A stretch of DNA of 59,672 bases, counting the filler, from Sphacelaria rigidula (lineage: Eukaryota), in assembly GCA_964200075.2 (NCBI GenBank). It is 8 parts of 8 records of this genome, joined end to end, with 100 filler letters (N's around TTAATTAATTAA, not from the genome) between each part and the next. Parts side by side here need not be neighbours in the genome. Positions count along the whole stretch, not along the records: positions 22,417 to 29,788 come from CAXNAA020015210.1; 7 more parts are not named here. One strand, 5' to 3'. The notes under the pieces are model-generated. The model was not told the origin of the DNA. It searched no databases and was given only the letters and a program-made list of their open reading frames with translations. Within the stretch, counting starts at the first letter, position 1. Each line of letters begins with the position of its first letter. Shown here piece after piece: positions 1 through 59,672 of the stretch. Position numbers and translations under genes: made by a program.

Positions 1-829
1 AGATGCCCAGTACGAATGTACCGCGCAGATATCGGAACCGTTTTTAATGTGAAGATAACAACAACAGCAAGAAGGTAACTGGAATGTTACCGCAAAAATA
101 CGACAGCGCCAGCACCGTACCATTTCATGTATTCGCGCCATTACCCGCGGCCCGCCGTTGTGCCGACAGCAGGGGTACGGAGTAATACTAGTTCCAAAGC
201 CAATCGAACTGGGGTCATGTGGAGCAGGTAGCAATATTGTCTTCTTGTGATGAGATGTCTGGGGCGCGTCATGATCCGGTGTGGTGGTTTGGATAAACCA
301 GCCGCAGTTTCAGCCCCTCAAAGGATAAACGTGGTGTACAAGACCAATGCCCCCCTACAGGATAAGGGGTAGTAGTGAAGCGACAACCAGGGTCATGATC
401 AAAATCAGTCATGATCCAAATCACAGTCTCGTGAGGGAGGGAGGGGTTGGTGCAGTCACAGTACTGGTTGTGTGAGAAAATAATGTGTGTAGATATGTCA
501 ACGCGTTGTGTACTGAACTATTGAACCATCTCTCCTCGATCGCCGTGTGAAATGAAACATGTACTGTAGGGCAGCTTCCATTTTCAAACATGCAACCAAC
601 GCAGTAATCACATGACAGGCAATTTTTACAGAGGAGCATAGACGAGACGACTGAGCGCTATGAAAAATTGGAAACAGTTGTCGATCCATTCGTCTGTAGT
701 AGTGTGTAGCTGGAGCGTCCGTGCATTCTACCCTGAAGAGCATTTGTCGCGCAAACGATAGGTGTTCGTGGCAGTGTTGTACTGGACACAAGACAGTGTT
801 TTACCGAAAGACAGCATTTTTTCTTGTAG

Positions 830-1238
830 CACGCTCGAATCTTGTGGACTTCTACCTGCGAAGATGATGAGCGCAGCACTAGAGAGCGGCGTCTGTCTCC
901 ACTCTTCACACTGCCGCTCGCGATATCCGCGAAACAAACAGGCCTTCGATGCACGGGCAATGGAAAGGCGGAAGTCGAAACAGTTCGACGGCACAGACTT
1001 GGAACTGGACCAAGTGCAACAGCAACAGCAACGGCAGCAGTACAACGACGACGACGACGATGGTGTCGACAACGCTAACAGCTTCGGAGGTGAATCGGCG
1101 GCAGCAACTCCGTCGTCCCATGGTCTCCTGCGGCGCGAGGTGGCGCGAGCTTATAAGGAGGTGGCGAGTGCGGGCGAGGCTGTGTGCAAGGCTGGCGTGG
1201 ATGAGCTGGGCACTCTGTTGCGGCTTATGGAGGCTGAG
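830..1238 (+). CDS. Internal exon of an unidentified host gene (acidic/polyQ low-complexity segment followed by a predicted helical segment)
   Basis: Acceptor ttttttcttgtag ends at 829 and donor GAG|gtaata starts at 1239. Open frame, GC-rich codon usage (QQQQQRQQYNDDDDD...LLRREVARAYKEVASAGEAVCKAGVDELGTLLRLMEAE). No family recognised. Confidence 0.6.
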
Positions 1239-1389
1239 GTAATAGGTGGTGTCGGCGTAAAGGGTTATTGTTGTCGTCGTCGTCGTCGTCGTTGTTGTTG
1301 CCTTCACACTAAAAACTCGTTTGGGTGTCCACGCAGTACTTCGTACTGGGCATCTGATGCGGAAGTCTTCCGTTGTAACAGGCTAACTT

Positions 1390-1545
1390 GCTGAAAACAA
1401 AGTATAAGGAAATAAATAAATGAAAAATCGGACCCAGAAAAATCCACACAGACGCGATACAAGAGAAGAAGTAATACTGCCAACCTGATTGGTCCGGTGT
1501 CGCAGGCGACCATTCGGACTGCTGGAGGCAGAGCCCAATGTAGGT
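1390..1545. repeat. Dispersed repeat, diverged copy of 44930-45085
   Basis: Shared blocks aatcgga(c/t)ccagaaa.at.cacacagacgc.atac and cattcgg.ct.ctggaggca at both loci. Confidence 0.55.
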
Positions 1546-1842
1546 TGTCAAAATCATGTCTGTGGACCATGGGTTTGTCGCATAATATATTCTGCTCTGG
1601 CGTCACTGACCTGCAGTTGTTTCATACTCGACCACTGGTCCGACAAGGGGTTGATGAAATGATTGAAACAACACAAAGTTGTCTTCTGTGGGGTATATAT
1701 CGCGGAAGCGGTGGATTTTTGGTTGGCACACCCAATATATTGTGTAACGAATATTTTGGTATGGTTTGCCAGGGCGTTCACCTGTCAGATATCCGTATCA
1801 TACCTATGTAAATATCTTACACGGGAACCATAGGTAATGAAT

Positions 1843-2256
1843 GTACCGTACCGTGCGTACCCGTACCCCCGGTATTTACCGGGGAATCCCATACCGTGGC
1901 GTGGGTATCCTAGGTATGAGTTTTGAAAAACCTGATCGAGCGGGCACGGTAGGTAATGAAATCTCGAAATACTGTGGTATCGTGGGTATCGTTGGTATGA
2001 GCTTTGAAAATAACTGATTGAGCGGGTACGGTAAACACTGGTATCTCGAAATACCGTGGCATCGTGGGTATCGTGGGTATCGTGGGTATGACATCTGGAA
2101 ATAACCGGTTGGGCAGGTATGGCAGGTACTGGTGTCTTGAAATACCGTGGTATCGGGGGTATCGTAGGTATGACATTTGAAAATACCCGATTGGGTCGGT
2201 ATCGGTGGGGTATGAGATGTCCCAAATTCGGGTACCGGGTACCTGCCCTACCCTGT
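1843..2256. mobile_element. Non-autonomous DNA-transposon-like element with internal ~81-bp tandem units (copy 1)
   Basis: About 4 units of TTTGAAAA..CCGATTGAGCGGGTACGGTAGGTACTG..ATCTCGAAATACCGTGGTATCGTGGGTATCG. Shares unique ends (ccggtatttacc... and gggtatgagatgtcccaaat...ggtacct.ccctacc) with copy 2. Confidence 0.65.
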
Positions 2257-2534
2257 ATAACGATTTCAAAACTGTTATCCGGCAGCGTTTAAGGACGTGT
2301 CTCAGCACTTTTTTTCGATCGAAGAAATGGGGTGGTGGAACTGATCGATTTTTTTTTGTCGACTTGGGGCCAGGCGAATTTTCAAGCCTTCGACAAAAAA
2401 AAAAGACAGTGAAGTTTGTGAAACGGTACACGATCACCCTTGTATAGTATAGTACAGTCTGTACTGTCTGCACTGCTTGCAAACAGTGTTTATTGAATAC
2501 ATGTGTGCGTGTTTCGTAGAGTAGGATTTTCAAG

Positions 2535-2845
2535 ACAAGCGGGCGACGTGCACTGCAGACAGCCCAGGACTATCAGTTCTCTCTGCTTACAATGCGACCT
2601 GAAGGGGACTTACAGCTTTGTACGGCCGGCCCTGTCGATGAGCATGTGCGCAACTCGGTCGCCCATCGTATCACGCAGTTCCGTCGCTGATCCTACCATG
2701 AAAGGAGATGCGTAAGTTTTCACCAACTAAAAATTAACAAAGCATGCCCAACTACTGCAGTGTATCCATCCTTGGCTCAATTCTTGCTCGATGCTGCAGG
2801 GTCGCGGTCGTAGCTGAGAATGAGTTGGATGAAGTTAGCATGGTT
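2535..2845 (-). repeat. Decayed dispersed repeat with residual coding signal, homologous to 35130-35520
   Basis: Collinear similarity, e.g. cccaactactgcagtgtat...gctgcaggg.tgcggt.gtagctg.gaat and cttacaatgc..cctgaa...ctttgtac, at both loci. Confidence 0.6.
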
Positions 2846-3219
2846 CTATCAACGGGTGTTATCTGACGTGGTGATCTGCAAGATAGGAGTCAAGTGCCGC
2901 TTCGTGCCTTTCGACCACATGTTTTCGATCGAAAAAGCTAAGATTTCTTGTTTTGTAGTTTTTCTCCGCGCGTTACTAATTATAAATTTGAGTTGAAGCC
3001 TTCTAAAAACAGAAATGCGGTGGACCTATCGGATCGAGAAAATCTCGATCACACTTCAGACTACATGATAATAGGTTCATTGAGTTTGATCCAAACACGA
3101 AAATTAGGGGGAATCTGGGTGTGTATTACTTGTCTAAACAAGAAGTACCTGTTCCGACAGTTTCTGGCCTTTGCATAAGTTGGGACCAGCTGCTGCATCG
3201 TGAGGAGTGAGTGCATCGC

Positions 3220-3756
3220 GTCCGGTATTTACCGGGTATACCCCCGGTATTTACCTGGATATCCCATACCATGATATGCGTGGGTATCGTAGGTGTGAAT
3301 TTTGAAAATACCCGATTGGGTGGGTACCGTAGGTGCTGAAATCTCGAATTACCGTGGCATTGTAGGTGTTGTAGGTGTGAGTTTTGAAAACACCTGATTG
3401 AGCGGGTACGGCAGGTACTGAAATCTCGAAATACCGTGGTATCGTAGGTATCGTAGGTATGAATTTTGAAAATACCCGATTGGGCGGGTACGGTAGGTAC
3501 TGGTATCTCGAAATACCGTGGTATCGTGGGTATCGTGGGTATGAGTGTTGAAAATCCCCGATTGAGCGGGTACGGTAGGTACTGGTATCTCGAAATACCG
3601 TGGGATCGTGGGTATGGTAGGTACTGACATATCGACATATAGTGTCATCTTGGGTATCGTGAGTATAACATCTGAAAATACCCAGTTGGACCGGTATCGG
3701 TAGGGTATGAGATGTCCCAAATACCGGTACGGGGTACCTACCCTACCTACGGTACC
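3220..3756. mobile_element. Non-autonomous DNA-transposon-like element with ~81-bp tandem units (copy 2)
   Basis: Same unit and same terminal sequences as 1843-2256, with about 5 units. Confidence 0.65.
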
Positions 3757-3837
3757 TGTGATATCTCACTATTGAGCTGGTAGACTATACAACATACCCT
3801 TGCAAGAATGCTGAAGTGTAACTCACGTATGACCCAT

Positions 3838-3867
3838 GTGTGGTGTGTGTGTGTGTGTGTGTGTGTG
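3838..3867. repeat. (TG)n microsatellite
   Basis: Direct TG run. Confidence 0.9.
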
Positions 3868-4686
3868 TAAACATACCGTTGGTTGGGAGGATTCGAAAGG
3901 AAGACACGATGCGGAGTTGATTGCCATATGCAGGTTGTTTCTTCGTTTTCATACGCCCTAGAGCATAGTTTTGTTGTGTGTTTTGCTCTCATCTGTGAAA
4001 TAATGGCTATAATGCCTGGTTCATTCGACAAGCTTCGAAACCCATTATGATGCACGTTACAACGGCAACTTGATGCAGAACCGGCCGCTCCAACCGGCGC
4101 GTAGTGTGTCCTAAATGGTACCACTACGGCCGTACCACCTAGACGCACCGTGTACGGCCGCGGTATGCCATGTTCGCTTCCTGTGTGCCCAACCATCAAA
4201 CGCTTTTATTTCACCCTCACACAATTGCAAACAAACGCTTTCAAGGGTGTGTTGAATAGGGTCAACGCCCGGGTATTCACTTCCCATTTTTTTGTGTTGC
4301 TATAGTCCGATCCCGAGGCTCTACCCAAAGTGTGGGTGAAGTTACCTACGATCGTATTGCTTTGCCCAATATCTGGCTTTTGTTGGAAACGATCTCGATA
4401 CTCCGCCCAAATTTTGAGTGCTTAGAGGACGATTGAAAACAAAAAACAAGTTTAGGAAATACCCTCCCCAACGCACACCTTGTACGCTTCTCCATCCGAG
4501 TCGCCTTGCCTGCAACCTGGTCTCGTCCGTCTCGCCGCTGACCCATTCTGCCTGCGCGATGCGCACTGTTGTTCAGTTGGTCTCGTTGAGCTTTTTTTTT
4601 TTTTGTGGCAATGTTTATTTGTGTGTCCAATGACTATCGCACGCAGGTACGTCTGGGTTTGTCTTTGGACATTTTCCCCTTGGCAG

Positions 4687-4727
4687 GCGCTTGCATGGAT
4701 GGAGCGAGGATGGGGCGATGGGGGCAG
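4687..4727 (+). CDS. Candidate micro-exon
   Basis: ttttccccttggcag| acceptor and |gtatgt donor, 41 nt apart. No homology support. Confidence 0.3.
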
Positions 4728-4886
4728 GTATGTATATGTAAATAAATGGCTCTGCGGTTATATAACCCGTTTTCAGACATTTTCTGCACCTTATATATTT
4801 TTTAAATGGTAAAGATTAGTACTGTCATTCGGTTACCATCTAGCACCACAGAAGCATAATTTGAAAGGTAACCTGCAAGTATTGCA

Positions 4887-5482
4887 CACCCTCGACAAAA
4901 TAGGGGCAATATTCGCAATAAAGAAACACTGTACTGTGTAGAGTGTAGGCCTCATGCAACTATTTTCGGTCGTGCCATATATGCGATAGGCGTATACTTT
5001 ACGCAGTATGATTTTTTTCACTGCAACTATGCTGACCGCCTTCTGTCCAGGGTGTGAAGTATCGTACACCCTGGACAAGAGAGTACGTTGACAAAAATTT
5101 TAGCGCCTACAGTAGAGAATCCCTTGTCTTGTACCGGACAAACCATTTCATCAGCAAAATGCATACTGTACGCAACACACTTTTTGTCATTGTAAATGCA
5201 ATCTATCTATAGTCATTGTCCAGGATGCGGTATCTTTCAGTTCCAGCACCAGTTCCAGCACCATACCCAAGGTTGTTCTATGAGCCCCCCTCCGAAACAA
5301 GAAATACACAGGGGGTGGCATACCTTTCACACCCTGGACGATATATGACGTTGGCAAAACGTGTACCGCCTTTGGTACCGAATCCATTGTCTATTGTACT
5401 GGACATTAGCTTACCTCAGCAAAACGTTGTACCGTATAACCTTTGCCAATGTAATTGCAATCGATTGTGTGTGTCCAGGATG
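4887..5482. mobile_element. Cluster of three short (~155-170 bp) MITE-like elements with CACCCTGGACA...TGTCCAGG(G/A)TG termini (4887-5054, 5067-5227, 5330-5482)
   Basis: Each element is bounded by 11-bp imperfect inverted termini. The second and third are collinear homologues internally. Confidence 0.65.
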
Positions 5483-6534
5483 GAAAGTATTGTCTGACGG
5501 GTTTGACAGGGTACAGAGAAATGGCTCACCTGTTTTCTTCTCTATTCGGGCAATAATCTTTTTGAAAAAAACCATGAGCAGGAATTACCTCTCGTGTGGT
5601 GTTTTTTGTCGGAGCAACATCAGTACAGTGCAGTACTGTACTGTACTTTTTTATCACACAATGGCCGAGTACATCTTACTGTACCCTACATTCGAAGATG
5701 AACACAGCACACCGCGCGATAGTGGTGACCCTACGACTTCGGTCGGTATCCTCAACTGCGGTGCCGCATGACTTCTGTTTTGAAATCATTGGATCAATCA
5801 AGTGTTCACATTTGCCGTTGTTATTAGTATTTTACAGCTAAAGATAAAAACAAATTTGATGAGCCCACGGGCTGCTGGAGTGAGAGGTGATCAATGCTTG
5901 ATAGCAGAGATAAATATGGGCATCAGGGACAGGTGGGCTGATCGCTTGGCGCTACAAACTCGTCTCCAGTAGGGGCGGGGTGGGGGGGTCTTAGATTGTG
6001 GCAAAATTTTGATTCTTCATTTCATGTTTTTTTTTTTGTCGGTATGCACCCGTACGGTCTCCGGCCGAAATCGTTGTAGGTCAATGTGGGCAGTTTGTAT
6101 GAGAAATGGAGATTGTGGTGCAATATTTACTTGATATTTCAGTCATTTCAAGTCGCCCGCCGACATGGATAATGTAATGTTTGTGACTACTGCGACAAGT
6201 TTTATTTTTTGATATTTTTTTTGCACGCTGCATATTTGTGGATAATGTAAGTCGAATCCCTCTTTTCTTCTTCTTCTTTTCATCGAAACTCTCAGAACTG
6301 TTCTGCCCGTTGTAGTTTAGATCAACACCATTAGAACACTTTTTTTTCCTTCTTTGACTACTGTGTACGACAAGCACCGTGGCTCCACGTAGACCTCTCA
6401 CCATCTTTATTTGCATTCTTAGGCTGTGACCTTTATACCTGTTGCTGTTGTTGTAGGCTGATTCGCTTGTACATGAGCCGTTCGCGTTGGTTGCTTTCGT
6501 GCGATGTGCTCTGGTGTTCTTTGTTGTTGTTCAG

Positions 6535-6585
6535 GAAGGACCAGAGGCGATCGCTACCCTGGAAACCTCGCTCGAGGCGTCCTTG
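6535..6585 (+). CDS. Candidate 51-nt exon (EGPEAIATLETSLEASL), possibly of the same gene as 830-1238
   Basis: ttgttgttgttcag| acceptor and |gtatgt donor. Phase 0/0, compatible with the phase-0 end of exon 830-1238. Confidence 0.45.
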
Positions 6586-7472
6586 GTATGTCTCATGATC
6601 GCTACAAGCCCGGGCCTAGACAGAAGGTTGCTGTCCGATGAGCTGGTTGACTCTTGCCTGGGCCTGTTCAGGTGATCATTGTTTCTTTTCCCCTTATTTT
6701 TATTTTCTGTTTTGTTTTTCTGCTTTCCCTTATTCTTTCTCCTTCTGTTACTCGTTTCCGTTTCGTCTTCTGTTTGTTTTCTGTTGCATTTTCGTGTTTT
6801 CTCTGTTGCTGGTTTTTTCTGTTCCATTTTCTTTCATTTTTTTCTTCTTCTTTACTCTTCTTATTTCTTGTTCCTTTCTTCTCATTTTCTCCTTTTGTGC
6901 TCTTGTCTTTGTTGATGTGTTATTGGCTTTGTGGTGTCTTAGGTGTCGTGACTTTGGTTTGATTTCATTTCATTTGATTTCATTTGATGTTTTGTTCTAT
7001 TTCTGGCTCTATTTCCCCTTTGTGTGCAACGTTTGATTTTACCCTATGGGCAGCTGGAGTTACATAGGTCAATAGCGAAGCATGACAGTGACATTTGTGA
7101 GTTTCAAAGGTGTTGTTACACTCTTCGCATAGGAAGAACTGTTGTTGGAATTCCTGCTGTTCTAGGTCATTGTGTATGGTATCTATGCACGGATGTGCTC
7201 TTGTAGTAGTATTTATGCCTTTACTTCCACCAACGCCTTCATAGTAGCATTTGTATTATATCTTCACAGTTATCATTTTATAGTATTTCTATGATTCAAA
7301 TATTCCGAGGGTCGGACAAATAATTATTCATCTGTGAATTACTTGGTTTTAGTGTGATGAGTCGACTCGTGANNNNNNNNNNNNNNNNNNNNNNNNNNNN
7401 NNNNNNNNNNNNNNNNTTAATTAATTAANNNNNNNNNNNNNNNNNNNNNNNNNNNNNNNNNNNNNNNNNNNN

Positions 7473-8270
7473 CAAATTATACTCTGCAACATCACGATCC
7501 AGACGCTGATGTCCACCTGTATTTTTGCGTTCGAATACCGTTGAAGGTAACCTAGGCATGCGTCCAATATGAATTTCATTCGGCGACAATCCCGTAGCGG
7601 CATTGACTGAATTGTTGTAGTTCATCTGGACAAGAGGCAGGTGCAGATCCCAGTCCATCTATCTCTCATTTACTACAGCAGTATGCATCTGTGCCATCGT
7701 ATGGTTCACTCGTTCCGTTCCACTGTTGGTGGAAGGGTGATATGAACTGGTAAAAATGCGATGGGCATCAAAAAGGTCACTGACGGCGGCTGAAAGTTTG
7801 CCTGAAAAATGCGGGCCGTTGTCAAACAGTAAGCGTTTGGGCACACCCCACAGTGGGATGTATATGTAGACAAGAATGTTGGCGGTACCTTCCACGGTAT
7901 AACTACTGGGGGGGACGGCGTGCATCACCGCATGCCGACTAAATCTATCCGTAAACAACAAAATATACTTATTTCCACTATACGTCAGGGGCAAAGCACC
8001 AAAATAGTCCCACGAAACTACTTCACCAGGCCCGTTTGGAAGTGGCATGGAAACAATCGGCCAACGAACTATTTGACGAGAAGTTTTTCGCGCCTGACAT
8101 AAAAGACAACGCCTCACCCACCAAAGACAACACTGATCCATACAAATCCACCAATGAAAGCGTTCCAACATCTGGAAGGTCCTAATGGCGCCTAAATGAG
8201 TCGATGCCTGTGAATGGTATTTGTGTAGAACCCATGGGCGCAGTAGCATCGGGACGTAGATGCGGATGGG
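7473..8270 (-). pseudogene. Gypsy integrase (HHCC zinc finger + DDE core), interrupted by a stop at ~7660 and truncated by the gap
   Basis: H..HLG...CLLCQARK; DYFGALP; LFTDRFSR; DNGPHF; SSYHPSTNSGTERVNHT; WDLHLP.V...YNNSVNAATGLSPNE. Confidence 0.92.
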
Positions 8271-9269
8271 TTAATCACCTAGCAAGCGGGCATGTCGACT
8301 TGTAGGCTTCCCCCTGGGGAGGGCTGCTGTGGTCCGGCGAACTAACAGAACTATTCCATCATCATCCGTATGCAGCATACCTTTCCTTGAAAGTTTAGTA
8401 ACTTCATCCTGTGTGGGCGCTTTGAGATTCCCGACTGGCAAAAGGAATTCGGTTTCTGAGAAAGGACATGGACAACCTTTCGATAGATATTGGATAGCTG
8501 ATTTACAAGCAGGTTCTGCCTGTTGTTCCCAGGCCCAACCGGCGTCGGAGAAGAGAGTCAAACGCTCCTTGAATACGCCATCTGTTGAAGCGTCGACTTC
8601 GTGTGGGATCGGTTCGGGGCGGGGTTGGCACGAGGCGGTGATTTCGGAATCAAGGGTGAGCCTACCAGTTGGTGTACTCTCAGACGGAACGTTAACGTCT
8701 ACTCCTGCGTCAATTAGCGTGGAGGGTGTTGTGGTGGTGTTCGCAATATCATCACCACGGGAGGGGGGCATAGCCGTGGTTTCGGCTATGGTTGGCAGGA
8801 ACGGCACGGTCGGCGTCGATATTCTGGGGGCCTTGCGTCGCGGAGGCTGCGGGGACGCAAGGAAACTATCGGGGACCGGCGTGGGGGCAGGGAGGGGAAG
8901 GTCAGGACTAGATGCGGCTCATTTGGTGGCCGTTTCGGCGGTTCGCCGTCCACGAGTCCTACTCGAAATTAAATCTCGAACTTGAACTTGTATGACGGAG
9001 TCAGCCAAGGACGGTTCTACACCTGCTGCGAAAACCATGCGCTGTCCAGTTGCACGAAAATGATCATAGCCAACAGTATTCGTAGACAGTCCATTCCAAA
9101 CTGAGTACAACGATGGAGGTTGGAAGCTGCCTAGGACTGATGCGTGGGCTGTGGTCGTCAGCCCACCCATGCCTAAAGCCGGCGTTTCTCTCAGTGAAAG
9201 TGGTGTGTAGAGACCTTTATGTCCATTCCTGCTCATGAAATATACGATGTCTTCGGTGGGATTGGTACT

Positions 9270-9800
9270 ACGTCCCATGGGGGATTCATCGATAGGTTGA
9301 GCTGGTGTGGGCAAGCGTGACAGGAAGTCGGCGTTTGCATTCGGGGGACCTGTGCGGTACTTCAGTTGAAACTTGTAAGACGACAGGATTTCGAACCAGC
9401 GTTGGACCCTAGCGTTGTGTTCCGCCATTTTGGCAAGGCTTTCCAAAGACTTGTGATCGGTATAAATCAAAAACGGGATGTCATACAAATACTGACGCAG
9501 ACGTCGCACGCCCCAAACAGCTGCGCCGGCCTCTTGTTCCATGACAGACCAATTCTGTTTATTCGGAAACGTGGTGCGACTCAGATAGACAATGGGACGA
9601 ACAGTAGCATCGACTTGCTCCTGTTCTAATGTGCAGGCAAACGCAATTTTGGAAGAATCTGTGTGGAGCCGGAAAGGGCGGGAACCCTGCTCCGCGGCCG
9701 ACCAGTCGGGGAAGACGAGAATCGGCGGGTGCGAAAGGGTGTCAAGGAGGCGGCGGACTGTTTTTTCCATTTCCAATGTGAACACAAATTTCACCCCTTT
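9270..9800 (-). pseudogene. Gypsy RNase H domain
   Basis: PFRLHTDSS; LEQ; NWSVMEQEAGAAVWGV; FLIYTDHKSL; NANADFLSR. Confidence 0.92.
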
Positions 9801-10620
9801 TTTTGAGGAGGGTGGTGCGGGGTTTGAGCTTTTGGGCAAGGTTTGGCGAGTACTGTCTGTAGTAGCTTAGACCTCCCAACAAGGAACGTAGTTGAGAAAT
9901 GTCCCGTGGCATGGGCATATCGGAGAGTACGGCGACCTTGTCGAGGTTTGGGCCACGACCTTCGGGGGTGATGCAATGGCCCAAGAACTCAATCTTCGTG
10001 GCGCCAATGCGGGATTTGGAGGGTGCGAGTTTCAAGTTGTGTTGTTCAAACCGATTGAAAAATGATGCCAACTGTTCGACGTGTTCAGCCGTTGTGGAGT
10101 CGTGGCACACCGCATCATCAAGGTACATATGGCATTTGGGCATTTCATCAGTTACACGAAACATTGCACGTTGAAACGCACCTGGAGCTCCGGCGGCATC
10201 TTGTGGTGTAACCAATCACTCGTATAAATCTGATGGTGTGCAAAACGCTGTCAGTTCAATGGAATTTGGATCCATCACGAGCTGGTGGTAGCCGGACTGC
10301 ATGTCAAAGTTCGAAAATACTTTACCCCCGCTACGAGAGTCAATAATTTCATCAATCCGTGGAAGTGACAGCCGGGCGATTTTGGTGACAGCGTTCAATC
10401 GTTGATAATTGACCGTCAGTCTGATTTTGTCATTCTTTTTACGGACGACTACTAAAGGCGAGGCCCATGGAGTCGTCGAGTGCCGAATCAAACCGGCGGA
10501 TAAGTAACCATCGAGAATTACCTGGATCTTATCCGCTAAGAGGGGGCTCGTACGGTACGGACGCATAGCGATAGGTGGAGTGCTATCAGGAATCTCGATC
10601 TTGAAGGATGTCGTGGTACA
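9800..10620 (-). pseudogene. Gypsy reverse transcriptase (stop at ~10216, frameshift near 9840)
   Basis: PWASPLVVVRKK..IRLTVNYQRLN; FDMQSGYHQL; TAFCTP; PQ..AGAPGAFQR; YLDD; IEFLGH; LRSLLGGLSYYR. Confidence 0.95.
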
Positions 10621-11359
10621 TCCACCTAAATCCAAGGGTGCAGTAGAAAACCGTTCACAGTATCTCATCAAGATGGATTTCAATCTATCGATTACAGTGG
10701 GTGTCCAACCATCGCCAGATAGATCAAAAACAATATGCTGTAAGTGAGGGGGAATGTCATCCCACAACGTTTGAAAACTGGCGCGTTGTTTTGGAGAAAA
10801 TCTATCCAGTAAGGCAGTTGGGGGTTGAGGGTCAGGCGCATCCGGTGGATTTGTCACCACCGTGGGGTCAGGTATGTGTAGCGGAGGGGGGCCCGTGGAT
10901 TTCGGGGGGTCGGTCGGTGAGTTGTTGTTCGCCGGGGGGCACACATCTGACAGGGTGGTTCGTATGAGAGGCGCTTGAGCATAACCCAACAACTGACCGT
11001 TGAGTATATCGAAACATGCAGGGGACGTGAGGTAAATGGCCTGCCTACCTTCGTGGGCAAAGACTTCGGTCTGTTCAAACGGACCAACCTGTGCTTGGTC
11101 AAGTTTGAGCAACTCGACCAAATAATGTCCTGTGAGGGCGGGCGATCCATTGCGTCTCACGAGGTTCACTTGAATTAGTTGGGGTTGACGAGAAAGCGAG
11201 ACTACAGGTTCACCAACATAGTACAGACGGAAAGCATTACCTGTTTGCGTGGGGTCATCCTCATAAGCATGAGCTCCCGAATCAGTGTCGAAGTGACCCA
11301 GTGACAGTTTGCCTGTGACTGGACGCTTCGGGACAGGTGTGTCCGTCGTATACGTATGT

Positions 11360-11680
11360 GTGGAAAAACGAAGCCAACTATCTCGACCCAACAAAACATC
11401 AAAAGACATGGAACCGTCGGGCACGATTAGTACCCATACGGACAACCGAGCAGTGGGAGTAGTATCCTGGTAGAATTGTACACTTAGTCTCACCGATTGA
11501 TTAACCGTAAGAGATGTGGAGGAACCAAACCCACCAAACACACGAGGGTGCACGGTGGACAATGCTTGTCCGCCGCGCCCGCGTTGATCATCTGATGCCA
11601 GCAGCTGGCTGTGATGAGCGTTTGAGGTGAACCAGAGTCTGGTAGTGCAAGAGCTATCAAATGACAGTTTGCACGCGCTC
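11360..11680 (-). pseudogene. Gypsy aspartic protease (frameshifted)
   Basis: ALPDSGSPQTLI catalytic motif and downstream DVLLGRDSW in adjacent frames. Confidence 0.8.
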
Positions 11681-14600
11681 CACTATGTAAACCTATCTTG
11701 GTCGTAAAATAAGCATCATCCATAGTTGCAATACCACTGACGAGATCGGGCCCGAACTCGGGTAAGACATCGGACACATCCTGCTTTACGTTTTGAACGA
11801 AGGTGCTAAAATACAACCGTTGATGATCCTGTGGGACAAGCTTTTGGTCGGAAGGATGGTGCGTGCAGCGAGTGTCAGTGTTTGTGCCTGAAAATTTTGT
11901 CTTATCAGTCGAAGGTTGAATCTCATATACTGCAACGGAGGGTCGATGCCGGGGAAGGGCAGTTGTCGTGGTTGGACCCGACAACTGATCTGTGCGTTGT
12001 GTTTCACCCTTGTTGGCCAACAGAGGGGGCGAGTCATTGTGCAAAGCGGGATCGATTATATTATCCAGCTTGGCCAAAACGGGGGACGATTCATCGGGGC
12101 GTGGTGTTAAGTTCGATACGCCAATCAACTCAATAACATCACTAGTTAGGGCCAACATGGGACGTTTTGGAGACGATTCGTCAGGATGCGGGGTAGGTAA
12201 AGCTGTACTGTTCAACCCGGCATCTATTAAAGGGACCAACGTGGGCGAGTTAGGAGACGAGTCGTCTTGCGTAACACTTTGCTTGCCTGGTGACGAACAC
12301 ACGATCGAGGTGCCTTCATGACTAGAATGCAAACGTCCATGAGTCGGCGAAGTCTCTGTCCCTACAGGCGGCAACGCTTCATCGGAAATGGGTTCTAACG
12401 TAGTGCACGCGGGATGGTCAGGGAGCGGAAACGATCTGTTCGAAATCTGGGGAGTACCGGCCTATTCCACTCGAATGTTTTCATTTGTTTGAGCCCACAC
12501 GCAATCTCTTCCTTGGAGTTCACGTGCGCTTGCTACATCAGGGTTATGTACACGATCATCTGGAGAAGCCCGCCTAGGGTGACGCGTGTAGCGCACGACA
12601 GGGTCGGCGTCTCCAGGAGCTATTGAAATGAGTTCTCGGATAGTCGAGGCGCACCACCTGAGTCGCTGTCACTTGGGGTTCCATTCCAACCCGCTGAGCG
12701 ACAGAAAGCATGGGTTTTTTGCGGTTGCGACCCTTTAAGGAATAAATACACTCATCAAATAAAAGGGAACCGGGTACCGTAGTTTTTGCGGAACTCGGTA
12801 GGGTGGTTAGCCGGGCACTTGATCAGTCGGGGGGTGCTTGAGTGTGTGGCTTTGAGTTTTGTGTTCCCCAATGAACGGTCGGAGCAGCAGTGTCTATCGT
12901 ACCGAAGATAATTCGGCTCCTGATGCGTGAGAAACTGCACTACATGATTCCCTCTCCTTCGAAGGGAGGGGATTCGATTGAATATGATTAGTACCTGATG
13001 AATATAAAGCTGGGTGATCAACTCCAGGGTTAAAACGTTGGGTTTGGTCACTGCTCAATTGATAGCCATGAAACGGGGCACTGCTTTCGACTGTCTTGGA
13101 ACCCTTCAAGGCAGTGTTAGCATATCCAGGGAACCCACACCACATGGTTGAACCCGCGGTGGCCACCGCTGATTCGTGCGTGTGATCTGTGTGTGACCTG
13201 GCCGAGCGAAAACAAAATGGTTGACATCAATTTGGTGGGTACTTCTGCGGTGAATTACCGGCCATTGTTCATTTCTAGTTGTGGAATTGTACCAAGTAAT
13301 AATGAGAAATAAACTCAGAAGTAGAAAATAAACAGGCAGGTGGCGGCGCTTGGGTTTTGGGCTGAGCAACACGTCCTGGGTCACCCCACTGGGTGCTATT
13401 TGAATCTCCGGAACTTGTAGAACGTTCCCAAAAGGTTGTCAAGTTGTGAGGTGAGCATCAGTGCTGTGTGGGTACCGCCCTGGCGGGGTTCAGCCGCGGC
13501 ACTAGGTCTACTCATGTGAAACGTCTACCGTTTTGTGAATGGGCCGGTGCATGTGATTGAAAGTGTGCCAGGTCAGGTGGGTCAGGCGGTGAATCAGTTG
13601 TCGCTTCTAGGGCGTAGCAGGCGACCGTACGAACGCAGTTGTGATTGCCAGACTTGCCAAAATAGTCCGAAATGACGCGAAGCTTCCGAGTCTCTTTTTC
13701 AACAGCTTATATTCTTTCTCCGCAATTTCTAGAGCCTTCGTGGATTCGCGGATGGCGCGTTCTAGTTCATTCTGTTCCGGTGGCTTCTTCTCGGGGTGGA
13801 CATCTACATTATGGGAGACCTGAGCGCGCTCCTGGACACTTGTAGATACCTGTAGGCGGGCAAACTCCAACTCTCTGAGCTCAAGTTCAATGTGTGCTAG
13901 ATCGTTGCTGCGGATCTGATTTCAGCACGCTGTCTGTTCAGCCTCTGGAAAGTTGTACCAATGACGCGTGGGAATAAAGGCTGGGCGCTTTTGCCTAAGC
14001 TGGGCGTGTGTTTCGTCATGCGTGGGCAAGTATTGTTCCAATTTGGGCGACGTATCAAAGCCAGAGTGGGGCGATCAGAGGGTTCAGCACCGGTTTGAGT
14101 GCGGAAGTCATCCTCAGGGAAGGTTTTCGTAGCATCAGGGCTCACGTGGAGTGATGCCATCTGAGAAAGAAGAGTGGGAACACCGTCAGCGCTTTGAGTG
14201 GCTGGTCGGTGTACAGAGGAGCGGGCACCAACGGGGTTAGGGTGAGCATGTGGAGGGGAATTGTCTTCATCCACACTCACGTCCCTAAAAATGCGTCCTG
14301 CAATGACGCTATCATCAACGTTACAACGTTCTGGTTCGTTTTTGTTACTCGTCTCACTACGCGTGGTGGATTTGTACGGTTGTTCACCATTGTCTGTAGG
14401 GAGCGATCCGTCGTTTGTGACATCGTGCTCCGATGAAGTCGAAGGGCGGTTGATATTAGACATGGCTTGTACACCTACGCAATTGCGCTAGATCGTTAAC
14501 GTGGGGATGCGGGGATTGAAAAGTGAACGTTTCGTCGTGGGAGACAGCACAGTTGTTGAGGACTGAGGCGGAGTGAACAAAAATAAAAGGAATATAATGG

Positions 14601-15759
14601 CAGGGTACTGTCGACAGTTTTCAATCGACATGTAGGTCCACGCACTCCGCACATGTAGCGTTCTTTCCCCTTTTCAATCACAAAAGGGTAAAACATATGT
14701 CGAAGGCATACAGCAAACCGTATGTGTGTGGGTGTTGGTTAACAAAGTGTAGCAGCAAAGAGACAAGGAAGAAAATGAAAGTTGGAGTCATCCTACGGTA
14801 GGGGGGGGGGTATTTGGTTGCACGGAAAAAGAGGCTCATAAGTGNNNNNNNNNNNNNNNNNNNNNNNNNNNNNNNNNNNNNNNNNNNNTTAATTAATTAA
14901 NNNNNNNNNNNNNNNNNNNNNNNNNNNNNNNNNNNNNNNNNNNNTTTTGGGTACTTTGAGGCATGAGTTCAGGGTCAAACAGGGTAGAGGTATACTTGTG
15001 TCCACTGCAGGTGGAATAGTCCAGAAGAATGTGTGTCCAGAATCGGCAGGTCAGAGAGTTTGTACTTGATTACAGGCAGATATCAGAAAAATAGGGGAAT
15101 CTTGGTATCTAGCGGGGTTTTGGATCAGTACATAGCGAGGTTTTCAGGCTTTTCGGGTGAGGTACGTTGGCGGGATAAAGAGGTCGACCGGGGAGAGTGA
15201 ACTAGGTTTTAGATTCACCCCCCCACCAAGACATTTCCTACCTCCCTCTTTCTCACTCCACTCAGTTTTACTGTTTTTAGAGTGGAGCACTGTTTGTACA
15301 AGTGCAAGGTTGGATTCTGTTGGGTTGAGTTATAGGAAGCTATAAACAAACAACATATTTCAGTCTTTGGGGCATCAATCATCTCTGTTCGACGCTCCAC
15401 ATCTTCTACTAGTCTGCTGGTGTCTTGGTCACGTCTTCACAGTCACCCATAAAAGCGACTGAACCTATCAAGAAAAAGGAGCTCAAAAATATTTCCTGAC
15501 AGTACCGTATGGAATTCGTTTTCTGTGCAATAATAGGCGTAATAGTCGATACTGCGCACAGTACACGTTTTGACAATGTATTCTTTTGTCCACGGTGTGC
15601 AGCAATCAAGGCGGTGCCAATGCTTGCGGTAATTCCGGTTCTTGCGGTTTGTACTCGTCTGGGCTCGTATTCTTCACTTGTGAGACACTTGACGCGATTT
15701 TGGCCGCAGAACAGAGACTATCGCGATCACATGTCTTGGACACTTTCTGATTCGCAAGG

Positions 15760-15991
15760 CTCGGATATTGCGAGAACGGCCTCAGGATATGAGTACAACT
15801 AAAAACCAAAAAGCGGTGTCTGCAAATATTTTCGCGAAAAGGCTCGGAGTCTTCGAGAACGGTCTCAGGACAAAAATATGGCTGAAAAAGAAGGCGATGT
15901 GTGCAGGAATTTTCATGAAGAAATATTTGCAGACAATGGATTTGTTTTCGAGCCGTATTTTTGTCCTGAGGACGTTCTCGAAATCTCCGAG
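15760..15991. repeat. Direct plus inverted repeat block (foldback/MITE-like)
   Basis: ctcggagtcttcgagaacggtctcaggacaaaaatatggctgaaaa (~15844-15888) is the near reverse complement of ~15944-15991. A direct copy lies at ~15760-15790. Confidence 0.6.
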
Positions 15992-16345
15992 GCGTGCGAA
16001 TCGGGAACATGGTATAGACTTATGATGGCGATGGTCTCGATTTTGCGGGCAAAAGCTGTGTCAAATGTGTTGGAGATAAAAAACGCGAGCCCCCTAAAAT
16101 ACGAACCGTAGAAAACGACGACATACGAGGTGAAATTTTGTCACAATGTTATTTCTATCAATGTGCAGAAATTCAGGGGAGCAGCAACGGGAAAACAAAA
16201 CAAAACACATACACACACACAAGTTACGAACTTTACTGAGATGAGTACAGCCCATTTGTCTCAATCTCCTACCGCCTCTCCTACCGCCTGCCGTGCAACC
16301 GCAGCATACACAACTTGTACACAAGCCTTGCACGAGCCGTGAAAA

Positions 16346-18018
16346 GTGGGGCTGTGAACTGGCTGCGTTGGCCAGTTGAATTTTAACTGGCCACGCCAGC
16401 GGCCAGTACATCGATGTTTTTCCAATGAGTCGGCTCCGCCAATTAACCGGGAAAACATAGGCACCCCCCCTCCCCCCCGGCTGGTGAGGGGGCCCCGCGG
16501 GAGCGTCGCCGGAGGTGAGCCAAACTTCTTTATTTGGCTTGTTTTCCCATCAAAAATGTTGACAATTGTAGAAAATGTGACCCCTCACATTAAGGGAGTG
16601 AACGTCTTTGAGACGACACTCAAATCCCATTCGAAGCGATGAGCGATTCGAAATGTATTCATCTGTAATATGCAGCAGCAGACTCTCCGTGAGGAGATTA
16701 TGCAAACGAGCCAAGGCTGACAGCACGCAGGGATAAGGTATACTAAATGAAAAAATCTACAGGCCTTAATTGTTTTGCGGGAGGGAGAGGGTAGGGCATT
16801 CTCGTGAAAAAATGGTCGTCAACATACGGAAACACCCTGGACCAGTGAATAAACAAACAAAACCCTGACTCACGTTCTTTGGTTCATTATGCCCTAGCGA
16901 GGTCTCCAGCTAAAACTTCAATACACAAACACCAAACAAACGTGGGCCGGTAAGTGCCCGCCAATATACTGTTCCGAATTTTCAACGACCCGGATTTCAA
17001 ATGACCCATTCGACGTTTGATACCTTTCAAGTTGGACCCTGAGTTTTGGTGTGGACAATAAAGAGGGCAAAAAATAGATAAGTTATGCGTCAACTCATTG
17101 TTTTCATGAGTTGAAGGCAATAACCAGTTTTAGGTTCAAGCAAAATGCGGTAAAGTCATGGAAAAAAATGACACATGCCTTTTTTCTTTCATTATACCGT
17201 ATTGATCGTTCACACAAATTATAGAGTCCAACCCCAAGTATTATTAGGCCGGTTTTATATAGACTGAAAAAATACATGATAACTGCACTTTTAAACCTCT
17301 CATCACGGGTTATTGGCGGAATACGGACCTTGGCTAATTTGGCCTCCTCTGAAAGATTGGCGATGTTTTCACGAGGATTCTGGCGCACTTCTGCGATTGT
17401 TTGTACGCCCAGTTTTACCTCTGACCGGGTTCTGAGTGTTTTTGGTCGCCCCCGAAACTGTCCAGTTGTCGTCTTTTTCCCGACAATTCGACGGGTCTTT
17501 TGGGGGAGGCGACTGAAAAAATCCAGAATTCGGCGCAGGGTAAAAATGGGTGTACGAAAGATCGGACAAGCGCGCTGGAATCCTCGTGAAACAATTTAGC
17601 AAATCTTTCCAAGGAAGCCCAATCCGCCAAGGCCCGTATTCCGCCAATAATCCGTGATGGAAGGTTCGAAAGAGTAGTTCTCAGAGAGACTTTTTTTCAG
17701 TCTGTAAGAAACGGCCTCAAATTCCGAACGGGCCTGCAAACTTCAAGTCCGCTTCTAGGCTAGCCCAGCTCGTACCACGAGTACTGTCTGTACCTGTACT
17801 GCTGTTAAGTGCAGCCCGCAATTATCCTGCCAATTTTGTTCGTGATAATTTAAGCATCTTTGTTATAAACTCACTATAATACGATTGATATCAACATAGC
17901 CGGTAACGGCAAACTTCACATAAACTGGATCAACTGGAGTCTTCATCACCAGTTCCAGTCAAACTCTAGGTCCAGTTTAATCGCCAGGACAAACTGGTCC
18001 AGTTCACAGCCCCCACCG
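16346..18018. mobile_element. Non-autonomous TIR DNA transposon remnant (Tc1/mariner-like terminus) containing nested repeats
   Basis: gtggggctgtgaactgg (16346-16362) is inverted to ccagttcacagcccccac (17999-18016), followed by CG|TA. Subterminal AACTGG/CCAGTT motifs occur at both ends. Confidence 0.55.
17247..17716. mobile_element. ~470-bp imperfect palindrome (foldback MITE)
   Basis: Arms pair throughout, e.g. catcacgggttattggcggaatacggaccttggc vs gccaaggcccgtattccgccaataatccgtgatg; ttttcacgaggattctggcgc vs gcgctggaatcctcgtgaaa. Centre near 17478. Confidence 0.8.
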
Positions 18019-19379
18019 TAGGGCAAAGCCGTTCTTGTACGTACTGCACAGTACAGTACCTACTATCGTCATTATCCATCTGATCGAGGGGGTACCCATC
18101 CCTTCGAAAAATGGTACCCTCCCCCCTCCCCCTCCCCCGTCGCCAAGAATGAGCTTTGCGGGAATTGAGGGTGGTGTATAATGTCTTACAATCTGTAAGA
18201 CCCCTTGTGCGGCCCCTTCCTAGAGCTGTACAAGTCGCAACGACATTTTTGGAAGCAACGTAGTACAACGTTTCACACGTCGGAAAGCTCATGAGGTAAT
18301 TGAAAGAACTCTTCGAAGAGAACTCTCAGATCCACTGTGCCAAGCACAAAACACGCGACGGCAACGTCCGGAAAGCCAAAGCTCCACCTTCCCACTACAC
18401 CGCGTGCTCGGCGTCCATCGCTGTCGGGAGCTGATACGGAAATAGTGGCCAAATGAGCTAGGTCATGATCCGCATTAGTACTCTAATGAGAAGTAATATC
18501 CAGGTAGCTCATGAACTGTCCAACATGGGCAACGTTGAAGAAAATACAGTTGAACGTTTCTCTGATCAGACCCGCAACAAAATAAAACCTCACACGACGA
18601 TCGAATCTGAAAGATGAAGCCGAAAGTCTGTCAGCGTGTCTGGTGATGAGTCACGCCATGTGGAGCATTTCCTGGCAGCTGCTATAATGACTGGAGGAGG
18701 CATATAACCATTCACCGTAATTTCATGCCTGTCCGGGCTAGATCAGTCACAGCTGCTGTCCACGGGCCCGTCTCATATTACGACCTATAAATAACAAAGC
18801 AAAGCTTACTTCAAGTTGAATAAATAAGCGACAGCTAACTGAACTAGTCAGCACGCATGCAGAACGGAAGCGTTAGGCGGCTGGGATCAGGAGCTAACCT
18901 GCACCCGAATCACATGCATGTTGCCGATGTCTGTCACCCAGGGGGTTAGCACCACACCCGCGGTGAGTGATACGATGTAGGATTCAGGTCTTTTTTGCAC
19001 TCCTCCCCTCACCTCTGAGCGTGCTCGGCCCTCCAGGCAAGTCGGCCCTCCTGACTATAGCGCCCACGGCAGTTCAGTTCGTCCGGAATCACTACTGTTC
19101 CCCCTAAATTCCCTCGAAGATCTCTCACCATGCTCGGCGGTGTTTAGATTACAGATACCCATCCCATGTTCTTCACAAAAAGAGTCCCGCTTCTACAGTA
19201 GTGCACCGTTTGGTAAACATATCTCCCATTCGCCGTCTATTGCATGGAGTGTGTCCGTCCAGCCCCTTCGTCGCATTTGCGACATATCTTGAACCCGTGG
19301 TCGCAGTGGGTCAGGTATTTACTCATATTTATTTTCTTTACTGGTTTAGGGCGTTTTAGAATGGTGACGGCCACTTTTT

Positions 19380-20780
19380 ACGAGAACGCCTTGGCCTCCA
19401 CAAAAAAAGAAGTGAAGGCCCATTTTTTTTCGCATACCTCTGTAGTTCTCCATGCTAAGTTTTAAATCACAGTTGTAAATATGAAGCTAACACAAGGGGA
19501 TAAGGCCCAAGTCCGAAGTGCAATGTTCATATCTCCGCAAAACTGCCCTGAAAATACAAAAATAAATGAAAAAAACGACGAACGAAGAAATAAAGAAAAA
19601 GCTGTTCTGTGTAATTTTAGTATGCACTAGCGGTTCTCCATACGAAATTTCATAACGATACACAACTGTCAAAACCTGAGGCGCGATATCCAGGTTTAGG
19701 GCATCTAGTGCCTGTGCTCATAATGTATTGATTCCAGTATAGAATCTAATGTGTCTCATATCTCGAGATAGATAGATCACGAATCACGTGATTTACCGTA
19801 TATCCATACATTCTCCGTGCTTCGGGGTATGTCTAGACCGAAACTCGTCATCATCCGCTGTGCATATCGCTCGGGGTTTCATTTTGACTCTAGTATAGCA
19901 CCGGGGAGAGATGGGTTGATGCGTCTAGACCACGGACTCGTCCCGTAGGATGGAGGGGGTGGGGAGAGGGCTTCAAAGTGCAACAAATAACAGAATACAT
20001 AGTAAAATCATAAATATAGCGCTATTTCCGTACGGTAATCATCGACAAAAAATAACCCAGGCTTCTGAACGGATGGGCCCCCTTCGGCTTGATTAGGCGG
20101 TTAATATCATGTGCGGATCATGATCCCACTCATCTGTGTCCAGGACATATGGCAGCACCCCCCAAGCGAAAACCCGGCGTGCTCCGCCCTGGCTTTGTAG
20201 GCATGCGAGGTCAATGGTCTTACGAGCTGGGCAAGTCTAGAAGCGGGTTTGTGGTTTTTGGAGGCCCATTCTCACCTCAATATTGTGAGTTGGCCCCTGA
20301 AATTTGGTATGGGGAATAGATAGGACAAACAGTACACAAAAAAGGATGCCGGGCCCAAAGACATACAGAGTGGAGACCACTTTTCAACGAGATCACCCAA
20401 ACCTCTAGAAAACAGAAATCGAACGCCCATTTTTTTGTTTTTATCTTATTCAGCATACCTGTGTGGTTCTCCATGCTAGGTTTAAAATCACAGTCGTGAT
20501 AAACTAGCTGAAAACCTTAGATGAGTTTCAAGATCAATGTTCATTTCTCGTCGAAACTCGCCTATTAAGGGAAAAAAAGGGAACAAAAGGGGAACAAGGA
20601 AAAAAAGGGAATAAATCGGAAAAAAAAAGAAAAAGAGAAGAAAAGTGACACATAGGGGGGGAAAGTCATTTTTTCTATTATTATGATCTACCGGTTCTCC
20701 ATACAATTTTTCAAAATACCACTCTAGAACGCTGAGACGCAATATAACAGTCTAAATCCGTTTTCGAGGTTCAACCTTTG
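19380..20780. repeat. Two diverged direct copies of a dispersed repeat (~19380-19700 and ~20400-20780)
   Basis: Shared gcccattttt...gcatacct.tgt.gttctccatgcta.gttt.aaatcacagt, caatgttcat.tc and cggttctccatac.a..tttca blocks. Confidence 0.6.
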
Positions 20781-21514
20781 GGTGACATCCAACTGACCAT
20801 CGGAAGTTCATTTGTTTCGTCCAAAAGGATCGGGATCCGCAAGCGGTTTCGACCATGTGACCCTAACCCAGATGTTTCTGCACAGCAGCGCAAGCATGAT
20901 GATGAGCAGTCCAACAGAAAAACCACCGTCATTGTGCGGCATCTTTCGAGCAGGATCTGTGTCTAAGCGCTACGGAACACGTAACAAAGCATGTTGAAAG
21001 CATGCTTTTTTGGACTAGTCATCGAGTTTTCGGGCGCCTCTTGTTGAGTATCTGAGAAAAACTTTATACTGTTTCGCCGGCGACGAGCTCTGTCAGCGAA
21101 ACGATCCAATGCGGCGACAGACGCCAGCGATCTTTGAAACGCAGCATCATTCAGCAGGCTGCTGGGATATACCAGCACACCCGAGTACAGCATCACTACA
21201 GTATAGTCGTGAGTCGGATAAAATGAATGTCCCACAATAATCCTGCGCGCACACACAACGAGGGTAAGGGTTAGTCCCACGCATGGGGTTATTTCGCCAG
21301 TAGTGCCCATGCGAGGCGCTTCATCCAGTCTGAACCAACCATCACGCCTTGTATGGCCACTTCCGCCGTGTCTGTGTTGAGAACCGGTTTCACGGTGGGG
21401 CTGTCGAAGGATACTACTGTACTGTAGTGCAACGCGCTTGCAAAATCCCCGCCGTTTCTTTCAATTTAGAACCCGCATCACACTCGTGGACAAATAGCAT
21501 CCTGTGGGGCACAT

Positions 21515-21688
21515 CTACAGGGTTCAGGGAAACTGTGCAGTGTCTCTCGCGGGGGTCTGGCTGTAGGCTTTTTTTTTGCGCCCCACAGGACGCTTCACAG
21601 GGTTCCAGGGAAACTGTGCAGTGTTTCTCGCGGGGATTTGACTGTAGGGTACTATTTTGTGCCACACAGGGCGCTCCACAGGGTTCCA
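21515..21688. repeat. ~81-bp tandem repeat, about 2.2 copies
   Basis: acagggttc(c)agggaaactgtgcagtgt.tctcgcgggg repeated. Confidence 0.8.
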
Positions 21689-22417
21689 TCACTCCGCGTA
21701 GTGTTCATTGCTGTTAATATGGGGTACAGCATTTTTACGCACATGCAATATGCTCGACCTTGCAGGGCGGGCGCAGTGCTGGCGAAAAAACAGATCACTT
21801 GTGACAGGGGTGGGTATCGAACTCGAACCCTAGTGTCAAGGAGACGAACGCGTTGAGTGCCATATGGAAAGTAGCTAATGCAGTGGCTTGGGTCTCTCAG
21901 TATGAGTGCCAGGAGATACCATGGTGTCAGCCTCACCAAGCTCCCACGTGGGCACACTCACACAGACCTAGCTATCCATCCTTGACTTATCACAAGTAGA
22001 TTCATTCATGTTCAGACTCTCGATAAGGAACTCACGTGTTTGCCTAGCATCATGTTTTATCTACAAGCCTCCCTTACTCAGTACAGCCGCAGGGCAGCCA
22101 TAGGAGCAGAGCGTAGTGATGGCCCAGTGTAGACCACTGCAAGGGCAGCAACTGATCAGATGGGGCGCCGCAGCTCAGACGGGGTGTCGCAACCCTAACT
22201 CATGACAGTAGCAAACGCGATAACAACGCGTCACGGAATCCAGGGTCTACGAGCAGACCCGCACAGAGTATATCTTGCAACGCCTCTGAGCTTCATCACA
22301 CTAGCCCATCCTAGACNNNNNNNNNNNNNNNNNNNNNNNNNNNNNNNNNNNNNNNNNNNNTTAATTAATTAANNNNNNNNNNNNNNNNNNNNNNNNNNNN
22401 NNNNNNNNNNNNNNNNC

Positions 22418-22996
22418 CGTGTTATGGATGAGATAAAGGGCTCCTAACAATTCTAACCTCAGAAATTATTGTGTACCCCTACCGTAGCATCACTCTATTG
22501 CCATCGAAGTTTTCTGACGTCTCTGTTAGTTTCATGTGGGTACATTTCCCAAGTCTGCTCTCAATGCTGTATTACTCGTCGTTTTCGAGCATCCGAGTAT
22601 TTTATGAGCTGCTGCCATCTGTACTGTTTCAAACTTCTGGACCATCGTCACATCCCCCCCCCCATACTTCTTCTGCATACTCCAGCTTTGGTACAATCAC
22701 GTTCATCAGCATACACCTCTTTATCCTCGTGTCTATGTGCGAGTCTCTGAGGACCACGTCCATCCTGCCCATCTGTTCCTTGCCCTTTTTTATTACTCTA
22801 TCTACTTACGTGTGCGCATCCCCCAAGAAACGTTTCTTGAGATATACACGCCAAGGTATGTATACTGGTCTACGATCGGCAATCACTCTCGTCATCAATT
22901 TCATTTGAACTCCACCAGATGTTTCTGATCTTCGTTACAGACGAGTACCGCGCATTTGTTAACGTTCGCTTTCACTCTCCATTTCCTAGTGTATTC
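22418..22996 (-). mobile_element. Non-LTR retrotransposon (LINE) RT C-terminal remnant, degenerate
   Basis: Manual minus-strand translation gives EYTRKWRVKANVNKCAV, IVDQYTYLGV, PKLEYAEEVW and ILGCSKTTSNTALRADLG, typical of post-YADD non-LTR RT regions. It probably continues across the gap to ~21900. Confidence 0.8.
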
Positions 22997-23328
22997 TGTT
23001 AGAGGATTCACTCGGAACCCCTTTGTCGTGGTCGCTACAGTTGGCGCAATGGCGGTTGAGCCAAGCAAGCAGATAGGCTGCTTCGGAGTGTAGACAGAAG
23101 ATAGTGTTCAAGGTGCCGCTTGAGGGCAAGACAATACAAACAACCCGCCGGGGTACACGGTCAAAGAGAAGAGGACTTCATATACAACAGCTGCTATCCC
23201 ACAGTATACGCCCCCACATCAGACCAAACCTTCGTGACCGGTACCTGCGATCCCAACACTAGATATATGCAAAGTCAGTACCATACGAAGCGTTGAAGAG
23301 CATGGCTCCGCAGCCTCATTTTCTAACA
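22997..23328 (-). repeat. 3' LTR of the Copia element (332 bp)
   Basis: Terminal inverted TGTTAGA...TCTAACA, immediately preceded on the minus strand by polypurine tract GAGGGGGAG (23329-23337). Confidence 0.85.
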
Positions 23329-23471
23329 CTCCCCCTCGACGCAAGTATAACTCTTGACCCTTCACACTTCCCCTTAATGCAAATACGTACTAGTTTCAAA
23401 CATCCACATCGGTATAACCGTCCCGGCACTCAAGGACGAAATGACAAGCCAAAGCTACAACCAGGCTGTAC

Positions 23472-25020
23472 TCATATTTTGAATGTGCTGAACAGTTTGA
23501 CGAGATGGAGGTGCCTGTGTTTGCTGAGGTACTTGGTCCCCATGTCTGCGAGTTGGTCTTTGGCCTTGACGTAACGAATGTTGATCCTTCCTTCCTTGAA
23601 TAATTCCTGAATGAAGAAGTACCGTAGAGCTACGTGCTTGACTCTCGAGCTGTACGTTCGTTCGCCTGCGACGTGGAGAGTTGAAGTGTTGTCGATGTAG
23701 ACAGGAACGGAGTTGAAGCGTGTGCCAAATCCCATCTCCCGCATCATATTCGAGCAAGACATGGCTTCCTTCATGGTGAGTGCAGCAGCCACGAGTCCTG
23801 CTTCCATCGTCGATTGCGCGGTGAGTTCTTGTAGTCCTACCTTAAAACTGATGGGGCCATTCGAGAGAAAGATCAGATATGATGATGTAGATTTCCCGTT
23901 GTCTGGGTTGTTACCCCAGTTCGCATCTGAGCACACCGTCAATCGGAAACCGCCCTGGTTGTAGGTTATGACATGATCTGTAGTACCGGCCAAATATCGA
24001 AGTAAGTGTTTTGCAGCTGTCATATGCGCCTTCGACGGATTGGACATCGCCCGCGCCAGTTGATTCACGGCGTATGCAATGTCGTTGCGTGTCACGTGAG
24101 CGAGATACATCACACTGCCCGTAATGGCCTGGAAACTCTTTTTGTCCTCCTCGTTCAAAGCTTTCTCCCTCGGCTGTTCCAGTGACATTTCTTGTCCCAC
24201 ACCAGGAGTGTATGCTGGTTTTCAATTCGCCGTCCCGTATCGTTACAGGAGAGGCTTGGTGTAATTGTTCTGGCTGATGGTGACTGTCTTCCGAACGCGA
24301 TCACGAACAACCTCCACTCCCAGCACTAACGATACATCTCCCATGTCCGTCATCGAGAAACGTCGCATCAATTTATGCTTGATCCTTCCCAGCACTTTGA
24401 CATCTTCCCCAAGCAGTAGGACATCATCGACGTATAAAGTCAAAACGTAGACGTCGCCGCTCTCTTGGTATGTTGTACACGCAAGGGTCCGACTTAAGGC
24501 TCTTGAATCCAATCTCCGCCGGGTGTGTGTCGACCGTTCCCCACCAGCGGTTTAGATCTTGACGGAGGCCATAGAGACCTTTGTGGAGCCGCATTACCAT
24601 CGGGGTTCCATTGGCGTCAAACTCCTCGTATCCTGGCGCCATTTTGACGTAAACTTCTTCCTTGAGTTCGGCGTTCAGAAAGGCGGTGTTGTGGTCCAAT
24701 TGCCAACACACCAAGTCATACTCCGCCGCTACAGCTAATACCATGCGGATGCTTCGGATCCTGCAGACCGATGCGAAAGTGCTGCCACAGTCGACGCCGG
24801 GGGCTTGTCCCCAACCCTGCACGACGACTCGGGCCTTGTGCGAGAAATTCGCTTTCTTCTTGTACACCCATCGGGACCCGATTAACCTGTGTCCAGTTGG
24901 GACGGAGATTTACGGCACTAGAGTATACACGTTGTTCCTTCTTAGGCTATCTCCTCATCTGCTGCCGCCTGCCACTGTTCCTTTTCTGAGAGACTCATGG
25001 CCTCATTGAACGTGTCTGGC
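23472..25020 (-). pseudogene. Copia reverse transcriptase + RNase H (frameshifted)
   Basis: HKARVVVQGWGQAPGVD; QLDHNTAFLNA; LHKGLYGLRQ; LYVDDVLL; GSVMYLAHVTRNDIAYAV; SDANWG; AQSTMEA; KHVALRYFFI; DQLADMGTK. Confidence 0.95.
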
Positions 25021-25558
25021 ATTATTTCGGTTTTCTCCCCCACTGAACAGCTCGAGAGGTTGGTAGTTGTGTAAGCATACTCCACGACTGATTCCGCCCC
25101 AAACGTCTGGTGCACGGCATCTGGTAGGAGCGCGTTGATGTGTATTTGCAGCCGCCGTAGCTCGGAGAGCATTTTGTTGTCCACAGTGGCTGAAAGGTGC
25201 GCAGAAGCTGCGTCGTCGTTGTTGGTGTTGCGTTCCCTGAAGGAGCGCGCTGCAATGCCTGCGCGCGTCACGGCGGGAGTCGCTTGATGACGAGAGTGTC
25301 GAGAGCGGTTGAGCAGTGGTGATTCGGCTGATGATGTGGACTGGCTAACTTCGTCCCGAGAAGGGGATGCAGTTTGTTCCAGCGGCGCACGGCTCTCCGG
25401 TGATGCCGTTGGCGACGTCTCTTCACGAGGTATATCATCGTCGTGCAGCATGTCCCGCTTGGTGATGGCGCTGATTCTCTCCAGAAGCTCGGCCACCTGT
25501 GGATCGTTAGATATCCCGCTGGTAGTGATATGATCAACGGAGGCGTGAGCCGGTTGAG

Positions 25559-27145
25559 CTAGTACGGAGGTGTGATCGCGAAGAGAACGGGAGAAGTCGT
25601 CGTCGGTGACGTAATTGTGGCCCTCTCTGTTGCTGGAGTCCTGGTCACCAAGTGAAAATTGATGTATCCGAAGTTGTGGCTTTCCCGCCGGGGTAAGGTG
25701 TGTCGGAGTCTCGATGAAGACGATGTTCCTGCTCTCAATGATACGTCGCGTTGCTGGGTTGTAGACTCGGTAGCTCTTACTGTCATTACTGTACCCAACT
25801 TCTCGTCCTTTAACTGCTTTGAGAGTAAGTTTCGAATTATGCCGCTCGATATGAATGAAGCCCTGGCTTCGACGACTCGAAGGTGTTTGAGATCCGGTTC
25901 TGTCCCCTTCAGCATCTTATGAGGCGACTGCATGTCAAGCGCCGAATGCGATGATCTGTTTGCAAGATAGGCCGCTGTGAATATCAATTCCCCCCAGAGA
26001 AAAGTCGGCAAGCCACTGTCAGCAAGCATGCACCGGATCATGGCGCCAAGCGTCCTTCCTACGCGTTCTGACAGGCCGATTCGTTGTGGTGTATTGGTGC
26101 TTGCAAACTCTAGCAATATGCCTGTCTGTCGGCAGTACGACTTGAACTCGTTGCCAATGAACTCACCGCCTTTGTCTGGCCTTAGTTGCTCGACCTGAAC
26201 ACCGCCAGGAATTGCCATTAACTGTAAGTAGGACTGAAATGCATGAAAAGTGCCGTCCTTGTTTTTTTGGAGGTAAATCTCTTCTGTCCATCTGGTATAC
26301 TCATCGGAGATCATGCAGACGTTCTTGAAGCCTCCCAGCGCCTCCGGCATGATCGGTCCCATCAAATCTGTCATGACTAGTTGAAAAGCGCGTTGCGCTT
26401 TGTTGTTGGCTGTCTTCGGGTGGGCCAGTTGATGACTTTTCCCAATAGCACAAATATCACAGTCCGGAATGACTCCACCGAAATCCACCCCGTTGCTTCC
26501 GACGTTTTTGAGAAGATTCAAACTATTGCTGTTCGGGTGTCCCATCCTCCGAAGCCACAGCGTGGCGGCGTCTGCGGCTTGCAGAGCCAGTCCAGATGCG
26601 TCGTTACCGCTGCTTAGTTCCAGAGAGAAGAAATATAGGTCGCTCTCCAGTTCCTGGAGCGGAACGGTGAAGTCGTTTGTATCGAGTCTTAGGTTGTTTA
26701 TTTTGAAAATAGATACAACGCCATATCGTGTCGCCTGTTTGACGGAGAACACGTTCCGCCCCAAGCCAGGCACGACCAAACACGGAATCTGAACCAGGCG
26801 TTTGACCCCTTCGCCGTCTTGGATGTGTCCGCGGAACAGTCCTTTACCAACCCTCGTCAGTTTGTGCCCCCCTGCGGTGGTGATCGTATGCGGGGTCGCC
26901 AGTTTCTGGCAGTTGTGGAGTTTATACCGTAGCCCCGGGATGAGGGTATCATCGAAGTAATGTCCCGACGCACCACTGTCTACCATAACACTGACATGGC
27001 TATTGTTACCCTTAGTCCACTTGTCAAGAGGGGGTCCTGCCGCGAGAGCCATCCCATCATCAGCATCGGTGATTCCGCCGAACGTTTCAGTGGTATCGTC
27101 GAGGTTCGACGTGGCCCGAGAGTATAATGAGTTCCCGAGCGTCAA
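25559..27145 (-). pseudogene. Copia protease + GAG-pre-integrase + integrase
   Basis: VDSGASGH; LWLRRMGH..CDICAIGK; TDLMGP; DEYTRW; DKGGEF; TPQ.IGLSERVGRTL; SGLP.FLWGE. Confidence 0.95.
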
Positions 27146-27392
27146 CTAGACGTAGTGGACTACGGCTATTATGACTAGCGCGCGCACTAGTGGGGAAAGT
27201 GTCTCCCTGATTCCCCGCAGTAGGTTGCGAGCTCTGCGCCAGAACCCCGGACCCCCGGCCTCCTCTCCGTCGGCCACTTCGAAGGCGCCAAAGAGGCCGC
27301 TGCTGTCAAAAGAAGCAACAGGTTTGTTCGTTGGAGCGAAAGGCCAAAGGTTGTCCGCTTGGGGGTGGTTCGCTTTGGGCGCTTCTAGGGCA

Positions 27393-28329
27393 TTAAAGGA
27401 GATGGCGGAAGGGTGCTTCCTCGTACCGGTGGCTGATGAATACCCTGACCATTGTGCGAAATTGGCTGTCTGCTGGTTGCGCTGTTGCAAGGAACGGCAC
27501 TCTTCTTCGCTGTGGGTTGTTGATCTGTGGAAAGCACCACTTGCCTACATTCCCATTGTTTCCCCCGTCCTGACCGTCTCCCCCTGTCAGTGCTCGGGTC
27601 GCACTTCGGGCGGGGCAATTTCTCCCAACGTGACCTTGCTTTCCGCAGTGGTAGCATGTTACTTGATTTCTTTTACTGCCATCATTCCGTCCACTAGCCT
27701 GCATAGCAACCCCGCGGTCTGCGACCGAGTTGGTGGCGTCCGGTTGTGAAAGATAGTCAGCATACATGGTGCTGACATGTATCTGAGGTCCGACAAATGA
27801 AAATCGCGCCTCTCGCAGCTAGCAATGCGGCCCTATCGTACTCGGCAGGTAAGGCTCGAAGGATAATGTGTCCTCATATCGTTCGTCAGGTGAGGACTGC
27901 CCCATTTCCTCCGTGGCGGTCACGGTAGCCATCCATGACAAACACAAAATCTTCCGGATCATCCCCTGACTGCATTGTCGTATTGTGGAGTATATAATGG
28001 AATTCCCTTCGTGCCTCTTTTGTGTTGCCGTCATATTTTCCCTGCAGCGCTGCCCTGCTTGGCCATTGCTGACCCCGTCCTCCTGGGTTTTCCCCATGAA
28101 ACGTCTCACGGTATTGTTCGCTGATTTTTCGGTGGTGAAAAATAAGATGCTGATCATGTCCTTGTTTGTGCGATTCCAAGCCAGTGAAGGTGCCGTATCA
28201 CGGATTGACGGTTCATCACCAATTATGGTGCGTACGGGTCTCTGCTGCCCCTGCAGAATTTCCGCGGCCGCGCTATGGTGGAGGAAGAGGATCACCCGTA
28301 GTTTGTCTTGGTACTCTCGGGAACTAGCA
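27393..28329 (-). pseudogene. Copia gag with zinc knuckle (frameshifted; 5' end abuts the array element)
   Basis: CYHCGKQGHVGRNC knuckle; gag-like KYDGNTKEARR...MQSGDDPEDF. Confidence 0.85.
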
Positions 28330-29273
28330 CACCCTGGACAATACAATATGTAATATATATTGCCCGCTCAATATATCGAGGCATCGGGTGGTCAATATAT
28401 ATTGGGCGAGCAATATGATGACACGAGAGAGAGTCAATATATATTGTGCCACCAATATATCAAGGCTCGCGGCATGCAATATATATCGACCGAACAGTAT
28501 ATCACGACATGCGCCACCTCAATATATATTGGCCGAGTAATATGTTGGTGCGAGAAGGTACCAATATATATTTATCGAGTAATATATTTGCTGCCACCCG
28601 AGGTCAATATATATTGACGATCCAATATACTCGACACCCGAAGCGCCAATATATATTGCCGCCGCAATATGTCGTGCGTCAATGCGTCCAATATATATTG
28701 GGTGGACAACACACGAGGGAACCGACGGTCACAATACATGTTGATGTAGCAAAATATATTGATTTTCAACATATATAGATTGGAAAGTGTATTGGAATTA
28801 GTGTTGTGGGCAGTTCTTTGTTCGCGGGCGCCATTCAAAGACGTAGTTTACATGCCGAAAATGCTAAATGTATTCCTCCGCAAGCGTGTTCAATATATAT
28901 TGGCTGCACAATAGCTATCCAATCAGCGTGCGCAATATATATTAGAAAAACAATACCTCTGCATGGTTTGCGTTCAATATATATTATGGTAACAATATGC
29001 TACGCATTGCCTCGACTCAATATATATATTGACACTTCAATGCATACACAGCCGACATGCACAACATATATTGAATGTTTTATTCTCGGAGCAACTGCAT
29101 GTCCAATATATTTTGTCATACATTACTTCATGATCATGACACGAGCAATATATGTTCTTCTTCAATATCTCCGAGGACATCTCAACACAATATATATTGA
29201 AAGGACGATATTTGCGCTGGCTCCAATACAAAGTATTGATATCATATTGGAACATATTATATTGTCCAGGGTA
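28330..29273. mobile_element. TIR-bounded element carrying a 42-bp-period repeat/variable-spacer array
   Basis: About 21-bp TIRs: (C)ACCCTGGACAATACAATATGT / ACATATTATATTGTCCAGGGT(A). About 18 internal units of CAATATATATTG-N6-CAATAT-N18/19. Confidence 0.8.
28351..29215. repeat. Array of ~18 units: CAATATATATTG + N6 + CAATAT + N18-19, unique spacers; two blocks (28351-28760, 28891-29215)
   Basis: Unit starts: 28351, 28393, 28435, 28477, 28520, 28562, 28605, 28647, 28689, 28732; then 28891, 28933, 28975, 29018, 29062, 29104, 29146, 29188. Confidence 0.9.
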
Positions 29274-29633
29274 TAAGCAACACAGCCCCGGTGACCACAG
29301 GGGTACCAAAGGCGCATATCGACCCGCGTTTTCTGTCGTCGTGATGTTTAGCCAAGATAGTTATATTACATGCTGGAAAGGGGATGGGCGGCTCCGCACC
29401 GGTGATCAGATAGGTATCAGGAGGCATATATACCGGGTCGCCTCTTCTGTCACCATATGTTTTGACCAGCATACATATATTTATTTATATATACATCAAA
29501 CACATTCGACAACTTTCCGCAGTAATGCACACGAACTTCTGCGGCTCCCTCTAAAGCTTTTTCCAATCTGCACGGACTCCGGCATCCATCGCGTCTGGAT
29601 CTCTCCCAGAGCATACACGATACTTATAATATC

Positions 29634-29727
29634 TAATATATATTGACCGGCCAATACTTTCACCCACGCAGACCCAATATATATTGACCGGTCAATATGT
29701 TCTCATCAAGGCGACCCTAATATATAC
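29634..29727. repeat. Orphan mini-array of the same 42-bp unit (2 full units + 1 partial)
   Basis: TAATATATATTG accggc CAATAC (29634); CAATATATATTG accggt CAATAT (29675); TAATATATAC (29718). Confidence 0.8.
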
Positions 29728-32182
29728 TTCCTCTGTCCCATAAGTAAAGTCCGTTATGTTTATACGAGCCCTTAACGGTGTCCGATTTNNNNNNNNNNNN
29801 NNNNNNNNNNNNNNNNNNNNNNNNNNNNNNNNTTAATTAATTAANNNNNNNNNNNNNNNNNNNNNNNNNNNNNNNNNNNNNNNNNNNNGCAACCCCCGGC
29901 CCCAGATTGGGGCCAACCACCCCCACCCCCAAAGGGTATTCTAAAATTTCTAGTAATTATTCCCCCCCCCCCCCCCCCCTACCGTCGGATCTTATCCGTC
30001 CTTTTTACTTCAGTACCTCCTTGTAGTCTCTTCTGTTTCCCCTAATCGTTCTGCATTTTCGAGTTTCCTTTGGCTAGTGCTTCCGTTTCGTTCATGTTGA
30101 GTACGTCTATTTTTTTGCCACAGCAGGATTCCCTCTGCACAAGTCAACTTAACAATGCAAGAGGTACAATAGTGGGCCACCTGTGAGTTTCCTAGTCGCG
30201 TGCTCAAGCCATATCACGCTCCGGAGGTTTCCTAGTCGCCGAGGCCGAGACTGTACACTATCGTGAGGCAATCAACAGTGGTACGGTAGATGAGGACATG
30301 CAATAGCACGACAGAGCGTGGGCAGCTACGTATCTTCTTGAACAGGGTTAATCATTTGGGAAACAATCCAGCAGTGAAAGGTACATCGCACATCCTGACA
30401 CCGCAAGGACTTTCTGCTTGTATGATGATTGCAACCCTGTTTTCAGCGATCGCAGTCAAGAAAATATTTGGACGTGTCGCCGACACCTGTAGGAAGGCAC
30501 AAGTATTGTACACGTGGACTGCCTACATTTGGGTGTCAGGAAGTTGATAGATTTACTTTCGAGTTTACCTATTGATAGTTTCGACCAATGAGATTGATTT
30601 CTGACACGGTTGAGAGGGCGGGTTTGGGGCGTGTCCGCCGAAGGCTCATCAGCAAACAGCCGCTCATGAAAGTAGGTGTAGCTGAGGAAGATTGAGGAGC
30701 TTCCCGCTCTTATTCCATGCGTGTAGGTCGCGCGTGTGTCAACGTGTTTTTTGTCGTGCTTAAAACATATTCGGTTACTGTATCGAGGTGTGGGGTGAGG
30801 AAATCCGCGAATCTTGGGGCATGTGGTCAACGTAACACGCAACCGTACCCATACGCACCGCCTGCACCAAGCACAACCCCCACCAACCACGCCACGCCCC
30901 TCAGCTGCCCAAAATTATGAGGGGGTTGTGCAGACGTCCCAACTCGATGAACAAATAACTGTACTACTTTTGTACCAACAGTGACGTGCGGCATGTGCCC
31001 CGTTGTATAGATGGACGTTGTCTCCCTAGGAAAAACAGTAATTCCGAGCTCCTGACTGAAGCGGCCATGAAAAAAAAGCGATTTGACACGCGGGTGCTAG
31101 AAGGGCTACATGTTGCACATAATCACTGGCACGCTCAACGTGACCTGGTCTGAGTCGCGGTCGTCGTGACGACGGAGCGGTGTAATCTAGTGCCTTCAAC
31201 AAAGAGCCCGGACGACGAACTGCAAGTAAGAAGCCAATGCCCCCGAATGTGATGGACGTTCATTACGGGCAAGGCGGAGGCGGAGGGGGGGTTGTCCAGT
31301 TTTCCGGGGAAAGGAACCTGGATACCATGGATAATGGTGATAGTCAGTGATGTACTGTGCCAGAACTTGACTGGCCTCCGAGAAAAATGAGCAATCTCCG
31401 AAAACATTTCATGTTTGGCTGAGAAACATAGCTTCGGCCACCGTAAATACGCGCAGGTGGGCTACGGCCGTCTCAACGCGTAGAGGGAAGCGTTCGAAGG
31501 TACCAACATACGCTTGTTTTAGCTCCTCTATGGGGCGTACAACGATGCAGAAGCTCCGGTAAGCCAGTTTTCCACATTCGTATGCTTGTTTGCCACCAGA
31601 AACGGCCTACGGCCGTGTTCAAGCACAATATTGTTTCGATTGCAAAGGGCTGCATGGCGGAAAGCAAACATTTCGATCTGAGAACTCAAGACAGGTCGTC
31701 ACACATGTCCACGTCCCTTATGTTGGTGTGACAACCCGTCCGATCGGATATTCCTCGTCTCTACCGTACTTTCGGTCGGAAACTATTGTGCCAAGACACG
31801 CCAACAGCCCTCAACAAATCAGAAGGACGACGGTGAACGGCCACAACCATGCTCAACATGAATTTCCATCCTCAATTGTCTTCCCTCTTTCGAGGGCATG
31901 CTTCGAAACGTTTTTTTCGATCGAAGAAGGACAGTTTTCCTTATTATGATCATTTATTTGTCGCACTTTGAACCCTTCCCCTTCCTTAGGGTGAGTCTGT
32001 GGTCCCAAGGGATCAACGCATCTCTTCCCGGTACACGCCTTGCATTTTGGTCTCGCGTATTGGGTCATGACTATCAGCACTCTGGCACCGCGTCAACTCA
32101 CGCCAAACAAACTCAGACGACTACTTTGCTTACTCGCGTTCTCATGCGTTTGACGGTGGAACTCAGACACTCCGACGAATAA

Positions 32183-32261
32183 CCCCAAAGCATCGGGAAT
32201 CGAACCCTCGTTCCTTCCACCTTAATGGCGACAGTCCGACCATTACACTACACGACAGGGG
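32183..32261 (-). mobile_element. tRNA-derived Pol III head (second SINE family or tRNA pseudogene)
   Basis: Minus strand has A-box TAGTGTAATGG and B-box GGTTCGATTCC. No convincing acceptor/anticodon stems. Confidence 0.55.
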
Positions 32262-32267
32262 CGCAAA

Positions 32268-32612
32268 GTGTCGTCGTCCCATCTATTCTGGGCGCCGGTT
32301 TACACCTTCCGGTATGTGTAGACGCATCAGCCGGGGTCACACAGGAGGAGGTCTAACACACGAGTTTTTTTTTGCTGTTTGATTTGTTTTACTTCATCAC
32401 CTTCCTTCTGTGCTACTTGCCCCTTCTGTTTTATCGCGAGCGGGGTTCAGCAGTCCCTTCCCCTCGTTGACCGTCAAGTGGAATTTTGTGCATCTCGCTC
32501 TCCACTGTTGGGCGTGGTGTGAGAAACAATCCCAGATCGCTCCGAGATTCGAACCCAGGACCCAACCGTCAGAAGGTTTCGAGGTTACCGACTGAGCCAC
32601 TGGGGTGACCGG
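32268..32612 (-). mobile_element. tRNA-derived SINE, full-length copy
   Basis: Minus-strand head has A-box TGGCTCAGTCGG and B-box GGTTCGAATC. Body and 3' end (cagaatagatgggacg) are shared with 39207-39552. Confidence 0.8.
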
Positions 32613-33169
32613 TTCGTTGATAGCAGTGGGTAAGAGAATTTCGATCTGATAGGCCAACAGCGCTTGTGTTCCTAGCTGGCTTCGACTATTTTAGTATCAC
32701 ACACGCGGCCATTCGGCTACCCTCGAAAATCCTCAAGCGGATTTACCGAACATCTCTCTACTCGCCGTCCGTTGTGAAGCTCCCCACTAGAGGATCTTGG
32801 GCATTCGCAATCCTCTAGAGGGTTTTCAATGTTGGGGTCTCCGTCGCGGGTCCGTGTTAATATCGTAATCCTCTCGATTGTTTTTGAAGGCACTGGTTTT
32901 ATCAAAATCCGGGATTTGAAAATCTCCAAATGTCCGAAATAAATACTTCATGCCCAATATCAATCTTCACGAAGTGGGTATAACAGATTTATTTCGAACG
33001 AAAGAGGCTGCTCAAATCCCACCCACCAGCATATAACATTTGAACAGCCGAGAGTGGTCAAATCCTCATTGTTCACGCCAATTCATCCTGAAATCGGGCA
33101 GAAGGAGGAATCTTCGAGCAGCCTATGCTCTTCAAATTCCATATATATATATATACAAGGTTCCCCTCC

Positions 33170-34577
33170 GGGAACTTGGTACGGGCCTCCCGGGGGTGAC
33201 GTCAGTCGAAAGTATATTTTGTCAAGTTTTCCACGATCTTGGAGAGACTTTTGTGGTTCGGGATCGACACCCCGAGAAAAAAGGCCAGTTGGAGCGACTT
33301 TCGGTGGACAGAACACGCCCCACCGGTATCAGATGACGCCCAAACCTGAACGGTAATGTACCGCTGAGCCTTCTCGGTGCGTTGCAAAAGAAAGCGTGGG
33401 GAAAAATGCCTTACCACGGGAAAAGACTCGGCAAAAGTGGTGAAAAATGTGAAATGATACATGTACATGATAAATATTGCGCATAAAAGCACTGACAGCG
33501 CTTGCACGACCGTGCCTCCGGAAGTAAGTACCTTTACAGGCGATACTAAGATGGGTACCGCGTGGAATGACATCATCCAGAGTGTGCCCTATACGGATCG
33601 ATGCTTGTTTGCCGGGGCAGGAGCCACCCAGCAGATGATGTGGAAGTGAGTGCGGCTGCAGATCTACATATGCTTTCACTGACGTCTCACGCAGTGTGGG
33701 TCAAGGGGACTCCGTATTGAGGGCGTATCGATGACATTGCCCAAAATCCGTATTCGCTTAGTGCGCCTGGCGCACCACGTAAAACATGCCGCCGATCCGG
33801 GAATATGCGGTCTGTGTTGTGGTCTGCCTCTGCGCCAAGTTTCAGGCTGGTTCGTTCCGACACGGCGGAGAAACCCACAAGCAAAGTAACGCTCGACCTG
33901 TACTGAAAATACAGTACTAAGCCGTCGAAAGATACATGAGGTGCGTACTCGTATGATTCTCCCTGCCATCCCTGTCACAAGGACATCCCTGCGCCTGTGC
34001 TTCACAGGTGCATCCTGTGAGGGAATTCTGTTACAGGTTGAATGATCACAAGGATTTCGGCGCCCCTCTTCGCTGGTCCTACACAAGTGACCCACAGTGG
34101 GGAAGTTTGCACACGTGTGTTCCTTGCAACTCGTCAACGGCTCATTGCACGGTCTCATGTTTGCTGCTGACTGAGGCCAAGGCAATGTTCGGTTGTTTTC
34201 GACTGCATTGCCCTCATGTTTTCGTGACATTGGCGGCATAACGGGTGTGCTCGTTCTCCCAAATCAACGAGAACGCGACAAAGAAAAACACAGGGGAAAA
34301 ATCCCCCCCCAAAAGTGTAATCCTGCTGCTCGAAGTTTTCCATGAACTTGAGAAGGCTTTCATGGTTCGGGATAGACACCCCGTGGAAAAGAGCCAGTGT
34401 GGGCTACTTTCGATGGCCAGAACACGCGCCAAAGGTATCAGATAACATCCAAACCTGAAAGGTAATGTACCGCTGCTCCTCCTTCGTACACTGCAAAATG
34501 AAGAGCGCCAGAAGATACCTTGTCGCTAGAGAAAACTCGGCAAAACTGGCGAAAAATGAGAAATGATACATGTACAT
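33170..34577. repeat. Two diverged direct copies of a ~280-bp dispersed repeat (~33200-33468 and ~34310-34577)
   Basis: Shared aagttttcca.ga.cttg...tggttcgggat.gacaccc...ggtatcagat.ac..ccaaacctgaa.ggtaatgtaccgctg...gaaatgatacatgtacat. Confidence 0.8.
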
Positions 34578-34625
34578 ATATGTATGTATACTGTACTGCT
34601 GTTGACAGTCTTTGAGAATCGGAAA

Positions 34626-34709
34626 GCAGGGCTGTTCAAAAACCCTCGCGTTTTGCGCGCCAAGTTATATCAATTGAGAAAAACGCGAGAATTTTGGAAC
34701 AGCCTCTGC
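34626..34709. repeat. Short hairpin/MITE-like inverted repeat
   Basis: gcagggctgttcaaaaaccctcgcgtttt vs aaaacgcgagaattttggaacagcctctgc. Confidence 0.6.
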
Positions 34710-37700
34710 TGTACAAATCTCATTCACTGACTGCCAGTACATGAACACACAGCTGTGCTGTGACAGGCGTTGATTTTGAACCCCCGTGCTGGCCAGTCTA
34801 CAAAAACATATTAAAGCAGTAAGTTCATCAAAAAGCCGCAAATAATCTGCGGTTTATTGTACTTTAATAGGGATATGAATCACTACCAGCACGTTATAGT
34901 GCATCTCTGGACCGTACCACACTTTGCATGACATACGGTACCGTACTGCACAGTACGCAGCGTGCGCGACGTATGGCTATCTATATAATTTAGATGCCTG
35001 TAAGTTTGGATATGTGGGGGTGCTATATACCGTCTGCTGCGGTAGACGCGTTGTTACTAGCAATTGTTTGTGCAAGCCAGTGTCCGTGTGTGGTTGTTTC
35101 ATACGATATAGGATGTGAAATAGTAGTAGGCAACGTGCAGTACAAACCGCGCAGGATCATCTGCACTCTCTCCTTACAATGCAGCCTGAAAAGGGCGCGA
35201 ATCTTTGTACTGCCTGCACTGCTCATGAGTGTATACGCAGGTTGGTCGTCCGCCGCGGCGTATACCACGCAGCTCCGTCGCCGATCTCTATCATAAAAGA
35301 TGCTCAAGCTTTCACCGAAAATTGGTTGATTTCTCTCATTGATTGTCACACTTTATTTTTCCTCCAAGGGGCCCAGTCGTGATCTCCTGATAGACGACGT
35401 AGACGCGGCATACCCAACTACTGCAGTGTATATCTATACTTGTGCCTAACTCATGCTCTTTGCTGCAGGGTTGCGGTGGTAGCTGGGAATACGTTGTGAG
35501 GAATTGGCGCACAGAGGACATAGATGTCCTCTAGAGGCTCGATGTAGAAAATCTTCAGGTGGTGAAAGTACACGCTGGAGGATGCTGCATCGCCATGTCC
35601 TCTGGACTCGCGAAAGTGCTCTAGAAGCCCTCGTCGATTCCTCCTCCAGGGGAAGGATGTTCATGGTTCCCTCCGAGGGACGTTTACCATAACCACGTGA
35701 TAACACAGAAGTCCCTGGAGCATCAGATATCCTTTACAGGATTCGTTTACTGTCCACGCCAGCGGGATAAAATACCCTCTAAAGGGGATTTCATCCTTTA
35801 CAAGATCATTTTACATTGGAGAGTAGGATGAAAATCACGATAGTGGAGTTCAAAGAGGAGTCGAATGGCCGCGTGTATGGTAGCGCGTGGACAAAAAATT
35901 GAATGGATGAAGTCAGATATCACGCGTTCACAGAACCAGGCAAACTCCACACAATAAATTCTCGGCCGCGACGGCAAACATGCAGCATATACAACACCAG
36001 TTGGCCACAGGGATAAAATACTGCAGTAGTCGGGCAAGATGTACTTTGCTTTTTCTGGCGAAAACTCGAGCATCTCCTTCGATGGTAGGGGTCTGCGACG
36101 GAATTCCGTGGTAGGGTTGGCGACTGACTCGCGTACATGCTCATAGACAGTGCAGGCGATATGAAACTGTACGTTGGTCAAGTGCTTTTCACCTCGCGTT
36201 GTGTGCAGATAGTATAGAGATATTAGCGAGTATGGGAAAACGTTTTTTTCACATCTTATTTAGGAGTCAGAGTGAAACGAAAAATAGCCGGTAACAGTGC
36301 ACTTTCCGCTATAAAGTATTTTTTATAGCGATTTTTCAACAGCGAAGTGCCGTCTGCACCTCTTCACTCTGGAAACCGTTGTGCCTCTTCAGAGTTCAGC
36401 GCGGAACAAAGAAGAACGCCCATCTTCACCTCAATCATCACAGCCAGTTCGAAATCAATATACCCCAACAAGCAAAGTGGGACATCCATCAAAACTGTCA
36501 TGCTTATCATAATGGACGATTCACGAAGTAGAGACGATTTGCATCGCAGTCAGAAGACCTCCCTGACGCTGCCACGGTATCAGCATCCGCTTGGTTGTGC
36601 TGAGGGAATATTAAATGCTGGGCGGATACACGCCGTTGGGTGCAGTTCCTCATTTTTGCCAGCTTCAGCTGTAAAAAGATGGTGAGAACGATTCGCAGAC
36701 TACAACGCACAAGCAGTACTACACCTGTCTACATCGCCATTCCGTCAAAGGTCATGGCTTCTTGCATCACCGTTATGGGTGGTACGTTGAGAACGCAGCA
36801 CGATGCGCCCCTGTCTGTTATTTGAAAGTGCCGCGTACTGTTGTACTACTGTACAACTGACTGTCTGTACGGTTCTGCATTGCACTCTCGGTACTGCACT
36901 GGCTGTGCTCTACACTGCACAGCACTACAGCACTACAGACACAGTTTTTCGGAGAACTCCGAATTTATCAGGAATGGCGAGGTGCTTGATGACTCTAGAA
37001 CGCTTGCGAGCGCCACGGCGTACACACAGAGCAGCATGCAATCAAGCCAAAGCGCTGCGTTGAAGTCCGAATTTTGGTGAATTTCTTCATCAGTAGAGCT
37101 TCGGAGAAAAACTCAGGCTGCTTCGTTTTCACGGGAGTCTGAGCGCAGAGTCTGAGAAGTGTGAAAAATTCTGAGATCCCCCATAAACAAAAAAACAGCT
37201 TCGATGAATGATCGTGGGTCTAAAAAATAAGTTGAATTTCTCATGTCTTCCGGCGAGAGNNNNNNNNNNNNNNNNNNNNNNNNNNNNNNNNNNNNNNNNN
37301 NNNTTAATTAATTAANNNNNNNNNNNNNNNNNNNNNNNNNNNNNNNNNNNNNNNNNNNNTCGCTGCCGAAAGCTTGGCCAACGATTCCCTCACACTTTGT
37401 ACCAGCTTCTATCCTTCAAGATCTAAAAATATCTACGTACCGCTTGGTGCTTCTTCTCGTAGATCATGTGATCGGTCATCGGTAAGGCGATTGTTTCATG
37501 AGTGCAGTAGGTCTTGGCATTTATGCCATGCATTGTTCACCATTTCCCTTCATTGTGCGCTGTTTGCACCTGATGTCGAAAATTTCTGGAAATGGCTGAC
37601 CAGACTTCCACCGCCCAATGGAAGCCGGTAAGGTTATACAGGTATCTCACCACGAGACCCCAACCTCCATGTGAATTTGACATGGAGGAGGTGATGACCC

Positions 37701-37849
37701 TACCCTATCTGTACCGGTTATGCCTTCGGTACTTTTGATTTGCATAAGGTGGTCAGCCTTCATGCTGCTGTTTACATGTCTAGGTTTTGGATTTATTTCG
37801 TCTCGCGGTGGTTATAATATGATAGGGAAGAATCTCGGCTATTTTCCGC

Positions 37850-38492
37850 GATTCCATGTCCATGTCTGGGCTGTGTTACAGTAGGTGAAATAAAAAGGAG
37901 GGTTAGCTTCTCTATTCCATGTCTATGTCTGGGCTGTTATATGTTATAGCAGATTGAATGAAAAGGAGGGTTAGCTGCTCTATTCCATGTCTATGTCCGG
38001 GCTGTTTTATAGTAGGTTAAATAAAAAGGAGGGTTAGCTTCTCTATTTCATGTCTATGTCCGGGCTGTGTCATAGTAGGTGAAATAAAATGGAGGGTTAG
38101 CTTCTCTATTTCTTGTCTATGTCCGGGCTGTGTTATGGTCGACTAAATCAAAAGGAGGGCAAGCTTCTCTATTTCCTGTCTATGACCGGGCTGTGCTCAT
38201 AGTAGGTGAAATAAAAAGGAGGGTCAGCTTCTCTATTTCATGTCTATGTCCGGGCTGTGTTATGGTAGGTTGAATAAAAAGGAGGGTTAGCTTCTCTTGT
38301 TCCTGTCTATGTCCTGGCTGTGGTAAACTAGGTTAAATAAAAAGGAGGGTTCGCTTCTCCATTCCCTGTCTATGTCCGGGCTGTGTTATAGTAGGGTAAA
38401 TAAAAAGGGGGGTTAGCTTCTCTATTTCCTGTCTATATCCGGGCTGTGTTATGGTGGGGTACATAAAAAGGGAGGTTAGCTTTTCTATTTCG
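37850..38492. repeat. 63-bp minisatellite, about 10 copies
   Basis: GGAGGGTTAGCTTCTCTATTTC.TGTCTATGTCCGGGCTGTGTTAT.GTAGGT.AAATAAAAA recurring at 37897, 37965, 38028, 38091, 38154, 38218, 38281, 38344, 38407, 38470. Confidence 0.95.
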
Positions 38493-39206
38493 TGACAGTC
38501 TCTACATTTGTCTAGGTTTTGGTGGCTTGTTTTACAGCGCCGTTGCCACTCGACGCCAACCCAAGAGTCTATAGGTGAGGGGGGGACCAAGCCGTCCGTC
38601 CCCTGGTCTACCGTCGAAGCGTTGGCGGATGCGGTCAGCTGCCGTGGACAGAGATCCTTGGCATTCAGATATCTGAGGCCGTCGGGGCAGACGGGGCAGG
38701 GAGCAGAAGCAACTATAGAAACCCCGCAAAGCTCACCAGACTTTTTGGTTTTTGTCGGTGCTAATTAATCAATTTCTTGCAACAAAATTAGCAGAAAACA
38801 TCAAAATAGTCTTGATTGATCAATTTCTTGCAACAAAAGTGAAAACAAAAACAAAAACACGACGATTTTCGAAAGAATACCCTCCGGGGGGAGGGGGACG
38901 GGGGGCTACGTGTCCGAAACCTTCCTCCGCGCTGCACCCTGGCGAAACCCCTTTGTATGCGAAATTATGGAGGCGCATAAGAAACAAAAGCCTAGGTGAA
39001 CCCCTTGTTACTGAAGATCAGTCCCACAAGGGTTAACTCTTTGACCACCAGGGGTCATCGTGTGAGTCACGCAGTAACCTGTCAAGTGAAAATGATGGGT
39101 ACTCAGTGATGCTGCTACGGTAGGGGCGCACAAATATTTTGTGAGCTTAGAAGTGTTAGGAGCCCTTCATCTCTCATCCGAAACACGACTTACGAAATAT
39201 GTGAGA

Positions 39207-39552
39207 GTGTTGCCGTCCCATCTATTCTGGACGCCGGTCTACACCTTTCGGTATATGTGGGCGCACCAGCCAGGGTCACACAGGAGAAAAGTCAACACAG
39301 GAGTTTTTCTCTTTTTTGTTGGTGATTAGTACCCCATCTTGCTTCTGCGGTGCTTGCCTTCATTTTTTGTCGCGAGAGGGGTTCAGCACTCCCTTCCCCT
39401 CGTCGACCGTTGAGTCGAATTTTGTGTGCCCACGACATAATCGCTCTTCACTGTCGGGCATGGTGTGAGAAAAAATCCCAGATCGCTCCGAGGTTTGAAC
39501 CCACGACACAAGCGTCAGAAGGTTTCGAGGTTACCAACTGAGCCACCGGGGC
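39207..39552 (-). mobile_element. tRNA-derived SINE, second full-length copy
   Basis: Collinear with 32268-32612. A-box TGGCTCAGTTGG, B-box GGTTCAAACC. Confidence 0.8.
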
Positions 39553-40049
39553 AAGACAGTACGCCAGGGTTACTATTCCAATTTGCTCGGGACATGTCGA
39601 ATGAATTTGCAAACGGGGATGTTCTGACCCATATTTTTGTGCATCTCGAGTCGTTGGGGGCCCCTGAACCAGACGAGATTTTGCAAAAAACAACTGCACC
39701 CCTACAGTAGTATTGCTCTGACGTCGACTCCACAAATTGACACTTCCGGCGCTGAGTGTCCGTTTGTGGAATCGGCATCATTTGCACTCCACTTTCAAGT
39801 GAGACTGACCTGAAAATAATCATCGCCAATCAATCGCCAGGCACTCCATCTGGAAAACAAATCGTGGGGTGAGAAGCTGGTTGCCAACCCGGGGAACGAT
39901 ACAACACAAGCGAAAAACAGTAGCCAGTCTGTTCGGATCAGAAGACGGGAATCATGGAGCAGCAGAGATCAACTGCAGTTTTGAACCCACACAAACGTCA
40001 GGCATTGATTCGATCACTACCAACTTACACGTCGGCACAGTTAAATAGA

Positions 40050-40272
40050 CACGAAGAAAAACTCCCATGTCAACCTCCCTCCTGCGTGACCCCGGTTGAT
40101 ACGCCCACATGTATGTACCGACAGGAGTAGACTGCACGGGTGGCCACTGGGGTGCCTGTAACTTCAAATTTGGACGTTACAGACCTTGTGCGACGTCTGT
40201 AACGTCCAAAGTTGAGGTTGCAGGTACCCTAGTGGCCACCCGTGTGGCGTCCAGAATAGATGGGATGATGAC
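40050..40272 (+). mobile_element. 3' part of the same SINE in opposite orientation, interrupted by a MITE
   Basis: Reverse complement of the SINE 3' body (gtgaccccgg.tg.t.cgcccacat...gtagac|...|gcgtccagaatagatggga). Confidence 0.65.
40135..40244. mobile_element. 110-bp palindromic MITE, CAC...GTG termini, 2-bp TG target-site duplication
   Basis: Arms of ~50 bp (cacgggtggccact.ggg...tttggacgttacagac / gtctgtaacgtccaaa...ccc.agtggccacccgtg). TG on both flanks, and the empty site is reconstructable from the SINE copy at 39207-39552. Confidence 0.85.
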
Positions 40273-42807
40273 AATCCACACTGAAAATTTGTTTCATCTT
40301 AACATACTTTACCGTGTTTCAATTTTGAAGTAGCCGAGTACGAACCGACTATCGTTTCATTTTGAAACCAAAACGACCTTGATGTATCACCCACTGTCCA
40401 CCAGACATGCTAGAGAGAGAAATTGTTGTTAAGCAGCACGGGGGGGGGGGGGAAGCAAACCCTCGGGATTCTGGTGACACCAGGACACGGGTTGATTTCC
40501 CAACTCTTGTATTTGTATGCAAACTCAATATTTCTCCGCCTGCTACAGAAAGCACGACCGATCTCGTGCATTGCAGGCAGGCAACTGAGACTAGACCTAC
40601 CTGCGAACCAGTTCCGGCCTGAATCACGTGGACTAAGGAGACGTGCGAGAGCTCTCATTTACTAAATCCCACAAAACCGACATCAATCTTTCTTCTACTA
40701 CAGTACAGTACACTACAGTGCCACTACCGTGTGCTAGCCGCAACCGTACCTGTGCCTGATGGGTCCAACCCGATTGTAACTTTCATGGCATGGCGGACCG
40801 GCTCATCATTGTATGGGGCATTTCAACACCGCACAAGACATGTCGGCCACGCTTCTTGCCAGAAGCTACTACTAGAAGTCACACTGGGCGGCACACTGCC
40901 ATGTACGATCTTACCATTATATTTCTGTTCGATACTTCCAATCATTGCGCGTGAAGCCACCGATGTTCGCCTTCGACACAAAAAAATGAACCTGTTCAAT
41001 CAATACCCACGTGATTGGCCCGAAAGAACTGAACGCTCACGGATCCTGCTACAAAACGCTCCCAGAAACTCTGTCAAAAGCTGAGCGCGCTTCAACGCTC
41101 CAATATCCAAAAACAAGCAAGATTGAGAGCGGGTTTCACCCACAGCGACAAGAGCGCAGCAGTGTACGTATATAGCCCTGAACGGTTAGCGTATGGAGCC
41201 CTTCACAGCGCCGCGGGAGAGTCGTCCCTTCTGAATAGGTACAAGTACCCCAGGCGCAGTGGGGGATGCTCCGACTCCGCCACCTGCGGTGTGAGACGAA
41301 TATCATCAACAGAAATGAGGCCTGTCATTTTTCAAGTAGGAGGAGGAGCGACAATTATAGGTATAGACAACTCCACCCCACCGGTGGAACAAGATCAATA
41401 TCTTAGATGCGCCTGCACGCACTAGACAGAAACAGTAGGCAGCAAGGGTCGTTGTACTAGAGTGTCGGTACAGCTGTGTTGCATTGCGACGAAAGCTCGG
41501 CTCTCTTGTTTTCGACGTTGGCGCAGCCCACCTTCGCTGTGTGTTTAGCACTCTGTATTCATCTATCTCGTGTTGCTGGCCACTGCCTGAAACATGCATG
41601 GAAGATGTTCCGAAGAGACCAATACTCCTCAGGACTTGTGCCATTACACGGCATGTTTTGCTGGATGCGAACTGAGTCGCGTCACACTTACTTCCTTCGG
41701 CATCATGTCCCTTCACGGACAATGGAAAGACACTGTAGGGACAAAGCTGCCTTCGAATAAGGCTTCAGCATACTCTCTCTCGACTCTGAGCGTGTACTCG
41801 AGCGGTGTAGAGTAGACCACCCTGCTCATAGCTCATCACATTCGAGCTCTCTGACACACCTACAAGCCACTTGGCGCGTTTGTGGTGACCGCAATCCGGT
41901 GGGTGCTATACAGTTAGGGACCATTCAGCAAACCTTGCGATCGTCGAATATTGCCCATCGGCCATCCTTCCTGATATGCGCCACGTAGTGCCCGCACCCC
42001 GTGTTCTTGCCGACGTGAGAGATGAACCCCACCATGGTGTACCTGGGGATAATAGACATGGGACATGTACACATGGACATGTAGTTGCAGCCCAATGGGA
42101 ACTATGGTTCGAACGAGCGAGCCCGATTCCAAGCGCAACATCTGGGCATTTCCGCTGCGGAAGAGCTTCCGGTTCTTCCAACGCTCACCAAACTGGGGCA
42201 ACCATCACAGCTGTCAGCATAAGGCGCACAAGCGGACCTCGGCGGCGATGCAAGCATCACAGCAGTTTTCTATGCGACAAGAGAGGGATGTGCAACGAGG
42301 GAAGTATTATATAGTTTACTACATTCAATTCACATCACGTATCTTCCACAAATACGATCATAACCTGAACATTACTCAACAACGAACCGTGTTGTGTGTG
42401 GGGGGGGGGGCAGGGGGGGGGTAGACCCCACTCCCACATAAAAATTTGAAAAGACATGTACGGCATGAGAAGAAGCAGCGTGGAGCAAACGAGTGGGCCC
42501 TACTTCATGGCCGGCAGTGACAGCAGACAATTATAAGCCCAGAATCAAATCCGCAGAAAGCGCGACAATGCCGATTCGATATACGATCGGGCACCCGGTG
42601 TAGAGCCACTGGCTTGTGAATGGTTAACTCATCTACTGTCGCACAATAGTACGACATCTCCCACAACAGGCGTGGACACGCGATAGACACCGCCGGCAAA
42701 ACCAGCAGGGAACAGTAGCCGGAGGAATATTGACACTAAGGGAAAAGCAAAGAAGGGGGAACACAGAGTAAGCTGAATAAAACAATCACACACACCCATA
42801 CACAAAC

Positions 42808-42854
42808 GGACCGAACCGAACCGAACCGAACCGAACCGAACCGAACCGAAACGA
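42808..42854. repeat. (CCGAA)n pentanucleotide microsatellite
   Basis: About 8 perfect units. Confidence 0.95.
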
Positions 42855-44830
42855 AGATGAACAGACAGAGAAGAGGAGAATGAAGATATGGCGAGGAAAC
42901 GCGGGGTCAAGATCTAGTAACCCAGTACCCCGGTATGAGAAAAAAGGAAGAAAAAAACGGCGAGACCCAGCCACGAGGACTCAGAAATGAATGCCGGACG
43001 TGAAAAATAATGAAGGCCGTGGTGTTGACATACTGTAGTTATCTGGGGATCGCACACTTTGGGCACGACCTCTCACCCGTCAGGTCCGAAGGAGCGAGAC
43101 AAAAATTCCAAGACGGCTTTGAAGTAAGGGAGGAAAAATAGCGATTGGGCATCAAATTCGAGTAAGGAAAAAGATAGATTCAAGTCGTGGAGGTACAGTT
43201 AGACTTGAAAACGAGCAACACACGCGATTGATTGAAAAAAACGCTCCATTTGTAAAGATAGCATGACATATGTGCATGCTGGATGCTTCATGAAAAAACA
43301 AACACGCAAATTACATCGGGATGGGCTTTGACGTTGTAACGTTTTCGTTTTTTCGTCCTACTTGCGTACCGCCTGCTTCCTCCTTCCACAGAAAAATGCA
43401 CATAGCCGCTGCGGCCCGGTAGTCCGGCGGATACACCGATAGTCAAGTAGGGTGAAACGTGGTGGCTTCGAATTCTGACAGGCACGGGTTTCTTGAGCAA
43501 AACATGTGTCTTCACTCTTTGATGCCGTTACGACGCAAATACAGTAATGGGCAGTCTGACTATTCAGGGGTGTTTCGGGGTTTTCCTCGCGAACAACTCT
43601 TCGATAGAACTCGGAATTGCTGGCGTAGGTGGATTTCGGTACACTAAGCAGATCACCTTCGAAACACAGTGCCCAAGTCAGTGTTAGTTGGTGTCATCGG
43701 GCGATACGAGTAAATGACCCGTTCATCAGGAGGGTGTTATTGACGGTAAAACACAGTTTTTCGTCTATAGTGCAATTGAGTGGGTAAAATTCCATAAAAA
43801 TACGATCGGGACAGGCTCGATCGACAGAGAATACCGAAGAGTAAGAATCTGGGCTTAAACGTGGCAGGACCCTCGAGGACCGGTCATCCTGCAAGCCATT
43901 CAATATCGAGTACAGGTTTTGTTCTTTCCTTGGACTATGGAGCGGATACAAATATATTCGGATCCCCAACGTGATGAGCGGTGACAAGCGGAAAAAGCCC
44001 AAGAAAATCGCCAATTGCGAACAAATCACGAAATGCCACAAAATAAAACGTTAGACCGCCCACCACTGTAGCAAAAACAAAGTGTTCAGAGTCAACGGGG
44101 CGCACGGGTGCTGATCCAATCCTCGATTGAAAAATTGACAGCTTCCTTGTGACCACGGACGCGTCCCGAGGAGGAGGGCGAGCATGGAGCGCGGCGGACG
44201 TACGACAACAAATCTAAGAGAACGAGTCATGCAGCGAAATCACGAGATGGAGAGTAGTGCCGCACAGAGTACCGCCTCGAGCACCACAGGAAAGACATAC
44301 CAGTTCCTTCTCAAGCGCCAGTCTTCAAGCTGGTGAGTTCCAGAAAATCCCTTACGACCAACTGTTGGAAGTGGTGACCATTGGACTGGCTATACGATCC
44401 AGCCCATTGCGTCACCACTACGGGTACGGGTGGTGGATGGACGACCCTGTATCGCACTGAACAAGTAGCCGCAGTGCGCCGTCTGTTTGTGTTCGTATAA
44501 ACACATACGAGTAAGGTCTGTCCACACAACCATCCGCGCAGCAGACAGCAGACAGCAGACTGTTGCCCACCGCATGGCTGAAAGCGAATAGAGGCACAGA
44601 GGAGCGATTGCAAGGCCCGCGTTTCAGTGATGGTAGTGCACGCTAGCAACATGGGTCGGGGGGGGGCGTACTCATTTGTTGCTTGCCTTAGTCATTTGAC
44701 CATTGACCACGCATCCCTTTCGAGACGGAGNNNNNNNNNNNNNNNNNNNNNNNNNNNNNNNNNNNNNNNNNNNNTTAATTAATTAANNNNNNNNNNNNNN
44801 NNNNNNNNNNNNNNNNNNNNNNNNNNNNNN

Positions 44831-44906
44831 CGAAATCCCAGATCGCTCCGAGATTTGAACCCACGACCCAACCGTCAGAAGGTTTCGAGGTTGACAACTG
44901 AACCAC
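44831..44906 (-). mobile_element. tRNA-derived SINE head (third copy, cut by gap)
   Basis: aatcccagatcgctccgagatttgaacccacgacccaaccgtcagaaggtttcgaggtt...actga.ccac. Confidence 0.8.
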
Positions 44907-45307
44907 TAGATACCAAAAATAGGGTATGAAGAAGTGAAAGAAATATAATCGGATCCAGAAATATTCACACAGACGCAATACACAAAAAAAAATATAAACA
45001 AGCGAAAAAAAAAAACTGCTCACCTCTCAAGTTCCGATGTCGAGTGCGATCATTCGGGCTACTGGAGGCAAGGCCCCTTGGGCCACTCAAGACGCGAAGC
45101 CAAACAGGAAGGGAGCCAAACTCAGGGACCAAGATCACTAACCATGATGATAGGAATCGCAGGGTTCTATCCTTGTACCTCTGGAGGGACAGCCATGCGT
45201 ACGAATATACTAGGCATAACAAGAAAAGCGCCACATAGCAACACACCACCTCGGGGGAGGGGTGCCGGGAAGTCAGCAATTAGTAGGGAAAAAGAAGACA
45301 AGGGCAG

Positions 45308-48300
45308 ATGATGGAGAGTCCTGCCACTTCCGCCATGATCAGTTCGGTACAAGATCAGAGGTTCTCCGGGACTGTTTTCTATATAGATGCCCAACAACCC
45401 AGGAGAATTTACCACTTGGGAGGTATGGACATTTCTGACTTGGATTTAGTGTCGACCTCGAAATCCAGATATTTGAGGGGCGCTGTGCTCCTGGCGTGCA
45501 CAGAACGCGTTTTCGTCGAAATCGACGCCGCAGGCGCCGATTTGAGGTCTGGCAACGCGCACTCTGCCGAGGGAACACTTTGCACCCCCGCTGCCCGAGG
45601 GTTCTCGGTATGCCTTTGTGGTGAGGGTTAGGGTTAAGGCTAGAGCTGGAGTTATTTCGAAATCATGAATTTCCGAGAAAGTTCCGTACCTACCAAGTGG
45701 TGAACTAACCTCCAACATCCACATGTTCATAAAAAAAGGCGTTTTGTGTAGTGAGGAGAGAGCTGACCTGAACCCCACATGCGGCATAGTCCATCTCAGT
45801 CCACCTGCGGGGGGAGTCGCTGTCCAAGAGTTGATACCCTCGACCGCTTCTTCACCTTGTTCGGGCCGTCAGGCACGCCATACTCGAAGTGACACCGTGC
45901 CGCCATTTTTGTATTATTGTTCTTTCCCAACTCGTTACACTAAAAATACCACGAGAAAGCGCACAAACATTTTTTTGCAGTCAAACTCGTTGTTGCAGTT
46001 GAGTTATGCCATTTTCAGTGCCGGTATCCTTGAATATCTCTTCATACCCCTCATCTACCTCTAGTATGGATACAGTTGAAATACTGAACACACAAAAATA
46101 GTGTGGAAACACGAGCGTAATCATGGATGTTGAGACTGCAGCGTCATGAAGAGTGCTTTGGTTTGTCGCGGGTTTCCCCTCGATGACGCGTATGTGCTTG
46201 TCTGGTGTGCATTCTGACCGATTGAAGTTGTCGAGATAACGCCGCTCGTCAGTGTTGTTTGTGATTTTGATCGGCCGGCTTACGCGTTGGGTGGGTATTT
46301 GTCGATGTTTGTACGTGCCGTTGTGGATCATCGTGAATGGTTGACACGATTTGTCGTCTTTGAACTCACCGATACATTAAATTTTCCCGCTTTTTTTTTT
46401 CTTTCCCCATGTGCTTTGCAGGCGAGGCTGTGCGCGGAGATGTTGTGGGGAATGATATCGAGGGATTGGGCTGGAGTTGTTTTGGACTTTTTGAGGTGAG
46501 GACACGTTGGGGTGCCATGGAATTTCAGTGTTGCCCACGGAGAGGAATTTATCCCAACCGAACAGCAGCGCGGGTGCAATTTTGTCGCGCTATTGGGCAA
46601 GCCTTCACGCGCAGCCAGCTGATCGTCCCGGTAGCCGACAATTGGCGCAGTCATCATCGCGTAGGCAAAACTTGGCCCGAGTGACTTCCAACAGCGCGAA
46701 ACCATTGCGATATTGTGGTGGTATGTCCATCCGTTCGAGAGACTACGGCCAGTGATTTAACGCGAGAGTGAAATATGATGAACTTACGTCCGGCGTCCGG
46801 TACCGTTGATCCACCACCTACACAAAAGCTCCCACAAAGGACGGCGTGCCGTACAAGTGTGCACAGTCGAGTGTGTGCATTGATTGAGTATCTTACCAAG
46901 AAGAGAAGTCGAATATCGTTGCGTATTTTGTAACCCATTACCCGCGTATTTTCCTCGCTACGTATCACGGCTTATCGTTTGGGTCTCGTCAAAGTTTTCT
47001 TTCCCTCATCCTTTCCCGTTTGTGTCGGCGGCGGCTGATCCAGGAGCCAGGCAGCGCTGCCAGAGAGAGACAAAGCGACGGCAGCCGATAGGACCCCAGT
47101 CGATAGGGCCCAAGTTGCTGCGGAGCAAAATGACGTCGCTGGCATGGACGTGGACTCGGAGACGGCACAGCCTCCACCGGTAGTAGCAGCCGAGCACAAG
47201 GAGAAGGGTGTGGAAGCACTGGCTTCAACCATGGTAGAATCGCCGGCTGAGGTACGTGTTTTGCACGGAGCCCAACGGTGCGATGTATTTTTCGGGGACA
47301 AAGTGCTTGAAGACAACAGATCACTACACACTGTCCCATGAAGCCTGTACGCTGTCAACAGTGGTTTTGTTGAAACTTGATTTCACGACAAGCATCGGCA
47401 CTCGAGATGAGCACTTTGTGGAATTGAAGGCAAATGTATAACGTGTCGCGGGAAGCGCCCAGCACACGCTTCCGCGCCCCCAACAGGAAAGTGTGGATAC
47501 TACGGTAACATGTAGAAGAAGAGATGAGGAAACTTTGTGCTTTTCGGGTTCGAATCCCGGAAAGATCGCAGTGATAAACAACTAGGTCATCCGCACCAGC
47601 AGCGATAAGATTGAGCGGGAAAAACGGAAGTCGCAAAAAGGGTGGGGAATGGGACATACGTTCTGCGGATATTGTTGCGCTGACCACCCAACACACACAC
47701 ACAAAAATGATACAAAAGAGGCGCAGACATATCCCCTCCTCTAGCCGGCGTACGAAGAGACTCATACCAAATAGTGTGATGCACATCCTATCCCTACCGT
47801 GGTAAAACCACCACAAGTGTTTATTGAGGACATATGTTTTTGCAATGAGGAGTACCGTGGGTGGCGGATTGGTTTCAAGTATTGCTGCATTTCAACCGGC
47901 CTCCTCAAGGAGAAACGGTGACGTCGGGATAGGTCGGAGCAGCTCCTTTAGTACAGAATACCAATCGACTTGACAAGCGCATTGCTTGACGGCGACGATT
48001 TCGTGAGAGAACAGACAGGATCACTGAGAGTCTGTTCAAACCCGTATCTCAGATACTCGTTCGTTGCGTCACGTGGTTACGATACAGTAGTCCGCACTCC
48101 TTCGTAAATTCGTGCCCTCTTTGGTGTTGTGCTGCACCAAGTAGACCAAGTCACTGCGGAGTCACGCTGCTCAACCTGCACGGATGTACTGAGTGTACCT
48201 ACAGCATGCCCATCAAATCAGGGAGCCGCGCCATCTGTCCGCGAAAGCGTTGCAATAGAGAAGACGCATTGCGGTGTAAGCAATCGGGCGCGGGCACGTG

Positions 48301-50113
48301 CTCAAAATAAGCACTACAGCCAAGCGGACCCTAGATTCAAACAGCTGCCACAGTGCTCGACACGAACGATGTTCACTCGTGCCCTTATCACGCCCAAATT
48401 AGTATTATTTTATCACGCGTCTCCCAGCTATTTTCTCTACATTGCCCTTGTTCCTTCCATTTATATGCTGGTTTCTTCGTGACCCGCTGGTGTCAAACAT
48501 GCAGCGAACATGAAGGAAGCGAAGTAACATGTTGCAGCTTCATATCTTCCGTGGCAATTGGTAGACGCACAGTTTGTCACATAGGAAGCGCTGCGCACCC
48601 CTCTCAGCTAGCCCGCGTCGTAAATTTCGTCTAGCTCACGCCCATCCCGCGGATTTGATTATGTGTTCCCATCCTAATTTTTCGAAGATACGGGCGGCTT
48701 TCGGACTCTTTGACCAGGAGGGGATGGGTTGGGTGGCGGGAGATCAGCTAGAGACTGTCCTGCTGGAGGCCGGGTTCAGGTGACTCTTTCCATCGATAGC
48801 TTCGTTGCAGCCCGCCCCCCTTCATCAGGACAACGTGTTTTTGCCGCGCCTCCCTCCAAGGTTTAGCTTGTCTTTGACAGGCCACGTTTAATAACTTCTT
48901 TTCACGCACAAATTTCATTCAAGATACCAACTCAGCACGTACTGCGCATTACTGAGATAACATCATGACAGGCTCATGGTCGTGGTCCACTCCGTGTCGC
49001 TGCTGCCCGGTGTCGTTTGTCAGCCCCAAAAGCTGTCTCGCGACATGACAATAGTCAACACCTGACGAGCCTGGAGTAGTCTAAAACCGACCGCAGTAGG
49101 TGTACATTCAGTGGAAAATGATGACATTATGAAGGATATCGATAGTGGGACCGCGACAGAGGTTGTTGCGTTTCGTTTGACGTATGCTTCGGGGCGGGGT
49201 GAAGATTATACACTGAACAGCTCCGGGCGATGAAAATGTTGAGGGATGAAAACTGATGTTGGGTAAGAGCTTGTTGTCTATTTCTCGTGCAAGCGATGCA
49301 AAATGTCGCTTTCGTGTCCCGATTACCATCAGTGGGCAGTAGTATGTCGCAACCTGTTTCGGTGCACTGCAGTTGCTGATGTTGTGATGCAGGCGGCTCA
49401 CTTCTGAGCAAGGAAATTTCACGTCACGAACCCATCACATAGATCTGTGAACCACCCCCAAGATTTGGGAGAGACACTAGTTTTCACTGGGGACGCTTTC
49501 ATCTGTTTACTTTGTCTCACCCACGGTCCACTCCCCGACCAAACAAATCTACCCCTTCGCTCAACGTTTTCGCAGGATATCGGCAAGGTATCTGAAGTCA
49601 CTCCTGCGTAGCGTGTGCAGCGTAGCTGAGGCTGGTAAGAAGTGGCTCTTCGAGTACACCCGTCGCCTCACGTTACCGTCGGATAGGGAAGATCAAACAG
49701 AGCAGGAGACGGAGACAACGGCGGGGATAGGAAACGAGAGCGAAGCTCACGGCTCCAGTCTTGTAACAACCTCGTCGGATTGCACCGCTGCCCTTCTGCC
49801 CCAGGATGATGGTATCAGCAACGCTGTACCACACTCAGCCTCGGCGAGCGCCGATGATGATGTGATAGCAGCGTTAGATGCCAGGACAGGTACAGGCAGT
49901 TCCGGTTCGATGGACGCTCCAGAACGGGCACATGACGCGTCGTCTACGGCGCCGGTACCTATGGAAGTCGCGAGTACCGATACTTGTGTAGATATTGCGG
50001 CGCAAGGTCAGCCAGAGACGCCTATGGAAGTCGCGAGTACCGATACTCGTGTAGATATTACGGCGCAAAGTCAGCCAGAGACGGGCTCTGGCAGGGTAGA
50101 CCTCAAAGCTTGA
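45308..50113 (+). CDS. Multi-exon gene, divergent CCAR1/DBC1-family-like protein with EF-hand-like C-terminal region. Exons ~45308(or 45343)-45607, 46422-46495, 47044-47251, 48688-48779, 49576-50113; a possible upstream exon lies near 44184-44423
   Basis: All four introns are GT-AG with consistent phases (0,2,0,2). The spliced protein contains GFS|ARLCAEMLWGMISRDWAGVVLDFLR and IRAAFGLFDQEGMGWVAGDQLETVLLEAGFR|ISARYLKSLLRSV...FEYTRRLT. These resemble, from memory, the CCAR1 motifs SFEVSLFAELFNEMLQRDFG and AFVYFDQ..GY....LE..L..LG..LS...VKKLL..V....YRKLT. The 5' end is uncertain. Confidence 0.7.
49958..50083 (+). repeat. In-frame 63-bp tandem duplication (PMEVASTDTxVDIxAQxQPET x2) in the terminal exon
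   Basis: cctatggaagtcgcgagtaccgatact.gtgtagatatt.cggcgcaa.gtcagccagagacg occurs twice. Confidence 0.9.
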
Positions 50114-53100
50114 CTTCTACAAAGCACGCAAACCACAGCGAATTGAGTGATTATTTTGTTGATTGTCGCACATCAACTGATCATTACCCACAGGAGGGAC
50201 CCAGGCGTGGTCACAAGATAGACGTATCCATCGTGAACAAAATGGAGACACGCTGAAAAAAAGTGAACGAAGCAGGAATGTATAACAGAGTAGACGTGAA
50301 GAAAAAGGAGAGGGAAACCCCCCCCCAAGAAACAAACAGATGAAGAAAAAACTAGAAATGGTCGGCCTCTGCAACATGGCAAGGATCGGACAAATAATGA
50401 TTCGTCTGGTAATTACTTGGTTTTAGTATCCTGAGTCGCCTCGTGGCGAATCAATTCCTAGGCTTTATTTCAGCGTTGCAACCCAGGTACACGTAGCCCA
50501 GACGCGTGGAATGGCGCAAAAGTTGCGTCGATACNNNNNNNNNNCTTGGACCAGCGATCAACGTTTTTCTCCCTTTTGAGCAACCAGGCCGAAGAATTCG
50601 TGAATTTGGTGATTTCGAGTCGTGATGATTTGTCCTAACCGTGCAACATGGCCTCAGGTGGAAAAGGTTTGCACCAAAACACATGCACTCATATCCAAAC
50701 GAAAACCAAAGAGCTGTGGGAAAACATTGCAGCTCAGCTGTTCGGATCATATTATTTTGGGCATGGGCTCTCACACTCATGAACCCTTCGCGAGCGAGGC
50801 ACCAAAACTGCGACTCGCATACACCGGGAGGAAAGAACACACTTCGTAGAGAGATGGGACGAGAAAGGCACGAAGGAGGAAAAGGAAAATACAGGAGTGA
50901 TGAGCCCATAGACGCAGAACAGTACAGCAGGTACAGATGCACACAACCAGGTTAACCACAAGGTCACTGACCAAGGACGAAATTTACAACCGATAGGAAA
51001 GGGGAGGGGCACATTAGTCTTCAAATTAACTCAGCTTCCCCACTCATCCCCAGTCGGGCACACAGCGAAACATTCTCCAAGACATTTTCACGCCTAATTC
51101 CTCGTGTGCTGTTGCTATCGAGGGCTGCCGAGGGGAAAAAAAGAAGAGACAAACCCGACGAACTGTAAGGAGCGGCTAAAGTGTAAGAATCGATGGTGAA
51201 ACGGCGTCTGGCTCGTCAATCTTTCCAGGAGGCCGGGAATATCTGGGTGCACCCTCTCTTTCGTCGTTCGGTTAATCAGAGCCCGATTCCCCAAGGCCAA
51301 CTTGAAAGCTCATGCAGATTCCACATGAAATGACCTACTCGTACACCAATATTGGTGGAGGGGTATGTGTTGCTACGAATCCTGTCTGTGGTCGATTCAG
51401 AAGCTTGTCCTGCAGTAAAATCGCGCGTTTTATAGACAGAATTGCACACAGGTAGGAGGCATTGCGCGGCAACATCCGCGCTCGCTGCTCGAGTTGGATC
51501 TTCTCCCAAATCAATGGCTTGTCCGACCCAGAAACCACAGTAGTATTTGGCTTGTTCCTACGAACTGCATGTGCCAGCCTGAACACAGATGTGGCACTTA
51601 ATCTGGATTTCGCGTCAGTTTAGATAGTTGTGCCTTGGATTTTGGTATAAAGTATCCCAAGGGCAAGATGAAAATAACCACTTACTTGGCAAGTTGAGAC
51701 TTTTGTTCATTAGTTGAGGGCAATTGACAGTATCCACGCTTCACTAGGACGTCCTGAACCCAACGAAAACAAAGCTTGATGTCCGAAATTAAATCTTTTT
51801 CGTCCGCCCTTGCTATACTCCGAGCCAATTTTCCAAGCAGCACAACTCGCATAAGTGAGACGCGAAATGCAGTCTTGTCCTCCGTGCAATAAATTCAATT
51901 TTGTATGGGATCCTAGCGCGCCAAGTCTCTCAATAGATGATGAATTAGCTCAAGGTCAGGAAGGCGAGGGCATTGGTCGTTTCCACGTATTATACCACAA
52001 GAAATGTTCACACCAAAATCCGACGTCATCCGCTGTACATGTTTTCGGGGGTTTTGTGCAGACTTTGGTATCGAAATACTTCCGATAAGGGGTGTAATCA
52101 ACACGGGCCTTACAGACTGGAAAACAGTTCATACCCCCCCCCCCCCCTCAGGGGTGGTCGAGAATGAGGAAAATCGAACAATGGTGTCCACAAACCGGTT
52201 TNNNNNNNNNNNNNNNNNNNNNNNNNNNNNNNNNNNNNNNNNNNNTTAATTAATTAANNNNNNNNNNNNNNNNNNNNNNNNNNNNNNNNNNNNNNNNNNN
52301 NCGAAGATTTTAATCCTCCGGGTTCTCATCCTCAATCAAAAGCATCATCCTCAACATAGATGATTGGCTGTTTCAGGGAAAGCACGGATTTTGAGTTGAA
52401 CCTCATTTTATTTTCCAACCCCCATTTTCGAAAATCGGCTGTTCGTTGTAGATACAGACTCTCGTGCACTCGCAGGAGGAGTGCAGTAGGGTAGGATGAA
52501 GTTGCGCCCACACGTGAGGCAATCCTCTCGCGCATGCAAACATCGCAAAGTGTGAAAAAGTGAAGATGGTTTCAATGTTTGACCTCGTGTTGAAAGACAA
52601 TCTCTTAAAAGGTGAGCGGGTGTAGAGAGAAGACCTGAGAGTATACTGAAATAATCAGCGAAATGGCACCAAAAAAAACACAGTAGTAATAGAAATGGCG
52701 GGCCTCGGCAACATCGCTACATGTGGAGAAGGTCTTGCGCAAAAGCACGCGTGATGTGATGGGGGAAAATACAGAGGAGGCGCCGTGATGAAGCCGGGAA
52801 CTGCAGCATATGAAGCCGATAGCTGTATAGTGTATATACAGCTACCTTTTGTCATTTTCTCGAATCATTGAAACATGAGAATGGGGCAGGAGGTACCTAC
52901 CTGTGTTAATAGTATGGCCGGCGGGAATTCATGAAATCATCGGTCGAATATGTCACGAAAAACGGGAGAGTCAAGTTGCGCCGCAATGTGGTGTTTTTGC
53001 TTCCGGGACATCTCACATTTCCTAGACATTACGTGATTGCAGATCTGCACGTCTGATGATGATTGCATTCGGCCGAACATGCAGTAGATCACCCAGGAAG

Positions 53101-53688
53101 ATGGGAGGTCCATTGATAGTACACCGGTATACCCTATCAAGAGCGGCAAGGAATACGGTAGATAGCACCGCGTCGCGTTTTGCCAACAGCAGCAGGACTT
53201 TCAGCAATGCGACGGCGTTTGAGCCTGGGCAGTATCAGCCGGTCAGTGCGCGTGTAGAAGTATGGTATGCTACTCATTTGTGGACCAGTCTTGTCCTTTC
53301 TTGTCTAGTGCCTCAGCTATATGGGACGGGTGGTGCGCACTGGTCGGTTCCTTCCACTGTAATACGCTGTATGAAGACTGCGGTAAATACTACGGAGTGT
53401 GTGTGATGGATCACCCCAGCAGGGCAAAACCGCAGATGCAGATGCTGGTGTCGCGAGTGGGAGGGTGTCAATGTTTGCTTTAGAGCGCCCACACGGTCAA
53501 TGGTGGGCTGTATGTGATGGTGTCGAGTCATCATGCCTGCTCGGACCCAACAAATACAAATTCACTCTACCGTGCCAGACAGGGTCGTGCAGCACTATAG
53601 AATAACTGCAACAACATGTTCAAGTTGACCTTCAACTACAAGTGATACTGTACCTTGAAGGAGATGACAGTGCAGCATCGTGCCGCAG

Positions 53689-53785
53689 GTGGTTGCTCGC
53701 GGTAACAGACGGATTGTGAGCAACAACGTACCACTGCAAAAGAGCCAGCTTCAATCGTTACTCATGTATGCTGATGCTGTATTCC
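53689..53785 (+). CDS. Candidate isolated exon (VVARGNRRIVSNNVPLQKSQLQSLLMYADAVF)
   Basis: gccgcag| acceptor, |gtgagt donor and an open frame. No homology recognised. Confidence 0.3.
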
Positions 53786-56700
53786 GTGAGTGTCTTCAGT
53801 CAGGTGACCTCGTGCGAACGCTGATGTCTACTTCTATATATAAGTATCTCCCGATCGATCCCCACTCCCCCACCCCCCACCCCCACCTCCACCCCCCCTC
53901 TCGCGACAAAACCGTATTCCGTGCAGTCTAAATACCAACACTACGTGCCCGCTCTTTTCTCAAGAACGTCACCATTGTCAGTGTGTGTAAGTCGAGATTG
54001 TTGCAGCAGTGCAGACAGTAGCTGCACGTAGCGGAAGTTCTCGATCGACCGCGCCCTTGCATGTCAAACTCCCGGTCGATTTCACAGAGAGTACGTCATG
54101 AGAAAGGCATGCATTGTCTCTTACTGCAGTTTTGAACGCCATACTCGCTCAGGCAGCATAATTCTGTCATCCATTCGCGCGAGGTGCCCGGTCACTTGCT
54201 TGGCAAAGGACAGAAAAATCGCGCAGTGGTTGTGTGCACTGGCTACTTCTCAACTGTCATACGTTAGCCTTTCCCCTTTCTCGAGCTTCCTGCAGTTTAC
54301 TCTCGCTTATTTACGTTATATGTCTGCATTGTCACTTCGCCTAGAGTCCGAGCGGATCAATTCATGTGCAGCAATCATCGAGCAATTATAGCTTGCTACA
54401 AGAACCTTCGAATGAAGTTTGATACCCCCATGCGATGGTTTGTGATAAAGAAGGAACCTCATTGTATAAACGCGTTGCCGTACGCATATAGCTTTCTCGT
54501 ACGATCGGTGTCGCCGCGGCGTCTGTCCATTCAGTAAACTAACGATTCGCCCCGTCTGCCCATGGTCATTTTTGCTCTGATAACAACAAATAACTACGTA
54601 GTCCTGAAAAAAATGGCGATTTTTCGCGCAAATAAGTAGTTCATTCCCTCGAATTGTCGCGCGCGGCCGCGTGAACCATTTCCGCTGCTTTACCTGAATG
54701 TTGGCACAGTTAACTTTGAACCAAGAATCCGTGAGAGTTGGCAGAGAGACAAACGGTTGAAAAAGAGAAATATGAAGCGAAAGTTCGCACAGCATTTGTT
54801 TTCTCTCCAACGGAAAGTATCAGGGCCGAGTTTTCGTTTCTACATGCAAAGTAAATGTATCCAAAACTCTGCTAAGGGTTGTCGTTCCAGTCATGTATCG
54901 TTGCCGAAGTTTTCGTAAGCCTGGGAACGTCTGTTCATGTGTTCTGCACCGAACCACAGCTGCTTCGGGGTAATGTCAGATTTGTTTTGCCCTTCGTGGT
55001 GCAGAAGGTGATCGATTGCGATGCATCGTGTAAGGTTACTTTAACAGTCAGGTGTAAATTCAGCACAGAGGTCGCCCTTTCGGCGCCGAGCCCAAATTCA
55101 TGAATATGAGATGTGTGCATAGCGTCTCAACATGCAATATATTCCGTCAGGCAGCCACTACACACACCAAGCTGCATACTGCGCAAGCGCGATCGTAGTC
55201 GCTAATCTAGTTACTTGTGTAGAGGGTTCGAATCGCCTTCGACTGTTTTTTTTACTTGAAATGTGTGTAGGTGAGCACCGTCTTCGAATCATATTCGAGT
55301 CGGCCTGCTGGGTGCTGACCCCTCTCTGGCCGTAGCCCGATTTCGACTGTAGAGATCCAAAATGGGCCATGACTAACCCCAATCGCAGCGTAATCGCGAA
55401 ACTGTCCATTGTTCGGACACCCGCTCTCGCCACCCAAAAATCGTAACACGGCGCAGATGAGGTCGTTGCATCGATTTTCTCTCTACCTCACCGCCCTAAC
55501 ACATCACCTGGGATTGCACAGCGTCACGTGATAAAAACTCTATGTCGAACTCAAACCCAAACGGGACAATCGAAAAATGGCCAAGTTCTAGGTGTTCAAT
55601 GAAAAGTAAGCATTTTGACGGCGGCTACTTTTTCATCGTAGCGTGGTGTTGCGCGCAGTACTTCACGTACGGTCATTTTGAGGATACGTACGGAAAGGCC
55701 TGGGCATGATGAGCAGACAGGTATAATTGTGAAGGTCGACGCGGTTTAGTGCCACGAGATGGAAGCATGACAATACACTCGAAACCAAGTGGGGTCAGCC
55801 GAAAAATGCCGAAATCCTATTTGTTAGCGAAAAATGGGCACGTCGCTGGCGACTGCTGTTCCATCGGAGCGTGATATTGGACGCTATACTGAACGTCGAA
55901 TTATGCCGAGAGTATGTACAGAAAGGTCAGAGCACGGTGAGGACATGGATATAGATATCATGCTCGAGTCGGCTTCGGGTCGCGAGAACGCCGCACTACC
56001 GTCAACCTGACGTGTGAAACCTTCGGCGGGTGGTGTGCACTCTAAAAGCAAGTGGTGGGGCTTTCCCCTGATTTCCACTGGATCTTCATGGGCTAGAACG
56101 GCGTGTGGGATGCCTTCCCTCCACGGCAGCCTCACCGCCGCCGGTCGTATCTTGCATCGTTGTTGATGGGTTGGCGTGGTTTACACCTCCAGCGGCAAGC
56201 CACGTATATAGTCTGCATAACGCAGCAAACCACGTCTCTCGGGGTGCACGGCATCATGAGATTCAAGCACCACAGCAAGTTGTAGGCTATTCGATCCACA
56301 TCTCTCCTCCGTGTCACTCGGTTTGAGAACAAGAGCACAGTATACAATCTCAAAGCGAGATTTGAAGTAGTAAGTTTGGCGGTAGCGCTTCGGTCTCGTG
56401 ACACGAAGCCCCTCCGTACCTGTTCCATGCATCTATGTATTCACCGTGCCCTGAACTGCTTTTATATATCCTCAACACGATTGGGCGTTCAGTATAGCGC
56501 CCACTATCATGCTGCGATTGGATAGCACCCGCGAGCAACACGTCCATACGCTAACAAATAGGATTTCGCCGTTTCTCGGCCGGCCCCAATTGGTTTCGAG
56601 TGTGCTGTCGTGCTTCGATCTCGCGACAATAACCCTTTTCGACCATCATGCGTGTATCTACGTGGTCACCATGTCATGGCCTCCGCGTACATACTGTGTC

Positions 56701-59672
56701 CTAGGCATGATCATGCGTCAGTATCGCATTCATTATCATGCTGCGATGGAACGGTAACGCATCGGATTTGGCAATTTTTCGACCGTCCAATTTGTGTTTG
56801 TGCTTGATGCAGTGCTTCTATCTCGTGACGCCGTGCACCCCCAGAGAATTTCTGGCGGCGGTGAGACGCAGAGATCACCAACGTTGCAACCTCGTCTGTG
56901 CCGTGTTACGATGTGTGGGTGGTGGAAGTGGGTGGCCGAAAAGTGGAGAACAGTGCGATGACGCTACGATCAGGGTGAACCACTGCCCATTTTGCACTTT
57001 TACGCTCGAAATCGGACTGCGGATAGATGGGATCAGGACCTAGAACGCGGAATCGAACGTGATCCACTCTTCCTTTGATTTATTTATTTTCGCACAAGGT
57101 TGCCAACGTCCACGTACCTCACCTTTTCCCGTCGTGCGACTCCAAGCAAGTTCATGGTACGGCAACGGATAGTAGTTCTACGCACGACAGTGTGTTTTTT
57201 GTGCTGTACAGTCGTACCGTGCTGCAGTATGTTGCGGGTTACGAACCTAACCTCATGGCTACACGAACCAACAGCTTTGGTTGTGGGGTTAGCTACTAGA
57301 AGGTGTGATCCCACCAACACTGTGTAATATTCACCGTGCCGACTTCGCCTCGGCTGGGATTTTAAATCTTGGATAGCAGTTGATGTGAATGCAAGACATC
57401 TCCAGCTCTTCTTGATTGTTTGAAGTCCCCAAACTTCTCTTGCTGGATTTTTCCGCTGACGGTCCCACAAGGTAGTTTTTGTAGGCGTAAATAGACGCCG
57501 AAGGGACGTGGGCCCTTGGCGGAAGTGACGCGAAATGCAATGATTTTGCCATCAGGCCTGCAGCAGCGTTTTATCATCATTGAGCGAGGCGGGTGCCCTA
57601 TTTTGTCTTCCGTATATCATTTAGCTCTGAGTACCGTCGCGCTCAGTAGTGTTGGAGCGATGCCACACTTTCGCTACCAAGTTGCTGTCGAAGCATTCAA
57701 TGACGGAGGCCTGAATGCTATGGCGCGCGGATATCGTGGATCATGCACGAATATGGCTGTAACGCGCAGCGTGTATGTGGCAGCCGCTTTTCTGGGGGGG
57801 GCGTTGTCTCTTTACCAAAAACAGCTATTCCGAACCCATTTCAAAGGCTGGCCTTTCTTATTCCAACTCGGGACCCGGACGCTGAAGAAGATTGATCCTG
57901 TAAGCGCGACTCTACTTCCAGAGCAATGTGGTTGTCTGACACCTTTGGTGAAAATACGGGCGGCACGGAGGGGGGGATGTTGTGAGAAGCATAGTAAAAT
58001 CAACACACATATATATATTATATATATATATATCATAGACTACCCTAAGGTCAAGATAATCCTACATTGACCACTCACTCGTTATTAGGACAGCCGTATA
58101 TCGACTTTCGCGGTACGTTGAGATTCGAGCAAGATTCGAGCAAGCTTTATAACGTACGTCCAACATCACATCAACCCCGTGCCCCAGTTCAACCGCTGGT
58201 TTGTGATCCACGGTATCGTGCATATTTTCAGTAGAGCACCACTAAGAGCAGCAGAGGCTGTCGGTGTAACAGTACAGGGTAGCGCCGGCAGTAGGCGGTG
58301 ATGTGGAGTGAGTTGGTGGATGGTACAGTGCAGCAACTGATTTGCTTGTTCTGCATCTTGTGGCCGACGGGCTCGCACGTGACTGAATGGCAAATGTTTT
58401 TTTGTTGTGACCAACGCGAGAAACCTTCACAAGAGCGAGAGTATCACCTAACTGCCCTCGGGGTGTTCGGGAAAAATTGATAAAGCTACGGCTGTTCCCT
58501 ACGACGGAACGATTGTACCGGCGCTCAATGGCTTATACATGCACACGACACGCCATGTTTATACCAACGCAGTCATGGATAACATCAAGTGTGGAATAAG
58601 TCAGCCACAGCATAGACTAACAGCGAGGGGGTATGTTGATATATTGCATACAAGTGCATCCCCTCCACGACATTCTCTAGCTGGTGTTGTGAGAAAAAAT
58701 ATTCCGCACCCCTCTGTCCAGTGCTTGATCCGGCGATGATCTGCGGCGTCCCGCGGTAAAACGGGAAATCCTAAGCAACTATTTCCTCCCTTCATCGACG
58801 GGTCAGATGCCTCCCTATATTTGAATCAGCATAGTAAGACGTGGTGAAGGAAAGTAACGAATACGAGTAATGGCCGCGAAGAGCACGAATTGTGCGCATA
58901 CACGACAAGCTGTGCCCCGCACAAAAGCAGGTCCCCTGTAGTCTCCCCAGCCATCCAACTGCAATGCTGCAGCAGAATTCGTCGGTTGGTAGTCTATGAT
59001 CTCTAATACACAATCGTAAGTTTTCGAAGGATCCAGTTGCCTTGTACATCGCGAGACATTGCTACATGGCCATTAGCACATTCAGGGCGTATTCCCAAGG
59101 GGTACGACACCCTCAGCACGATGAATGAGAGCAGTGATTCAGTGAGGGTCCCATCCTCAAAACTTGCGAGGCACCAGGAACAGCTCTGTTACGCACTCAG
59201 CGGTATTTTGTCACATGTGAATGACCCGTCAAATGATACGCCTTGCTCTCAACACGCACATCACCATTAGTGACTTCAACAGTCAGGGAGGTGACGTTGC
59301 TCGGCTGGACACAAGGTTTGTTCGGAATCGATTTTTGTTCTGATTGTGTCCGCCGTACATTTGGGGGGTTTTTGCATCTCGGCCCTCGCTTAGTGAAAGG
59401 GATATCGGGTTTTGACGGCGAGTAGTCAGGACACATGCATCTTGTAGTGCACGGGTTTCGATGGCGAGTACCCAGGTCACATGCATCTATCTCATAGTGC
59501 ATGCACAACGTGCTGTTCACTATACAGTATCGTTGGCAATCTATTGTGTCGTACATGCGAGTATAGACGAGATGTCGATGGTACAAGCAATGACGGGATG
59601 GTGAAAATCAATCCGATAAAATCTTTGCTTTTTAGAAAGTGTCCAAGTGACACGGTTCGTGTTGGGTCATAC

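What the first reader, a model, noticed from the sequence alone, without database searches (positions are those of the whole stretch)
28330..29273. TIR-bounded array of ~18 fixed-period (42 bp) units with two conserved motifs and two unique spacers: CRISPR/TIGR-like architecture in a eukaryotic mobile element
Seen: each unit is the 12-bp palindrome CAATATATATTG, 6 variable nt, CAATAT, then 18-19 variable nt. Example N6/N18 pairs: cccgct/atcgaggcatcgggtggt, ggcgag/gatgacacgagagagagt, tgccac/atcaaggctcgcggcatg, acgatc/actcgacacccgaagcgc, ccgccg/gtcgtgcgtcaatgcgtc. Period is mostly 42-43 bp. The GC-rich spacers are essentially unrelated to each other, unlike an ordinary minisatellite such as 37850-38492, where the whole unit is conserved. 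Both blocks have the same polarity rather than mirror symmetry, and the right block is more degenerate than the left. ATATTG-N6-CAATAT forms an inverted pair around a 6-nt core, and 42 bp is about four helical turns. Known: alternating repeat-spacer-repeat-spacer units are the layout of TIGR guide arrays; unique spacers between palindromic repeats define CRISPR arrays; phased subterminal motifs are typical transposase-binding arrays of CACTA-type elements. Inference: this is either a helically phased protein-binding/recombination-site array or a transcribed array processed into small guide-like RNAs. No cognate protein gene is visible in this window.
Basis: partly seen in the sequence, partly recalled or inferred. 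Interest (0 to 1): 0.85.

Follow-up and report, generated by a model that had tools for sequence, protein, structure and literature searches.

The report
Phased binding-site array in algal transposon
This is one copy of a very abundant, gene-less jumping-DNA family in a brown alga; its evenly spaced palindromes are most likely docking sites for the family's transposase rather than a CRISPR-like guide array, because other genomic copies carry the same "spacers" in the same order.

Summary
CAATATATATTG (up to 1 mismatch) occurs 18 times against 0.13 expected. The units follow each other at 42-44 bp, each as 12-bp palindrome, N6, CAATAT, N18. The spacers are close to unrelated, and a 21-nt inverted repeat lies at both ends.

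DNA contigs of the same organism match the array, spacers included, by the thousand at 83-99% identity. They differ mainly by whole-unit gains and losses. No Cas, Nop or transposase gene was found. The spacers match nothing else in the window. The per-unit hairpin is weak. Phased RNA could not be tested.

The host is a brown alga. The terminus CACACCCTGGACAA is shared with three ~160-bp MITE-like units that carry the same CAAT/ATTG dyads and an 8-bp flanking duplication.

Best reading: a non-autonomous TIR DNA transposon, most likely hAT-like, with KDZ and EnSpm as rivals. Its phased dyads would be subterminal transposase-binding sites.

Caveat: the left end is sharp, but other copies run on past the right "TIR". 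The mobile unit is therefore longer than 944 bp and is cut by the contig end. This is a new family of a known kind, of moderate to low interest.

The parts
28328..28350 (+). Left terminus of the repeat family: CACACCCTGGACAA, then CAATA/CAATAT half-sites. This is the left arm of the 21-nt inverted repeat.
   Evidence: Inverted repeat. In one search, loose ends in 121-126 contigs start exactly at 28328 with diverse flanks, and depth jumps from ~20k to ~117k. The same 13-15-mer forms the ends of the three MITE-like units in piece 1.
28351..28731 (+). Array A: 9 regular units of 42-43 bp (12-bp palindrome, N6, CAATAT, N18-19).
28732..28790 (+). Decayed units with palindrome-like motifs at 17-18 bp spacing.
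28791..28890 (+). Non-repetitive middle segment. It is conserved in other copies and deleted in one abundant variant.
   Evidence: depth ~60k, and a joint 28417>28890 skipping 472 bp at depth 433.
28891..29229 (+). Array B: 8 units of 42-44 bp with the same polarity as A. It is more decayed and its spacers are less GC-rich.
   Evidence: The family consensus restores a perfect palindrome at 29062-29073 (29065 C>T in 64-78 contigs).
29224..29275 (-). Inverted copy of the terminus (arm 29252-29272), preceded by the dyad CAATAC-AAA-GTATTG at 29224-29238.
   Evidence: 29259 A>G in 91-98 contigs makes the inverted repeat 21/21 in the family consensus. Contigs nevertheless bridge this point (records 3-8, 12-15, 22-24).
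29276..29633 (+). Sequence colinear with the array in other copies, so probably part of the same, longer repeat unit.
   Evidence: depth 113-135k at 29292-29457, and contigs span 29107-29489. There is no TSD at 28328/29275. The copia continuation is not found downstream.
29634..29724 (+). Array C: two full units and the start of a third, with the same unit design. It is interrupted at 29725.
29725..29788 (+). Terminus of a different, extremely abundant short repeat inserted at a TA inside the third palindrome of array C. It is context, not part of the array family.
   Evidence: loose ends at 29725 (59-67 contigs) and 29758 (105-127 contigs), depth 438k; single copy in the window.
23472..28327 (-). 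Ty1/copia gag-pol fragment, cut at its 5' side by the array element.
   Evidence: copia-family contigs run on with other sequence beyond 28328.
4877..5492 (+). Three ~160-bp MITE-like units: M1 4885-5056, M2 5065-5229, M3 5328-5484. They have the same CACACCCTGGACA termini and CAAT/ATTG dyads next to their right ends. The block is flanked by identical 8-mers AAGTATTG (4877-4884 and 5485-5492).

Best explanation
The interval is the left ~950 bp of one copy of a very abundant, non-coding TIR DNA-transposon family of a brown alga. The copy is inserted into a copia retroelement and cut off by the contig end.

The unit carries three 6-bp half-sites: CAATAT|ATATTG-N6-CAATAT. This gives two overlapping dyads. 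The unit repeats every ~42 bp, about four helical turns, so all sites face the same side of the helix.

Most likely mechanism: these are subterminal repeats bound cooperatively by the DNA-binding domain of the family's oligomeric transposase, supplied in trans. They would recruit and align the transposase at the end, as in hAT elements.

What is shown and what is inferred:
- Shown: the repeat-family status, the sharp left end, the shared terminus, the conserved spacers, and the position-specific conservation.
- Inferred: protein binding, and the superfamily. hAT-like is preferred because of CACAC...GTGTG termini, a 21-bp TIR and an 8-bp flanking duplication. KDZ or EnSpm remain possible.
- Inferred: the spacers are filler kept for length and GC content, not for information.
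For: (1) Family status. 8,855, 8,338 and 6,991 contigs of three DNA runs lay on the 2.5-kb stretch. Depth rises about 5-fold at 28328. There 121-126 contigs have loose ends with unlike flanks (agreement 0.39).

(2) Spacers are inherited. The longest listed contigs span 4-7 units at 83-89% identity (for example 28328-28529 with 29 differences, and 28562-28845 with 40). Motif-only likeness would give about 58%. About 100 contigs per position agree on spacer letters that this copy has changed (28383, 28559, 29008 and others).

(3) The family consensus has a perfect 21/21 TIR and a perfect palindrome where this copy is mutated (29259, 29065).

(4) Variants differ by 42, 84-86, 214 and 472 bp. Where the 42-bp variants join, 12-13 letters fit both sides, which is the palindrome. 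That points to unit slippage, not spacer acquisition.

(5) Motif positions carry 1.4-2 bits and spacers about 0-0.6 bits. At lag 3, motif identity is 95/108 and spacer identity 51/144.

(6) The same terminus ends three unrelated ~160-bp MITE-like units. The only ATTG-N6-CAAT outside the array region in 57.6 kb lies in M2 near its right end. Two of the 5 CAAT-N2/3-ATTG sites outside the array region lie in M3 next to its right TIR.

(7) 8-bp flanks: M1 has AAGTATTG/AAGTATCG, and the M1-M3 block has AAGTATTG on both sides.

(8) Precedent. [quoted passage not shown] It lists KDZ with 8-bp TSDs and 'complex termini featuring tandem repeats' (PMC12477816, supplement 1). Hermes BED domains bind phased, partly palindromic subterminal repeats cooperatively (PMC10368747, passages).
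Against: - No autonomous copy or transposase was seen, and no genome was available.
- This copy has no target-site duplication at 28328/29275.
- Contigs bridge the right inverted repeat, and depth stays high to about 29457 and beyond. So the 944-bp 'TIR-bounded' unit is not the mobile unit here, and its true right end is unknown.
- Only 1 of 3 MITE-like units has its own 8-bp duplication (7/8). M2 and M3 taken alone do not.
- The same polarity of arrays A and B is not the mirror arrangement expected of two transposon ends.
- An array this long and regular, about 20 units, exceeds what characterised hAT ends show.
- AAGTATTG does not fit the nTnnnnAn hAT target consensus (recalled, not tested).
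- The hAT-2_Ec32 sequence could not be read, so the match is to three descriptors only. One of them, the 8-bp TSD, is an assumption of the curators.
- At least two joints (table 5c) carry a spacer not present in this copy. Spacer content is therefore not strictly identical in all copies.
Confidence: 0.6

Rival explanations
1. A TE-borne minisatellite with no binding role. A 42-bp tandem repeat carried inside a transposon, expanded by slippage and then decayed. The AT palindrome would survive for mutational or structural reasons, not because a protein reads it.
For: Unit-number variants occur, with junction overlap in the palindrome. A weak residual spacer likeness remains in array A (z 2.7; a 126-bp shifted self-match of 68.6%). 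Tandem repeats inside brown-algal TE termini are common.
Against: Neutral decay or homogenisation should treat all 42 positions alike. The 63-bp satellite at 37851-38494 does so, at 84% overall. Here 18 positions are nearly invariant and 24 are at chance level. The left spacers are CpG-rich (26 CG in 216 nt), so faster C-to-T decay of the spacers is not evident. The same dyads recur beside the ends of unrelated MITE-like units that share the terminus.
Confidence: 0.15
2. The same kind of element, but of another superfamily. It could be the subterminal region of a large KDZ or EnSpm/CACTA-type transposon. The internal inverted copy of the terminus would then reflect tandemly repeated or nested ends that became fixed in the family.
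For: The repeat unit continues past 29273 and the copy is longer than 1.46 kb. [quoted passage not shown] Giant TEs there carry nested insertions fixed among copies.
Against: All listed KDZ termini but one begin GGG (KDZ-1a begins CAGTA); none begins CACAC. The 2-bp TSD of EnSpm is not seen at M1 or at the array copy under either reading of the terminus. The CACAC-GTGTG, 21-bp descriptor is that of hAT-2_Ec32.
Confidence: 0.2
3. A guide-RNA array (CRISPR/TIGR-like). The array would be transcribed and cut into ~42-nt units whose N6+N18 spacers guide a protein to targets.
For: There is a superficial repeat-spacer-repeat-spacer layout with unrelated spacers. A few copies hold a unit with a spacer absent here (table 5c).
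Against: Spacers and their order are inherited across about 100 or more contig variants per position. Spacers have no match above chance in the other 57 kb: best 12-14 of 18, against a mean of 13.4 for shuffles. No Nop, Cas or TnpB domain appears in the 126 ORFs scanned. The spacers are 6 and 18 nt rather than two of ~9 nt, the unit is 42 nt rather than 36 nt, and there is no UG...CCA box D/C pattern. The per-unit hairpin is about -4 to -10 kcal/mol with z between -2.0 and +0.3. Rfam gives no match. No such array was found in 125 viral or metagenome loci, and there were 0 hits in prokaryote genomes.
Confidence: 0.02
4. A binding array for a host or other non-transposase protein, carried and spread by the element. 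Examples would be an origin-like iteron set, an insulator, or a scaffold or partition site.
For: The arrays are much longer than a transposase needs. Both have the same polarity rather than mirror symmetry. Helical phasing is typical of iteron arrays (established knowledge, not tested here).
Against: The dyads are tied to this particular terminus in two unrelated non-autonomous families. Half-sites start directly after the 11-13-nt tip at both inverted ends. Nothing points to a host factor.
Confidence: 0.05

Closest known systems
hAT-superfamily ends with subterminal repeats: Hermes (PMC10368747, passages read); Ac/Ds AAACGG repeats (recalled); hAT-2_Ec32 of Ectocarpus (PMC12477816, supplement 1)
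   Same: A short TIR (21 bp) with CACAC...GTGTG termini, as noted for hAT-2_Ec32. An 8-bp flanking duplication in sister elements. Many short subterminal repeats, with a palindromic pair directly after the TIR. In Hermes, phasing matters and binding is cooperative.
   Different: Here the sites form a strict 42-bp tandem lattice of about 20 units filling nearly 1 kb. Both arrays share one polarity. Hermes has 17 and 14 irregularly spaced 4-bp STRs. No transposase gene was seen. The hAT-2_Ec32 sequence itself could not be compared because the FASTA supplements were unreadable, and its 8-bp TSD is only assumed by its curators.
KDZ and EnSpm transposons of brown algae (Ectocarpus curation notes, PMC12477816)
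   Same: High copy number. 'Complex termini featuring tandem repeats' (KDZ, 8-bp TSD). 'Complex palindromes in subtermini', 21-bp TIRs starting CACCC or CACAG, and tandemly repeated ends (EnSpm). Nested insertions fixed among copies.
   Different: The listed KDZ termini begin GGG, or CAGTA for KDZ-1a. EnSpm has a 2-bp TSD, which is not seen here. No sequence comparison was possible.
Emigrant MITE / Lemi1 (pogo-like) of Arabidopsis (PMC1636448, abstract read)
   Same: A non-autonomous element whose TIRs and subterminal repeated motifs are bound cooperatively by the transposase of a related autonomous element.
   Different: Emigrant belongs to the Tc1/pogo superfamily with a TA TSD (recalled). 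It has few motifs and no fixed-period lattice.
TIGR arrays (PMC12045711, passages read) and CRISPR arrays
   Same: Alternating conserved and variable segments in a fixed-length unit. The repeats are palindromic.
   Different: TIGR has two 8-12-nt repeats, two ~9-nt spacers, a 36-nt unit, box C/D motifs, a neighbouring Nop-domain Tas gene, and occurs in prokaryotes and their viruses. Here the repeats are 12 and 6 nt, the spacers 6 and 18 nt, the unit 42 nt, no such gene was found, the host is eukaryotic, and there are thousands of dispersed copies with inherited spacers.

Membership tests
CRISPR array | Spacers differ between loci or strains because they are acquired. The array is a single locus or a few loci beside cas genes. 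| tested here: not met
   The same spacers in the same order occur in about 100 or more contig variants per position. The family is dispersed, with diverse left flanks. No Cas domain appears in the 126 ORFs scanned.
CRISPR array | Direct repeats of about 25-36 nt (as stated in PMC12045711). | tested here: not met
   The conserved blocks are 12 nt and 6 nt.
TIGR array | Two alternating 8-12-nt repeats, two spacers of ~9 nt (up to 12), and a 36-nt unit. | tested here: not met
   Repeats are 12 and 6 nt, spacers 6 and 18-19 nt, and the unit 42-43 nt.
TIGR array | Box D (UG) at the start and box C (CCA) at the end of both repeats. | tested here: not met
   The repeats read CAATATATATTG and CAATAT on + and the same or ATATTG on -. 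Neither has a UG...CCA frame.
TIGR array | A neighbouring Nop-domain Tas gene, in a prokaryotic or viral host. | tested here: inconclusive
   No Nop domain appears in the window's ORFs, and the host is a brown alga. Only 7.4 kb of true context is available.
Non-autonomous TIR DNA transposon (MITE-like) | Terminal inverted repeats. | tested here: met
   21 nt at 95% in this copy and 21/21 in the family consensus (position 29259). The same terminus occurs on three other short units.
Non-autonomous TIR DNA transposon (MITE-like) | Many copies with unrelated flanks at both ends. | tested here: inconclusive
   The left end qualifies: 121-126 contigs have loose ends at 28328. The right inverted repeat is bridged by contigs, and depth continues past it.
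Non-autonomous TIR DNA transposon (MITE-like) | Target-site duplication. | tested here: inconclusive
   There is none at 28328/29275. M1 has 7/8 identical 8-mers, and the M1-M3 block has 8/8.
Non-autonomous TIR DNA transposon (MITE-like) | No coding capacity. | tested here: met
   The one array ORF searched (28422-28775, +) has no protein relatives. The Pfam scans did not include the ORFs lying wholly inside the array region.
hAT superfamily | 8-bp TSD, short TIRs, subterminal repeats. | tested here: inconclusive
   The TIR is 21 bp and subterminal repeats are present. The 8-bp duplication is seen only at the sister units. The descriptors match hAT-2_Ec32, whose own 8-bp TSD is only assumed.
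hAT superfamily | Transposase with a BED finger, a DDE core and a hAT dimerisation domain. | not testable with these tools
   There is no autonomous copy in the window and no genome is held.
EnSpm/CACTA | 2-3-bp TSD with a CAC... terminus. | tested here: not met
   The terminus starts CAC. However, the 2 or 3 bases flanking M1 and the array copy are not direct repeats under either reading of the tip.
KDZ | 8-bp TSD and complex termini with tandem repeats (Ectocarpus notes). | tested here: inconclusive
   Tandem-repeat termini are present and an 8-bp duplication is suggested. The terminal letters differ from all listed KDZ families. The transposase is not testable.

The most novel reading that the evidence does not exclude
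The array is transcribed and cut at the palindromes into ~42-nt phased small RNAs. Their N6+N18 segments would act as guides for a protein encoded by the still unseen autonomous element. That would make it a eukaryotic, transposon-borne analogue of TIGR or bridge-RNA systems. A milder version: the lattice nucleates a transposase filament, or acts as a transposase sponge that regulates the family.
Probability: 0.02. Interest if true: 0.9.

Novelty: new member of a known kind. Interest (0 to 1): 0.3.

Why it matters
The finding shows that a layout which looks like CRISPR or TIGR to the eye can be produced by a transposon end. Only the protein-contact positions and the spacing are under constraint. 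The decisive check is whether the spacers are inherited across copies.

For brown-algal genomics it flags an abundant DNA-transposon family that I did not find described. The family has an unusually regular 42-bp lattice of triple half-sites. If its transposase is found, it would be a clean natural system for testing how site phasing and multiplicity drive assembly of oligomeric, hAT-like transpososomes.

Tried and rejected
- Earlier findings of this scan, by place and by sequence: nothing. By words: only analogues from other genomes.
- Viral contigs. The 24-nt unit pattern gave 6 loci, each with a single motif. The 20-nt terminus gave 0.
- Metagenome contigs. The two-unit pattern gave 0. Of the 125 loci held (6 viral and 119 metagenome), 0 had a phased array.
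- Prokaryote genome contigs, two-unit pattern: 0.
- Rfam: 0 matches at gathering score on the whole window, and 0 at E up to 1 on 28200-29788.
- RNA folds. The long-range z-scores of -4.7 and -7.5 merely reflect palindromes pairing with one another. Single units are not better than shuffles.
- Spacer homology between arrays. C against A units 7-8 scores best (32), but that lies within the background of A-against-A comparisons (up to 33). The lag-3 periodicity is not supported in register.
- 29274-29633 against the MITE-like units: no score above shuffles.
- The copia continuation after the element was not found in the contig.
- Array ORF as a protein query: no relatives.
- RNA evidence. No RNA holder is listed among the sequencing runs. 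Run X6 is only guessed to be RNA and covers the element thinly. This says nothing on expression, and phased small RNAs could not be tested.
- Literature. The palindrome appears in 0 papers. The 12-nt terminus appears in 10 papers, all unrelated by title and abstract.
- The Ectocarpus consensus FASTA supplements could not be read. A direct comparison with hAT-2_Ec32, KDZ or EnSpm ends is therefore missing and may bear on the superfamily call.
Full report
**What the window is**

N runs recur every 7,472 bases, each as N44 + TTAATTAATTAA + N44. The window's own copia protein sits on a contig of length 7,372. The 59.7-kb window is therefore eight separate 7,372-bp contigs joined by linkers. Only 22417-29788 is true context for the finding.

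No genome is held for the window. The best named relatives of the neighbouring copia integrase are brown-algal proteins: Sphacelaria rigidula at up to 84% identity, and Scytosiphon. The host is therefore a brown alga.

- CAATATATATTG with up to 1 mismatch occurs 18 times against 0.13 expected, and 0 of 100 shuffles reach that count.
- Successive palindromes lie 42-44 bp apart in two blocks, 28351-28732 and 28891-29188.
- In register, the nine regular left units read 12-bp palindrome, N6, CAATAT-like hexamer, N18-19. The eight right units have the same polarity but are decayed.
- The 18 motif positions carry about 1.4-2 bits. The 24 spacer positions carry about 0-0.6 bits.
- Spacers are nearly unrelated. 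Mean pairwise identity is 0.307 against 0.266 for shuffles (z 2.7) on the left, and 0.263 against 0.251 (z 0.75) on the right.
- A 21-nt inverted repeat (28331-28351 / 29252-29272, 95%) lies at both ends.

**Behaviour in the rest of the genome**

Contigs from three DNA runs of the same organism and one possible RNA run were laid on 27300-29788.

- 8,855, 8,338 and 6,991 contigs of the three DNA runs aligned at 85% identity or better.
- Summed depth jumps about five-fold at 28328. There 121-126 contigs per run have loose ends whose preceding letters disagree (agreement 0.39). This is a sharp family terminus with many different left flanks.
- Copia-family contigs run on with other sequence beyond 28328. 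The junction is therefore an insertion into, or truncation of, the copia.
- The longest listed contigs cover four to seven consecutive units at 83-89% identity. Examples are 28328-28529 with 29 differences and 28562-28845 with 40. If only the motifs were shared, identity would be about 58%. The spacers and their order are therefore inherited.
- About 100 contigs per position agree with each other against this copy at spacer positions 28383, 28559, 28622, 29008, 29042, 29050 and 29055.
- The family consensus repairs this copy's mutated palindrome (29065) and makes the inverted repeat 21/21 (29259).
- Copies differ by 42, 84-86, 214 and 472 bp. Where the 42-bp variants join, 12-13 letters fit both sides, which is the palindrome. 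That is unit slippage or unequal exchange.
- Against full uniformity: two joints carry a spacer that this copy lacks, so unit content varies somewhat between subfamilies.

**The right boundary**

- Depth stays at 113-135k for 29292-29457.
- At least six distinct contigs in one run bridge 29273, spanning 29107-29489.
- This copy has no flanking duplication at 28328/29275.
- The copia sequence that other copies show beyond 28328 does not resume anywhere downstream in the contig.

The mobile or amplified unit is therefore longer than the 944 bp and exceeds 1.46 kb here. It includes 29276-29633 and array C. At 29725 it is interrupted by the terminus of a different, extremely abundant short repeat, inserted at a TA inside the third palindrome of array C. 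The contig then ends.

The inverted copy of the terminus at 29252-29272 is thus internal in this copy. Tandemly repeated or nested ends fixed within a family are described for Ectocarpus KDZ, EnSpm and other giant DNA transposons (PMC12477816, passages and supplement 1).

**Link to a transposon terminus**

CACCCTGGACAATA with up to 2 mismatches occurs 8 times against 0.46 expected. Five of these lie in another contig, where they form the inverted ends of three ~160-bp non-coding units:

- M1, 4885-5056
- M2, 5065-5229
- M3, 5328-5484

The shared tip is CACACCCTGGACA. M2 and M3 are about 70% alike. M1 shares only the ends.

M1 is flanked by AAGTATTG and AAGTATCG. The whole M1-M3 block is flanked by identical AAGTATTG 8-mers. 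The weak consensus left of the array family's terminus ends in a similar AT-rich 8-mer. This suggests an 8-bp target-site duplication with an AT-rich preferred target. However, M2 and M3 taken alone do not show it.

The dyad motif travels with the terminus:

- ATTG-N6-CAAT occurs ten times in the window. Nine are in the array region and one is in M2, about 25 bp from its right end. None is in the other 56,969 bp.
- Two of the five CAAT-N2/3-ATTG sites outside the array region lie next to M3's right end.

**Tests of the guide-array reading**

- Scanning 126 of the 139 ORFs of 100 aa or more gave only retroelement domains, a zinc knuckle and one sub-threshold hit.
- The N18 spacers match the other 57 kb no better than shuffled spacers do: best 12-14 of 18, against a mean of 13.4.
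- Single units fold into a 7-bp AU hairpin of about -4 kcal/mol that shuffles equal (z -2.0 to +0.3, six units). The strong long-range z-scores are palindromes pairing with each other.
- Rfam has nothing.
- No phased array of this unit exists in the viral, metagenome or prokaryote collections searched.
- TIGR arrays, as described in PMC12045711 (passages), have two 8-12-nt repeats, two ~9-nt spacers, 36-nt units, box C/D motifs and an adjacent Nop-domain gene, and occur in prokaryotes and their viruses. The tested array features are not met here, and no Nop-domain gene was found in the 7.4 kb of true context.
- Phased small RNAs could not be tested.

**Most likely mechanism**

Each unit holds three half-sites, CAATAT|ATATTG-N6-CAATAT. 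This gives two overlapping dyads. The 42.3-bp mean period is four helical turns, so all sites lie on one face of the helix. Half-sites begin directly after the 11-13-nt tip at both inverted ends.

Position-specific conservation with free spacers of fixed length is the signature of protein contact sites. In Hermes, BED fingers bind short subterminal repeats. A quasi-palindromic pair next to the TIR is bound cooperatively, and exact phasing is crucial (PMC10368747, passages). Lemi1 proteins bind the subterminal motifs of the Emigrant MITE cooperatively (PMC1636448, abstract).

[quoted passage not shown] It lists KDZ families with 8-bp TSDs and 'complex termini featuring tandem repeats'. I therefore read the array as the subterminal transposase-binding lattice of a non-autonomous DNA transposon, mobilised in trans. 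hAT-like is the best guess. Binding and superfamily are inferences. The repeat-family facts are shown.

**Rivals and verdict**

The rivals are:
- a functionless TE-borne minisatellite, which is hard to square with the 18-versus-24 position contrast and the CpG-rich spacers;
- a KDZ or EnSpm assignment;
- a host-protein array;
- the guide-RNA reading, at about 2%.

I found no paper containing the palindrome or describing the terminus. The family therefore appears undescribed, but it is a new member of a known kind. Interest is moderate to low. Its main value is as a caution for scans looking for CRISPR-like arrays, and as a very regular natural subterminal-repeat lattice.

Noticed in passing
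window 7373-7472, 14845-14944, 22317-22416, 29789-29888, 37260-37359, 44731-44830, 52202-52301: Regular N44 + TTAATTAATTAA + N44 linkers. The window is eight 7,372-bp contigs stitched together, so features must not be read across them (contig length 7372).
   Followed up: yes
window 29725-29788: Terminus of another, far more abundant short repeat, starting TA|CTTCCTCTGTCCCATAAG. Summed depth is 438k, and 2,536 in the possible RNA run against about 50 nearby. Loose ends lie at 29725 and 29758. By recall the tip resembles Stowaway-type (Tc1/mariner) MITE ends with a TA target. It sits inside the third palindrome of array C.
   Followed up: partly
window 4877-5492: Three MITE-like units with the same terminus as the array element. 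Two abut with exactly 8 bp between them, and the whole block is flanked by identical AAGTATTG. This could be a composite that moved as one unit, or serial insertions into a preferred target.
   Followed up: partly
window 1864-2252 and 3239-3747: An 82-bp satellite rich in GGTATCG motifs, present twice in the first contig at 75-87% identity between copies. The same GTATCG core appears in the flanks of the MITE-like units.
   Followed up: no
window 37851-38494: An ordinary 63-bp satellite of about 10 copies, with about 84% identity spread over the whole unit. It is a useful contrast to the array.
   Followed up: partly
window 7659-12461 (-): Ty3/gypsy-type pol, decayed and split over several frames: RT (weak), RNase H, integrase zinc-binding domain and integrase core domain.
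   Followed up: no
window 55288-56011 vs 57063-56370: A 735-bp inverted repeat at 67% identity within the last contig. Its nature is unknown.
   Followed up: no
window 32267-32605 vs 39206-39551; 22418-22492 vs 39187-39110: Dispersed repeats of 81-83% identity shared between different contigs. One abuts the start of the contig that holds the finding.
   Followed up: no
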